Shown: positions 1-64,000 of the stretch, one piece after another | Layout of the letters: every line of letters starts with the position of its first letter | Numbering within the stretch: the first letter of the stretch is position 1 | Assembly: GCA_051294905.1 (NCBI GenBank) | Contig: CM119385.1 | Span: 21,204,001 to 21,268,000 of the forward strand | Source of the DNA: Botryllus schlosseri | Lineage: Eukaryota | Reading direction: 5' to 3' | Length of the DNA: 64,000 nucleotides | The notes under the pieces: model-generated | Told to the model about the DNA's origin: nothing | Databases searched by the model: none | Seen by the model: only the letters and a program-made list of their open reading frames with translations | Position numbers and translations under genes: made by a program

Positions 1-349
1 AAACAGAAATACAGTTCGGTAAAAAATTGCGACCCAAGCAAATAGTCATGATAAAAATGATCAAATTGCTACCCAATGTTGACGTAAAATGAGTTTGAAC
101 ACTAATACCGGCCATGGTGTATATATTTTCAAGTTTTGCGATCTCATAACTAAGGCGATTATTTTTAAACTGATAATATTGTCAGCATGAAGCAACAGGG
201 AAATACACGCTGAACTTCAATTCTTAATGACAGCTGCTGCCACCATTTTTGATATATCTTAATCTTGTGGCGTTTTGAATCAATAAAAATTTCAATCAAT
301 GAATGAATACTAGATATAGAAGCACAGTATCTACAATTGTACTACTACA

Positions 350-600
350 AATTTCGACTTTTTGTGCAGTAATGTGTGCTTCAACTACTAATGCATAATT
401 AACTACCTCCTACTTTAAAATATTGTCAAAAAACATACGTTAATGGCAAAAAATGCCAAGATTTTGACTTTTTGTACAATAATACGAAATTTCACTACTA
501 ATGCGTAATTTAACTACTTCATACGTCAACATTTTGTAACAAAAGTTTGTTAATAATGTCACAAAATGCTAAAATTTCGACTTTTTGTACAGTTATGCGT
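350..600. repeat. Degenerate tandem repeat (about 110-120 bp period) in an EFTUD2 intron
   Basis: Recurrent attt(c/t)gactttttgt(a/g)ca and actactaatgc(a/g)taatt(t)aactac blocks. Confidence 0.6.
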
Positions 601-944
601 AATTCAACTACTTATTTTTTAATCAAAAACGTCAAAAACGCCAAAATTTAGACTTTTCGTACAGTAATTTTAAATATCCGAGTCGAAATGTTTGGCCCGA
701 AATAAAAACCAGGCCATGCGTTGGGAACCATCGACCTATCTCACTCACGTTTTCAGATTGAAATAAGAGTCTCCCCACAGTCGCTGCGCAAAAGCCTTAT
801 AATCCAGATTCAACTACTTATTTATTAATCAAAAACGTCAAAATTTAGACTTTTTGTACAGCAATTTTAAATATCCAAGTCGAAATGTTTGGCTCAAAAT
901 AAAGCCAGGCCATGCGTTGGGAACCATCGACCTATCTCGCTCAC

Positions 945-9360
<8,416 letters not shown>

Positions 9361-9460
9361 GATTGCTATAAACTATTTTGATTGATTCAAATAAAAAATC
9401 TAAATAAATACATGACAAAAAACGTTACAAAACTAGTACGGATCTGGCCAGCTTGTGCAG

Positions 9461-10058
9461 TAGGGCTGTTCAAAAATAGCTTTCTTTTCAAATTTTACTG
9501 GCTGCTTCATAAAATTGTTAGTTTGCGTAAAAAAAAAACGCCAAACACCAATTTTTGCTCAATTCCAACCTATAGAAGCATTGCTATAAGAGTAAAATGA
9601 TTTTGATTATTAAATAAATATACGTATAAATTTTTTTTCAAATTTTACAGGCTACCCCATGAAATTGTTAAGTTGCCTAAAAAAACAATGTTTTATTTTA
9701 AAATTTGGCACAATTCCAACCATTGGAAGCGAAGATACTCTATTACAAAATCTACGATTTGAAACCCACCGTAAACCTTATATTTTCAAATCAAAAATTT
9801 TCGACTACAATAATTTCACTTCCACTGGTTGGAATTGCGCTGAATTTTACGTATATTGTTTTGCTATATAACCCAACAGTTCCGTGGGGTAGTCAGAAAA
9901 AATTGAAAAAATTTATTTTATTCAATAAATCTAAAAAATTTTCTCTGAAAGTAATGCTTCTATGTGTTGGAATAGAGCCAAAAATTGGTCTGCAGCGTTT
10001 TCTTCAGACAACCAACAATTTCATCAAGTAGCCAGTAACATTTAAAAAAACAGCCCCA
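9461..10058. mobile_element. hAT MITE family A copy upstream of the EFTUD2 start codon
   Basis: tagggctgttcaaaaat ... aaaaaacagcccca; imperfect 8 bp flanks ttgtgcag / ctgtacag. Confidence 0.75.
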
Positions 10059-11386
10059 CTGTACAGTCAGTTTCGATTCTAAGTGCCAACGCAATTGCAA
10101 AACCGATATTGCGAAAAAAAACTTTGCCAATAAATTTCCAAAAAGCATTTTCACACCGGAAATCGGGAACTTTCAAGAATTTTATCCATCACACATATCA
10201 CAATCGATCACATATCAAAATCGAAGTTGTTTTACGGTATGCATTTCAAATTGTAACATTCTGTATTCATTCCAAATATATCGCATCCTTTGAAATATAA
10301 TGGATGATACGTGGTGATTTATATAGTAGTATAGCATATATCTCCAGTCCGTGGTAAGAATCAACCCACACATAAAACTGAAATACCCGAATTAATCAAT
10401 TCTGTAAAATGATTGACCATTAAAATTGCATTACCGCAAAGTCTATAAATTGTAATGTAAAAACAGTGTATGTCAACAATAAAATTGTGTTTTTGATACT
10501 GTTCTCACTACTATAGTAAACTAAAACTAAGACATGGGCATCTACTATTGTTCACAATACTCCAATTGTTGGATAATTCCATTGAAAATTTACATAAAGA
10601 CTTCGACAAGATATAGGCTACTTAATTGATAGAGGATGACAGATGGGGACATTTTCTGTTGAAGTCTTGTAAGGATTTCACAGCGCTCAAAATGCCCTAA
10701 GAGACCCAGTAAAATAGAAATGCTACTAAGATGCATTTAAATTTCAACATCAATATAATTTCGAGAACTCTACTTCAAAAGTTGACGATATTATATTTAT
10801 ATAATAGATAGCATACAGGAATTGACAAGGCTTCAAGTACAGTATTTACGAGTCGATAAACAGTTTCAATCATAAAAGCACAAAATATAATTGAAATAAC
10901 TTCACAGTTATAACTACAGACACACTAACACAAATTTCTGAAATCCTACGCCAAAACTCCTGGTTACGATAATCAAGGGACGAGACAGGGGCATTATACA
11001 GTGATAGCCCTTACGCTTATTATAAGGTCTTTAAGACGCCTTTTACAATGTTGGTGGTTTCACTGAAGAATTCATAGCTATATATAGTATAATGGAAAAA
11101 TAAACTGGATCATTCATTGTTTATGTTATTTATGGCAATACAACATTGAAAATATAATGAAACCATATCCTTATTTTAAGGTCAGCTAGGCGCCATTTAG
11201 AATTGTGGTGGGTTCAATGAAGAATTTGGTATAATGGAAGAATAAACTGGAACATTCATTGTTCGTGTAATTTCTGGCAATACATCGAAAATTCAACAGG
11301 TACAAATGCATAATATACATAACATTTGCTCCAATATATCTCAGCTCAGACCTGTAAACATCTGAAAACAAAATCCACCAATCTAG

Positions 11387-11595
11387 TAGGGCTGAGCACA
11401 ATGTTTCCAGTACTCAAATCTGAATCGAGTATTAATTCTAATAATTCGAGTAGAGTAGTAAGAGATTTTTTTTTCGAGTACTGAAGTTATACGCTCCCTT
11501 CCACTAAGAGCTAATTTATCAACGAGAATTATAGTTCATATGATATGAGTGATGCTTGAATACTCTCAGCAGGTACTCGATTATGCCCAGCGCTA
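11387..11595. mobile_element. Small hAT-like MITE immediately downstream of the FANK1 stop codon
   Basis: Termini tagggctgagca / tgcccagcgcta; TSD not clear. Confidence 0.5.
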
Positions 11596-11610
11596 ATCTC
11601 GAGTCACGAG

Positions 11611-12687
11611 TCAAATGTCTTGTTGTTCGACAATTTCTTCGAAATACGACAAAATTTTATTGCGATCAAACGATCTAGCCATATCCAAAGCAGATTTGCC
11701 ATATTTGTTCTTGGCGTTGAAGTCAGCTCCACTATCCACTAACTGTTTCACTAAATCCGTGTGTGCGTTCAACGTAGCGATCATGAGAGGCGTTTTACCA
11801 TCGTTATCAGAAGCATTCACATTAGCCCCATTTTTTATGAGTGCACGTGCCATTTCAACGTTTCCAGACAGAGCGCAGCATCGTAATAGAGGAGTCCACC
11901 CTGCGGTGTTATCACGGACATTGACATCAGCACCTTCCTTTACCATCCATTCAATAAGCTCTAAATTTCCACCATCCATAGCCCAATGTATAGGATAGCT
12001 TCCACCTCGGTCTGAAGAATCCCAAGGCGTCCCAGCGATTCTCAAACATTTCACAATTTCCAAACTGCCAGCAAAGCAAGCCAACATCATGCTATTACGT
12101 CCGCTCGCGTTTTGAGCATTTACATCTGCACCATGCTCTAATAAAGTGTTGACAATATCCGGAAAATTCTTTTGGCATGCGTTCATTAGCGGAGTATAAC
12201 CAAGCTCATCGGTCACTTCTATGGATACTTCTTGAGACGCTAGAATTTCAAGGATTCGGTCAGTATTTCTTTTCATGACGGCTTTGTGCAAATGTTGGCC
12301 ATTGTAAGGCTCTTTTGTAGTGTTCACAGTTACATACGGACTGAAGAATGTGTCACCGTTGGGGTCGGTTATTTTTAATCTGTATCTGTAGTATTGTAAG
12401 GACTCCAAACCTTCCACAACATGGCTCAGTCCGTAGCCAATGTATACCGTTCCTGTGCCCTTTGTTCTTTTGTCTTCTTCCTCTATTGCAAACTTGAGCT
12501 TATCACCCGCGCTTGTACTCCATGTAGGTTTGCACCACTCCAATTCTACGCTGTGGTGCGTCACGCTCTTTACAGTTGGAGGGTCCAATTGATCAGACCT
12601 AATGGGATGATCGCGAGACGGTGTCTTTTTTGGGGGTGGACGTTCCTCGTGCGTTTGAAAGGCAGGCTTGGTTAGCCTTCGCAACAT
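11611..12687 (-). CDS. FANK1: Fibronectin type III and ankyrin repeat domain protein 1; single exon, 358 aa
   Basis: FN3 domain (VTHHSVELEW, FAIEEED, YRYRLKIT) followed by ankyrin repeats (GYTPLMNAC, GWTPLLRCCALSGN, GKTPLMIATLN); collinear with remembered vertebrate FANK1. Confidence 0.93.
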   Translation of the reverse strand: MLRRLTKPAFQTHEERPPPKKTPSRDHPIRSDQLDPPTVKSVTHHSVELEWCKPTWSTSAGDKLKFAIEEEDKRTKGTGTVYIGYGLSHVVEGLESLQYYRYRLKITDPNGDTFFSPYVTVNTTKEPYNGQHLHKAVMKRNTDRILEILASQEVSIEVTDELGYTPLMNACQKNFPDIVNTLLEHGADVNAQNASGRNSMMLACFAGSLEIVKCLRIAGTPWDSSDRGGSYPIHWAMDGGNLELIEWMVKEGADVNVRDNTAGWTPLLRCCALSGNVEMARALIKNGANVNASDNDGKTPLMIATLNAHTDLVKQLVDSGADFNAKNKYGKSALDMARSFDRNKILSYFEEIVEQQDI

Positions 12688-13572
12688 TCTTGCGGTCGGT
12701 TGTAAAACCCGCGAATATTTTCAGCATGTATAAAAATTATAGCCTCCGTTCCGCCGCTATCTCTAACCAAAAACGAAGCGCGAGCGCATTATGTACCCCA
12801 AAATATCACGGGTATACTTAAGTTATGGTTCGAAGGAATATACGATTTGTCAAATGATATTAATCGTTCTCCAGCACGAGTTGGTTACGTATAAATGATA
12901 GATATAAAACATATGGGATGAGATGCTCGATTTTATGACCAGAGTCTTTGTATACAGAGCGGGCTGACAAAGTTTGTCTTGCGTCGAATGTTTCCCGAGA
13001 GAACATGATTATTTAAATGCAACCTGAAGCACCGAGCCATAACGCTATATTGACATTTTTCAATACATACAGTTGGATAATATATTCATATTGAAATAAA
13101 CTCGACTATTTGGTGATGCAGTTGTTGAATAACAATGTTATTTCCAATTATCTGCTAGCTGCTGGCGACGACCCCCGGAGAGAGTCAGCCGTATTCAACA
13201 ATATTGAAGATTTGTTCCTCCTCCAAGAGTCTCCTCATTCTCATTTTAGTTGTAAATCTATGGACAGTGAACGCTACTAATAACGAATTGGTGTAGATTT
13301 ATTCAAATTTTATCGAATTATCCGAATGTTTGGCACATTTTCCATTCAAAATTATTGTAAAAAAAAATATGGAGTAACATCGCCATCTGGAGGAGGTTCA
13401 GTTGTCAACGACCACCGATTTCAAACCGACGCTTTTTCGTCGGATTTGCGGCGTGCGTTTATTTTGTTGCAATTTTATTCTTGCGTCGTGCGAATGTGGG
13501 GCTTGTAAACTCTTCTAGTCGATTAACTCTACTTTACAGGCGAAAAGTATACTGTGACCGCACATTTGTCTG

Positions 13573-16498
13573 ATGGATAAGCCTCAAATAATTAGTCACA
13601 TTGAAAAGTCGCTGGATTTCACGCTTTTCGACTGCAAATGGATACCGCGAAGCGCCAGATTTGTCGTTCTCGGCAGTTACCCGCGAGGAACGGGAGCGTT
13701 GTTGGTGTACGAGATATCACATCGTGATATAGTTAAGATTCACGATCGTGAAACTACTAGCTCTTTGAAATGTGGAACTTTTGGAGCATCGTCTTTACAG
13801 GTAAGATTTACGACTGCACTGTATTACGTCAATGTCTAGGCAATAACGAATGAATTGGTAGGCTACATCAGTAGTACATTTTAATTTGTAACTTTGATAA
13901 TACGCACCACATGAGAATGTACAAGAGATGGTCAAAGCATCAGCATTGCTGTGAATCCTACTGAAACTTGATACGTTTTGCCTAATAAAGCAGTTGCTAG
14001 CAGCGATGATTCTCCAAGTAATTTTATAAAAATTAATAATAAAGTAAAGAATTGTGTGAGCACAGGACATTGATTGCAGGGCTGTTGCTCGAGTATAAGT
14101 AAATTTAAGCACTAACCAGTATATAAAGTACTTTAAGTTGAAGTAAAAGTCTGGAAATTTCCCAAGTAAATAATTTGGAAAAGTAGATTTGGTCCATATG
14201 TCAAATACACTACAAACAAAATAGGACAAAGTCAGTCTCATATTTTTTACATTAGGATGATTTAGTCTCATTTTCATCAATTTGACTGAGACTGTTTAGA
14301 CTGAGACTCTATAGAATTGTCATGATAATTCGGTCTTCAAAATAAGACCGTCAGTAAATGCACCTATTAGGACATTTTTCGATTTATCAGTGTTTTTGGT
14401 CTTGTTTTTGAGACAAATTTTGCTAATCAAGAAATAACCTGGTCGGTGGTCTTGAAATTGTGACCGTAATGTTGTCATGAGACAAGAAAGCTAGACATAA
14501 CTCTCTTATTGAGACAAATTTTGATGCTTCAGTTTTTTTTGGCTTGTGTTTAAGACGAATTTTGCTAGTCAAGAAACATTGAGGTCCCTGATCAGCTGAT
14601 CTTGAAAATTAGACCGGAAAGTTGTCTAAGATAACAACACAGAACACAACTAGCTTATTTACAGTGTTTGATGCTTCAGTTTGTTTTATCTTGTTTTTAT
14701 GACGGATTTTGCTAGTCTCATATACTTTTAGTATAGTGAATCAAAGGTGGGCTACTTTCGAGATTGCAATGTGAAGTGTTTCTACAACACAAAACATCTC
14801 GTGACACTAAAAATAGAGCAATAGTTTACAATATATACTGTTATCATTATGCATGGACCATTTTGTGCAGTTGTCGTCATAATTTCACTCATTAAAAGAC
14901 GCAAACCAATCTCAAAACTATTTTCAACTTCAGGAAATATATTTACAATTTTTTTAGTTTCACGTCAAAAAGTATTGAATAGAATAGCCGAAAAATATAG
15001 CCACTTTTGTAACTTGTGAAATCAGATAAACCTACTTTAGTATTGGAATATTGGTTCTTGTTTGGCAGTTCTGATCAATGAATACGGTATCGTAATTGGT
15101 GTATTACTAATTGAATGTTATATATCCTGTACTGAAACATTCTGGCTTTTGATATTCTCTCCGTACAATAACGTCATTATTGTTGCTTGTACATTCTGTA
15201 TTTAGCTAATCTTATCCAATTTATTCATTCGTTCACGAAAAAAAACTAAATTAATTTCAAACTCAAAGGGAATAATTCAAGTTGAAGCTGTTGGTCTGCA
15301 TGTGCACGCTAATCGATATTGAGCCTGTTCGGCGTCTCAAATCTTGATACAGTTTCACTCTTTGTTATTGTTTGTTATTTTTCTAACCTTTTTGAGTTAG
15401 TCTAGTTACCGTACTGTACTTGTTTCATGGATATTACATTCGCAAATATCTATAACATATCGGCCTGTGTATGACTGCAATGTTACCAGCTGCCTTGATG
15501 ATCTAATGGCCATATTGGAGGCTAACATTTCACTGAATTATTTTCTCTTATTGTCAATATACAAAGTTCTTTTCAATTCTCTGCTAGTTGCTGACGATTA
15601 CTCCTGACGAGCGTCGGCCAAGAATATTTGTGTCTATTTCAAAACGAATATATTATTATGTCTTCAGTCAAGAAACCTCGCAACTGGAGACTTCTCCGGC
15701 AAGCTCAACGTCTGGGATTTGGAGTCCATGCAGAGCACGTACACGGCGTCGGCTCATTCTCAAATAATAAACGCAATCGACGGCGTTGGCGGATTAGGAA
15801 TTGGCGAAGGAGCGCCGGAAATTGTAACAGGCAGCCGAGACGGATGTGTTAAAGTCTGGGACGTACGCCAAAAAGATGTTCCAGTTGCTAATATGGAGCC
15901 AGATGAAGGGCAAGAAGCGAGGGACTGTTGGGCGGTTGCGTTCGGTAATGCATACAATTCAGAAGAAAGATGCGTATGCGCTGGTTATGATAATGGTGAT
16001 GTAAAGTTGTTTGATCTGAGGACCATGTCGTTAAGATGGGAGACTAACATTGCTAACGGCGTGTGTGCTGTACAATTCGATCGTAAAGACATAGCAATGA
16101 ACAAATTAGTGGCTACGTCTTTAGAAGGGAAGTTTCAGGTCTTTGATGTCCGCACGCAGCATAAAACAAAAGGCTTTGCGTCCGTTTCGGAAAAAGCACA
16201 CAAGTCGACAGTGTGGCTCGCGAAACACCTTCCCCAAAACCGTGACGTCTTTATGACCACCGGGGGCTCGGGATCGCTGAATTTGTGGAAATACGAGTAT
16301 CCGGCCAAAAGGGTGAAATTGGAGGATAATGAACACGTGGGTGTGGCGGGGTCGGTTCAACTTCTGCAGAACGCGGTGATATCGACGCAGCCAATATGCG
16401 GATTTGATTGGAGTCCGGATAAACTGGGTTTGGCTGTTTGCGTCGCGTTTGATCAGTCTCTACGTGTTATTATTAATACAAAGCTAAATACATTGTGA
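13573..16498 (+). CDS. WDR92: WD repeat protein 92 / dynein axonemal assembly factor 10; two exons, 352 aa
   Basis: Exon 1 13573-13800 ([12 protein letters not shown]...[11 protein letters not shown]|gtaaga) and exon 2 15668-16498 (cag|SRNLATGDF...[15 protein letters not shown]...WSPDKLGL...TKLNTL*); phase-0 join. Confidence 0.96.
14380..14720. repeat. Degenerate tandem repeat (about 140 bp period) in the WDR92 intron
   Basis: Repeated ttttgcta(a/g)tc blocks, with gatcttgaaa and gatgcttcagttt each seen twice. Confidence 0.5.
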
Positions 16499-18481
16499 AG
16501 ATTAGGATTGATCGCCGGTAACATACTATTTATGAACATTTTGTAAGTAGATTTTGGAACCCGCAAGTTGTGTTATCAAACTGTACTGACAGCTGTAGCT
16601 ATAAATATCATTGGTTTGATTGTTATTTCTTGGATTTTTTACATTTACACCTACATCCATTCGATGTCAGTGGCTTCCTGCAGTTTTTGTTCGAACAACC
16701 CACATCCAGTATATGCAAATAATGTCGAATTGTTTTCCGGACACCGTGTTTGTGCCTGACTCGTAAATGTTTCCGGCATTGAAAACTGTTGCTTGATAAC
16801 TTGTCTATTTGTACTCGTTCTCTGTCAAAGCTGCAGGAGGTGATTTTAGCTTTAAAAAATGATAGCGAACCTCAGTTACTGTGACGTGACTCGCGCCCGA
16901 ATCCAAGTTTTTTCTGTTGATTTCTGTCCTTTCTAGTTTTTGAGAGAGAGAAAGAGATTTTATTGCTTTGTCAACAAACAAAATGAGTAGGCCTATGTGA
17001 AAAATAACCCAAAACACACACGCATAAACAATAATATTAGTGCGCAACTAACTGTGTAACAGTACAGACGGGTGCCTGCGAGTTTGAGTTGATTTCCAGG
17101 GATTAGCTGACTCTTGTTTAGAGCATAGCTAACGCCCAGGAGTATGGTAATGACAATATAGCGTTGTAGCTTGAGTGAACACTGATCAGTGTGCCTCGAC
17201 TAGTGCAGTGATTTAGCATGCCATCCCCTTCGAAATTTTATGCTGTTCGTATTTCGAACTAAGCAAACGTTGGCGCGCGATCGACCCCGCGATCTTCAAA
17301 GCTTTTTAATTAAGCACTGTCGCGACTTAATCTGCTTCATCTTTCCCGCGCATTTGATCTGATGTCGCTTCCTCTTATGCATATGTCGATTGCGCCAGCT
17401 GGTTCAGCTGATGCGACGCAGTAAATAGTCGAATAAAATCAGCGTGTCGACATGACGAGCAGCAAAGCGTCGTTATTTTGACTCGTGGCGTACCGCTAGG
17501 ATGGTTTCAAATACAAATAACTGTCAACATCAATATTATGCTGAGTTAACAGCGGCAGCGAAATAAAGAAAACCTCGCCATGTTCCCATTGCAATGGTTG
17601 TGCGTAACCAAATAGTAGCGTCAAAAACCTGATTTCATATCCGACAGATCTTATGAATAAACTTGAACTTGACCAAGGTTACATATTGGCTACTGTTGAT
17701 GTGTTGAATAATATATTGATATTGAAATAAACTCGAATTTTTTCGGCTGACACTCTTCAGCGGTTGTCGTCAGCAACTGTAGTAGAGATTTCAAAATATA
17801 TTTGTATATCAAGAGTCAATTGAATAGTATATTCATATTAAAATGAACCCGAATATTTTCGGCTGACACTCGTCAGGGGTAATCGTCAGCAACTAGTAGA
17901 GAATTCGAAAGAACAGCGTATATCAACAATCGTAACACAAAATATGACGTCACCAGCACGAAATGTCGAATACGAGAGCGTTCAATGTACTATTTTTAGA
18001 TGATACACGAACTCTTTTTGTTGACACAGCCTTGGCTGGTGTATTTTGATAAAAGTCGACGGCATCTTGGAACCTGTTCGCGAACTGTACGGCACCGAAT
18101 GTGTTCGTGATTCGTTCACTTTCGCCAGTGAGATGCGAAACCTGAACCTGCCGGATTCAGAAGTGTTCTTGAGCTCATTTGATATCTCTAGTCTCTTTAC
18201 AAACGTTCCGCTGCAAGAGACTATCGATATTTGTGCGAACGCGAACGCGCTTTACGGCGGTAAGCTAGCACCACCATCAATGCCGCGTAAAGTTTTTGTT
18301 GAACTTTTACAGGCAGCTACATGTTCTGTTGAATTTAGCTTTAACGATGTTATCTATAAACAAATAGACGGCATATCGATGGGATCTCCCTTGGGACCTA
18401 CTTTGGCTAACATTTTCGTAGGATTTTATGAGGTCGAGCTTCTCACCCAGCGTGTGTCCGTCAAACCGGTGTTGTACCGAC

Positions 18482-19847
18482 TAGGGTTGGATTATCCGGA
18501 TAACGGTTAACCGGTTAACCGCAGGTATTTTCACTATCTGATATCCGGATATTTTTCTGCCGGTTAACCGGTTAAAAAAGAATCGTTGCTAATGTATTTT
18601 ACACGTTTTAGTAAGCTTCAATAAGTCGTATTCAGTGTTGGCGCGGCCGATTAACGAGAAGCGTGTTGCCAATTAGCGAGATGCGTCTGTACACATTGCA
18701 CAATGTAATGTGACGCGATCTCCTGCTGAGAAGATCGTTAAATTAGGTCATTGATTGCCGCGCGCTCGGCTATCGTCTCTGGCCTGATTTATCGCGTCTT
18801 CAACAAGCCGATAGTTCCACTGGATTGAAGAATCGCATCTGCAATAGGCCATGTGCAGTGTACACACTATTCCATCGCTGGCCTGCACAATCGCATCTTC
18901 ATTGGCTTGGTGCTCACGATATTATCGTTGACCTACACAATCGCATTTGCAATAGGCCTACGAACGATATATTCGCTGGCCTAACCATCTCGGACCCAGC
19001 ATGAATTGGCTCCTATCTCTCGATGGCTTGTTGACGATATGCCGTTAAGAGCTTCTTGGAGGTACAGAACTTCAATATACAATTAAATAGTATATTCATA
19101 TATGAATATACTATTTAATTGTATATGCCGTTAAGTGTATTCTAATTAGTGATTCTGAGAGTGACACCGCGAAACTGAATGACATCGAATGTTCGCAAAA
19201 ATGTGCAAGCGTAATTGATTTCCGCTGATGATTAATTCGAAAAAAAAAATCGAAACCCCCTGATTTTATTTCAATCCCCCTACATTCTCGGCTGGCTGCG
19301 TGCCTGATCACGTGAATTAGAGCGCGGTATCATGTCGGCATCAATTCCAGTATCAGCTAGTCGTCCTTCTAGTACTCCAAACCTAAACATAAGGATGGTC
19401 AAAAGGATGTAAAACCGCTGAAGTTTCCGGCGTACGATCTGCCAACCTTTTGACTCTCTACGAAGCGCTGCTTTCTATTCAGCCCACTTCTGTGGAAGCT
19501 GAAAAAGCATTCAATGAACGTGGACTCTTTGTTACAAAATTCCGGTCCTGGCTACAGGATCCGAAAATTGATGCATCTGTGCTTTATAAGGAGGGCATTG
19601 CAGAAGCAGTGAACATTAAATTTGCGTGGTTTTTCTCGTATTCGCTGATACTGCGCGCGTAGGTAGGTAGGCTACTCTACAATAACACTGTGTAATGATT
19701 TTGCGATCAGTTTTACATGCAGACCTAATGAGATCGATTGTCTCACTTAGCAGTTATTATCCGGTTAACCGGTTAGATAAATTCCAAAATATCCGGATAT
19801 ATCCGTTATCCGGATAGTGAAAATTATTGATATCCGAACTAACCCTA
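18482..19847 (+). mobile_element. Non-autonomous hAT element (1366 bp) inserted in the Penelope RT
   Basis: Perfect 8 bp TSD gtaccgac (18474-18481 and 19848-19855); ends tagggtt/aacccta; subterminal ccggttaaccgg and atccggat motifs; hAT dimerisation-domain remnant LYEALLSIQPTSVEAEKAFNERGLFVTKFRSWLQD at about 19450-19600. Confidence 0.93.
19050..19122. mobile_element. 73 bp minimal Penelope-derived insertion inside the hAT element
   Basis: 13 bp direct repeat atatgccgttaag (19037-19049 and 19123-19135); content is the Penelope 3' end plus a perfect 44 bp palindrome acaattaaatagtatattcata|tatgaatatactatttaattgt. Confidence 0.85.
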
Positions 19848-20942
19848 GTACCGACGTTATGTAGACGATACTTTTGTCATTTTCAGAAATGAGATAGACT
19901 GTGATCAATTTCTCATTCACTTAAACTCGCTTCACCCGGCTCTGTTATTCACAATTGAAAAAGAACGGAATAACTCATTGTCATTTTTGGACGTTTTAGT
20001 CGAAAAACATGATACCAATAAATTTGAAACATCAATCTTCCGGAAACCGACATTCACTGGCCAATACCTTCGTTGGAACTCATTTAGTCCTAGCCGCAGA
20101 AAAATCAACCTCATAGGCACCCTCGTGCATAGAGCGTTGATGATATGTTCTGGTAATAAACTGAACTCAGAACTTGACAATATCCGGAAAATCTTACTTG
20201 ATAACGGTTACCCTGAACATGTCATCAACCGTGGCATAGAGAGGAAAGTAACGTATTTCAATGCAGAAAAGTCAACAGAGCCTACCGAACGAACAACCAA
20301 AGATGTTTACATCCATCTACCTTGGATAGGGCCTATTTCCACCCGCTTTGAAAAGCAATTGATTTCAGCGGTCAATAAGTGTTACGACACAGTGAAGACC
20401 AACGTGATTTTCACGACAACGCAACTGCTCCCCGCAACACGTAAAGACGTGCTACCCGCACTTCAGCAAAGCAATGTAGTTTACGAATTTAAGTGCCACT
20501 GTGATTGTGGCTACGTGGGAAGAACGTCAAAGCGCTTGCAGGAACGCATAAATCAGCATGTCCCTAGATTGATTAGAACACGCTCGATGAAAAGCTCACC
20601 CTTAACTCACCCGCTCAAGATTGATGCGGACCAATCAAAGGCCATAAATTCTGCAATTGGCAAACACTTGTTGGATAATCCCGCCTGTGCGAAAAATTAT
20701 CGAGACGACAGATTTCGCATACTCGGAAAGGGTCGCTCACACTTTCATTTGTGCTCCTTGGAGTCGACTTTTATCAAAATACACCAGCCAAGGCTGTGTC
20801 AACAAAAAGAGTTCGTGTATCATCTAAAAATAGTACATTGAACGCTCTCGTATTCGACATTTCGTGCTGGTGACGTCATATTTTGTGTTACGATTGTTGA
20901 TATACGCTGTTCTTTCGAATTCTCTACTAGTTGCTGACGATT

Positions 20943-20976
20943 ACCCCTGACGAGTGTCAGCCGAAAATATTCGGGT
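20943..20976 (+). ncRNA. Minimal type I hammerhead ribozyme motif in the Penelope terminal repeat
   Basis: ACCC-CTGACGA-G-tgtcagc-C-GAA-AATATT-C-GGGT: core CUGANGA and GAAA, 1 bp stem II, palindromic stem III, UUC cleavage triplet, 4 bp stem I. Intact copies also at 17847-17880 (-), 38863-38896 (-) and 39144-39177 (+); a U17 variant at 33599-33632 (+). Confidence 0.75.
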
Positions 20977-21129
20977 TCATTTTAATATGAATATACTATT
21001 CAATTGTATATTGAATTTCTGTACCTCAAAGAAGCTGTTCAAATATCAAGAGTCGTGTCCGGCCAGGTGTCACAAATATTGGCGACACTCAATTCCACAC
21101 GCTTTGGCCGCGGTAGCGGTAGGAGGAAT

Positions 21130-21470
21130 GCATTGGTTTATTAGCAATTTTATCAGTTCAATACACCACAAAATGGTGGAATGATGGAACAATGATATAG
21201 TCTATCTGCATTGCAGCGAATTCGTAACAAGCTGAAGTCGACTCTTCCATTCCTAACCCGGCTGTTTGCTTGCTAGCCTGGTATTGGCTGCGTCATGTCC
21301 GCTCAATGCACACAATGTACCATGCGATGTTAAATGGACAGATAGGAGGCTGTCGAAGCGACCATCAGTTACGGTCTCTTAATCTGGCATCCAGGTCGGC
21401 CTGTACCCAGCGTTCGACGTTAATCTTCATTCGGCAGTCTTTGTTTTTCTTCGGACACGCTCTATATTCG
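21130..21470 (-). mobile_element. LINE (CR1/L2-like) 3' end fragment
   Basis: Shares cattggtttattagcaattttatcagttcaatacaccacaaaa with 52430 (and, less the first bases, with 21700); reads AATAAA on the minus strand. Confidence 0.55.
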
Positions 21471-22579
21471 CTTCTTTGAGTACGTCCCTCATCTGGTCTT
21501 TTTCGCGATGGTAGCGGGTTTCACGGTCCCTAAAATCTAACATCGCATTCCAAGAAAATTCATCCTACAGTCAGATGTGACATAACAAATTCCGATGTGT
21601 TGATTTCAAATTTATTCTGTGGTGTTAATTCGTACGTTAGTGCGCTTGGTGATCATAAGGTGAAGAGTTCTCCACAGAGGGGATGCTTCATCGTTCGGTT
21701 CGGTTTATTAGCAATTTTTATCAGTTCAATACACCACAAAAATTGCGATCGTCTTTATATATTGTCACAACCAAATCCTCCTGTCGTCGTCACCTACACA
21801 TTTGAATCATTGAATGCATCCAAGTCCAACATCTGTATCGAGCGAACTGAAAGGTATTTTTTTCTGCCAATATACAATTCTGCAGTTGGTCTAGGAATAT
21901 AACACGTAAGACTCCTTTGGGAATGTTTGAAACGGCCCCAACCGTGATTGAACGCCATGTCTTATCTCGGTATATTACCGCTAATCTTGTGAAAGACGTC
22001 GACGCATTAGTCATCATAGTGATTGTTTGGTGTGCCGTGTGCGCATGCCGCAATTACTGAAACACGAACAGTGGTACGTGTCACTGCTTTAGAGCCCCTA
22101 GTAATGATGTCGCGTGCTGCTTGTTCTGGTTCGTAGTATTGGTATTTTCATCAGTTCATAACACCACAAGATTACGATAAAATGAAAAGATCAGACGTGC
22201 ACTGGTTGCATTATAGGAGCGCGATATTCCGACCAACTAGGAATTTCTCATCACAATCTTTGAGATTCGTATATATCAGGTCATTGATTGATCAATAGTA
22301 CTCAGTATACAGCAAGTGAAGTTTAAACTTTCGGAGTTCCATTTCCCCGAAGTTTCTTCCGCGGTCGAAATGATGAATAGTGCTAGGAAATGCGAGGGCG
22401 CGAATTGCCACATTATGGTATTACACTAGACTAGCTCAATTCATGTCATATATCGTGGTAGGGATAATAGTAAGCATAAAATACGTGGTAAAGAAACGAC
22501 GAAAATTGCCGTTTGAGGAAACTTTCAAGCCCGCGGGGCTAATTTGTAAGAATCCATCGACAGACTTCCTACCTTTACT

Positions 22580-22642
22580 CCAATGGCTGCTTTACACGGT
22601 TAGATTTGACGTCTTGAGCGCATGCGCAGCCGGCCGCCACGT
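22580..22642 (+). promoter_or_regulatory. Candidate ER-stress / housekeeping promoter motifs upstream of PDI
   Basis: CCAAT-N9-ACACG at 22580-22598 (one mismatch to the ERSE CCAAT-N9-CCACG), TGACGTC at about 22607, GCGCATGCGC (NRF1-like) at about 22618 and CCACGT at about 22637, all within 200 bp of the ATG. Confidence 0.4.
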
Positions 22643-22771
22643 ACGAGACACGAGCACAAAACTGACGAGGATTAGCGTTACGTTCTCTTACGTTGTATTG
22701 GTGCGCTGTAGTGGAGTTGTTAGGTTCAGTATCCTTTTCATTAAGAGATTAGTAGGTTTAAATTCAAGAAA

Positions 22772-25700
22772 ATGTTTGGTTACGTTCCTGCGATCCTGAC
22801 CCTTATGGTCGTTCTTACTAGGGCTGATGAAGAAATTCAGTATGAAGACGATGTTATGGTTTTGACCGATAGCAACTTCGACTCAGCTGTTGAAAATAAC
22901 AAGTACCTGCTCGTTGAATTTTGTAAGTGTTAATTTTTTCTATAAAATTGTAGTTTTCAGCGTTCTGCCTTGCTATCTCGAGAACTGTCATACATTGTCA
23001 TCAGACAGGAACGGTCATTGCTTTTGTTAGAGATGATCTTTCGTATATAATTAGTAATTTTACGGCGCTGCTTTTGCGAGTCCTGTGACGACTATAGTTG
23101 TCAACCACTAGTGTGGATAACTTTCAAGGTTTGAAGCGGAAAAACTGGAGTATTATTCCATATGTAATGTGCTAATGGAACTTGTATAGAATATAATTAT
23201 CCACAATAGTAGAGGCCGTGTCCATCAGTTGCAATGTAAATGTGTCATCCTTCGGTCGGATTTATGTTGGTCTGGATGTGATAATCACCCTTGCCTTAAT
23301 AACGCAGGGCTATTTTAATTTTTTATGATTGCTAGACGAATCTTAAGAGTTAGAAGCGTCTTTCAACCAAGCCTCGATTAATTTTTTACAATTTATTTAC
23401 AATGACTGTATTTGCATACTACATTTTTAAGACAAAATACATAGTGATTGATGTAACTGAAATTATACCAATTCTCTACGCACGACGTAGGTTTCATGAA
23501 GCTCAATGCATAGGCTACATTATTAGTCGAGGATGTATCCCAGCTCTTGAATCTTTGAAATTGACACCGTACTAATGATTTTTCAAACCCACGCATGTAC
23601 ATTGTACAGCTATAAACGCGTTGGCATGTGCAATGTTGCAATAACTTTTAGGTTAAGCCTTCGTACTGCTCGTTTGTTCTGCAACCTAATGCTGGAACTG
23701 TTATAGAGAAACCAGAATGTTAGGCACACCGAATTGTGTCATTTTGCAATGCCAAGAGTGGGCACACTTAATGATTAAGCCATATTGCCCTAACAAATCG
23801 TACACTTGCCCAGCTTTTTGATCGCTAATCTAATGATGATACCTGCAAAAAGTTTAGCAGATTTTGTGTTAATTAGGCATTAAACAATTGCTGGTATTCA
23901 GATATATAGAACTTCAATATACAATTGGCTAATAACTATTAGTTGCTGACGATTACCACTGAATGCCGAAAATATCGCGGTTCATTTTATTATGGATATC
24001 TTGATGTACATTGCTGTAGGGTTGTCCTGATAACTTTACACGATGGCACTGTGACTGAAAGTTTAGATTTATGTGCGAAAGTTACACCACTTATCTACGA
24101 TTAGAGACACTTAGGAGTACAGAACATCATAACACATTTGAATAAAATATTCATATTTATTCCCGAAGCTGGTCGGCTGACCCTTGTCAGGGGATATCGT
24201 CAGCAGTATTGCGAGAATTCGAATAACTATGTTCAACAACAATATATATCGCTAATTATGACGTCACACAGAAATATACGATTGTATTCATACCGTATCA
24301 TGTAATTGAACATCATCTCTGGGGCGTGCGAATGCGGCAAATTTTTTCAAGATATTTTGCACTTGTCAGTTACAAGTTGACACACGTGACATTCTCCAAT
24401 AGTTTTGGAAATGAAGTGATCATAATTTCTTATATTCGTTGAATTGTCATGGTCTATTACTGTTTTCTAGGTACCTTATGTTCAATTACCGGTAACCTAC
24501 TATAGTATAGGGGTTTGTCACATGGTTCTTATGCTGATTTCATTCGTAGGTGTTATGATATAAGCTTATCGCAAAGCTATTTTCTACTTCCATTGAGATA
24601 AATTGTAAAATGTAGAAGTAGGCCTAGAAGAAGAATTATTCCAAAAACATAGGCCTGTCCAATTTGGCATTGGCAACATTGACAAAATAGATGTACCGTC
24701 GTGACCCTTGTTTATGATATAGCCTATAGGCTACTTTCAGAACCGTTGTTATAACAAAGTATAGGGTGGCTGTAAATTCAGTTCCTGATTAGTCTCAGAA
24801 TTGATTTGAATCGTTAGTTCTATTGATGATTAGATGCCCCATGGTGCGGACACTGCAAAGCCTTGGCACCCGAGTATGCAAAGGCCGCAGGACAGCTTAA
24901 AGAAGATGGGTCGGAATCAAAGCTAGGCAAAGTTGACGCTACAGTGCAACAAAAACTGGCATCGAAATATAAAGTACAAGGATATCCAACCCTTAAATTT
25001 TTCAAGAACGGAGTCCCTCTTGAATACCAAGGTATGTGTTATCTTCTGAATAAACTAACATGATCCTTTCCACTATAGATTCGGATTGGTGTGAGCATTG
25101 TCCCGAACTGACAAAGGTACTTGTTGGCTTGGCTAAGCAATTCAAGAATGAAAATCATAATGTGACGATTGCCAAAATGAATGGCGGTATTCATAATGAA
25201 ACCGTGGAGAGAGTGAAGCTAGCCGGGTATCCCACTCTCCTGCTATTCCGAAAAGACAGAGTGTGGGAATTTATGGGCAAGAAATGTGTTCATACACTGT
25301 AGCGCAGTGCATGTTGGGAATTTCGAGTGTGAGAGGTCAAAGGATTACCTGGTGTTGATAGTTTGCAGTAGTGTACCCATGGTGTAAAATTGAATAGATT
25401 CTGTCTGATGTATTATGATCAGTTTATATTTTTCTATCGCTGATATTCTGGTTGCCGCATGCTGTGTGAGCTAGCATTGCCAACACCTATCAAACTAAGT
25501 GAGGGTTGTTGTGTTAAAAGTTATTCGTTTCGTACATCCAAACTTGTGCAGACTACTGGATTTTCAGAATGTGAAAGTAGGACTAGAACTACTGACTTTT
25601 CAAAACTCGCAACTAAAACTAGAACCAGCGACCTTTGAAAATCTGCAACTAAATAACTAAAACACTTTTAACGAGATTCAATTCTAAACCAACTTGAAAA

Positions 25701-28700
25701 TTATTATTCATTCGGAATCTGTGTGACTTTGTTGCAAATTAGCTAGGAAATATTGGCGATAGGGTGTGTAGTTAAAAATGGGAGCGCTTTTGACCCACAA
25801 AAGCCACCCCCTCACTACGCCACTGTTGGTAGTGATGATTCTCAGCTAGCAATGGCTGCAACTGACATTTTATGAATATGTTATTAGAACTAAAACTACC
25901 CCGTTTTAAATACCAAAACTAAAACTACTCAAAAATCCACTAGTTAGTTGACCGTCAACTAAATATATGGTAACGTGGTAGTTTGTACGAGTCTGAACAC
26001 GTACCTTATGGTTGGGTTGGTGTTTTAGGTGAAATATCATCAAGTTCTGTCAGAAAACATCCCCTAATTTAGGCTTGAAGTCTCGTACGATATCAAGTGT
26101 TTTGAGAGGCTCTCGTAGCTACTTTTGGTGTTCGCTTGTGTGCCGGGTTGAGGGTCTTCGTTATATGGTGGAATGTTTGCAATATGTTTGTATACAGGAG
26201 GAAGAACTGCAAGCGAAATTGTCAACTGGCTTGCCAAGAAAACTGGACCTCCTTCGAAGGAAATCGCGACCAAAGAGGATGCGGACAAATACATCGCTTC
26301 CGCTGATGTTGTTGTCCTTGCCTACTTTGTGAGTATGCTCTAAGCATCTCTGCTCAAACTGCTGGATTTTCAAAATGTGCAACCTTTTCAAAACTCGCGG
26401 CTAGAACTAGGACTAACTTCCTTTGAAGATACACAATCGACTAACTAAAAGCAGAACTAACTGTTATTCGATTACAATGCAACTCGTTCGGGTGGGATGT
26501 TGGAGATGGAATCAAGGCTTCGAGTTTTGAATCGAACTACCCTGAACCCCACCCATGGCTACGTCAATGTCTGCAAGAACATCACACAATAGAACACCTT
26601 TATCAATATTCTCTAATGTTCTCTAGTTGGTTAGAAACTAAATTTTTTTGAATGTGCAAATGGAACTCGAACTACTCACTTTTCAAAATCCACAATCAGA
26701 ACTAGACGTAGCCTACTCAAAAACCAGTAGTTAGGTGACCGTCAATTGCCAAGATTGGTCGTTTGTGCAAGTCTGCAAATATTGTTGTTTGCGTCTGATT
26801 TCATGTCTAACACTGCTTTCCAGAGTGGTGAATCTGAGGAACAGAAAATGTATTTGGAAGTTGCGGATTCCGTAGACGACGTGTCGTTTGCGCATATCAC
26901 AGATGCTGGCGTAGCCGGAGAAGTCGGCATTAAGGATAACCAAATAGTTGTTTTCAAGAAGGTAAGTTTTACGCATACTTCCGTCCAGAGGTGTTCATTA
27001 ACGTAGTACTCCAGTACGTTTTGCAAACTTTGACCGCTGAATAATGAAGTATGGACTGTTAAGTTGACGCGACAACATTATAGCGATCGTTTGATTAACA
27101 TAAATCTGCTTAATAAATGAGTTGGCCTCGTGAATAGGTTTTAAAGATAACATGGCTATAGACCTGGAGTACTAAATTTTTAATTGCTTTGAATCGCTAC
27201 TTCTGCAGTTCTGCTTGAGTGTAAATTTTCGGCATTATTTCTACTTCTACTCGATTACCAATGGTAACTACTTCAACCACCCCATGTTCCAGTCTGGTCC
27301 ATCTTATTTTACCCAATTAACTTCTTTTAATTAACTTGCTTGTATCACTCTGTGCCGATCTAAGGAGGAGGCCGGTAATTGTACTTTTGCCGGAAATGGC
27401 ACTGACCACGGTCAATTGGAGTCGTGGGTCCTAGACCGGACTTGGTTGTTCATGCAAGAGCTTTGCGAAGAGGTATTTTATGGTCTGGATTGGGTAATAG
27501 CGGGGCGTGGGGTTTGTAGGTGTGTGCGGTCTACGGTTTATCCAGTGCTCGAAATATAGCGGTACTGTTGGGTTTTAGCGGTAATGGTATCGCATGCTTT
27601 TTTTGAAGTTTGACGAAGAACGTGTAGATTTCGAAGGCGAAGCGAGCGCCGATGCGATCCGCGATTTCGTGAAAGGAAACCAGCTTCCGTTGGTTAGCGA
27701 ATTCACGCAAGAGGTGAGTGTGACGTCACATTTAAAACGAAACGAACGGAATTTCTATCTCACGAGTACAAGGCATCGGATCAAGCGACGTTTCCCAGAT
27801 AGGGTATATTGTGGATGGAGTGTGGCGTGCGGTTTTAGAAGCTTAGCTTTTTAGGAGTGGGTGCTGCATAAATTCATAAATGTCGGTGTGTAACTTATCC
27901 ACGTTGCTAGATAGTGCTTTAGGGTAGAGAGCTTCAATATACAATTAAAAATAAATACAGGCGGGGGGGCATAAAAAACGTTTAGTCAACTACATTTCAT
28001 TAACTGTTTGGTGCAAAGTTCAATGTGAAAAGAATCTTGAGAGGTACAGAAATTTATATACATTTTATACAATTGAATATGTTCATTAAAATATATTCGT
28101 ATATCTGGTAATCGTCAGGAATCGGTAGAGGATTGAAAAGAACATTGTATGTCATTAATATCACCAATCGTATGAATCATATTTGGTGAGATGATTGTTG
28201 TTATACAATGTTCTTTTCAATTCTCTCCTGATTACCCCTACCGAGTGTCGGCCGATGATATTATGGTTTATTTCAATTTGAATCTATAACTCTTGTACAT
28301 ACCTAATCGGATTAATCGAAATTCCTCTCCAACTTAGTTTAAAGCCCGTGGATTGGTCGCGCATCGAGAAATATGGTGTTGGGTGTATCGCTTTGTTTGC
28401 CGGTGATTGATGTGTTGTTTCGTTCGCAGTCTGCTGCCAAGATCTTCGGCGGAACCATCACGACGCACAACTTGCTGTTCATCAAGAAATCCGACAGCGC
28501 ATTCCAGCAGACGTACGACGATTTCAAGAAGGCCGCCGCCGAATTCAAGGGCAAGGTATTATATATAGTCAACTGGATGCTTCTGATTAGGGCCCGGCAG
28601 TTTTTGAGTCGATAACGATAATGCATGAAATAATTTGCACCTTCGCCAATAACCTTCAGCCGCAATTCGAATTCTATGACATCTAGCTTAAGACTAATTT

Positions 28701-31700
28701 TCAATACTATGTGGAGAGTGGAGCGTTCATTTGAACAGCTTTAGAACCATTACTGTGGTTGGACGTAAACGAGATCATTTCTTGTCCATGTACATTAGGG
28801 GTGTTCAAAAATGACTTTTTTTCTCAAATTGTACTGGCTACTTGATGAAATTGTTAGGTTACCAAATTTAAGCCTACACCCCCAATTTGGTTCAATTCCA
28901 GCGAGTAGCCGCATTGCTACAGGAGAAGAAAGTTTCTATTTATTATTTAAAAATAAATAAACAAAAATTTCAGTTCACCCCATGAAAGTGTTAGGTTGTC
29001 TATAGAAACGATGGTTGGAATTGAACATTCCAACCAGTGGAAGCGGAGTTATTGCCGTCGAAAAATTTGGATTATCAATAAAATAGTATTTACGGTGACC
29101 AATTCTTTAATTATTTGTTAGTTGTGCCCACCGTAAATACTATTTTATTCACATCCAAATTTTTCGACGGCAATAACTCCGCTCTCACTGGTTGGAATTG
29201 AGCCAAATTTGGTGAACATCGTTTCTATAGACAATTTAACCCTTTCATGGGGTGAACAGAAAATTTTGAAATTTTTGTCCATTCATTTTTATGTAATAAA
29301 TAAAAACTTTCTTCTCCTGTAGCAAGGCGGCTACTGGCTGGAATTGAACCAAATTTGGTGTGTAGGCTTAAATTAGGTTACCCAACAATTTTATCAAGTA
29401 GCCAGTAAAATTTGAGAAAAAAAGTCATTTTTCAACGCCCCTAATGCACATTTCCTAATTGTGAGCTACTCAATCGCAGGTCCTGTTCATTTACATCGAC
29501 GGCGACAACGCCGAGAACGAGCGGGTCATGGAATTCTTCGGGCTGACGGCCGCCGACTGCCCGGACTACAGGATCATAAAGATGGACGAGGACATGGCCA
29601 AGTACAAGCCGGAGACCAAGGCGCTAGACGCCGAGTCTGTGATCGACTTCACCGGGAAGGTTCTCGACGGGAAAGCGTCGGTGAGTGTTGGCTGTATGGC
29701 GACGGTTTTGATTTAAATTGAATTAGGATCAGAATGATAGCTACACTTTTTTTCTGAATTAGATTTAAATTAGAATTATGGCTACAGTTTTTTTTTCAAA
29801 TATAGAATTATAGCTGCGGTTTTCTTTTCAAAGTTAGATAACAATAAGAATTGTCACTAGTTTTTTTCGAAATCAGATTATAATTAGATTTATAGCTGCT
29901 GTTTTCCCGAAGTGGGTTAGCATTACTGAATTCGCAAAATCTTGGAAATTGAATTCAACTCCGAATTAGGAAGAGATACGACAAAATAATGTTGAATTTG
30001 TATCAAATCAGAGTTCGTTGTCCTAAACATGTACATCGAGCTTGGCTCGTTTCGTACTTTACAGTTCTGGAAAACCACAAATTAGATTGGACAGAACATA
30101 AAAATATCTCGCAAATTAGGATTAGAGATTGATTACCGACATTTTGCTCTGCGAAGGGTTATTGAGATTTTTTTTCAACTTTCCAGCGTCACTTGAACTC
30201 GGAAGACATTCCTGAGGATTGGAATAAGAACCCGGTTTGTGTGCTTGTCGGAAAGAACTTCAAAGAAGTCGCTTTTGATGCCAAGAAGAAAGTCTTTGTT
30301 GAATTTTGTAAGTAGAGTCAACCGGTTTTGTCCCGTTTCGTCGGTTGCCAGTGAACTCGGCCCATAATCCTAAACCCGGCGCTTCTTAACCTGTACTAAC
30401 CTAACCCGAATTTACAGAACAAAACCATTAAAACATGATTTTCACACAAAACGAAATGATGATGAATATTCACTGCAAATCAGTACGACTTGTGCTGTAT
30501 GAGTCAGATATGTATCTTGATCGCCAGCAAACCCAGTTGAGAACCACCGTCCTAACTCTAGCCCAAATACATGAATACAGCAGGGTTGTAATGACTCGAG
30601 TCACGATTTTCTGATGACTCTACTTGACTCGAGTCATTTTTTCAAAATACGGAAATGATTCAATCTGTGTATTGACTCGACTTGGACTCGAGTCATTGCG
30701 CATGACTCTATCCAAGTCATGCGACTCGAGACTCAGACGGCCAAGACCGACATTTCATTGTGATTTTGAAGGATAGTAAAGTAACCTCACTATTGGGATT
30801 TAGCCTATTGGCACTGGTACTTGAAAATGCGACCAGAAACTGCTAAAAGTGAGGAAAATGAGTATATTATAAATGCGAACCATTCGATACCACCAGAGTT
30901 ATGAAAATTGGGTTTTAACGAGACTTTTACTGGACACTGAGCAGTCGATACAATGACTTAGACTCGGACTCGAGTCAAAATACCATGTCTTGAACTCGAC
31001 CCTCTGCTCGGTGACTTGGACTCGGACTTGACTTGAGTCAAAACTATAAAAGTGAGATTGACTTGCGACTCGCAGCCGTGGCCCTTGGTTACCACCCTGT
31101 AATATGTTAAACATACCAAGTGCCATGTATCCAGTGAAACGTTCATTTGCAAGTCTATCAATACAATATTTATGCATCTCTTTCATAATAATAATAATTG
31201 TTACATTTCAAATGACAAATTCACAAAGTGCCGTCTATCACAATCCGCTCTCATATTCAGTGAAACATTGATTTATTAATACAATATAGATGCACCGTTT
31301 TCATCACAATAATAGTTATTACAATTCTAATGACAAATTCATGATCATATTCAGTGAAACATTCATTTTTATTAATACACATTGATGCATTGTCTTCATA
31401 AGGATAGTAGGCTAATTACATTCATATTGTCAAGTTCACTGGTAACTATTTCGCCGTCTGCGACTAAAACGTATCAATTCCGTGTCACAAAGCTAGGCAC
31501 AATTCTAGTGGTTCTTATTCACTTGAAATCTCACCCGGCTAATCCGCTTTAAATCTGTGGGCTTTATAAGATATGGCTTGGGTTAGTTATTGGTGTCTCC
31601 AGATGCTCCGTGGTGCGAACACAGCACGCGCTTAGCGCCGACATGGGAGGCTCTAGCTGGGAAAATGAAGGATAGGACGGATCTGGTTATCGCCAGAATA

Positions 31701-34700
31701 GACGGCTCGAAAAATGATGTGTCCGACGTTCACGTCGTCGCGTTCCCGACGCTGCTGTATTTTCCGAAGTCAAAAAAGCCAAAAGTGAGGGTGATGATCG
31801 TAGACCTTCAATCATCATGCCTGCTTACATCATGACCTCATTTATCGCCGGTAGTTGTTTTTGCGGTCGGGAGACATACGAGCATGCGACACTTAGCATG
31901 TGTGTTCAATTTTTTATTTGATTTGCTCTAAATCTGTTGGGCATGATTATAATCAAGGCATGAGGTTCTGAATCGCAAGTCATTGTTACTTTTTTGATCA
32001 AATTTTACTTGATTAAATTGTTCGGTTGCCTTGAAAAATGGTTCACACCAATTTTGGCTCAATTCCAACCTTTGGAAGTATTGCAGTATGAAAAAAGTTT
32101 TATTTTTTCAATAAAAATAAATATAAATTTTTTTTATATTTCACTGGTTTCCTCGTGAAATTGTTACGTTGTCTGAGCAAACGATGCACAACAAATTTGG
32201 CTCAATTCCAACCAGTAGAAGCGAAGTTATCGATGTTTAAAATTTAGGATTTCAAATCATAGTATTTGCGGCGCGTAGATCTATAATAAATAAAGAAATT
32301 TGCCACCATGAATATCATTTTTTTGAAATCCAAAATTTCGCACTCCGATAACTTGCTTTCTACTGGTTGGAATCGGGCCAAATTTGTTGCGCATTGTTTT
32401 TCGGAGAATCTAACAACTTCATGGGGTACCCAATAAAATATGGAAAAAAATTTGATCATTTTTATGAATCCAAAACCTTTTTCATATATAGCAATGATAA
32501 GTTGGAATTGAACCAAAAGTGAGGTCCAGCGTTTTTTTTTAGACAACTTGACAGCAATTTTTTCAAGTTTTATCGAGTCAATGTGCAATGACTGTAGTAG
32601 AAGCCTAGTTCATACACAAAGTGTCTAAAGTTGAGTCATTTTCCGTCCCTGGTGATCTGAAATCACCTGCGGTTAGGGTAGGGGTGAGAACATATATACG
32701 GGTTCAGAGTTACTGTTTGGGTTAGTTTTGGAGTTATAAAGTCACATGCTAAAATGCCGCGTGCTCTAATGTCGGGCGACCGTACTTAGCGACGTAGAAT
32801 AATACGAGCAGTGATTATTTGCGTCGGCCGTTGTCATGTAGTTGCCACGTTGTTGCTTTAGACGCGCCATGGTGCGGGCATTGCAAACAACTCGCCCCGA
32901 TCTGGGACAAGCTTGGAGAGCACTACAAGGACAACGACGATATCGTTATCGCCAAGATGGACTCTACCGCCAACGAGGTGGAAGAAGTCAAAGTGACTGG
33001 TTTCCCGACGTTGAAATATTTCCCCGGCGGTGAAGATAATGTAAGGAGAGAGTTGTTTGCATGCACGTGTTTTTCTTGCTAGATTGTAGCGCCGGAATGT
33101 GTATACTGTAGTCAGCATTGCTACTCGTGTAGAAGTGGGGCTGTAAATTTCTTGTCATTTACACTTGGAAATAGTAAATTGAGCAGCTTCTATACAATTG
33201 AATAGTATATTCATATTGAAATGAACACGAATATTTTCGGCTGACACTCGTGACGCTCGGTGAAAATCTCGAGATTGATGCGGAACAATCAAAGGACATA
33301 ACTTCTGCAGTTGGCAAACACTTGTTGGATAATCCAGCCTGTGTGAAAAATTATTGAGACCACAGATTTTTCGTCGTCGGAAGGGGGCCGCCACACTTTT
33401 ATTTGTGTGCCTTGGAGTCGACTTTTATCAAAATACACCAGCCAAGGCTGTGCCAACAAAAAGAGTTTGTGTACCACCTAAAAATAGTACATTGAACGCT
33501 CTCTCATTCGAAATTTCATGCTTGTGACGCCATATTTTGTGATACGATTGTTGATATACAATGTGCTTTCCAATTCTCTATACTAGTTGCTGACGATTAC
33601 CCCTGACGAGTGTCAGCCGAAAATATTTGGGTTCGTTTCAATCTGAGTATGCTATTCAATCAAATAGTAAATTCTAAGACATGTCCAAACTATTTGGAGT
33701 GTTGCTACTTGAGTAACGCCTTGAATTTCTGCTTAATGACAGACAGAAATAATAAATTCCAAGACCTGTCCGAACTGCTTTGATTGTTGGTGCTTGGGCA
33801 GAAGTAGAAGTAACGTCTTAAATTTCTATTTGATTACAAATAGAAAGTGATATTCGAGACTTAGCAAGCTCAGCGACAGGTGAAAATTACCCGGAGCAGT
33901 AGAAATAATGCACTTTTTCTTGACCATGACCGCCGACTCGTGTGCTTGTGAATTCTTGAAACTTTAATTTCATTTCTAATTTTTCCCAGGTAATTGATTA
34001 CAATGGCGAGAGGACGCTGGAAGCCATGATCAAGTTTATCGATTCTGACGGCAAAGAAGTAAGTGGCGAGGAAGAAGATGAAGACGTAGATGAGGTGTGT
34101 AGTGGTAGATGTGATATTTCGACTTCAACTAGGGTTGGACACAATGATACGGGTAAAATGGAGTGTTGATTGTAATGATGCAGATTGAGAAGTGAGAGAT
34201 TATCTCTTACAGTGCTGAAATTACAAGCTAATTGCTACTAAGAGTTCATTTATCAACTACATTTATAGTTCCGATACTATTTTCCACTGAAAGTCTTATA
34301 GACTATGATTGGTCGTATCGCAAATGGCATGTATGTGAAGCTAGTGACAAACCCACAACATTGTCGCAAAGTGTAATGAAATAAGGTATGGTCAGTAATA
34401 TACAAAATAATCTTTAATTTGATGTGGAATTGGCACTATATTCTCTGTGGTTGCGTAAATGGTACATTTTCAACTTTACACATCATTCGTGAGGTCATGA
34501 TTACTGGTACTGGAATACTGTTCATTGCGGTGCAGATGATTTGGAAAGTTGTGACGTGTACCTTGGATACACCACGTTGAAACTTTTCTGAACAATTTCG
34601 TTGTTGAGCGTGGGGCTTGGTCACGTCTTCACAGAATGCCACGTGTTTTGGATGGCGTGATCTGGCCAATTGAGATTTCAAGTTTTCAGTGATTGTCGAA

Positions 34701-36963
34701 AAGTATCAAAACTATAATTCCAGCACTCGAAAATTTACTTGACGGAAACTTTGTTGTTGATACGGCTGATCGAGATTTCAAGGCTTCCACAATGGGAAAA
34801 AACATTAAAACTATAATTTCAGCACTCGAAGATATCATGTTGCCAGTGTTTGATTCGAATCACTACAATAAATACTCAGAACTCGAATCACTGTGACCAG
34901 CCTTAGACCTAACCCTGTTGTCGCCAATTGATTCTCAAAAAGGCCTCCCACTCTCGAGTGGTATAAATCCTATGCTCGGGCAGGCTTAGTCGCGGGTCCT
35001 TTTTTCCTGCGAGAAGTCGAGGTATGGTCGGTGATTTTAGACCGTTGGGGTAGTAGAATGTCGTAGTCGAACCTCCCAAATGTTCTTGCATGTTATTGAA
35101 TTTGGAAGGTTACAAAATTGTACTTTTGTACACCTACTTTGTAGTACGGAGCCTAGGTTTTTGTGTGGTAGCCGCCAAATCGTTCAGACTCTTGGCGGGT
35201 TGTGAAACTAGCGGTTGTCTTGCAATGCGCACAGTAGCGGTGACGGTATACAGCTTGAAGTGTGGAGGAAACGGAAGAAAAGAACTGATAGACATCTCAG
35301 AATGCGCACGGTAGTCGTGATAGGTATGCGGTTGGAAGTGTGGAGAATGTTTGTAGAAACGGGAAGGGAAAGTGTGTTGTAAGGTGGGGGGGAATATTGG
35401 TGCTGTAGGATGGGAGACGTATGAAATTATGGAAAGAGTACGTTTAGATTGTTCCCATGAAAGATGGCGCCGCGCCTGGCATGTGCCTGCCGGGAGGGGC
35501 CGCGTATTTTGACAACCATCACGACGACGCCGACACGTTTCACATCGCCGACATGAACCTGCCCAAAGCAGAGTTGTTGTCTGATTCTGCGGGTGTGGGG
35601 ACGGAAGAAAAAGCGTCTAATAATGCCGGTAGTTCTGCCGAGAACGTGCAAGGGAAGGCTACGGCCGGCGTGGTAATTGGTGTGAAGTGAATAGGTTGAC
35701 AGGTTTCGTTGGCGTTGCATGGTTAGCGAGTACTAGCGAGACTCTCAGGGGTGCAGATCTTCAATATACAATTGAATAATATATTTGAATCGGCTGTCAC
35801 TTGTAAGGGGTAATCATCAGCAACTAGGAGAGAATTGGAAAACAAAACTGCTTATTGAAGATTTGAATCGATTTTTACCCGATAAATGCTGGTAACGTCA
35901 TTTTGGCGGTACAGGCCTTCAAAAAGCCAGCGTATACTTGATCCGAACGAATCGAATTTCGAAAATATCCTACTCTAAATAGGTGCAGAACTAAAGTACA
36001 ATGGAATATTCAATCCTCTCCTAGTGGCTGACGGATAACCCGTGATGAGTGTTGACCGAAAAGTTTCAGGTGCATTTCGGTACGAATATACTATTCAGTT
36101 GTTTAGCAGGTACTGTTTTCCTATATGCGAAGGGGTGGTGTAAATGTGTGCAGTGGGCATGCGAGATTTGCAATGTGTATTGCTGAATATCACGTTGTTT
36201 TTAAAGGACGGTGCCGACTATGTAGCTGAAAAACCAGGCCAAGGGGTGGGAGATGAGAGTAGCAAGGATGGCGAATCGAAGAAAGCTGCGTCTGCGACAG
36301 ATAAAGCAGAGGCAGGCCCTGTGGGCAGAGATGAGCTATAGGTTGCCGTACTTATGACCGTTACGAGCTTTGATATTTGAAACAGTAGAGATCACACGAG
36401 GAAAATGCTAGTCCCTGTATAAGTGCAATTTTAGCCCATTTGAAAGTTCCAAGTATGGAAATGTGCATCTGTTGCCGTGCTCACAAGAAAATCATGCCAG
36501 TTATGCATCACCGGAATTAGTTTCAATGTATCTAAACCAAAATGATATCCGAGACCGAGAGGTCGTGATCAACCCACAACATTGTCACAAAGTGTCACGG
36601 AATGATACACAACTGGCATTATATTTTTGTCGTCGCATGTAAGGTACATATTCAACTTTCCGTATCAGTCACACTGCTATGGCGCCGTAATGAATGACAC
36701 TCGAATATATCATGTACTCGATTTTGCTCAGCCCTATTGCTGATCCATATTCCCGAGAAGTAATGGCCCTGATGTTTGCGAGATCCCTGACTTCGTGTCT
36801 GACATTGCATTGATACCTGACAACTTCGTGCATGGGAAATGACCGCGTGTAAAGTGTTTGCTTATAAACGCGATCCCTTGTTCAGGAGGAAATTGACGAG
36901 GAAGACGAAGACCAAGAGCAGGAAGAAGAGGAATCTCACGCGGACGCGAAAGACGAATTATAA
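22772..36963 (+). CDS. P4HB: Protein disulfide isomerase (P4HB/PDIA1 type), canonical isoform 510 aa ending in KDEL
   Basis: Exons 22772-22922 (signal peptide...VEF), 24834-25031 (YAPWCGHCK), 26198-26328, 26824-26961, 27609-27713, 28430-28555, 29480-29680, 30187-30307, 32862-33040 (YAPWCGHCK), 33990-34094, 36886-36963 (...ADAKDEL*). Total 1533 nt with all phases consistent; a-b-b'-a'-c architecture. Confidence 0.96.
25079..25276 (+). CDS. Alternative PDI a-domain exon (2b) with WCEHC motif
   Basis: Open frame (Y)[65 protein letters not shown](G); 198 nt, the same length and phase as exon 24834-25031; ctatag acceptor and GC-type donor G|gcaaga. Confidence 0.8.
25539..25995. mobile_element. 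MITE family D; second copy at 26345-26775 on the other side of PDI exon 3
   Basis: Inverted termini caaacttgtgcagactac / gtagtttgtacgagtctg and shared ttttcaaaa(c/t)...aactagaac subrepeats. Confidence 0.6.
28796..29443. mobile_element. Nearly fully palindromic hAT MITE (family A) in a PDI intron
   Basis: taggggtgttcaaaaatgac ... gtcatttttcaacgccccta; left half is the reverse complement of the right half; 8 bp flanks atgtacat / atgcacat. Confidence 0.9.
30581..31099. mobile_element. MITE family B copy in a PDI intron
   Basis: cagggttgtaatgactcgag ... ttggttaccaccctg; collinear with 8049-8628. Confidence 0.8.
31603..31784 (+). CDS. Alternative PDI a'-domain exon (9a) with WCEHS (CxxS) motif
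   Basis: Open frame (Y)[60 protein letters not shown]; ctccag acceptor and gtgagg donor; 182 nt with the same phase 1 to phase 0 boundaries as the canonical 179 nt exon 32862-33040. Confidence 0.85.
33181..33661 (+). mobile_element. Short Penelope derivative with inverted arms in a PDI intron
   Basis: 12 bp direct repeat aaatagtaaatt (33169-33180 and 33662-33673); decayed GIY-YIG C-terminus ([17 protein letters not shown]...[27 protein letters not shown]) plus terminal repeat. Confidence 0.9.
35448..35672 (+). CDS. Candidate alternative PDI exon (75 codons) preceding the RDEL exon
   Basis: tttag|[40 protein letters not shown]...GKATAGV|gtaatt; phase 0-0 and GC-rich coding-like composition, but the polypyrimidine tract is weak. 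Confidence 0.6.
36207..36341 (+). CDS. Alternative PDI terminal exon ending in RDEL
   Basis: gttgtttttaaag|[44 protein letters not shown]; phase 0, with an ER-retention tetrapeptide directly before the stop. Confidence 0.8.
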   Translation, partial: DGADYVAEKPGQGVGDESSKDGESKKAASATDKAEAGPVGRDEL

Positions 36964-38799
36964 ACATTGTGTGGTTCACTACTGCCCATCAGATTTGTTT
37001 CAAATGCACAATCGTGTAAAGCCCCCGGTCCTGTTCTTCCCACGCGTTCGCTATTGAAACTGTGAAGCAGCATAGAGCGCCTTAGGTGATGTTTCTTTTC
37101 TTTCTGGTTGATGAAGAAAGCAGTAAATAGTTTAGTAGAGATAATTTAAAAATCTGAACTGCAATTACTTTATTCTACGTGCCTGCTAAGTCTGTTTTAT
37201 TTGTGTAAATGTGTTGGTCTTTTTGTGTGCCAAGTTTCCTGTCTTGATGCTGAAAATATGACCCTATGAAATGGATTTTGGTCAGTTGAAGTGTGTGCCA
37301 GGGTTGTTTCGAGTGGTCGGACACTCGTAAATGCGAGACGTTCTGATAGAATCACCGTGATCCAAAGACTTGACGGCAGCGATATGCTATTTCTAGAACC
37401 TGTGGGTATGTTCAGTTGACACTTGGACCTAAAATAACGCTCAGCTGTTATGTGTATAATGGTAGAATAGATACTAGTGTTTTACAACGATATGTCAGGC
37501 ATTGAGCATTTTATGCAGGTGGTCAACAACTGGAGGGCCGTGTCCATGTACCTCGTCTGGACGAAGACGGGTCATGGATACGGTTATTGAGTGACGCACC
37601 TGTGTCCTAGGACCTTTGCCTTTTGATATCGCTATGTTGTGGCCGGCGGCGCCTATCAAGTTGAACAATTGGACAATTTGAAGTTGGTGACCCCTGATCA
37701 CATGCGATAATAGAACTCGGTAACGAAACACAGACACGGAGCAAATTTGATTTGTTAGCAAGATGAAAACCTTTTGGGATAAAGGTAGGTTGTCGAGTTT
37801 ATTCCGAGTAATCTTCTAATCATACACCCGTCTTGGCATGGAATCTGTATCGGCGGTTCGCATTTTTTTAGAGACGGGAGACGAAAAACCTTGGGCAGTA
37901 GCAGTAGAGGTCTATATTTGAAATTACTTGGATATTATGTAGAAAAGTAAAAGGGTTGATTAAATCCTTAGGGGGTACGAAAATAGGCTAGGCTATGTTG
38001 AACTTGATGAGGGGGCGATGAGTCGAGAAGGTTTGCGAACCACTGGATGTAAAAGAACAGGACGATGACTGGGGCATGTATCGGTGGGAGAGGGCGATGT
38101 CATATCGTTGTCAGGTAATCTTCCGGGGTGTTTAGTATTGATGTAGTATACAGGGGTGGTCCGCGTGATAATTTTCTAAATTTGTTATATTTTCAAAAGT
38201 GAATTGCCCACGTAAAGGATGGTGAAGTTGCAAGTTTAACCAATACTTTGATTAGCCTGATAGCGAAATTTGAGATGTTGGTGACTATAAAAGCGATAGG
38301 TCCAAAGCATTGGCGTATAGCCGACTAGCCGTGTCCCCGCGTTTTTGTAAATCATTGTAAATTAACATGTTAGGTTTAGTATTTCTCGCCCGATTGATTT
38401 AAACTGATATTTTTTTCCTCGCGCCATTTTGTGTCTAGATTTATTGCTTTTAGGAACCTCCCAAATCCTCCGGAACCACGGCATAACTCGAGTCAATTCG
38501 GATGTAACGGTCTATAGCAGGGGCCGGCAACCCTGGCACGCGTGCCATTTTGGCGCGTGAGATGATTTTTCATGGCACTCCAAATGATTTGACGCACAAA
38601 ACATATAACGATATTTTTTTGCAAAAATTGAAACTGAGTTTCTTTTATGTACAAAGCAAAATTATTTCGTAAATCAACATAAAGTACGGTAGTCTTTTGG
38701 GGGCGATTTTATTTATCTAAGAAAATTTTCCGCGCGTGGCGCGATTGACTGGAACCTGATTTCTTGCTTATAATGTTGGAACCCTCAAAAATATATATG

Positions 38800-39200
38800 A
38801 ACAGCTTCTTTGAGGTACAGAACTTCAATATACAATTGAATAGTATATTCATATTGAAATGAACCCGAATATTTTCGGCTGACACTCGTCAGGGGTAATC
38901 GTCAGCAACTAGTAGAGAATTCGAAAGAACAGCGTATATCAACAATCGTAACACAAAATATGACGTCACCAGCACGAAATGTCGAATACGAGAGCGTTCA
39001 ATGTACTATTTTTAGATGATACACGAACTCTTTTTGTTGACACAGCATTGGCTGGTGTATTTTGATAAAAGTCGACTCCAAGGCACACAAATGAAAGTGT
39101 GAGCGACCCTTTCCGAGTATGCGAAATCTGTCGTGTGACGATTACCCCTGACGAGTGTCAGCCGAAAATATTCGGGTTCATTTCAATATGAATATACTAT
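38800..39200 (-). mobile_element. Short, young Penelope derivative with inverted arms and two intact hammerhead motifs
   Basis: 15 bp direct repeat tcaaaaatatatatg (38785-38799 and 39201-39215); 38800-39134 is nearly identical to the reverse complement of the 3' end of the 17818-21042 element. Confidence 0.92.
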
Positions 39201-39589
39201 TCAAAAATATATATGTAGCCTACAGAATTTATTTTTAATATGTATAATGTACAGAAATGAGTTCACCCATATTAGCAATTATCAAAGAATGGCGACCTAA
39301 TATCGTATGAAACCGTACGGGCGCTCTAGGTGCAGCCTGCGGGAGCGCCACTATAGTATATGACCCGGCATTTCGTTGCTGCGCATTTTCACGCTAGGAG
39401 ACACGACCTAGACATAACGTTTCGAGAAACATGTGACCCGTGCGGTGTGTGCGCTGCCAAAATGATTGGCGGCGATAAATAAAAAATAACCACCGCATGT
39501 TGGATAAAACGTTCGACATTGATATATCCACTGTCCAGGCGCCGAATAGTTAATGCGCCCTGCTTGAGCCCCACGTATCAAATTTCAAC

Positions 39590-39970
39590 GACTACTTCGC
39601 ACCTCGGAGTCAAAAGCGCACAAGTACAGCACACGCGCGTCAACGAAGAACAACTATCATATGATCAGGACGGAATACAAGAAAACGCACTTGCTCTATC
39701 AAGCATGCCGGACCCCAATTGTGGAACAGCATCTCGCCGGCGATCTGATAGTCGTCGAGCATGTCCGCATTCCAGTCGAAATAGAAGCAATTTCTTCTAA
39801 ATGAATACTAGCCAACCTTCAGGATTACCATAGACCTCGCCCTCTGCCACATGCCACCTCATTTTGTCGCTTGCGTCTTATATTCTCTTCATTACTTTTC
39901 ATTCAGTGTGCATGCCTCTTCTTTAGCTTACTTCGCCTAGGCTAAGGTGGGTGTCTGATCTTAAAGGCTT
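39590..39970 (+). mobile_element. LINE (CR1/L2-like) ORF2 C-terminus and 3' UTR fragment
   Basis: Frameshifted HAGP..LWNSISPAI...FQSK*KQFLLNEY*; homologous to 44030-44450 (-), which reads SYAGPDVWNSIPPTIDELMSTFKSKYKQFLLNEY*, and to 52408-52720 (-), which ends AATAAA + (ATG)n. Confidence 0.75.
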
Positions 39971-41529
39971 TTAACATAACATAACATCGTTGGGTTCTGT
40001 TTTTCATCTGAACAAGTCACACACAATTTACAATGCGATATAAGACACAATGCGATGTCATGAACGGATAGTTGTTTCGACACCTCCCTATCTTTTCATT
40101 GTATCGCAGTCTTGTGATGTTTTGAAATGATGAAAACAATAACAAAACTGATTGATTGACTGATTGAGACCCGCCGAGGAAAATAATGAGCCCAGTGTCG
40201 AAATGCAAATTTGGAATCGTGTTCGTCTCACGAAATGAGATGTTCTTTTAGTTTCGTCTGATACGTGTCAGCGATTCCAATATATCTGAAGCAACGACCT
40301 TGACTGCTTTCACCGCGAGCTTTGGAGCTTTGCAGACAAATCTAGTGCTGGACCAACCCTAATGTGACATCAAACGACTTTGTGTGATACCGGGATGGGC
40401 ACATTTTTCATCATCAGGCCATATCAACGCAACAACATTGATGTGCATGTTGGCTGTGGTACCGAATATAGCGGACTTGGAAACGACCAAATCAACCACA
40501 GGATATCGATCATAGCGCGACTAAAAATAAATGATGCAAATATTACGTGCATTAAGTGTCTAGCAGTGGTTCCTAAATCCCAACGTGGACAATATCGCCC
40601 CCCAGTGGGTGATTTTGATAAACAAGGGGGCGAAAATACCAAAGGGGACGAAAACATAAAGACCAGTGAGATATATTTGACTATTATGGCCAAAAAATGC
40701 ACTTGAAGACTGTTTGTTCTGCATATGACGCGAATAAAGATTCAACTAAACGGCAAGTAGTCGCGAAAACCGGTTGTCCGAGCACCTACTGCAGTTAACT
40801 GTGTCACCTTGAATTGGACTTAGGATTATTATCCCGATATATATAGCTCAACAACGTACAACACTTGCCATAATATTGCTCAGCTATCGATTACGCAATG
40901 CATGCCATATCACGTCATTCTATCGTTTGTCGAGTAGCCTACTTAACGCAAGAACTGAGAAATGCTCGGAGACTCATTTGTAACCGCTACCCCTAAGAAC
41001 GTCATATTCTTGCTAAATATACTTCGTGGTTGAGTAAACATCTGTGGATTGAAGAACTCGCAAACCTCAGCACATGACGTCCATGCTATGTAGCCAGCAA
41101 AGCTAAGCCAATATATATCGGTCAGGTTTGTTACTACAGGAATGCCGCCAATAAGTCCCACTGTTACACTGCTCTGAAAAACGATCTGTTATTTTAGTCA
41201 ATTCAAAATCGATAAGAGTTAGGTGAATAAATGTCTCTTTTATGCGTCCTCATTTGCGGATCCATGAATAGGTGGGCGAAAATTTATGTCGAGCTTGTTA
41301 AGGGTGCGATACTTTATGATGCACTGGCGTAACTGATGCCGTTGCGAGCTGCAATTAAGTGGTTGGTGGGCTTGCGTGAAACGCTAAATGTGACAGAATT
41401 AAAAATGTTTGACATTTTGGCACGCAGCATGAGAAAGGTTGCCGAGCCCTGGTCTATAGAGTCAGTAGTCAATTTAGTGTGCATCCCGCGAAACCGGCAT
41501 TTCGGGGCTAGCCACCTCCGAGTCAGGAC

Positions 41530-42884
41530 CAGAAGTGGTCAAAGTAGTCAAGAAAGCTACTTAAATAGAAGTAGAAGTAGCGACGAAAAATCTACTCAAG
41601 TACCAGTAGAAGTACTTCTTTCATAAGCAACCTAAAACTACTTGAAGTAGAAGTAGAATTGACAGACTTTAAATCTACTCGAGTAAGTAAGTAGTTGTGA
41701 AAACGATGGTAATTCGTTCGTATGGACTGTCAAAAACTGCAAATGATGTATGTTTTCCAGACAAAAGAACTGAAACTATAATTAGAATTCAACTTCTAGT
41801 ACTCGTAATTGAAAGAAAAATACAAATAGCCTACTACTTCTAAAAAGCAGACAATATGTTCCATGTCTTTTGTCCAGAAAGTTTCAACGGTGGTCTGCTA
41901 AAACAAGTCTAACGTTAAAAAAGTAAAAGTCCACTTTTCCAGATTAGGACACGTCATGGGTTGCTAGGTATAATAGGTGATTTCTAAATTGGGAAACGGT
42001 AGTTTCAAACGGTATGGGGGCCAAAGCTACTGTGGTGAAATATTTGATATAGGCGACAAAGCGGTGTGAACGGAACCACGCAACCCGGTATCTGAATTAT
42101 ATCCAGCGATATTTGTCACTCCATATCTACTATGTACGCGAAGCGCAACAAAATTTTTGGATATTACATGACTTTCATGAAAATCAAATGTTGGTACTAC
42201 GTGAAAATAGCCCCGAAATTCCTAAGGCCATCTTTCTTATTGGGCGATTAAACTACTTCTACTTGACAAACTGAAAATAGCGAAAAGTAAGTAAGTAGTT
42301 CACAAAATATTACGAAGTAGAAGTAGCGAAAAAAAGATCTACTTTAGTAAGTACCAGAAGTTGAGGAGAACTACTTGAGTATACTTCGAAAAAGTAGAAG
42401 TACTTCGTTACTGACCACTAGGGCTGTTCAAAAATAACTTTTTGTTCTGGATTCCAGCCATTCAGTCATTAAATTGTCAGGTTACCCTAAAAAACGCTGC
42501 ACACCAAATTTGGTTCAATTCTAACAAGTATAGGGCTCCGCAGATCCAATTAAAAATTTTAACCAATCAAGGATAATCCGAGAAATATCAACGAAAAACT
42601 CCTATAACTCCGCTTCTACTAGTTGGAATTGAGTCAAATTTGTTTTGCATCGTCTCTGAAGACAGCTGAACAATTTCATCGGGTTGACAGAAAAATTTGA
42701 ATTTTTTTTTTAATTTTCCTGTTTAAATTAAAAAATTTAATTGGATCTGCGGAGCCCTATACTTGCTAGAATTGAACCAAATTTGGCGTGCAGTGTTTTT
42801 TAGGGTAACCTGACAATTTGATAACTGAACGACTGGAATCCACTAAAATAAGTTATTTTTGAACAGCCCTACTGACCACCTCTG
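41530..42884. mobile_element. hAT-type MITE (agtag/ctact-rich) carrying a family A insertion near its right end
   Basis: Ends cagaagtggtc / gaccacctctg; imperfect 8 bp flanks gtcaggac / atcaagac. Confidence 0.7.
42419..42871. mobile_element. hAT MITE family A, palindromic, with perfect TSD
   Basis: tagggctgttcaaaaataactt ... aagttatttttgaacagcccta; TSD ctgaccac at 42411-42418 and 42872-42879. Confidence 0.92.
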
Positions 42885-43189
42885 ATCAAGACACACCTAG
42901 AGATAAGATGTCGGCAAATATGCAAGTACCGATATTGTTAAACGAATGCATTCGTTATCTTTGAAATATTTTCGAGCTTCGCGCGAATGGGACATGAACG
43001 GTGAACGCACACTAAATCTTCATGAAATAGATGTCAGCGATTTCAGTGCGTTGTACGATTGCTTCCCCCGTTACCTAATCTAGTTCTAAACAAAAAGGTC
43101 ATCAATGCCCGCGGGCCCCGCACAATTGTTTGGAAAACCACATGTGGCCCTTTGGACCAAAAGGTTGGCGGCCCCTGATTTAGCATAAA

Positions 43190-43260
43190 TTACATGTATC
43201 GACCTGAATTTGGATCAGGCGACCCGGGTTCAAGTCCCGCCGTCGGAGGTTATTCTGGGC
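43190..43260 (+). mobile_element. tRNA-derived SINE head fragment
   Basis: B-box-like gggttcaagtccc preceded by ttggatcaggcgacc; no complete cloverleaf. Confidence 0.35.
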
Positions 43261-43699
43261 TCCGCGGCTCGCTGTTCAGGCGACAAAACGACACGACGAA
43301 GAAGATAGATAAGAGCAAGAAATATAGCAACGACTGTGACATCGGGCGCTAGGCGGAGATGGATTCCAGATAAATCGCAATGGTCGATCGTTTCGGCATC
43401 CTTCTATCTGTTCATTACATCACATTGTGTGTCTTGTATCACATTGTAGATTGTGTGTATGTCGTGGGAAAATGAAAATATAATCTTACGATTATTCAAT
43501 ATTATATGTTGCTTACTCAAACCTACTGTCGGATAATCCTCGAGATACAGTTCGACTGGTATGATCCGGCAATCTGGACGGAGCGTTTTCGTATAATCCG
43601 TGCTGCTCATACGGTAGTCACTTGGTATAGTTGGCGGAGTTGAAGTTGCGTACGATGTGTGTGTACATACGAAATGTGACACTGGAACACGACAGCGGT

Positions 43700-44450
43700 C
43701 GGATATATTCGTTTTTATAATATACGGTATGGTGTGCTCTTCGACGGCACGTTCTCGAAGGTCCGCGGATTCCGTATCAAATCAAGTTAAAACTCCGCAT
43801 GGACAGACAGTGATGCATATTGCATGTAGCTTAGATCTCACGTTTAAAAATGCTACCGAACGACTCGAGATGAACATGATCTGATCAATACCGACGCAAT
43901 TAATCAAGAAATCAGCGCGGCTCGAACACTGCAAGGACCAGAACGGTAAGTTTCGTCGTGCGAGCACCGCGCGACTTCGTTGGCTTCCAAGTTATCTCGC
44001 CTAGGTTGCAATTTGATATAAGAAGAGAGACTTAGTACCAGTGAACCCTGCAATCGATTTGACAAATCGAATGTAGGATCATCTTCATGGTTCTGCCAAG
44101 ACGCATGTAAATAAGTGGCATGCACAGTTGTACAAATGTACACTGGATGAAAAGTAATAAAGAAGATATATAGAAAAGCAAGCGGCAAAAATGGTGTGTC
44201 ATGTCACTGAAGTTCAGGTCGTGGTCCGGTAATCTTGAGGACTGACTAGTATTCATTTAGTAGAAATTGCTTGTATTTCGACTTGAATGTGGACATCAAC
44301 TCGTCGATTGTCGGCGGGATACTGTTCCACACGTCTGGTCCGGCATAAGAGCGAATATATTTTCGGTCGATCATATGATATTTGGACGACGGGCGTGTGT
44401 CGTATCCTACTTGTGCGCTTTTAATTCCGAGCTAACGAAGTATCATTGAA
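43700..44450. mobile_element. Degenerate LINE fragments in both orientations
   Basis: Plus strand SARL...RLRWLP (L2-like) at about 43900-44000; minus strand YAGPDVWNSIP...KYKQFLL at about 44250-44380. Confidence 0.6.
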
Positions 44451-44544
44451 AAATTCTGGGCAATGACCGCAGTGGAACTGATACACTACATAAGATTTTA
44501 TCGTAATTCATGTGGTATTTTTTAAAGTATACAATGGTATGAAC

Positions 44545-45995
44545 CAGTGGTTCCCTACCGAGGGGGGAGGATTTCCCCCCTTAGGCGTAATTTTTAAATT
44601 ATTAGGGAGTGATCTGGCTTTAGGGTTGTCAATCAATATTCTATCAATAATCGCGTTGGTTTATATTTTTCATCTGAACAATAAAGTCACACACAATGTA
44701 CAATGCGATGTAATGAACATATTGGAGGATATCGAACGACATGCAGTTGCGATCCTTTATTTAGACCAGTGGTTCCCAACCGGTGGAGAATTCCCCACTG
44801 GTGGGGAATTCAATGGTTTCTGGTGGGGAATAGACACATTTGTTAACAGGTTATACAGTATAGTCTACATATTTACGGAGCGATTACCGTTACAATAAGC
44901 TCATTGCTCTGGAATGTATATGTGTCGGAAATTATATTCCGTGTTGTTCACAAAAGCTAAATTTCGCAAAACAACAGCAGAATTCGCATTGATTGTGGGA
45001 AAAACTGTGGTATTTCTTGTATTATCTTCCGTTGCAGTGTTTCATTTGTTAAATAGGCCTATCACCTACTTCATTTACATTTTTCCAGTAGCAATTCCCT
45101 GCTAAACGTCTGGCCAAATGTTATGGAGGGGCATTTTTAAAGGGTAGGCTATATAGGAGTTTTGGGTAGTGGGGAATGAAGACTAGGAATAAATCTGAAC
45201 TGGGGAATGAAGACAAAAAGGTTGGGAACCACTGATTTAGACTGACATCCACCTCGGCCTAGAGTGCCCGATGTTACTGTTCTTTTCGATGTCGATCTTT
45301 TTGAAGCCACGGCCCTTTCTATCCTTTCCATTCCTGTGGGTGTTTTCTTTCGTCGGAAGATACACTGGTTTCCCAAGGTTTTTAGATTTTTATGGTAAAA
45401 CTGTTAAGTATGAAACCAGTTCTTTACAATTGTATGTTTCTTTGGCGGATTTTAATAAGCTAGGTGTATATCTTTAAATGCCTTCCGTAGATATTACACC
45501 CCCCGATGAGGTGAGGCTCGCGAGACGATTTCGTTGGGCCCGTGACAGCCTCACGACCAAATTGCTACTAAGGCAGGAAAAAGTCAAGCCAAATTCAGCA
45601 CAAGGCCGTTGGTGAAAATGTTTACCTTTTTAAGCCAACATATGAGCTAACGTGAAAAACACACCACATTCATCGATTCAACTCAAGGCCACAGCAAGCG
45701 GACTTGGTGATGTCTTTTTCGTCAGCGACTACCCGACAGGCAATGATATATATACATTTATATCATTGCCGACAGGTAATCAAACAGGTCAAATTTAGCT
45801 GTACTTTACTAAAGTGTAGTGCAGTCCGCATTCGTCATAGTTCGGACATATCTGAATATATTTGGCTATATATTGCTCAGTCAACGAATGGTTGTTCGTT
45901 GAAAAGCCACTTTTTTAGTCATGGGTAACTTTATCATATGGGGGATTTTAGCTCAAGTACCGGGTCCACTAGACGAAAAAGGTTGGGAACCACTG
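44545..45995. mobile_element. Charlie-type hAT MITE containing a second Charlie-type MITE (44767-45234)
   Basis: Outer ends cagtggttccc / gggaaccactg with flanks gtatgaac / gtataaac; inner ends cagtggttcccaacc / ggttgggaaccactg with perfect TSD atttagac. Confidence 0.85.
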
Positions 45996-46602
45996 GTATA
46001 AACTATAAAGTCAGCGCAACTCAACTTAATAAAACTGAAGTGGAGACGTTACGCTTTTACAATGCTTATTCGCTCACTGTAAACCACTACGCTATGCTAT
46101 GGCCGCGCTGTGCAAATTTGACACACAATGCATGCCGTGTGCACTATACAACTTTCGCATCACATATGTTAATCGAGAATCATCTGAAGAAAAAGAGAGA
46201 AGTTGCAACATCAGCCCAAGCCGGTTATAACTGGAATGGGCAGCGGTGTTCGCATAGATCCCGCATAGTAAGTGCTTATTATGTATGTCAACCGGAAAGG
46301 AAATGTCTTGTGCGAATGGGCGGGTATCAGCAACTGCCAAGCACTTGAAGGAGAATCTGGTTTACTTATAGTGCCGTAAATAAAGAAAGATATCGCTACT
46401 TCAAGAAACTTAACTGTATTCTCCGCCCAGTATAGTATAAGATAGCCTTCGGTTAATTTGCGAGAGGTGTAGATGCTATGAGAAGTGTAGTGCCCCAATT
46501 CGGACTTGACCAGTGTATATTCACCATTTTACTGCTGTCAACGCCTGAATTACTTTGAGTGGGCCTTCTACCCTTGAAAATTCGGTCCTGTTAATGTGGC
46601 AT

Positions 46603-49600
46603 GGCCCCGTGGATATACTCAGATATCGCAGATATCGCAGGTATCGCAGATATCGCAGATATCACTACTGTGGATATACTCAGATATCGCAGATATCATT
46701 GTGGATATACTCAGATATCGCAGATATCACCAAAAACCGCAGACATCGAGGTCATATAAAGGTCACGCTTCGTTTAGAGCGCAGATATCACGTCTTAAGC
46801 ATGTCTATAGGTCGATTTAGTGCGCAGATATCAGGTCCGGACCATGCCTGGGGTAATTTTGTGCGCAGATATCAGCTCTGGAGCATGTGCGGATACAAAT
46901 AGTGCGCAGATATCAGGTCTGGACCATACCTGGGCTCTTATGGTGCGCAGATATCAGCTCCGGAGCATGTCCGAATACAAATAGTGCGCAGATATCAGGT
47001 CTGGACCATACCTGGGCTCTTTTGGTGCGCAGATATCAGCTCCGGAGCATGTCCGAATACAAATAGTGCGCAGATATCAGGTCTGGACCATACCTGGATT
47101 CTTTTGGTGCGCAGATATCAGGTCCGGACCATACCTGGGGGAATTTTGTGCGCAGATATCAGCTCTGGAGCATGTCCGGATACAAATAGTGCGCAGATAT
47201 CAGGTCTGGACCATACCTGGGCTCTTTTGGTGCGCAGATATCAGCTCCGGAGCATGTCCGAATACAAATAGTGCGCAGATATCAGGTCTGGACCATACCT
47301 GGATTCTTTTGATGAGCAGATATCAGGTCTGGACCATACCTGGATTCTTTTGGTGCGCAGATATCAGCTCCGGAGCATGTCCGGATACAAATAGGGTGCA
47401 GATATCAGGTCTGGACCATGCCTGAGTTCTTTTGGTGTGCAGATATCAGCTCCAGAGCATGTCCGGATACAAATAGTGAGCAGATATCAGCACCTTTATG
47501 AGCATTGAACATATAATGCCCTAACCAGTGCGCAGATATCAGGTTTGGCGTCTTTTTCATGCGCAGATGTTAGCTTCGGAGCATGTCCGGATACAAATAG
47601 AGCGTTGCGACGGTCAACTTAATCGAATACGCAGGTAGGGCTAGTCGACAAACATGGTAAATACTGTTTAAACAGCTAAATGAGAAACTCCGACCATCTG
47701 CGCTTTGTTCGGCTCACTCATTAACACGAAATCCGAGCCGTGTCGGATTCTTCGGGAATGGTGTATATTGGTAGGTAATCCGAGAATTATCAACGAAAAA
47801 CTCAAATAACTCCGCTTCTACTAGTTGGAATTGATTCAAATTTGTTTTGCACCGTCTTTGAAGAAAATTCAACAATTTCGAGGGGTTGACAGGAAAATTT
47901 GAAATTTTTAAAACATTTTTTCTAATAAATTAAAAATTTAAATTGGCTCTGCGGTGGCTTATATACTTGTTAGAATTGAAACAAATTTGGCGTGCAACGG
48001 TTTTTAGGGTAACCTGACAATTTAATCAGTGAATGGCTGGAATCCGGAAAAAAAGTTATTTTTGAACGACACTGTACTCATGACACACAAAACCTGAAAG
48101 TACCTCAGATTTAAACCGCGGTATAAATACAGTAGCCTCTAGCCTACGACATTTTTATTCTGCATGCTCATAGTAACGTAGAATGGTATGTACGTATAGG
48201 CACGTAGGATTTATGACCGCTATATAATTCTTAGTTAGGTTATGTTTTCTTGTACCACTCTTCTCCGCCCTTTGGGTGTGAATACACACTCTTTTCGCAA
48301 GGAGTGTGAGGCTATTTGAACATTTATCATGACAATTATTCTTATAAACGTGATAGAAACATGTGCCAATGTTACTCTCTACTTTACAAAATACAAAGTG
48401 TAAAAAAGTATTATTATTTCCTTAAAATTTTTTCAAGTAGAATTGGATGTAGTACAAAGATATCTAACCACTAGAGCAGGGGTGTGAAACTTACGACCGG
48501 ACGATTTTATCCGACCCGCGAAAAAATTTCGATTTGATGGAAAAATGCTTGTATTATCCTGCATATTTCTAACAAATGTTGAGATTTTTAGTCCGTGAAA
48601 CTTCTATTTAATAATTCCCGACCACCAGAGGAAAACGAATCGAGATTTAAATGAACCGAATTCCAACGGCCACGTCTACAGTTAAATCTCTTGTATTCCT
48701 CCCAACGCATGCGAAGAGTTAACGCCAGATTACGACTGAAACAAGGGGATCATAGAAATATGCTGATATCGTCGTAAGAGCCCCTGTTTTAGCGGTTTGT
48801 AACTATATTTAACCAGTCAATATTTGTATTTTTGCAAATTCCATTGTTTGCGAATGAACGTGTCGCTTGAATAGAACCCCTAATCCCCTATGTTCTGAAG
48901 GTTTGAATGCGGCCCGCGAAACAACTTGAGTTTGACACCCCTGCACTAGAGTAGCCTAAGTGATGCAAGCAGGCAAAATCTGCCTGAGGACTCCAAAATA
49001 ACTGTAAGTGGTTTGTTACTGGTCAGCTCTGACCAGTGACCAGGCCTGACCATTTCCATCCAGACATGATGTGGAGTTGATATCGACCAAAGAAATACGC
49101 TCAGGCATGGTCCAAACCTGCGCAATATTTGTATCCAGACATACTCCGGGTCTGATATCTGCGTATCGCTTGGCGTCAGACATGCTGCGGACCTGATATC
49201 TATGCAGGAAACAGCGCCAGGTATGGTCTAGACCTGATATCTGCGCACTATTTGTATTCGGACATGCTCCGGAGCTGATATCTGTGCACCAAAAGAATCC
49301 AGGTATGGTCCAGACCTGATATCTGCTCATCAAAAGAATCCAGGTATGGTCCAGACCTGATATCTGCGCACTATTTGTATTCGGACATGCTCCGGAGCTG
49401 ATATCTGCGCACCAAAAGAGCCCAGGGATGGTCCAGACCTGATATCTGCGCACTATTTGTATCCGGACATGCTCCAGAGCTGATATCTGCGCACAAAATT
49501 CCCCCAGGTATGGTCCGGACCTGATATCTGCGCACCAAAAGAATCCAGGTATGGTCCAGACCTGATATCTGCGCACTATTTGTATTCGGACATGCTCCGG

Positions 49601-50204
49601 AGCTGATATCTGCGCACCAAAGAATCCAGGTATGGTCCAGACCTGATATCTGCGCACTATTTGTATTCGGACATGCTCCGGAGCTGATATCTGCGCATCA
49701 GAAGAATCCAGGTATGGTCCAGACCTGATATCTGCGCACTATTTGTATGCGGACATGCTCAGGAGCTGATATCTGCGCACCAAAAGAATCCAGGTATGGT
49801 CCAGACCTGATATCTGCGCACCAAAAGAGCCCAGGTATGGTCCAGACCTGATATCTGCGCACTATTTGTATTCGGGCATGCTCCGGAGCTGATATCTGCG
49901 CACAAAATTCGCCCAGGCATGGTCCGGACCTGATATCTGCGCACTGAATCGACCTAGACATGCTTAAGACGTGATATCTGCGCTCTAAACGAAGCGTGAC
50001 CTTTATATGACCTCGATGTCTGCGGTTTTTGGTGATATCTGCGATATCTGAGTATATCCACAATGATATCTGCGATATCTGAGTATATCCACAGTAGTGA
50101 TATCTGCGATATCTGCGATATCTGCGATATCTGCGATATCTGCGATATCTGCGATACCTGCGATACCTGCGATATCTGCGATATCTGAGTATATCCACGG
50201 GGCC
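46603..50204. mobile_element. Foldback-type (Mutator-related) non-autonomous element, 3602 bp, with ~1 kb tandem-repeat inverted arms
   Basis: Perfect 9 bp TSD atgtggcat (46594-46602 and 50205-50213); termini ggccccgtggatatactcagatatcgcag inverted at both ends; arms about 46603-47603 and 49100-50204 are built from (gatatcgca)n followed by alternating 41 bp units. Confidence 0.92.
48477..48943. mobile_element. Charlie-type hAT MITE in the Foldback spacer
   Basis: caggggtgtgaaact ... agtttgacacccctg; perfect TSD cactagag. Confidence 0.9.
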
Positions 50205-50899
50205 ATGTGGCATCCATGGCTGCGTGAAAAGCTACCTCTTGATTGCTGATGGTTTATCACTTTCGCTTGTGACCTATGTTGTGCGAAATTAAGGGCCCAA
50301 TTCGAAATTAGGACAGTTGATAAGGTGAAGGTAGGATAGTTACATCATAAATTTATCATAGTTCAATTTTCAAAGCCGCTTATTAACTGTTTGTCTTGAG
50401 ATATTCAGGTTATGGTAGTTATATTATAAATTGATTATAGTCCAATTTTCCAAGCCTCATAGCTCGAACATATTGACCCAACTGTCATATAGTGTTAGAT
50501 GAGTCCTTGCATTTTTTCCTTGTAATATTATGAACGTGCAAAAATGTAGAAAGTAAAGCTCCTTTGATTTAGATTTCGTTACCTAGAGGGCTAGAGCCGA
50601 CGTTGTGATTTACTGATTTGATGGTTAAAATTGAGTGTAATCATAGACGCTTTATATGGAATCCTGCTTTTCAAGATATTAAATAATTTGTAACTGAAAC
50701 CATCATGATGAATTGCTGTTAATTACCCGGATTTCATGTTACACTTGTCACATGGACATCAATGCACAATATTGATTGGCTCAAACAAGCAGCTGTTGTG
50801 GGGAGGTAAGTTTTTATGGAGCGTATTACAATTGAATTTATCAAGTTGATGGAAATTTTTTCTCAGAAATCAAGCTTTGCCGAAGACCGCAAACGGACG

Positions 50900-53800
50900 A
50901 TGTATGTATTGCAACGTCATGATTGGTCCCCACAACGGCTGTTCCGAATGCTCGAAGACTGTAGGCTTCGGGAGAATGAAATTTGGAGAAAAAACCCACT
51001 GCTTCACACTTTAGATCAAGTAAGATACGATATCGAAGCGTAATCACGCGAACTGACATGATTCAATCTCTTTTTTTTTCAGCAAACTCAAATTATCCCA
51101 ACGCATCGAGACTATGCTGTAACATGGATGTCACACCTTAATAATCGCTTTGGATTCTACCCGGAGACATTTTTTCTTGCTGTCAATAATTTGGACAGGT
51201 TTCTGACTACTGTCAAGGTGAGATATTTTAAGTGAAATAAGTGTGAGCAGTGGCGTAGACAGAGGGGGATAATCGGTGTCCGATACCCCCCGTTTCGAAG
51301 CTCGAAATACCCCCCCCCCCCCCCCCGTCTTACATGTATTTCCATTGATCTAATATTGCTTGTTCTAATTCGATAATCCCCTAATTGCCGCGCGGCATCA
51401 TCACGCCATCGATCAATCAGACAATGCAGTGCGGTTATGCCTTTTTCTCATATTGTTCTCTCGTCTACGGAAGCCCGAAAAACGCATCTCTCATGGCTCT
51501 CCCATCTCATCTGAACGATATTATCCAGTTACAGAACCAGAAGTCACAGTAACAATAACACTCGCATTTAAATTTCGATACCGCGCGAGTTGGTTTTCGT
51601 GTTTGACAGTCTATTGTCGACAAACGTTTAGAACATGCGCGCTAGGCTTGTATCATTAGAGATAGCAGATCCCTACAGTACCAAAACAGATCGTACTAAT
51701 CAAATGTTCTGTATGGAATCTATTATGTATTGATCCAATTTGCGATCATTTAGTTCGGTTGTTGTGTGTGGGTTTCCAGATCTCCAGCCGTTTCGTGTCT
51801 CAGGCCTCTGGCGCATCTGCTGACTGTCCTGTTATAACCCGCTTGGCCAGTAGTAAAACATTGGAGTCTATGAAAATTAGGCCGCTCTGTGACTCGCGGC
51901 GCGTGATAGTGCTACTCGATGTGCTATTGTAATGACCAGAAGTTATAGTATTGGCCTCGACAATTCGCAATTGTCACTTCTACACCGCAAACGCGTTTAG
52001 GAATGCATTTTGATCGCAAGCCTAAGCCTGCGCCAGGCCACTGTTATTCACGTGATGCAACCGCACAAGCTCGAGCGGTAATTAGTCTTTACCATCTCCA
52101 CACACCAAAAATACTACACCATCTTGGCAGACAGTAAAAATCATATTGATTTAAAACAAAATTAATCCAGACTGTTCGTATCAAACGGCAACAGACTATA
52201 ATTCATTTGCGTGTCTTCACTGTTAGAGTGTTCGTCTTTGAGCGCAAAATGGAGAGATCTTCCACTGTGCTGTAATATGATCTGCGCGCACTTTCGTGAT
52301 TACATCCTCGCTTTGGTAATTAAGGTCAAGATACCTCGCTGTCATCGAAATTTGTTTGCTACTTCCATCTGATCTGATACATTGTGATTTGCGAGGTGAT
52401 CAACGATGATCATCATCATCATCATCATTGGTTTATTAGCAATTTTATCAGTTCAATACACCACAAAAAATGCGATACAATGAATAGACAGGAAGATGTC
52501 GAAGCGACTTGGATTTGTCAATGGAATCGGACACCCACCTTGGCCTAGGCGTAGTAAAGAGGAGGCATGCACACTGAATGAAAGTAAAGAATACAGTATA
52601 GAAAAAGAAAGCGACAAGAAATAGGGCGGCATGTCATTGGAAGCGAGATCGATAGGTCAGTCGTGGTCCGGTAATCTTGAGGATGGACTGTATTTATTTA
52701 GTAGTAATTGCTTGTATTTCGACTTGCTGCGTTGAGTCATGATCCGCGCACATGAAACTCTCTGTCGGCAAGTAGTGGCGCGCAAGTCAAAAGCGCCTTC
52801 CGTTTGTTACTGTAGCATGCGACTGCGCATAATAGAGCTATATTTTAAGATAACTGGCAAATGTTCATGTGTATAAAGACGTAAACACAAACGAGATTAT
52901 CTTACCCTTGTTGTATCGGCATTTGTGTGTATCAAACCGCAATAAAGTGGTTAGCATAACGAATATCATCTTTTCAAAAAATATCCCCCGTTTTAATAAA
53001 TATCCCCCGTTTTTTTTCGGCTGGCTACGCCCCTGAGTGTGAGGCTTCGAGTATCACTCATTATGACTTCATGACAGTATAAATGACATGGAAATTGTGA
53101 AAATGTACCTTTTATGTAACTGTATAAAAATTTTAATCCAAAATTTACGTCACAAAGAAGATTAGTTCATCGTTTTATACTATGTGTTTCATATGCTGCG
53201 ATGCGACAAATCGAGATTTACAGCCTTTCACAGTGGAAAATTCTGTCGAAACTAATATTTAGTGACAAGGGGCATATCATTTTAGTACGCAAAAATATAA
53301 TAACTCGCTACACGACCTGAATCGTTAGAATTGATACTCGATTCAGATTTCCAACCATGAGAATAACATGTAAAAAGCACATAGACATTACCGCAATTTA
53401 ACCAAGACCTACATATACTGTCTCGTATGTTTGCATTACGCTACAATCGGTTTAGTACAACAATGCTTGTTTGTAATACGAGTGCATGTTAATTAAATTC
53501 AGGTCAGTGTAATGCTACAGTGCTCAACATCAGACTTTGAGCCTCCTTTTGTTTGAGACTAACATAATTGCCAGTGCCTTGCGCTTGATCGCTTTCTAAA
53601 TCTGTGCTTCTGTGACACAGATGAACTTTATCACTATTTTATTGGCAGTAAATTGCGGATGTGCTAGATTTCTCTTTTCGACTCTGAACTTTGTGTGATT
53701 TGTTGTCAGTTTGACCCAGTTGATTCCTGATGGTCATCTAATTCCATTAATGAACTGTGGGTGAAATTCAAGTTATGTAAGTTTTTGAACAGCCACTGTA

Positions 53801-56800
53801 TAGCTTCTTGGAGGTACAGAACTTCAATGTAGAATTGATTAGTATATTAAAAACTAGTCAGGGGTAATCATCAACAACTGGTAGAGAATTGGAATTAACA
53901 TGGTATTTCAACAATCGTATCACCATTGATATAAGTGCCACTGTCAATCGAAATATTCCGGTTTATTTCAATATAAATAATAAATATACAATTCATTAGT
54001 CAATGTGTACCACAGTTAGTCAGTTTTAAATATGTTATGAACAGATATGTAATGCCAACCAAAATTAGCTTTCTCGGCAGACAGTTGGGAAGCTGAGGGT
54101 TTGATTACATAGCCTTCTCGCTCTCGGCCAGCTGGTCAGCTAGGATATTCATGCCTGAATGGTTTTAAGGTATTTTGGCGCTCGATATGGTTTGAAAGGA
54201 AACCGATTTTGAGACATCTGGGTAACGAGTGCTTGCTGGTCAAAGGCTGTTTGAGAAATGAAAAAAAATGAGACAATAGCCAGCGCTCACCCTACTAGTG
54301 CACTACTATTGAATCGTAATTGAAGAATAAAGCTTTTGAGTACCTGTATAGCTGTATTGTTGAGTATGTAAAGTATTCTTGATTGTAAATAAGATATCTA
54401 TATCAATCTAATCGAAATGACCATACTGTATCTTCATCTCTGATGTTCTAGCTAGAGTTTGGTAAGAATGTTATGTCATCCTTGATAAGCTCTGTTTGTT
54501 TGACTTTCCTCTATCACTCTATTATTAGCAACCACTCGTTCCACGCCCATGAGTTCAAAAATTGGGGTTAACAATGGCAGAGTGCGTTGTTATGCGTGAA
54601 GCGTGAACGGCGCTTGTGGTAACCAAATAATTGAATAGGAGAGAATGTCTAATAGCTCCCTCGAACTGTATGTTGAGTTAGCGGTCTTTCTGGTAAATAT
54701 TTACTGCACGATTGTTGTTGATATTAGGGTACCAATGTTGGATTGGAGATGTGTTGTTTGCTTCGAACCATTTCTGGTAATGGCCATGTATTGTGTCCTG
54801 ATTAAGGGATTTGCAAGATCGAGTTACAGTATGATTTGAGTATCACTAGTTAATATCATAACAGTGTGAAAGATTATGTATCTTTAATGTAACTGAAAAC
54901 AATATAATGCTAGTTTTACATCATATTGAAGATAATTTGGTGTTTTTCCGACCATTCCTATTTCATTGAACTTGATGACAATGATCGAGGGTTGATCACA
55001 ACCTAACAAATAGGTCATTTCCGCTGATATGCATAGCTTCATACTACTTGTTGTATGATCGATCGGGGTTTCAAGGCTCCCGTAGTGGATAACACACTAT
55101 CATAACTATAATTTTCAACGATAAAGTTACCCTGATTGGCAAATTTCAGTACTCGAAAGAGTCATCTCTTTCTCCGTGACTCGATTCAGTATTTTGTGTA
55201 CACTGGTACCCAGCCCGAGTCCTGATGGTTGGTGCCTGACACAAAACCATCCTTTTCGCAGCATCTACACTTAATCTCTGATACAATGGATGGATAGTTA
55301 TATGATGTCATGTTTTCAGAGTCATCCCAAATACCTGAAATGTATCGCTGCTACGTGCCTGTACATCGCAAGCAAAATTATGGAAGAGGAAGAGGTTGGT
55401 TTGATTGGTTGTCTTTTAGTGGATCAATTGCTGATGTTGACTTGCCACACTTTAGCACATACCGGGAGCGTTGGAACTGGTGGAAGTAAGCCAGGCTGGC
55501 TGCCGACCCGGTGACGTCATAAGGATGGAAAAGATCATTTCGTCCAAATTGAATTGGGATTTTCACATTCCAACTGCTCTCACATATATGGAAATAGTAA
55601 GTGTGCTAGTTGATATACAATATTCTTTCCAATTTTCTACTGACGATCACCCCTGACGAGTGTCAGCCGAAAATATTCCGGTTTATCTCAATATGAATAT
55701 ACTATTCAATAGTACGTGTTCTCAATCACAACGAGGTCGTTTGAAGTCATGTCTTTGCTACTGGCGCTTTTTAATTGCTGCGGTATTTTGTGGTGTTCGT
55801 TCGGAAGCCGTTTCGCATTTTAAATTCGATTGATTGCCGGCAACTTCCTGATCAAACATTCCGGCTGTACGCATAACAAAAGGAAGTTGATAGTGAGTTT
55901 GCATGACAGTACAACACATTTAATATTATGTCCACTGCAGTGGATTGTTCATACTTTTGCTAATGTAAAATCTTGTACAACTCAAGATAAAGATAGGATT
56001 TGTTTTGATTGGAATTTGTTGAAACTGCTATTTCCTGAAAACCACTCTCTGCGACTATGAGGTTCTTAGTAAATTGAAAAAATTACCCGTGATTTTCTGA
56101 CTAACTGCAACTACCATGTTGTGTAGTATATATCGAATCGTTTTTCATGCCGTATTTGCTGCCAAACGGTCTATCACCAGCTTAAAAATCGGGAGTTTTG
56201 GGCGGGCTAAATTCAACTACACGATTAATCCAAAATATTTCCGATTTCAATTCGATTCATATGGAAATATTGATCGAACTTATAACGGAACAATTCATGC
56301 TATGCCAGGGTGATAACTCTGTAGAAATTCCAAGTCGTATTCATTGAGAGGATAAAATTTCCCCTCAAAAAGGCCCATGTACTTCATTGTGCGTAGCGAG
56401 TCCTTGAAACTTCCGCAATTCTCGGTTCACAGGCGTTTGCATATTGTGTAACACTCCACACTCAAACATCTGTTGGCTAATAAATCTGTTCTTCATTGAT
56501 TTATCAGTTTGTTAGAAAACTCATTGCTGTGTAATAAACATCTAGAAAAGTGTAGTTGACTATTTTCCAAATGAACCTTGTGTGGTGTAAACGTCATGGC
56601 TTGGGATGGGCAAAATGAATCACTGATACGAAACCGTTCAAATGGGCTAACCGCATTGTTGGCAAAGCAATTTTAATTGAAAGGTCTCAAATACAGTTTG
56701 GTCTATAATTGGTGGCTGACTTGCATTACGCTATCTCTTGCTCGGATCAATTTCAGCTTGAAGTAATATCGCGGAATAGCACTTAAATTGTGTTTAGGCT

Positions 56801-59800
56801 GAGATGCCCTCTCCGAAAGATGAATGATTAACATGAACATATGCCGATGACCATCTGACAGAAACTATTCTAGAAAATTAATATGGTTGCTAGGATATAT
56901 GAAGTATTTTGATGATTCCTTAGAATAGGAAGGTTTTCTTTACTCTCCCTCCAATCAGGCGGGTAAATATGCCCTGCAATAAAATATAATTGAACTATGG
57001 CGATTCTGATGTGGATCCTGGATCTGTGTTGACTGTAATTCGATTTTGCCCCAGGCGCAGTAAGACTTTTGTCCTATGTTGTCCAATGATCCATTTTGTT
57101 GAATTAGATGGTTATTTCAAATTACTGCTCATTTTCCAATTTTCCGCTCAATTAACCTGCTGTCACAGAGATTTTGAATTGATTCACGCTTGATTAGATC
57201 TTTGTATATTCAACTTTCGTGCCATGTCTCAAGTTCTATTGTAAGAAGTTGCCTTGCCTCATTTTTATGACACTGCCAAGGTTTTGCTTACTTCAGCTGT
57301 TCTAGCGGGGTTGTGATGACTCTAGTCGCGATTTATGAAGACTCGACTTGACTCGAGTCATTTTTTCAAATGCGTAAAATGACTTCGACTCGACTCATTG
57401 TGCATGACTCGAACCCAAGTCATATGACCCGAGACTAGGGCGGTCAAGACACTTTATTGTAACTTCATGCACTAGTAAAATTAACACATTCTTGGTATTT
57501 CGTCTGTCAGTCCTGATACTCGGAAAATAGGGCCAGAGACTGTTGAAACTGATGAAAATTGCGATATTATGAATGCGAGCCATTCTATATCACTCCAGCA
57601 GAGTTGGAAAAAAGTGGGTTGAACCGCATTACACTGAAAACTGAGCGGTGAACACAATGAAAATGACATCGACTCGGACTCGAGTCTTAAGCACGATGGC
57701 TAGGACAAAGTTCTATGGAAATGAGATGAAACATGTTGATTCTGTACCTTTAAGCCCAAAACTGGTCTTCTAGCATAAACGGTTGTCAAAGATATGGCAA
57801 AACTAGCTATTTTCGGGTCCTTGGGTCAAATTGCATGACCACTAAAGAGCGCAGGAACCTGAAATCACGATAGAGAAGTGTTTAATCTGATTCAATCAAT
57901 CAATCATTTATTTGTCACACCAGTGAAAATCCGGTACGGACCAGGATGACGACGAGGGGCCGCAAGGCCTTAGTACACGGTCGCCCGGGACCACATATCA
58001 ACAACAGTTTTTGAAATTCGGATTTTTTCATTTTTCACTCCACCTTATAGAAGCTGTTGCTACAAAGTTACTATTTGCTATTCAGTTTTACTTCCTCGCA
58101 TTCCTGGACGGCATAACGGTGGCCGCCGCTTCTCCGGAGAACGGCTTCACCGAGAAGATCTACTCGCTGACAAAGCAACTCCGAGAACTGACCGAAGAAC
58201 TGCAGCGCGTCGTTTGCAGTTATTCGATTGCTCCCTTTCGTAATGCGACCGTCGCCCTCGCTCTGCTGTCGTTGAGGGCTGATAAGTTGCCGGAAAAAGC
58301 GGATTTTCCGTCGATAGTTGGCAGACTGCTCAAGAAAATGATGGTGCGTAACGTACTCGTTGGTTAAGATTAGAATCAAAAGTTAGGGGTGGTCAGTAAT
58401 GAAGTACATCTATGTCTTTTAAGTACTCGAGTATATTTTATCTTCTTTCGCCACTAGAGTCCATATCACTACTGCAGAACACTCTTTTAGTATTTATACT
58501 CTTAATTTTGTCCAATACAAAGTGGTTTTGTGAGTGAAATCATCGTAGTAACTGATGGAAATAGCCTCGGTATCACTATAACTGAATATCTCTACAGTTT
58601 ACTGCTAAAGGTTTGCTAGCCCTTGACCAAATTTGTTCTTGATTACTTTTCGGAGCTTTGTCTTTTACTGCCTCTTGACGTAACTTTGACATAAAACAAT
58701 TTATACTTAAAGATGCAATTGATAAGAAACGCTGCCAACATGGGCTACTCGAGTGGTTATGTGTTTAGACTAATTCCGCTTTTACTCGTCAGTTTTTAGT
58801 TTTATAGGTAAAACTAGGCGAAGAAACTTACTTTTTCGTAAATCGCTGCTTCTAATTGGAAATGAGTGGCTTATGCTTCTACCCGAGTATGAATTTACCA
58901 CTTTTGACGTGTTTGATATGTTTAGATCGAACAGACAGACTTGAATAGATGCCGGTACGTTGTCGAAACTCTGCTGCCGAGCAGCTTGAAGAATTTCACG
59001 ACCTTGAACAACGCGGTGTACGTCGTGTCTACTGTGGTGTCGCAGTCTCCGGGCGGAGAACCGGCAATTCAAACTCATCAGGTGCGTTCCCCGATGCGTT
59101 GCCCTGGACTCTTTCACGCTAGATCATCGTTTTGGCTTGATTCTTAGCGCTGTGCGAGAAACAGATACAATTTGGCTGAAAATAATCAGGCGACTCGTGT
59201 GTCGGGAACTGGTGCATTTTTCGATTTTAATATAGTAGCGCCCTTTGCAATCTGAGCCCCATAGTACAGATGCGCCACATATAGAAATACCAATCTGGAA
59301 TCGTGTGCTCCTTACAAAATGAATTTGTTTCTGGTACGTTTGGAGATTCCAATATCTTTCCACCATACCGACAATCCTGATGGGAGGTCAAGAAATAACA
59401 GCTCGTGCGACGAAGTGACTAGGCCACCCGAAGATCCATCATCATTCTTAATTTGCCCAAAATTTTCGAAAATACTCCCTCCAACTCTGCCAGTGAATCT
59501 AATCACATGGGCTAAGAAAGGATAAATTTTCGATAGTAAGTTGTGAAGCTACTAATATTAATGACGAATTTCATTCATGAATCTGAACCAACTCTTCGCG
59601 CTTAATGCAGCCGGGTCTGAAACAGGGTCAGTGAACCCAGGATAAGATCCCCCGTCCTGGCCAAAGGCCGGTGTCGGTTGAAAGATCACTCCCAAGTCGT
59701 TTTGACTACTTATCTTCGATTTTATGGCAGTCTTGCAGTATTTTCAAAGTTTTGCGTTACAAATAAGGTAGTAATTTGGTATATGCTCTGTTTGTCGCAA

Positions 59801-62442
59801 GTTTCGTGTTACAAAAACGCATTGGATTGGCATGTGCTAGCCAAATTGTCGTGTGTCTATTCATTTCGACCAAAGCTCCTGAATTTATGGTCCGTTCTCG
59901 GCGTCGTTAATTCGAGCAAAAGTACATTGGTACCTTGTTTCATTGCAGAGCGCTCCGACGAAAAGAAAGGCTAACGAAACAGGCTACAGCATCAGTTCTG
60001 GGAGCAGCGTGAAAAAATTTCACCAGAACGACGAGAACGTTGTCGCGGACGAAGCGATCACAGTTTTGGCACAGGACCTCGAGCCCCGTCAAACGATGGA
60101 CACTGTGAAAAATGCGCCGGGGCCGATATCTTTGTGCCCACCCTTGCAAAAGCTGTCAAACTGCAACGCGAAGATTGGACCTAATTTGGACCATTTGACA
60201 AGGTACGTCTGATCTGGTTTCGACGGCAGATCACAATGCACTTTAATATCGAGGTTCCGAGTCACAAGTCAATTTTCACTTCACCACCGAGTCAAGTTCA
60301 AGTCCTAGAGTTCACTTTTCAAGACAGGTTCTGATACACGAGACTCGAATCAAATCATATAGAATCTCTTGAGTGGTATGACTTGGTAGAGACATACACA
60401 ATGACTCTAGTCGATACCGCCCTGATTTGTAGTGATTCGTGATTCTTGGAGGTCTGAAATATGTATTTTCAAGGCGATTATTGGGTCAAATGAAAAATAG
60501 CTGTATTTGAGATATCTCCCTGTATGTGGTTTCCTCGGCCGTGTTCTAATCTTGCGAGATTATTTTTATATTGATTAATCACGATTTTCTGATTGCTAAA
60601 GATCTGCTATGCAAAGCTTGTTGATACTCCCTCTCTAGTTCACGTTTTATCAAGTACAAAAGTCCATTATGAATTGCAACTAAGATAGAACTGCTTGCTT
60701 TTCAAAATCCGCCAACTAGAACTAGAGCCGGGTTACTTAGGACAATTTTTCAACATTTTGCTCTGTATCTTGGAATTAATAATGCCAGAGTGTGGAAGAC
60801 GTAAGTTCTGTGTTTTTCGGAGGTCATGGAGCAAAGATTAGGAATGACTAATCCAAAATCTTAATGGTCACGAATACACTTTGACACAGATGAAGCTGTC
60901 ACTTTGCAGAGCTCTAAAATCACATTTTCCACTGTCCAAAGTTACCCGTTCTGATAACATAAGAGGGGTAACTTTATACATGACGTCTTCTTGTATTGAT
61001 CTAAGGGGGAGCCTGCTGAGATTTTTGTCATGGATTAAGACAACTTTAGAGGTCTCTGACGTCAACTGTTGAATCCATGGCTCACATGCTATCAATATTT
61101 GGTTGTAAGAAGTTTGATTACCGTCAATTTTGATGGATGAAATTGACCCCCGCCATTAATTTATCAATGATGGGTTAGGTTTATCTGGTAGTGAAACGAA
61201 TCCACCTTTTATTGGTACTGTTGCCTCATGAAAAAGAATTAGACCTCCAGCGACAACACTTTTCCATCAATAACCATTGAAATGTTTTACTACTTAGTGT
61301 CCAAAGTTGCCCCCACGTTCACAGTAGTTTGAGAGTGGTTGAAATTTTGATCAAAACGGAACCAATCCATAAAGAGCAAAGTTGATGTACCCTTACTCCC
61401 TTACCTTACCCATTGAAGGACAATACATTGCAAAGTGCTGAAACGACATATGTCAGGCAGTAATCGCCTGTTTTAAAAAATATGACTGCACTTCCTAGAC
61501 ATAACGTCTGAGAAAAAACTATCGCATACTCTCACATCACTCTGTAATAGTGGCGATTATTTCGACGAATTGCGGTCTTGTTGCACTAAATTGTCGAAGT
61601 ACGCACTTCCAGGAAACGTGTCCTATTTACAATGCTTGCGGCTCGTTGGCTGCCGAGAAATCATTCCTTTTGAAATGTAACGCGCCGCATTGAATTGGAT
61701 ACAGCTATCGCTGTATGCAATTGAATAACGTAAGGTTATTCCTGGCTTGCGAGGCAGTTAACCACACGTTTCAAAATACACATTACATGGAATTTTCAAT
61801 TGTTTGGGATTTATGGTGGTTTGAAAAAGTGCAATTTCGTGCTCGTGAATCCGTGAAAAGTTTGAATTTGTAGTGCAAAAACTTTAGAATTATACTGTAA
61901 AATTATACTTTCTTTATGGCTTAAATACAGTGCGTTTTCAGAGAAGTGCATAGCCTCGCTCCTCGCACTCAGTTTAAATATTTTTCATGATAATAACCTA
62001 GCCGTTACGGGTTAAACTGGGGCTGAAAGTATTGCTGGAGTAGAATCAGTAGTATGTGAGGAATTTTACTAGGCCGAATTTTCAAAAAAAGTGTACTTCA
62101 CAAATTTATCGAGTAAGGCAGAATATGAAAGCTAAGAACAAATACAATGCAATGAGGTTATAGCAATAGTGATTTCAAGAATCTAATCTTTGCTATAGCA
62201 AGGTTGCTGATGATACGGTTATTGATATACAATGTTCTTTTCAATTCTCTACTAGTTGCTGACGATTACCCCTGACTAAAATCAGCGAAAATATCTCGGT
62301 ATATTTCAATATGAATATACTACTCAATTGTGTACCTCCACGAGAATAAAATTCACCAATTGCTGTGTTCTTTTACAGGAAACCACATTTGACTTATGCG
62401 GAGATTGTGAAGCTCGGCACCATGACGGTCTGTGAAGAGTGA
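50900..62442 (+). CDS. CCNI: Cyclin I (cyclin G/I family), 400 aa, 8 coding exons
   Basis: Exons 50900-51019, 51083-51217 (RDYAVTWM...FYPETFFLAVNNLDRFLTTVK), 55320-55394 (SHPKYLKCIAATC), 55456-55596 (VIRMEKIISSKLNWDFH), 58086-58343, 58926-59081, 59949-60202 (TKRK...SLCPPLQ), 62379-62442. Total 1203 nt, GT-AG, in frame; upstream exon donor GAG|gtaagt at 50805. Confidence 0.9.
51248..53035. mobile_element. Non-autonomous hAT element (1788 bp) in a cyclin I intron, containing a LINE 3' tail (52408-52720)
   Basis: Ends cagtggcgtag / ctacgcccctg; perfect 8 bp TSD agtgtgag (51240-51247 and 53036-53043). Confidence 0.9.
55610..55710 (+). repeat. Solo Penelope terminal-repeat remnant (one of many)
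   Basis: ctgacga(t)tacccctgacgagtgtcagccgaaaatatt-like motif; other remnants near 2000-2190, 7925-8030, 13070-13210, 15550-15655, 17710-17800, 23905-24260, 27930-28290, 35750-36100, 53800-54000 and 62210-62345. Confidence 0.8.
57890..57990 (-). mobile_element. CR1/L2-type LINE 3' tail
   Basis: Minus strand: GC-rich stem-like segment, then aataaatga and (ttga)n. Confidence 0.45.
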
Positions 62443-63339
62443 TTCTACGTTCGCTGTTCCCGAGTATTCAATCAATATTTTGCATGTTAATGTCCATGAT
62501 GATTTCTTGACTGTTTTTTCGCGCCTTTTCTTTTATTCTTGTGGATTTGCGCGTTCGCAGGTCTGTTTTTTGTTGTTACACTTGCCACCCCGAGAATGAT
62601 ATCTGGCACATTGTAAGCGATTCGTGTTTGTTGTTGGCACAGCAATATTCTATATTTTCTGGTTTTCGTAAACCCATACATAGACAATGCATATATTTGT
62701 TAGTTTCCATGATTGCTGAATACTATCTCGCTTTGAACGCTCCGATAAAATCGCTGGTAGTGTCTATAGCCGTTCAATAATAAAGGCGAGAAACTGCTCC
62801 AAAAATGTCTGCGGTAAAAAGTTGCCTAGATTGGAAGCCATAACGAAGGCGGAGATAAAGAAAGGTTACCAACAAGATTTTGTCCAAATATAGTGTTAAT
62901 ACGACCAAACACATATGCTTGGTACTTGGGTCAAAAGGCTGGATTAGTGCAATATTGAGGAGAATATCATACTTAACAATTTGTGATCACAGCAAAATAC
63001 TCGGAACTGTAATTTCCCAGCATAGTTAACTAGTTGGGATTCGGAATCGCAATACCGTTGCTGCAAGTAGTGGGAGTAGGAGACGGAGTCGCATTCTCAC
63101 GAAAACTGGGAGCAGACTGTCGGTGTAGCGATTTGAAATCTGTGGCACCACGGAAGCTTCAGCTGGTATCAGTGTTGGGATCAAGTCACGAGTCATTGCA
63201 CATTATGACTCGAGTCAAGTCCAGTTGCCTTTTCGAAGTATGAGGCATGATTACGTCATTGCATTTTGCTCGCTGTATATTAATACAGGTTGAGTGGTCA
63301 TTGATTCTGAAACGATGAACGAATATAGAGTTAAAATGT

Positions 63340-63990
63340 GCATGCAAGAAGGCGGTGCATCGCTCACATATACGTAGAACTGTTGACGTCGCTGACTCAG
63401 GAAAAGCGCTCAAGGCGAGGCGAGCAAAGGCCTGGGGCGCGGCAAGACGGCTACATAGCCTCTTCCATTAAAGTGCCTCAACCCAGCTCAAGACCCGTAT
63501 CTTCCGTGCCACTGTCGAGCAGGTTCTTCTCTACGGAATAGAGGCACCCACGCTGACAGAAAAGCTGGCTAAGACGCTCAATGCTAACTACGACGCACTA
63601 CTAGAACTACTAGAGAACAACCTTTGCATAAACGCTTCGAAATCCCAAATGCTGACAGTAAATTCAAAAAATAACCTAACCGTTAACATCGCTGGTCAGC
63701 CCTTTTCCAACACCGATAATGCCAAATATCTCGGGGTTTTACTGGACTCGAACATGTCCTGGAAGAGTCATATATTCAGTCCCTATAGACACTAATAAAT
63801 TATCACCGAAGTGCGGCCTGTTCTACAGCCTTAGGCGCTGCATGCCAGCATGGGTTCTTCTGATACTCTTTAAATCCTTGATCCAATCGAAGTTACATTA
63901 TGGAATCCTCTGTTGGGGGGCTGCCAGTAAAACTGCACTCCAGCCGCTGCAAAAACTGCAGCATAAAGTACTCCGAATCATATAGCTAGG
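63340..63990 (+). mobile_element. Decayed LINE RT sequence: RTE-like piece followed by CR1/L2-like piece
   Basis: RRAKAWGAARRL...KTRIFRATVEQVLLYG (RTE-like), then NNLCINASKSQML...AKYLGVLLDSNMSWKSHI, frameshift, KSLIQSKLHYGILCWGAASKTALQPLQKLQHKVLRII (CR1/L2-like). Confidence 0.75.
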
Positions 63991-64000
63991 GCCCCAAAGG

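What the first reader, a model, noticed from the sequence alone, without database searches (positions are those of the whole stretch)
22772..36963. One PDI gene with swappable catalytic exons for both thioredoxin domains and two ER-retention tails
Seen in sequence: the canonical PDI (WCGHC twice, KDEL, 510 aa) has extra, fully open, phase-matched thioredoxin exons nested inside it. These are 25079-25276 (WCEHC) beside 24834-25031, and 31603-31784 (WCEHS) beside 32862-33040, plus a second C-terminal path (35448-35672 + 36207-36341) ending RDEL. Both alternative exons share G-to-E in the active site and PTLL instead of PTLK. They diverge strongly in protein sequence yet keep length, phase and no stops, which argues for purifying selection. 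Established: vertebrates obtain redox-attenuated PDIs from separate paralogs (PDILT, ERp44). Inference: this animal builds a paralog-like chaperone or retention PDI by mutually exclusive splicing on a shared b-b' substrate-binding core, giving up to 8 combinations or one coordinated 593-605 aa isoform. I am not aware of this being described for P4HB.
Basis: partly seen in the sequence, partly recalled or inferred. Interest (0 to 1): 0.92.

Follow-up and report, generated by a model that had tools for sequence, protein, structure and literature searches.

The report
PDI gene with conserved alternative exons
One protein-disulfide-isomerase gene carries spare versions of its two catalytic exons, a further spare exon and a second ER-retention tail; all are kept intact in a distant relative, so they are real coding exons, but the RNA sampled here barely uses them.

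Summary
The window holds a canonical 11-exon, 510-aa PDI gene (WCGHC twice, KDEL). Its introns contain a WCEHC copy of the a-domain exon 47 nt after the normal one, with a GC donor. They also contain a WCEHS copy of the a' exon and a two-exon alternative tail ending RDEL.

The syntenic gene of a distant relative (L001) keeps every module with the same splice sites, phases, 47-nt spacer and GC donor. Its second tail ends KEEL. Synonymous sites are saturated (pS about 0.75). The alternative exons have pN 0.18 (Fisher p 2e-26), so they are under purifying selection as coding sequence, not decaying copies.

RNA support is thin. In three bulk RNA-seq runs the canonical junctions have hundreds of reads. 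The alternative parts have a few reads, under about 1%, with only the t1>t2 junction seen. Exon 2b junctions were not tested, and mutual exclusivity and linkage between choices are inferred, not shown.

This is a new member of a known kind (tandem-duplicated alternative exons). I found no description of it for PDI. The scan's own notes list the same three sub-features on this window.

The parts
22772..22922 (+). Exon 1: start codon, signal peptide and the start of the a domain (...YLLVEF plus 1 nt). Constitutive.
   Evidence: It is conserved in L001 at 9406-9559.
24834..25031 (+). Exon 2a: canonical a-domain active-site exon (WCGHC, YPTLKFF). 198 nt, AG/GT.
   Evidence: Pfam Thioredoxin 73 bits. 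It is 88% aa identical in L001, with pN 0.076.
25032..25078 (+). 47-nt spacer between exons 2a and 2b, with a CTAAC branch-like motif about 27 nt from the 2a donor and 20 nt from the 2b acceptor.
   Evidence: The spacer is exactly 47 nt in L001 too, with GTATGTG, CTAA and ATAG at the same positions. The smallest real introns of the L001 gene are 58-64 nt.
25079..25276 (+). Exon 2b: alternative a-domain exon (SDWCEHC, YPTLLLF). 198 nt, AG acceptor, GC donor (G|GCAAGAAATG).
   Evidence: Pfam Thioredoxin 38.5 bits. Orthologues are P0001 (67% id) and L001 9960-10157 (63% id), both with the GC donor kept. pN 0.20 against pS 0.78, p 5e-12. RNA-run contigs hold its words, but splicing was not tested.
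26198..26328 (+). Exon 3. Constitutive.
26824..26961 (+). Exon 4. Constitutive, b domain.
27368..27472 (+). Exon 5b, newly found: a 105-nt, phase 0-0, AG/GT alternative exon ([35 protein letters not shown]). It has two Cys and two N-x-T sequons. It has the same length as exon 5 and lies 136 nt upstream of it.
   Evidence: It is the only other conserved intronic block between the window and L001. The alignment shows third-position wobble. pN 0.14 against pS 0.79, p 3e-8. Splice sites are kept in L001 10893-10997. Homology to exon 5 is not established.
27609..27713 (+). Exon 5: canonical end of the b domain and first strand of b'.
   Evidence: It matches human PDI b-domain chains.
28430..28555 (+). 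Exon 6. Constitutive, b'.
29480..29680 (+). Exon 7. Constitutive, b'.
30187..30307 (+). Exon 8. Constitutive, start of a' (...VFVEF plus 1 nt).
31603..31784 (+). Exon 9b: alternative a' exon (APWCEHS, FPTLLYF). 182 nt, AG/GT.
   Evidence: Pfam 36.9 bits. L001 12337-12518 is also 182 nt, with WCEHS kept and 69% aa identity. pN 0.18 against pS 0.70, p 2e-9. In X18, about one fragment lies on it with zero depth on either side; the X1 contig over it is unspliced.
32862..33040 (+). Exon 9a: canonical a' active-site exon (WCGHC). 179 nt.
   Evidence: The 33040>33990 junction has 290 reads in X18.
33990..34094 (+). Exon 10, with a minor internal donor at 34058 (GTAAGT).
   Evidence: The 34094>36886 junction has 386 reads and 34058>36886 has 10 reads in X18. 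The internal donor is conserved in L001.
35448..35672 (+). Tail exon t1 ([17 protein letters not shown]...). 225 nt, phase 0-0.
   Evidence: L001 13642-13881 has the same acceptor and a conserved first 21 aa. An in-frame stop lies directly upstream. The t1>t2 junction is seen in 2 X18 reads and 1 X1 contig.
36207..36341 (+). Tail exon t2, ending in RDEL-stop.
   Evidence: L001 14046-14171 ends in KEEL-stop. An X1 contig runs from 36206 past the stop to 36592.
36886..37275 (+). Exon 11: acidic tail with KDEL-stop at 36963, followed by the 3' UTR up to the poly(A) site near 37275.
   Evidence: Poly(A) loose ends occur at 37275 in X18 and X20.

Best explanation
This is one P4HB-type PDI gene on the + strand (22772-37275). 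It encodes the ordinary a-b-b'-a'-c enzyme and also carries four conserved alternative coding modules.

**The four modules**
- Exon 2b changes the a-site from CGHC to CEHC.
- Exon 5b is a Cys- and sequon-bearing version of, or insert at, the b/b' junction.
- Exon 9b changes the a' site from CGHC to CEHS.
- A two-exon tail, t1 + t2, replaces the acidic KDEL tail with a longer Gly/Ala/Ser-rich tail ending in RDEL.

**What is shown**
All four modules are kept as open, spliceable coding sequence under purifying selection in a deeply diverged relative.

**What is inferred about splicing**
- They are spliced in as alternatives to the canonical parts.
- Exon 2a and 2b cannot be joined to each other, because the 47-nt spacer puts the 2b branch point about 27 nt from the 2a donor.
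- The weak but conserved GC donor makes 2b the non-default choice.
- Using both or neither of 9b/9a shifts the frame to a premature stop, and skipping both exon 2 copies gives an immediate TGA.

**What is inferred about function**
The product is a minor, probably cell-type- or condition-restricted PDI isoform. It shares the substrate-binding b-b' core. It has a charge-altered a site and a single-cysteine a' site that can attack or hold disulfides but cannot itself cycle as an oxidase. It is still retrieved to the ER.
For: **Gene model**
- The gene model and all motifs are confirmed.

**Orthology of L001**
- L001 is the orthologous locus. The ankyrin and WD40 neighbours lie in the same order and are 71% and 93% identical.
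- Every exon, including 2b, 5b, 9b, t1 and t2, is present in the same order with AG/GT sites. Exon 2b keeps its GC donor and the spacer is again 47 nt.

**Conservation is limited to exons**
- Between the two species only exons align at the DNA level; introns do not.

**Selection**
- pS is 0.70-0.79 everywhere, which is saturated.
- pN is 0.20, 0.14 and 0.18 for exons 2b, 5b and 9b. Pooled pN/pS is 0.24, p 2e-26.
- A third species (P0001) keeps exon 2b with the first 24 residues identical and the GC-donor region intact.
- The tail sequence drifts, but its frame, its acceptor and a [KR][DE]EL stop are kept.

**Frame logic**
- The frame consequences of including both copies or neither were computed.

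**RNA**
- The spliced t1>t2 junction is seen in 2 reads and 1 contig.
- X18 reads fall on the alternative-exon bins and essentially not on the neighbouring non-repeat intron bins: about 8.5 reads against 0.7.
- Several RNA runs hold the words of exon 2b or 9b.
Against: - Direct transcript support is weak. No read-supported junction into or out of exon 9b, or from exon 10 into t1, was listed.
- The alternative parts are below about 1% of canonical depth in X18 and are absent in X20 and X22.
- The X1 contig over exon 9b is colinear with its introns, so it is unspliced.
- The X1 contig over t1 runs colinear from 34808, with no splice at 35448.
- Exon 2b and exon 5b junctions were never tested.
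- Exon 5b shows no significant sequence similarity to exon 5. It could be an in-frame cassette rather than a replacement.
- No protein containing the alternative exons was found in the protein libraries. Full-length spliced queries could not be submitted, so this is a limited test.
Confidence: 0.8

Rival explanations
1. The extra exons are decaying relics of old tandem exon duplications (pseudo-exons). They have no function and are skipped by the spliceosome.
For: Usage is very low or undetected in three bulk RNA-seq runs, and the contig over exon 9b is unspliced. Exon 2b has a non-canonical GC donor.
Against: - Exon 2b is only 26% identical to 2a and exon 9b only 47% identical to 9a. Both still score as Thioredoxin and keep Trp-Cys-x-His, the cis-Pro loop, their length and their phase.
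- In a relative with saturated synonymous sites and unalignable introns, all of them stay open. Their splice sites are conserved and pN/pS is 0.24, p 2e-26.
- The GC donor itself is conserved in three species.
Confidence: 0.03
2. The modules are conserved and transcribed but are not built into a full PDI. Examples would be a nested transcript that starts in the last intron and covers t1-t2, or inclusion events that mainly serve regulation of the gene's output rather than a distinct enzyme.
For: In X1 the contig carrying t1 is colinear with 640 nt of upstream intron, and depth steps up near 34800. The t1>t2 splice is seen without an e10>t1 splice. t1 has a conserved Met four codons in.
Against: - Constraint acts at the amino-acid level on catalytic-fold residues, which a regulatory exon does not need.
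- The t1 frame has a stop immediately upstream, and a product starting at its Met would lack a signal peptide. The conserved RDEL/KEEL would then be pointless.
- t1 conservation starts exactly at the acceptor, in the phase of exon 10.
Confidence: 0.1
3. The modules are used independently, giving up to 16 mixtures, rather than as one coordinated alternative isoform. Exon 5b is an in-frame 35-aa insert, stapled by its two terminal cysteines, rather than a replacement of exon 5.
For: - Runs that hold exon 2b words and runs that hold exon 9b words overlap only partly; X1 and X6 appear on both lists.
- Exons 5b and 5 are both 105 nt, so including both keeps the frame.
- Exon 5b has Cys at positions 5 and 33 of 35 and no detectable similarity to exon 5.
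Against: - Both catalytic alternatives share the same Gly-to-Glu and Lys-to-Leu changes, which suggests they work together.
- Exon 5b has exactly the length and phase of exon 5. Its hydrophobic pattern can be laid on exon 5's helix and strand, with a shuffle test p of 0.003 in L001 and 0.08 in the window.
- Word shares from low-coverage contigs are a poor measure of linkage.
Confidence: 0.3

Closest known systems
Mutually exclusive exons from tandem exon duplication, for example alpha-tropomyosin exons 2/3 (steric exclusion), FGFR2 IIIb/IIIc (frame/NMD), Drosophila Mhc and Dscam (several clusters in one gene). Surveys: PMC5740500, PMC6071210, PMC4165533.
   Same: - Adjacent homologous exons have equal or near-equal length and the same phase, and each has its own splice sites.
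- The donor-to-branch-point distance is under 50 nt for the exon 2 pair. Exon lengths are not divisible by three for the exon 9 pair. PMC5740500 uses exactly these criteria.
- As in insect Mhc, one gene carries several alternative modules plus an alternative C-terminus, where other lineages use paralogues. That comparison rests on my own knowledge.
   Different: - The affected gene is a PDI, and the swapped residues are the redox active sites of both catalytic domains.
- No PDI or P4HB case appears in the human MXE survey text or in my literature searches.
- Exclusive usage has not been demonstrated by reads here.
Canonical PDI / P4HB (a-b-b'-a'-c, two CGHC sites, KDEL).
   Same: The default product of this gene is exactly this: 510 aa, two WCGHC sites and KDEL. 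Its b-domain exon matches human PDI structures.
   Different: The gene additionally encodes CEHC and CEHS active-site exons, exon 5b and an RDEL tail.
PDI-family paralogues with a CXXS or otherwise attenuated site: yeast Eug1p (CLHS/CIHS), ERp44 (CRFS), PDILT (SKQS/SKKC). This entry rests on my own knowledge.
   Same: In the alternative a' exon a single N-terminal cysteine remains in the active site on a PDI-like scaffold, and ER retention is kept.
   Different: - Those proteins are separate genes. Here the variant would be made by splicing on a shared b-b' core.
- The a site keeps both cysteines (CEHC).
- No sequence relationship closer than about 40% to any such paralogue was seen for exon 2b.

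Membership tests
PDI (P4HB-type) | Two catalytic thioredoxin domains with CGHC that flank non-catalytic b-b' domains. | tested here: met
   The 510-aa splice product has WCGHC in exons 2a and 9a. Pfam Thioredoxin scores 73 and 60 bits. Exon 5 matches human PDI b-domain chains.
PDI (P4HB-type) | An N-terminal signal peptide and a C-terminal KDEL-type ER-retrieval signal. | tested here: met
   Exon 1 has a hydrophobic N-terminus. The canonical product ends in KDEL-stop and the alternative tail in RDEL-stop. No signal-peptide predictor was run.
Mutually exclusive exon pair (tandem duplication) | Neighbouring exons are homologous, of the same or similar length, and in the same reading phase. | tested here: met
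   Exons 2a/2b are 198/198 nt and exons 9b/9a are 182/179 nt. All four hit Pfam Thioredoxin over the same profile positions. For 5b/5 the length and phase are equal (105/105 nt), but homology is not significant, so that pair is inconclusive.
Mutually exclusive exon pair (tandem duplication) | Both copies have functional splice sites and are conserved as coding sequence. | tested here: met
   AG/GT sites (GC for exon 2b) are conserved in L001. pN/pS is 0.18-0.26 for the alternative exons.
Mutually exclusive exon pair (tandem duplication) | A mechanism prevents joint inclusion or joint skipping. | tested here: met
   At sequence level only. The 47-nt spacer places the branch motif about 27 nt from the donor, in both species. 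Including both or neither exon 9 copy gives a premature stop, and skipping both exon 2 copies gives TGA at the junction. Nothing of this kind exists for 5b/5.
Mutually exclusive exon pair (tandem duplication) | Mature transcripts contain exactly one member of the pair, and each member is seen in some transcripts. | tested here: inconclusive
   Only the canonical junctions are well supported: 290 and 386 reads. Exon 9b has about one fragment and no listed junction.
CXXS-type PDI-like proteins (Eug1p / ERp44-like function) | An active site with only the N-terminal cysteine, on a thioredoxin fold, in an ER-retained protein. | tested here: met
   Exon 9b reads WCEHS in both species. With the RDEL/KEEL tail the product would be ER-retained. 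This is a functional resemblance only. It does not show common descent with those genes, and activity was not tested.

The most novel reading that the evidence does not exclude
The four modules are chosen together. One gene would then make two distinct enzymes: the housekeeping CGHC/CGHC-KDEL PDI, and a rare 'paralogue-by-splicing' with CEHC and CEHS sites, an altered b/b' junction and its own RDEL tail. The choices would be coordinated over 12 kb of pre-mRNA and conserved across a deep divergence. This would be the PDI counterpart of the insect single-gene myosin heavy chain system. It would also be a natural experiment on what the Gly of CGHC and the second cysteine of a' are for.
Probability: 0.3. 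Interest if true: 0.75.

Novelty: new member of a known kind. Interest (0 to 1): 0.62.

Why it matters
PDI-family diversity, meaning oxidase, isomerase and thiol-retention functions, is normally explained by gene duplication. Here a lineage appears to obtain a PDI variant by swapping the active-site exons of both catalytic domains, and the ER-retrieval tail, on a shared substrate-binding core.

Selection has kept a CEHC site and a CEHS site over a long time. These are therefore ready-made, evolution-vetted variants for asking how the residue before His and the resolving cysteine tune PDI chemistry.

For splicing, the exon 2 pair is a compact model system. It has an exactly length-conserved 47-nt spacer and a conserved GC donor, so steric exclusion and weak-donor control can be tested in a minigene.

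The cross-species comparison also shows how a missed alternative exon (5b) can be found by intron-level conservation.

Tried and rejected
**Searches that led nowhere**
- A protein search with the exon 9b ORF found nothing.
- A profile of the three exon 2b orthologues found no further species.
- The exhaustive representative search with exon 2b gave only P0001 and P0050 as specific hits. All other hits were generic thioredoxin domains at 24-40% identity.
- The contig of P0001 could not be fetched as DNA.
- Two degenerate-pattern scans of metagenome contigs, one for the exon 2b motif and one for the exon 9b motif, found nothing.
- Literature searches for PDI with mutually exclusive or duplicated exons, and for WCEHC or CEHC, gave no relevant paper. 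A search for the run accession SRR25569784 also gave none.

**Ideas tested and dropped**
- I first considered the conserved block at 27366-27481 as an intronic snoRNA. An Rfam scan gave no credible hit (best E 0.77, far below the gathering score), and the third-position substitution pattern shows it is coding.
- A profile comparison of exon 5 against exon 5b found no similarity.
- Pfam finds nothing in exon 5b or in the tail exons.
- I built an alignment with a full-length PDI as first row, to get round the length filter. I did not use it, because the fragments aligned badly and the ranking would have been dominated by ordinary PDIs.
- A GT donor 9 nt downstream of the GC donor was rejected because it gives TGA at the junction with exon 3. 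This follows from the sequence.

**A wasted call**
- One promoter/terminator scan was irrelevant.

Full report
**1. What is in the sequence**

I assembled the gene from splice-site-bounded exons:

| Exon | Coordinates |
|---|---|
| e1 | 22772-22922 |
| e2a | 24834-25031 |
| e3 | 26198-26328 |
| e4 | 26824-26961 |
| e5 | 27609-27713 |
| e6 | 28430-28555 |
| e7 | 29480-29680 |
| e8 | 30187-30307 |
| e9a | 32862-33040 |
| e10 | 33990-34094 |
| e11 | 36886-36963 |

This gives a 510-aa PDI with two WCGHC sites and KDEL.

Four features lie inside its introns.
- Exon 2b (25079-25276) reads SDWCEHC...GYPTLLLF. It has an AG acceptor and a GC donor and starts 47 nt after e2a.
- Exon 9b (31603-31784) reads APWCEHS...FPTLLYF, with AG/GT sites.
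- Exon t1 (35448-35672) is the first tail exon.
- Exon t2 (36207-36341) ends in RDEL-stop.

All four catalytic exons hit Pfam Thioredoxin over the same profile positions. The alternative ones score lower, at 38.5 and 36.9 bits against 73 and 60.

The duplicates are old. Exon 2b is 26% identical to 2a, and exon 9b is 47% identical to 9a. DNA identity is 48% and 57%.

**2. An orthologous locus in a distant relative**

Exon 2b was used for a word-indexed protein search and an exhaustive representative search. Together they returned just two specific hits among roughly a thousand generic thioredoxin matches.
- P0001 is 99 aa and 67% identical.
- P0050 is 77 aa and 56% identical over the part it covers.

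Both are ORFs called on genomic Logan contigs of other species. P0001 keeps [24 protein letters not shown] unchanged, and the residues that correspond to the GC-donor region.

P0050 gave DNA: locus L001. L001 is the orthologous locus. The single-exon ankyrin gene and the WD40 gene upstream of the PDI gene are in the same order and orientation and are 71% and 93% identical.

tblastn and blastn show every window exon in L001, in order.
- Exons 2a and 2b are again separated by exactly 47 nt.
- Exon 2b again has G|GCAAGAAG as its donor.
- Exon 9b is again 182 nt with WCEHS.
- t1 has the same acceptor and begins [17 protein letters not shown].
- A t2 exon ends in KEEL-stop.
- All splice dinucleotides are conserved.

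**3. A fourth module**

Outside the exons, only one intronic block aligns between the two species: window 27366-27481.

Its substitutions fall on every third base. It is bounded by AG and GT in both species. It is 105 nt in phase 0-0, exactly like exon 5, which lies 136 nt downstream.

It encodes [35 protein letters not shown]. Two Cys and two N-x-T sequons are conserved.

Rfam gives nothing credible there. I call this exon 5b.

Its similarity to exon 5 is not significant. The shuffle test gives p 0.08 in the window and 0.003 in L001, and hhalign finds nothing. It may therefore replace exon 5, which encodes the end of the b domain and the first strand of b'. Alternatively it may be an in-frame insert.

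**4. Selection**

Nei-Gojobori counts between the window and L001 give pS 0.57-0.91, pooled about 0.74. Synonymous sites are therefore saturated, and neutral sequence should be unalignable, as the introns are.

| Exon or set | pN | Fisher p against its own pS |
|---|---|---|
| 2a | 0.076 | |
| 9a | 0.049 | |
| Constitutive exons | 0.116 | |
| 2b | 0.196 | 5e-12 |
| 5b | 0.14 | 3e-8 |
| 9b | 0.18 | 2e-9 |
| 2b + 5b + 9b pooled (pN/pS 0.24) | 0.18 | 2e-26 |
| t1 | 0.38 | 2e-5 |
| t2 | 0.49 | 0.1 |

Because pS is saturated, the pooled ratio of 0.24 is an upper bound on omega.

The alternative catalytic exons evolve about three times faster than the canonical ones, and about as fast as exons 3 and 4.

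In the tail, t1 is constrained mainly in its first 21 residues. t2 is near neutral in sequence (p 0.1), yet it keeps its frame, its acceptor and a [KR][DE]EL stop.

The exons are present, in frame and far from dN/dS = 1 in a relative.

**5. Exclusion logic, from sequence**

*The exon 2 pair.*
- The 47-nt spacer carries a CTAAC/CTAAT motif at the same position in both species. That is about 27 nt from the 2a donor and 20 nt from the 2b acceptor.
- The shortest true introns of the compact L001 gene are 58-64 nt.
- PMC5740500 counts a donor-to-branch distance below 50 bp as potential steric interference.
- Retaining the spacer gives a stop. Skipping both copies gives TGA at the e1/e3 junction.

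*The exon 9 pair.* Using both or neither copy shifts the frame to a stop. This is the NMD-type mechanism.

*The 5b/5 pair.* Nothing in frame or spacing enforces exclusivity.

**6. RNA**

Only one lay of at most 6,000 bases was allowed. I chose 31400-37300, which covers exon 9b, 9a, 10, t1, t2 and 11. I used X1 (contigs) and X18, X20 and X22 (raw reads).

*Canonical junctions in X18:*

| Junction | Reads |
|---|---|
| 33040>33990 | 290 |
| 34094>36886 | 386 |
| 34058>36886 (internal donor) | 10 |

*Alternative parts:*
- The t1>t2 junction (35672>36207) is seen in 2 X18 reads and one X1 contig.
- X18 depth is 1.55 on exon 9b, 1.1 on t1 and about 1.5-2.4 on t2, against about 216-316 on the canonical exons. 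That is under about 1%.
- X20 and X22 show none.
- In X18 these reads sit on the alternative-exon bins while 13 non-repeat intron bins are essentially empty: about 8.5 reads against 0.7. A rough binomial test gives p about 0.003 when counted by fragments. This fits rare processed transcripts better than pre-mRNA.

*Cautions from X1:*
- The contig over exon 9b is colinear with its introns.
- The contig over t1 is colinear from 34808.
- The 'holds it' results therefore do not prove splicing.
- Junctions of exons 2b and 5b were not examined.

**7. How it most likely works**

Shown: conserved, selected alternative coding exons and a conserved second ER-retrieval tail.

Inferred: the default pathway uses the strong 2a, 5, 9a and e11 sites. 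A regulated pathway uses 2b (weak GC donor), 5b, 9b and t1-t2.

The following points rest on established PDI chemistry and on the sequence.
- The alternative a domain keeps both cysteines, the His, the cis-Pro loop and the Lys of the buried charge pair. The Glu of LVEF and the Arg of GGR are supplied by the shared exons 1 and 3.
- It should therefore remain redox-active. A Glu next to the nucleophilic cysteine is expected to change its pKa and redox potential.
- The alternative a' domain (CEHS) cannot form the intramolecular disulfide. It can only attack or hold substrate disulfides, as in CXXS-type PDI relatives.
- The tail loses most of its acidic character, from net charge -23 over 40 aa to -12 over 119 aa. 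It gains a conserved Cys-containing start.

Whether the modules are chosen together is unknown.

**8. Comparison and novelty**

Mechanistically this is tandem-exon-duplication alternative splicing, a well-known kind. The multi-module layout resembles single-gene isoform systems such as insect Mhc (my own knowledge).

I found no report for PDI/P4HB in the searchable literature or in the human MXE survey text. No representative protein carries an exon 2b-like segment other than the two genomic ORFs. I could not check whether the species' own annotation already predicts such an isoform.

The scan's own first-stage notes list the three sub-features on this same window and many other candidate exclusive exon pairs elsewhere in this genome.

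**9. Verdict**

- I put the probability that these are functional coding exons of PDI isoforms at about 0.85.
- I put the probability of coordinated use at about 0.3.

Noticed in passing
window 34058 (inside exon 10, 33990-34094): A minor in-frame alternative donor (AAAGAA|GTAAGT), conserved in L001, is used with the canonical last exon. It has 10 reads against 386 for the main donor in X18, and it removes 12 acidic residues.
   Followed up: partly
window 33190-33667 (also about 32179-32399, 35734-35930 and 36522-36718): A foldback/MITE-like element with 62-nt inverted arms lies in the e9a-e10 intron. Its RNA depth is far above the PDI exons in X1, X18 and X22, with opposite-strand joints and joints to sister copies. 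It looks like a dispersed, expressed repeat family.
   Followed up: partly
window 37275: The poly(A) addition site of the PDI mRNA shows as loose A-runs in X18 and X20. No AATAAA or ATTAAA lies between 34867 and 37959, so a variant signal must be used.
   Followed up: no
window 11611-12687 (-) and 15719-16498 (+); L001 4029-5108 (-) and 6590-7360 (+): A single-exon ankyrin-repeat gene and a WD40 ORF lie upstream of the PDI gene and are syntenic with the relative (71% and 93% aa identity). The relative's locus is several-fold more compact; its PDI gene spans about 5 kb against 14.5 kb here.
   Followed up: partly
window 19978-20841 (+); whole window: A 287-aa ORF has a weak GIY-YIG match, consistent with a Penelope-like element. 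An Rfam scan of the whole window at gathering thresholds found no family at all, so no hammerhead ribozyme reaches the curated score, despite the first-stage note s1-286634.
   Followed up: partly
window 32998, 33001, 33025 (exon 9a) and 34037 (exon 10): X1, X18 and X20, the runs with depth there, read a different letter from the reference at these four places (half of X1's contig depth at 34037), and X22's few reads at 34037 agree. All four are third codon positions, so they are probably strain or allele differences at silent sites.
   Followed up: no
window 31591: The X1 contig has a 9-nt insertion (GGTGTCGCC) 12 nt upstream of the exon 9b acceptor. This is an indel polymorphism in its polypyrimidine/branch region.
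   Followed up: no

Follow-up and report, generated by a model that had tools for sequence, protein, structure and literature searches.

The P4HB-type protein disulfide isomerase (PDI) gene of Botryllus schlosseri carries two adjacent exons, 2a and 2b, which we read, with a probability of roughly two in three, as tandem-duplicated, mutually exclusive exons that encode the CXXC motif of the a domain, the first of the two catalytic domains, together with the core of that domain. The gene lies on the forward strand of a 64,000-nt stretch of contig CM119385.1 (assembly GCA_051294905.1, positions 21,204,001 to 21,268,000). This stretch is called the window below, and its own numbering is used throughout.

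The PDI gene and its duplicated exon

Pfam Thioredoxin matches and matches to PDI structures in the PDB identify the gene, and open reading frames with the ER-retention tails KDEL and RDEL lie farther downstream. The stop-free spliced model comprises 486 residues in the domain order a-b-b'-a', and WCGHC occurs in two thioredoxin domains. Exon 1 (22685..22922) contains the 5' UTR, the ATG at 22772, the signal peptide and the start of the a domain, and ends in GAATTTT before a GTAAGT donor; the transcript start is marked by template-switch adaptor loose ends at 22685/22690. Exon 2a (24834..25031), the default choice, encodes the a domain from its WCGHC active site to the cis-Pro loop. It is followed by a spacer of 47 nt (25032..25078), which opens with the 2a donor (GTATGT) and closes with the 2b acceptor (ATAG). 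Within the spacer, a branch-point-like CTAAC (25055..25059, the branch-type A being 25058) lies 26 nt past the 2a donor, with 20 nt left to the acceptor of 2b. Exon 2b (25079..25276), the minor alternative, encodes a WCEHC active site and two N-glycosylation sequons, NVT and NET, neither of which occurs in 2a. A GC donor (25277..25282; GCAAGA after a terminal G) directly follows 25276, and a TGCATG, in RNA the canonical Rbfox-type site UGCAUG, is found 32 nt downstream of this donor (25308..25313). Exon 3 (26198..26328) starts with GAGGAAG and provides the acceptor common to 2a and 2b. The initial annotation had described two exons of exactly 198 nt, a 47-nt spacer with CTAAC about 26 nt past the 2a donor, the GC donor and the two sequons confined to 2b, and all of these features were verified. 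It had also pointed out that joint inclusion could not be policed by nonsense-mediated decay (NMD); this is correct, since 198+198 nt keeps the reading frame and double inclusion therefore escapes NMD.

The two exons share phase 1 and the same frame is the only one open in both. Identity between them amounts to 17 of 65 residues and 80 of 198 bases. Against the Pfam Thioredoxin profile (cut-off 23.5 bits) 2a scores 73.3 bits and 2b 38.5 bits, both covering profile positions 27-83; because both exceed the cut-off, 2b is a genuine duplicate that has diverged, rather than an open reading frame arisen by chance. Homology, phase, length and structural segment, the features by which tandem duplicates are recognised, are thus all shared by 2a and 2b.

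The second catalytic (a') domain contains an alternative pair of its own, with exons of 182/179 nt whose joint inclusion would break the reading frame. The alternative a' exon carries CEHS, CKHS, CIHS or CKFC in place of CGHC; in the window the WCEHS exon lies at 31603-31784. The spacer of the a' pair ranges from 90 to 1653 nt across loci, compared with 40-50 nt for the in-frame 2a/2b pair. NMD logic fits this contrast: the in-frame pair has a fixed short spacer, whereas the spacer of the out-of-frame pair, which is within reach of NMD, is free.

Exon choice in RNA and selection on exon 2b

The default path is well represented in RNA. The joint between exons 1 and 2a (22922>24834) was present in all four runs, with 106 reads in X23, and the joint between 2a and 3 (25031>26198) was covered by 94 reads in X23 and was also seen in X1 and X2. 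Direct joining of exon 1 to 2b (22922>25079, GT..AG) was observed in transcriptome contigs of two separate studies, represented by X2 and X5. The depth of these contigs relative to 2a was 7.6 vs 289 in X2 (2.6 %) and 17.7 vs 737 in X5 (2.4 %); the joint was not seen in X23, a third run with 106 junction reads. The X2 contig, 231 nt in length, aligns over 25079-25277 and then continues with 7 letters unlike the genome. A break at the GC donor is what joining of 2b to exon 3 predicts, given that exon 3 starts with G, and the point at which the contig ceases to match suggests a 2b>3 joint. Splicing of the pair to its flanking exons is accordingly direct for 1>2a, 2a>3 and 1>2b and indirect for 2b>3. 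Nine of the 14 presumed RNA assemblies contain only ~0.44 of the sequence words, which corresponds to one exon. Together, these data support 2b as a real, minor and alternatively used exon that contributes no more than ~2-3 % in the samples covered.

Neither double inclusion nor double skipping appears among the joints listed, which are all but one of the total. The 2a>2b joint (25031>25079), expected to be absent by the initial annotation, did not occur among the joints listed for the four runs at a 1 % reporting threshold, a comparison of little power because 2b is rare, X23 being almost without 2b reads and contigs dropping rare forms. Joining of exon 1 directly to exon 3 (22922>26198) was likewise missing from the joints listed for the four runs, again with low power for rare 2b.

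Conservation indicates that the minor exon is maintained. The 2b reading frame is open in all seven known sequences, across deep divergence. The dS of 2b between the window and another locus, L001, is saturated and gives no dN/dS, so codon-position counts were used instead: 39 of 62 differences fall at codon position 3 (P = 2e-6), as do 6 of the 7 differences between alleles (P = 0.007). Exon 2a is 88 % identical to its L001 copy with a dN/dS of 0.075, and the corresponding protein identity of 2b is 63 %, so that 2b evolves ~3x faster. The two cysteines of 2b are kept, as are its cis-Pro loop, acceptor and GC donor, and the downstream UGCAUG is kept in five of six loci. Exon 2b is under purifying selection.

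Two readings would deprive the pair of its function or of its exclusivity. If 2b were a decaying pseudo-exon and the rare 1>2b joints functionless splicing noise, its low share of about 2.5 % in two runs, its absence from the 106 junction reads of the third and its faster protein evolution would all be accounted for; but a decaying exon is not expected to hold its frame open in 7/7 deeply diverged sequences, to concentrate interspecific and allelic differences alike at codon position 3, to retain cysteines, cis-Pro loop, acceptor, GC donor and downstream UGCAUG, or to remain above the Pfam cut-off, and we give this reading hardly any credence. It is also very improbable that double inclusion is tolerated at a low level, or cleared by ER protein quality control, and that the exons are not strictly exclusive. 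Poor sensitivity leaves some room for this, as 2b RNA is rare and contigs omit rare variants, but the 2b contigs of X2 and X5 join exon 1 directly and the listed joints of the four runs contain no 2a>2b at the 1 % threshold.

Spacer length, the GC donor and the proposed basis of exclusion

The same exon pair was found in six loci, the window and five more, the nearest of them in a closely related, syntenic genome and the most distant on highly divergent contigs that are probably tunicate. Exon 2a measures 198 nt in all six and 2b either 198 or 204 nt; their sum is always a multiple of three, so double inclusion would be in frame in every case. The active site of 2b reads CEHC in the window and CVHC or CGPC in other lineages. 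Spacer lengths are 47, 47, 48, 48, 50 and 40 nt (the last in L005), and in each copy of the PDI gene all other intervals are longer than the spacer. The other introns of the gene span 46-5382 nt across loci: those with RNA support in the window measure 495-1911 nt, L001 has introns of 58, 62, 64 nt and upwards, the shortest in L002-L004 are 237, 425 and 441 nt, and L005 has introns of 46, 51, 52 nt and upwards. The sequence of the spacer is scrambled. Between the window and L001 only 21 of 47 positions are identical, and what is held in common is the splice signals and a CTAAY at the same offset (CTAAT in L001 at offset 24-28, where the window has CTAAC). The 2b donor consists of GCAAGA or GCAAGC after a terminal G in all six loci, with the C at +2 conserved. 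Since spacer length and GC donor are kept in six loci in which the spacer sequence is scrambled and other introns vary ~100-fold, both appear to be selected, and a length held at 40-50 nt is an evolutionary proxy for membership in the steric class of mutually exclusive exons.

Protein searches restricted by query length and an exhaustive representative search recovered no full-length isoforms with 2b, only the genomic ORF fragments P0001 and P0016, and the next-best single-domain matches were generic thioredoxin domains at ~45 bits. Protein P0093 (WCVHC...WCESC) was considered as a 2b isoform and rejected, as it is unrelated and only 28 % identical overall. P0001 starts exactly where, given a spacer of 47 nt, a GTATGTG donor would have its GTG, which is only suggestive. 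An unconstrained tree drew the styelid 2b exons towards the a' alternative exons (support 95/99, with a long-branch warning), and an AU test did not reject a tree in which every 2b exon falls into a single clade (p = 0.10). Orthology of styelid 2b is favoured by its position, spacer and donor.

A steric basis of exclusion would follow from this anatomy. Within its 47 nt the spacer combines the donor of 2a with the sole branch-point, pyrimidine and acceptor region close to 2b, with a donor-to-branch distance of ~26 nt if CTAAC is the branch point. U1 bound to the 2a donor and U2 bound to the 2b branch point would then be incapable of productive assembly on one molecule, and each transcript would be committed to either 2a>3 or 1>2b. 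Such a block is needed because double inclusion is in frame and escapes NMD. The alpha-tropomyosin-type exclusion proposed in the initial annotation is supported by the short spacer in six loci and by the contrast between the in-frame and out-of-frame pairs; we consider it well supported but unproven, the block itself and the position of the branch point being presumed.

Whether 47 nt is too short to be spliced depends on the shortest introns that this genome removes. Short introns of 61-68 nt had been claimed for the window. Two EFTUD2 introns, identified by homology with L001, agree with this range (65 nt at 1140-1204 and 68 nt at 2458-2525, both on the minus strand), whereas the PDI introns that have RNA support are far longer, and the short introns of the neighbouring EFTUD2 in L001 are 63 and 63 nt. 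A position of the spacer below the spliceosome limit is thus suggested by about nine homology-inferred short introns of 58-68 nt. Pattern counts give no profile of such introns. IUPAC searches of the 495-Mb genome for a strong donor, an optional branch motif and an acceptor returned 9 matches vs 15 in the control for lengths of 33-83 nt and 5 vs 9 for 58-68 nt; with no excess over control, strong-signal short introns are too rare to be profiled in this way. An ab initio scan for ORF-bridging introns in the window and loci was discarded because reversed sequence matched about as often as real sequence. The spacer with 20-nt flanks showed no RNA structure beyond that of shuffled sequences in the window (z = +0.6) and only a weak tendency in L001 (z = -1.9).

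The main competing account attributes exclusion to splice-site competition, to trans-acting regulators (e.g. Rbfox on 2b) or to introns being removed in a fixed order. In principle the spacer could then be spliced out, and its shortness would reflect coupling between the 2a donor and 2b acceptor elements or be a relic of the tandem duplication. Some tunicate lineages do splice introns of this size: the median intron of Oikopleura is 48-51 bp (PMC8008620), and because Oikopleura removes introns of ~47 nt, the minimal intron depends on lineage. L005 likewise has ordinary introns of 46-52 nt beside its spacer, a narrow margin of 40 vs 46 nt. The spacer of the window itself holds a good donor, CTAAC and a YAG, and the conserved UGCAUG would fit factor-dependent control. 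A duplication relic should drift, however, and in four lineages whose other introns in the gene all measure 200-5000 nt the spacer has stayed at 47-50 nt while its sequence was scrambled. The out-of-frame a' pair, which is within reach of NMD, moreover has a free spacer, and the 2a/2b spacer is shorter than all short introns sampled from its own or the nearest genome. We therefore regard this account, its explanations of exclusion and of spacer length taken jointly, as unlikely, and prefer steric interference between the 2a donor and the 2b branch point.

The rarity of 2b is plausibly explained by its donor, which would be intrinsically weak despite the consensus AAG at +3 to +5 and would make 2b the minority choice. 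This had been suggested in the initial annotation, and it agrees with a 1>2b depth of ~2.5 % of that of 2a and with the GC in 6/6 loci; 2b may also be a regulated choice, as proposed there. The donor resembles that of let-2 intron 10 in being a GC donor that is used, as the contig leaves the genome there, and near consensus at its other positions. Downstream of it, UGCAUG occurs at +14 to +36 in five of the six loci (absent in L005), and is the only hexamer in this region common to more than three loci; in 0/5000 random draws did any hexamer reach five loci. This is where Rbfox-type proteins enhance inclusion, and a conserved proximal downstream (U)GCAUG is a feature of Rbfox-activated exons. 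The conserved element suggests a candidate regulator, and 2b is probably turned on in particular cells through this putative Rbfox-type site. The Fox-1_C domain had no match in the genome, which is uninformative as control genomes were equally blank.

Comparison with known exon pairs and significance

The closest known analogue of 2a/2b is the pair of exons 9/10 in C. elegans let-2. These are homologous exons of 3n length, separated by an unspliceable intron of 30 nt, and the GC donor of intron 10 is essential for their regulation (PMC4165533, PMC2490688). The minimum intron of C. elegans is ~40 nt, the 30-nt let-2 intron has never been seen spliced, and the pattern is conserved over long distances (PMC4165533, PMC2490688, PMC1500816). 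The likeness to the PDI pair thus comprises a tandem-duplicated 3n pair beyond the reach of NMD, a very short intervening intron, which in PDI may likewise be sub-minimal, and a conserved GC after the downstream exon. The two differ in phylum and in what is exchanged, a collagen repeat of alpha2(IV) collagen in let-2 and a catalytic thioredoxin exon in PDI. Furthermore, both let-2 exons are major forms at different life stages, whereas PDI 2b is minor in every sample seen, and let-2 is controlled by ASD-2, which binds beyond exon 10, whereas the conserved element in the corresponding place of PDI is UGCAUG.

In alpha-tropomyosin, the branch point of the downstream exon of the pair 2/3 lies too near the upstream donor for spliceosome assembly (PMC4165533, PMC5740500). 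Crowding of donor and branch point to prevent the joining of two exons is the feature that PDI would share. In alpha-tropomyosin, however, the intron is long and its branch point is unusually far from the acceptor, whereas in PDI the whole intron is short, and the tropomyosin pair is without a GC donor, its default being set by pyrimidine-tract strength and repressors. Hatje et al. 2017 used a donor-to-branch distance of <50 bp as the steric criterion and listed 57 of 629 human clusters of mutually exclusive exons (9 %) as potential cases (PMC5740500). The same criterion applies to the PDI pair, but the human cases are predictions made with branch-point software, and the reported set does not include P4HB (PMC5740500). 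In a limited literature search, we found no description of mutually exclusive exons in a PDI gene.

Vertebrates vary the CXXC motif (CXXS, SXXC and others) on the PDI scaffold among paralogues such as PDIA2, PDILT, ERp44 and others. These are separate genes, whereas the tunicate PDI would exchange an exon in each of the catalytic domains of a single gene. The altered CXXC of 2b would presumably change the biochemistry of the enzyme.

The mechanism invoked here, steric interference combined with a weak GC donor, is textbook; what is newly added is an unusually clean natural experiment within one gene. The gene also shows that splicing can exchange the active-site motif of an essential ER folding enzyme. 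The PDI pair is also a compact test system for splicing rules in a short-intron chordate, with spacer length, GC>GT and UGCAUG as the variables. We tentatively propose, as a possibility that falls short of even odds, that tunicates have kept a 'programmable' PDI, probably since before their main lineages split, in which the CXXC exon of each catalytic domain can be swapped; for the in-frame pair, a sub-minimal spacer together with the weak GC donor would hard-wire the swap, and an Rbfox-type site would make it cell-specific. If this is true, tunicate splicing does what PDI gene duplication does in vertebrates, supplying particular tissues with an ER oxidoreductase of different redox poise. Should the minor isoform prove to be tissue-specific and to have a different redox potential, it would offer a handle on the tuning of oxidative folding in the specialised secretory cells of tunicates.

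Structure and expression of the duplicated exon

The P4HB-type protein disulfide isomerase (PDI) gene lies on the plus strand of the window (∼22.7–37 kb); its transcript starts at 22685–22690, as shown by template-switch adaptor ends, and the ATG is at 22772. Exon 1 ends at 22922 and is followed by exon 2a (24834–25031, 198 nt), a 47-nt spacer (25032–25078) with a CTAAC motif at 25055–25059, and exon 2b (25079–25276, 198 nt), after which the sequence continues with GCAAGA, a GC donor. The two exons, the spacer, the CTAAC motif and the GC donor had been placed by the initial annotation, and all these positions were exact on recheck. 2a and 2b have a single open frame, identical in both. The 2a product (APWCGHCK...GYPTLKFF...EYQ) covers the part of the a domain that runs from the active site through the helix to the cis-Pro loop, and the 2b product (SDWCEHCP...GYPTLLLF...EFM) bears the two sequons, NVT and NET, that had been ascribed to it. 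Both match the same positions of the Pfam Thioredoxin profile (73.3 bits for 2a and 38.5 bits for 2b; cut-off 23.5), and a PDB sequence search with 2b returned PDI-family chains. The two products have 17 of 65 residues in common. Judged from its sequence, 2b is a genuine diverged duplicate.

Fourteen small assemblies were guessed to be RNA, nine of which hold 0.44 of the sampled words, equal to one exon only, and five 0.71–0.98. RNA from a bulk RNA-seq run (X23, raw reads) and three transcriptome assemblies (X1, X2 and X5) was mapped to 22600–28599. The share of 0.98 in X1 says nothing for or against, as it reflects shallow coverage of introns by pre-mRNA or DNA. The constitutive joints are all GT..AG with good support (in X23, 106 reads for 22922>24834 and 94 for 25031>26198, the start of exon 3), and the RNA-supported PDI introns in the window measure 1911, 1166, 495, 647 and 716 nt. 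Contigs of both X2 and X5, which stem from separate studies, contain a GT..AG joint from exon 1 to 2b (22922>25079), at k-mer depths of 7.6 vs 289 for the 2a form in X2 and 17.7 vs 737 in X5 (∼2.5%); X23 has 0 such reads vs 106 for 2a, which caps the 2b share there at 2.8% (95% bound). In X2 the contig, 231 nt long, opens with 25 nt of exon 1, continues through 25079–25277 and closes with seven letters departing from the genome. Since exon 3 starts with G, this end of the contig looks as expected of a junction of 25276 with 26198 at the GC donor. The 2a–2b joint (25031>25079), expected to be absent, was not among the joints listed for X1, X2, X5 and X23 at a 1% reporting threshold, which agrees with that expectation at low power because 2b is so rare.

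X5 contains two 2b alleles with seven differing sites; six are third codon positions (P = 0.007), and five are synonymous. The X23 reads over 22600–28599 show very high diversity, with ∼1 exon site in 30 variable at about 30–60% frequency, and the variable sites within 2a are nearly all synonymous. Loose read ends before 24834 in X23 have a consensus that matches exon 1 over the last ∼15 nt only, with low agreement (0.66); they could represent a divergent allele, an alternative first exon or a paralogue.

Conservation of the exon pair among relatives

A protein search with 2b identified P0001, an ORF fragment on a genomic contig of another species (66% identical, WCEHC), and an exhaustive representative search additionally returned P0016, whose contig, L001, has the gene order of the window (EFTUD2, then an ankyrin and a WD40 gene, followed by PDI). 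The L001 pair consists of a 198-nt 2a, a spacer of exactly 47 nt and a 198-nt 2b, ending in G followed by GCAAGAAG. CTAAT occurs in the L001 spacer at offset 24–28, where the window has CTAAC, and only 21 of the 47 spacer positions match, essentially the splice signals; intron 1 is 155 nt in L001 vs 1911 nt in the window. Between the two loci, 2a is 88% identical (dN/dS 0.075) and 2b 63%, with 39 of 62 differences in 2b at codon position 3 (P = 2e-6) and saturated dS.

A search with the exon 7 ORF yielded four further divergent PDI gene copies (59–65% identical in exon 7), all with the pair. They were found in metagenome or other assemblies, one from TARA Oceans, and probably come from tunicates. 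Their 2b exons are 204 nt long, the spacer measuring 48 nt in L002 and L003, 50 nt in L004 and 40 nt in L005/L006; the motif is WCGPC in L004 and WCVHC in the others, and the final G of 2b is followed by GCAAGA in L002 and L004 and by GCAAGC in L003 and L005/L006. As 2a is 198 nt in every locus, 2a and 2b together stay in frame throughout. In L008, a compact PDI gene from a marine metagenome (5077–6593, GC 31%) that is more distant still, exons 2–6 are fused and form a single ORF, and both alternative exons are missing. It could be an outgroup or a case of secondary loss.

In a free tree the 204-nt 2b exons group with 2a (98/100), and the 198-nt CEHC 2b exons are drawn towards the alternative exons of the second catalytic domain, a' (95/99), with a long-branch warning. 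A single 2b clade was not rejected by the AU test (p = 0.10), and position, spacer and donor favour orthology of the 2b exons. Partial sequence exchange between the 198-nt 2b and the WCEHS exon of the a' pair may have taken place. Overall, we consider it very probable that 2a and 2b are a real, conserved and functional alternative exon pair.

Splice signals, spacer length and joint inclusion

All six loci retain C at +2 of the 2b donor, and positions +3 to +5 match the AAG consensus. GC donors are weak, make up <1% of all donors and occur preferentially at alternative exons (PMC2490688). Downstream of the 2b donor, TGCATG is present in five of the six loci, at +32 in the window (25308–25313, plus strand), +36 in L001 (10193–10198), +18 in L002, and +14 in both L003 and L004. 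It is the only hexamer common to more than three loci within that 44-nt stretch, and none of 5000 random draws of stretches from these loci gave a hexamer common to five. When Rbfox binds downstream of an exon, it favours inclusion of that exon. Its canonical site is (U)GCAUG (10.1101/2025.08.16.670673). A weak GC donor aided by a cell-specific enhancer at UGCAUG would make 2b the regulated minor choice; for the Rbfox link taken alone, the chances are about even.

The 2a acceptor is non-consensus (TAG or AAG, then A) in 6/6 loci (24831–24833 in the window, 9712–9714 in L001, and L002–L005), and the 2a donors (GTATGT, GTAATG, GTAATT, GTAGGA) depart from GTAAGT; the 2b acceptors are YAG (TAG or CAG). 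Weak sites on both exons suggest a finely balanced choice. The 63-nt EFTUD2 intron of L001 (reverse strand, ∼741–803) appears, by homology only, to start with a further GC donor, GCATGT; its counterpart in the window is GTCGGC.

The initial annotation explained the pair by steric exclusion together with the GC donor, a reading supported by the retention of both this donor and a 40–50-nt spacer in six loci. According to homology-guided models of the PDI gene, no other interval is as short as the spacer in any locus modelled (the window and L001–L005), the other introns measuring 495–1911 nt in the window, 58, 62, 64, 113, 155 nt and longer in L001, at least 237 nt in L002, at least 425 nt in L003, at least 441 nt in L004, and 46, 51, 52, 69, 100 nt and longer in L005. 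Two short EFTUD2 introns of the window measure 65 and 68 nt (1140–1204 and 2458–2525, minus strand), and two of L001 measure 63 nt each, so that the ∼9 short introns sampled across this genome and that of the nearest relative (58–68 nt) exceed the spacer by at least 11 nt. The spacer length is kept even in lineages where all other PDI introns span hundreds to thousands of bases. However, the minimal intron limit varies by lineage, the median intron in Oikopleura being 48–51 bp (PMC8008620), and the L005 margin is 6 nt only. Genome-wide pattern counts for introns gave no excess over control, and an ab initio intron scan was too noisy for intron lengths. Given the lineage-dependent limit and the thin L005 margin, support for steric exclusion of joint inclusion is good but falls short of proof. 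The spacer shows no conspicuous RNA structure.

The a' pair (31603–31784 and 32862–33040 in the window; 12337–12518 and 12651–12832 in L001; also in L002, L004 and L005) provides an internal control; its alternative exon was not found in L003. This exon encodes WCEHS (window, L001), WCKHS (L002), WCIHS (L004) or WCKFC (L005), the canonical motif being WCGHC. Exon lengths are 182 or 185 nt vs 179 or 182 nt, so that double inclusion shifts the frame, and the spacer measures 1077, 132, 573, 1653 and 90 nt in the five loci. Nonsense-mediated decay (NMD) had been argued to be unable to police the in-frame 2a+2b product, and the short spacer of the in-frame pair (both lengths 3n) and the long, variable spacer of the out-of-frame pair fit what this argument predicts: a hard structural block would be present only where double inclusion escapes NMD. 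In the window, L001 and L004, the a' alternative exon is followed at 63–174 nt by GCAUG pentamers and not by the full hexamer.

Penelope-like retroelement ORFs (GIY-YIG end) with an identical tail occur on the plus strand upstream of the PDI gene (19978–20841) and inside it after the a' exon (33220–33500). Alternative C-terminal exons at 34090–36960 include an ORF ending in RDEL (∼36144–36338) and another with an acidic tail and KDEL (∼36868–36960); L001 counterparts include an ORF ending in ...KEEL (∼13971–14168).

Known systems and the exchanged active site

Exons 2/3 of alpha-tropomyosin are the classic steric case. The closest analogue of PDI 2a/2b is C. elegans let-2, whose homologous exons 9/10 (108 and 111 nt, both 3n) are separated by a spacer of 30 nt, under the C. 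elegans minimum of ∼40 nt and never observed to be spliced; regulation requires the conserved GC donor that follows the downstream exon, and GT in its place deregulates the choice (PMC4165533; PMC2490688). In human, 9% of clusters of mutually exclusive exons have <50 bp between donor and branch point (PMC5740500). C. elegans clusters with too-short spacers are made of 3n exons in 5/5 cases, a logic like that of 2a/2b. We put the probability that a steric block, a GC-weakened donor and an Rbfox-type enhancer act in combination at roughly 0.7.

The redox potential of a thioredoxin-fold enzyme is determined by the two residues that separate its cysteines. Replacement of CGHC by CEHC, CVHC or CGPC is therefore predicted to change that of the PDI. 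A literature search of limited coverage found nothing on exchange of a CXXC-bearing exon in a PDI, and this gene and payload seem undescribed. The mechanism is already known, but comparative support of such clarity is unusual, and the gene is a new setting for it.

Follow-up and report, generated by a model that had tools for sequence, protein, structure and literature searches.

On the plus strand of the 64-kb window (the whole stretch of DNA that was analysed) we have found a P4HB-type PDI gene that harbours two neighbouring versions of the exon coding for the active site of the a' domain. Our analysis indicates that the two versions, 9a and 9b, are probably tandem-duplicated, mutually exclusive exons, 9b giving the default CGHC enzyme and 9a an isoform with a monothiol a' site. 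The encoded protein is a full a-b-b'-a' PDI and the gene has the P4HB exon structure. The features discussed below are all on the plus strand:

24834..25031, plus strand: exon 2a, 198 nt, a-domain active site, WCGHC, with orthologues in lineages L015 and L020
25079..25276, plus strand: exon 2b, 198 nt, alternative a-domain active site, WCEHC, with a GC donor, 47 nt past 2a
30187..30307, plus strand: exon 8, constitutive, start of the a' domain, ending in ...VFVEF plus the T of a split Tyr codon
31603..31784, plus strand: exon 9a, 182 nt, alternative a' active-site exon, WCEHS (monothiol)
31623..31625, plus strand: Ser codon AGC of 9a, where a canonical site has its resolving cysteine
32862..33040, plus strand: exon 9b, 179 nt, canonical a' active-site exon, WCGHC
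32994..32996, plus strand: TGA met upon joint inclusion of 9a and 9b, inside 9b (computed)
33990..34095, plus strand: exon 10, constitutive, end of a', including the GERT arginine; joined by the junction 33040->33990, with reads leaving at 34095

Exons 9a and 9b share AG and GT borders, a phase-1 start and a phase-0 end. With a slash marking the exon border, 9a lies between the acceptor ...tctccag/AT and the donor AAA/gtgagg and encodes APWCEHS..., and 9b lies between ...ctttag/AC and AAT/gtaagg and encodes APWCGHC.... The final T of exon 8 and the first two bases of either exon together make a split Tyr codon. In a whole-genome search 9a matched 9b at 50% identity (E = 1.9e-13), far above chance, and proved to be unique in the genome. 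Either exon provides a cassette that runs from the CxxC/S motif through the next helix and strand to the cis-Pro loop, and the flanking exons 8 and 10 encode the remainder of a'. Exon 9a matches the Thioredoxin family PF00085 with 36.9 bits (cut-off 23.5), as its four orthologues in other lineages also do, and aligns with human PDI chain 4ekz at a' residues 397-452 (E = 7.5e-12 over this segment). The first-pass annotation had described 9a as lacking the resolving cysteine, and this reading held: WCEHS is encoded, with the serine codon AGC at 31623-31625. To judge from its sequence, 9a is a non-canonical, monothiol a' site.

The reading frame remains open in the combination 8-9a-10 and likewise in 8-9b-10. 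When both exons are included (8-9a-9b) the frame runs into the TGA at 32994-32996, and direct joining of exon 8 to exon 10 is also frameshifted, so that neither using both exons nor omitting both gives a productive message. In each of the five lineages with the pair, both exons have a length of 2 mod 3. The claim that these are homologous alternative a' exons whose frame bars joint use was supported, and it is true of all five lineages. Nevertheless, the duplication of an exon of asymmetric phase brings frame exclusion automatically, and the exclusion of 9a and 9b need not be a selected design. Other causes of exclusive use were considered. Steric exclusion was ruled out by spacers of 90 to 1077 nt between the exons, and U12/U2 incompatibility by donors that were all of the GT[AG]AG or GTATG type. 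A weaker polypyrimidine tract in front of 9a was dropped, the pyrimidine share ahead of both acceptors being similar by eye.

The same gene contains a second pair, 2a/2b, at the active site of the a domain, and here, as had been proposed, the exclusion logic is different. The lengths of 2a and 2b are multiples of three, and three lineages conserve their short spacer (40-47 nt) and the GC donor, whereas the 9a-9b spacer is variable. In L015 the spacer between 2a and 2b is 41 nt and the 2b motif WCMHC, and in L020 these are 40 nt and WCVHC, with the donor G/GCAAG in both. The order is also reversed, again in agreement with the earlier description: the non-canonical exon is upstream in 9a/9b and downstream in 2a/2b (2a at 24834-25031, 2b at 25079-25276). 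Exon 2b accompanies 9a in every lineage where the region is covered, and the two either co-occur (three lineages) or are jointly absent (two lineages). The two pairs offer a clean contrast of exclusion rules within one gene, asymmetric phase with a free spacer versus symmetric phase with a conserved spacer of 40-47 nt and a GC donor.

To see which exons are used we analyzed four runs, two of bulk RNA reads and two of contigs, covering about 6% of each raw-read run. Exon 9b was the form used in all the RNA examined. The junction from exon 8 to 9b (30307->32862) was present in X1, X4 and X22, and the one from 9b to exon 10 (33040->33990) was also seen; in X22 they had 232 and 318 reads, respectively. 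In the X22 bulk RNA the depth was about 2.3 over 9a versus about 340 over 9b, i.e., about 0.7%. The contigs of X1 and X4 that hold 9a were colinear with the genome, and the one in X1 had a depth of 12, equal to the flanking intron, the contig that joins exon 8 to 9b having a depth of 2366. Neither an 8-9a nor a 9a-10 junction was among the joints listed for the four runs (at about 6% of the raw reads, and with 76 further joints beyond those listed). The lack of a productive 9a junction there, together with the TGA that double inclusion puts in 9b with more junctions downstream, would suit a poison or regulatory exon that joins or competes with 9b, so that NMD destroys the message and PDI output is tuned, the 9a protein being irrelevant. 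However, the 9a-9b junction was likewise absent among the joints listed for the same four runs (two bulk RNA, two contig sets). Besides, a poison exon requires no frame, and 9a keeps its open frame, its length class and those thioredoxin residues on which the fold depends in spite of saturated synonymous sites. We regard this explanation as improbable.

Protein collections were searched as well. With the 9a peptide, a collection of 5.8 billion proteins contained no fragment of 33-105 aa with 9a apart from one genomic ORF. The same search with the 9b peptide found 308 fragments, indicating that the method works; these were mostly genomic ORFs, and for this reason the blank obtained with 9a says little about its mRNA. 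A profile built from three 9a-type exons matched solely the ORF of L015 itself. HMMER with 9a against 1.84 billion representatives gave 2850 hits, none of them above 46% identity or specific to 9a, with multi-domain PDIs dominating the ranking; in this set of representatives isoforms would be concealed inside the 50% clusters.

In public contigs a 9a-type exon with canonical borders was found upstream of a 9b-type exon in four other lineages, and was absent from six more. The lengths of the 9a- and 9b-type exons are 182 and 182 nt in L013/L014, 176 and 185 in L015, 182 and 182 in L019, and 185 and 179 in L020-22, all of them 2 mod 3. Between carrier lineages pS was 0.71-0.95, which amounts to saturation, and the introns could not be aligned, exons 9a and 9b being the sole parts that did. 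Over this background pN was 0.23-0.39 for 9a versus 0.06-0.20 for 9b, and amino-acid identity among the five carriers was 42-62% and 75-88%, respectively. The 9a-type exons form a single clade (support 94/94), and the branch of the exon in the window is not lengthened (0.41, versus 0.33-1.35 for the other 9a-type exons). The attacking (N-terminal) cysteine with its tryptophan (W-C) and the cis-Pro motif F/Y-P-T are invariant in all five, and the VIA strand is also retained. Since frame, borders and amino-acid identity are kept over saturated synonymous sites and unalignable introns, and the exons form one clade, 9a is an old coding exon rather than a variant private to this genome or a copy in decay. 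At the level of sequence comparison this shows that the duplication is old and that selection has kept 9a protein-coding in no fewer than four further species of ancient separation.

These data bear on whether 9a could be a dead duplicate, a pseudo-exon that is exon-like only in appearance in this genome. Its evolution, 3-4 times faster than that of 9b, and the lack of reported spliced 9a RNA in the four runs are what such a copy would produce. Against this, five lineages with randomised synonymous sites and introns have the orthologous exon in intact form, and no carrier has lost the frame, the splice sites or the length class. Within the genome studied, the sole variant listed inside 9a is synonymous (31718 T>C), while its flanks have five substitutions and two indels. 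A dead duplicate is contradicted by the comparison across lineages and is highly improbable.

The serine itself deserves separate consideration. All the sampled words of 9a were present in four runs from four studies, one independent contig spans the entire exon with no difference, and three other lineages have serine at the same position; on this evidence from the reads and contigs, the serine is not a sequencing error. The orthologous codons are AGC in L013, AGT in L019 and TCT in L015, and only L020 has cysteine (TGT). The 9a-type motifs are thus CEHS, CIHS (L015), CVYS and, in L020, CKFC. It had been envisaged that the serine might be private, with cysteine elsewhere. This mostly failed, as CxxS is found in four of the five carrier lineages, and what is left of it is the CKFC of a single lineage. 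From the codons, cysteine seems to have given way to serine on two occasions, each time in a single step but along different paths (TGY to AGY in one case, TGT to TCT in the other). Two independent origins would point to selection for the loss of the resolving cysteine.

In the arrangement that we propose, 9b would yield the ordinary CGHC enzyme, used by default, and inclusion of 9a would be restricted to particular cells, stages or conditions. The a' site of the putative 9a isoform would retain the attacking cysteine, with serine replacing the resolving one. Having no internal disulfide, such a site would not transfer oxidising equivalents onward. It would retain the ability to attack the disulfides of clients, and the mixed disulfides so formed would be released only by glutathione, a thiol of the client or a further cysteine. 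The resulting mode would be that of an isomerase or holdase, by analogy with yeast Eug1p or with CGHS mutants of PDI. Sites of the CXXS type do not carry oxidising equivalents, yet are suited to disulfide shuffling (PMC2195995), and CXXS PDIs bind their clients longer (PMC12384036); it is from such chemistry that we infer the function of 9a. Exon 9a might also be used jointly with 2b. We put forward tentatively, as a possibility short of an expectation, that one gene makes two enzymes, a combined switch to 2b and 9a turning a housekeeping CGHC...CGHC oxidase-isomerase into a specialised CxHC...CxxS enzyme that is off the disulfide relay at a'. If true, the gene would be an ancient parallel, at the level of exons, to the gene duplications that gave Eug1p in yeast and PDILT in vertebrates.

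The 9a isoform could instead serve solely for substrate trapping or thiol retention in the manner of ERp44 and AGR2, keeping its clients in long-lived mixed disulfides. CXXS PDIs have been characterised as holdases that stay bound to their clients for a prolonged time (PMC12384036), CxxS has been retained in four of five lineages, and the residues between the two positions vary freely (EH, IH, VY), as though redox potential was unconstrained. But the same exon type has CKFC in one lineage, and the a domain of this full a-b-b'-a' PDI still has its CxHC site intact, which could resolve mixed disulfides. Eug1p and CGHS-PDI shuffle disulfides and do not merely hold clients (PMC2195995), and the other defining parts of ERp44 are all missing from the gene that contains 9a. 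We consider a dedicated trap unlikely. The published work on CXXS PDIs (Eug1p and the CGHS mutants) fits, by analogy, a non-oxidase isomerase as well as an ERp44-like retention factor.

Returning to the monothiol isoform of a switched gene, the nearest known systems are Eug1p, with two CXXS sites, and the CGHS mutants of PDI, which like the predicted 9a isoform are full-length PDIs having a site with the attacking cysteine only (PMC2195995). The second site of Eug1p is CIHS, as follows from the naming of the CLHC-CIHC mutant (PMC2195995), identical in its letters to the 9a-type exon of L015. Eug1p, however, is encoded by a gene of its own and is monothiol at both sites. In the present gene one site would be switched by exon choice, and the a-domain site remains dithiol (CGHC or CEHC). 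ERp44 (CRFS), AGR2 (CPHS), AGR3 and TMX5 share with 9a the CxxS motif, and their mixed-disulfide client chemistry (PMC12384036) is for 9a a prediction only. All four are separate genes with other architectures, while 9a belongs to the a' domain of a P4HB-type a-b-b'-a' protein. The regulated C-terminal tail of ERp44, whose architecture is a-b-b' plus tail, and the single domain of AGR2 both lack a counterpart in this gene, which falls outside both families. By analogy, the 9a isoform may work like ERp44 or AGR2 without belonging to those families. Stand-alone PDIs with a CxxS a' site appeared in our protein library, P0240 (CGHC and CGHS) and P0163 and P0238 (both WCEHS), having the same active-site letters in a thioredoxin domain of a multi-domain PDI; these are separate proteins with at most 46% identity to 9a and no indication that their sites are encoded by alternative exons.

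PDILT is a testis-specific vertebrate PDI paralogue with the a-b-b'-a' architecture, degenerate non-canonical active sites and restricted expression. Its solved structure 5xf7 is one of those that 9a matches (E = 3.3e-5), but PDILT originated by duplication of a whole gene and 9a by duplication of an exon with predicted exclusive splicing. Mutually exclusive tandem exons separated by frame and NMD are a known general class, and like its members 9a and 9b are neighbouring homologous exons of the same phase with lengths that are not multiples of three. We know of no published frame-exclusive exon pair at the active site of a PDI, nor of one that switches CxxC versus CxxS. Our literature search found no paper on this PDI exon arrangement, and searches with the motif letters gave nothing relevant. 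In mammals a' is the site mainly recharged by Ero1. If the 9a isoform is made, it would be a natural experiment on a PDI whose a' neither gets oxidised nor resolves mixed disulfides. The active-site chemistry of the PDI family is thought to diversify through gene duplication, as in ERp44, AGR2, PDILT and Eug1p. Here the change from dithiol to monothiol appears to be built into a single P4HB-type gene as a choice of exon, and kept over very deep divergences.

The a' active site of this protein disulfide isomerase (PDI) is encoded by two interchangeable cassettes, a canonical default exon (9b, WCGHC) and an upstream alternative (9a, WCEHS) that is conserved as coding sequence and is monothiol in four of the five lineages that carry it.

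Features of the gene around the a' exons
about 22.77-36.3 kb, + strand: P4HB-type protein disulfide isomerase gene, with a signal peptide at its start and a final coding stretch ending in RDEL
30187-30307, + strand: exon 8, whose last T opens a split Tyr codon
31603-31784, + strand: exon 9a, 182 nt, acceptor ...tctccag, donor gtgagg, encoding APWCEHS...
31623-31625, + strand: Ser codon AGC of 9a, at the position of the second cysteine of CGHC
32862-33040, + strand: exon 9b, 179 nt, acceptor ...ctttag, donor gtaagg, encoding APWCGHC...

The first two bases of either exon finish the Tyr codon coming from exon 8, and both exons end in phase 0. There is no second copy of 9a in the whole 495.5-Mb genome, the next-best match being 9b (50% identity, E = 1.9e-13). 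Its Pfam Thioredoxin score, 36.9 bits, is over the cut-off, and human PDI residues 397-452 (the a' active-site segment) align to it with the serine opposite the second CGHC cysteine. The first-pass annotation had described 9a as lacking the resolving cysteine, and direct reading together with this alignment proved that anatomy fully correct. When the exons were joined in silico, the reading frame was open for both 8-9a-10 and 8-9b-10. Double use of 9a and 9b meets a TGA at 32994-32996, just as had been claimed, and joining 8 to 10 without either exon is out of frame.

Words of 9a were contained in 16 runs, all from one organism; four of the 16, from four studies, contained all of them, and none is recorded as RNA. 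For the RNA comparison, two assembled contig sets (X1 and X4) and the raw reads of two bulk RNA-seq runs (X22 and X24) were aligned to 30100-34200. The 8-9b junction (30307 to 32862) was found in 232 reads of X22, besides high-depth contigs in X1 and X4, and the 9b-10 junction (33040 to 33990) in 318 reads of X22 and 18 of X24. No junction entered or left 9a among those listed in the four data sets, a listing that covers joints with at least three reads in about 6% of each raw-read run and beyond which there were 76 further joints. The mean depth in X22 was about 2.3 over 9a versus about 340 over 9b (about 0.7%), and the few 9a reads fell on the exon, not on the adjoining unique intron; X24 had no depth over 9a in the approximately 6% of the run read. 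The X1 contig containing 9a (31397-32086) is colinear with the genome, with a depth of 12, the same as the flanking intron; the X1 contig spliced from 8 to 9b has a depth of 2366. The X4 contigs with 9a are likewise colinear. In the samples examined 9b is the default exon, and use of 9a is unproven and at most about 1%.

The sole listed difference among individuals inside 9a is synonymous (31718 T>C), and the approximately 500 nt flanking it have five substitutions and two indels. One of these indels is a 9-nt insertion (GGTGTCGCC) at 31591, just upstream of the 9a acceptor, in the contigs of X1 and of X4; X4 has a 2-nt deletion at 31571 (region 31569-31571) as well. This polymorphism falls in the tract that should supply 9a with its branch point and pyrimidines. 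At three 9b sites (32998 T>A, 33001 T>A and 33025 C>T), all third-codon and synonymous, the four runs all differ from the assembly. The 9b haplotype of the assembled individual differs from that of the RNA samples.

Searching proteins with 9a yielded no match within its length range; with 9b, the equivalent search gave 308 ORFs of exon size, called from public contigs. We fetched contigs for eleven of these ORFs, two of which came without DNA, and searched the rest with the exon peptides of the window. A 9a-type exon was located between exon 8 and a 9b-type exon in four lineages besides that of the window.

Carriers of a 9a-type exon (L numbers, public contigs from other lineages): 9a motif; 9a length; 9b length; spacer; codon at the second cysteine position
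Window: WCEHS; 182 nt; 179 nt; 1077 nt; AGC
L013/L014: WCEHS; 182 nt; 182 nt; 274 nt; AGC
L015: WCIHS; 176 nt; 185 nt; 171 nt; TCT
L019: WCVYS; 182 nt; 182 nt; 128 nt; AGT
L020/L021/L022: WCKFC; 185 nt; 179 nt; 90 nt; TGT (Cys)

All 9a- and 9b-type exons of the five carriers have AG/GT borders. Six other lineages (L016, L017, L018, L023, L024/L025 and L026) have exon 8 followed by a single exon 9, with no 9a-type remnant in the intervening introns (55-1039 nt). L015 has one exon (6850-7157) in place of exons 7 and 8, and in L017 exons 9 and 10 are apparently fused, so the intron set of the PDI gene differs among lineages.

The carriers are set apart by saturated synonymous divergence (pS 0.71-0.95). 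Their introns are unalignable, and the sole alignable islands are 9a and 9b, whose ends match the exon borders to a few bases. Across carriers 9a keeps 42-62% amino-acid identity (pN 0.23-0.39; 0.06-0.20 for 9b), and its rate of evolution is three to four times that of 9b. Its open frame and length class are preserved in all five, as are the thioredoxin cassette residues (Trp-Cys, the helix Pro and Trp, the V-I-A strand and the cis-Pro loop) and a signature of its own (P/S-T-W; I-D/N-G/A..N-D; PT-L/F-L-Y/L-FP-K/R-S). This pattern indicates that 9a has been maintained as translated sequence. A purely regulatory role as a poison exon leaves the amino-acid conservation unaccounted for, and the comparison across lineages contradicts a dead duplicate. 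Maximum-likelihood analysis of the exon peptides placed all five 9a-type exons in a single group (support 94/94; in 94% of bootstrap trees) nested among exon-9 sequences, within which the four CxxS forms have the CKFC form as their sister; the window 9a does not sit on a long branch. The single group implies that the duplication is older than the split of the five carrier lineages. The serine is neither a private variant nor an error, the two possibilities that the first-pass annotation had raised against itself: it is present in four of the five carriers, with cysteine in L020. Given the serine codons AGC, AGC, AGT and TCT, and TGT in the sister form, parsimony would favour two losses of the cysteine, each through a single-step change of its own; over the five sequences the advantage of this reading is one step.

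The frame rule for 9a and 9b is valid in every carrier lineage (all lengths are 2 mod 3). It arises automatically because the duplicated exon has a phase-1 start and a phase-0 end; such exclusion need not be a product of selection. The a-domain active-site pair of the same gene (2a, WCGHC; 2b, WCEHC) is conserved in three lineages.

The 2a/2b pair: position; lengths of 2a/2b; spacer; 2b motif
Window: 24834-25276; 198/198 nt; 47 nt; CEHC
L015: 5198-5628; 195/195 nt; 41 nt; CMHC
L020: 2598-3039; 198/204 nt; 40 nt; CVHC

All these lengths are multiples of three, so frame cannot keep 2a and 2b apart. Their spacer is near-constant, that between 9a and 9b varies from 90 to 1077 nt over the five carriers, and the GC donor of 2b (G|GCAAG) is kept in all three lineages. 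Length class, spacer and donor thus support the earlier claim of different rules for the two pairs, and the exon coordinates bear out that the non-canonical exon comes first in 9a/9b and second in 2a/2b. Where both regions were covered, 2b was found only in lineages having 9a: both are together in the window, L015 and L020/21 and both absent in L016 and L017 (five data points only).

About 37 nt of intron directly after 9b can be aligned between the window and L019, including TGCATG (window 33050-33066; L019 512-528), an Rbfox-type motif. Two more GCATG are found about 100-115 nt downstream of 9a (31882-31886 and 31896-31900). Seen post hoc, these motifs are a lead, a candidate for tissue-specific control. 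Dispersed repeats abundant in RNA data also occupy stretches of introns 8, 9a-9b and 9b-10 (30511-31195, 32155-32291 and 33114-33661), where the summed depth of contigs is very high, reaching about 50,000, and where strand switches and internal joints are numerous. At 32040-32440 a unit of about 40 nt recurs in direct and inverted orientation, resembling a small foldback element.

In mammals, a' is the domain preferred by Ero1. The 9a isoform would not be rechargeable at a', where its site would attack client disulfides yet could not free itself; being unable to self-release, it may act as an isomerase or holdase. The two middle motif residues vary freely among 9a-type exons (EH, IH, VY and KF), which would fit a site at which redox potential has ceased to be important. 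CXXS sites form no internal disulfide, hence carry no oxidising equivalents, and are suited to shuffling (PMC2195995); CXXS mutants catalyse isomerisation but neither oxidation nor reduction, and CXXS family members bind clients longer (PMC12384036). The substrate trap proposed in the first-pass annotation would be one version of this reading. We rate it lower because a dithiol site is retained in the a domain, one lineage retains CxxC in its 9a-type exon (L020, CKFC) and Eug1p-like enzymes turn over. What stands of that interpretation is a real, old exon, kept as coding sequence by selection, whose frame excludes joint use with 9b.

A literature search excluding subscription journals found no paper on alternative active-site exons in any PDI. 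Both ingredients are of known kinds, mutually exclusive tandem exons and CxxS PDIs. Among protein-library representatives, P0163, P0238, P0240, P0182 and P0219 are multi-domain PDIs with natural CxxS sites (WCEHS, WCPYS, WCGHS and others) and could be comparison proteins for monothiol sites; several end in KEDL/KEEL-like signals. Stand-alone PDIs of the library with WCEHS or with CGHC plus CGHS share the motif letters, but have at most 46% identity to 9a. For Eug1p to rescue a pdi1 deletion, CXXC homologues have to be there as well (PMC2195995). Both of the two Eug1p sites are CXXS, whereas the 9a isoform keeps a dithiol site in the a domain.
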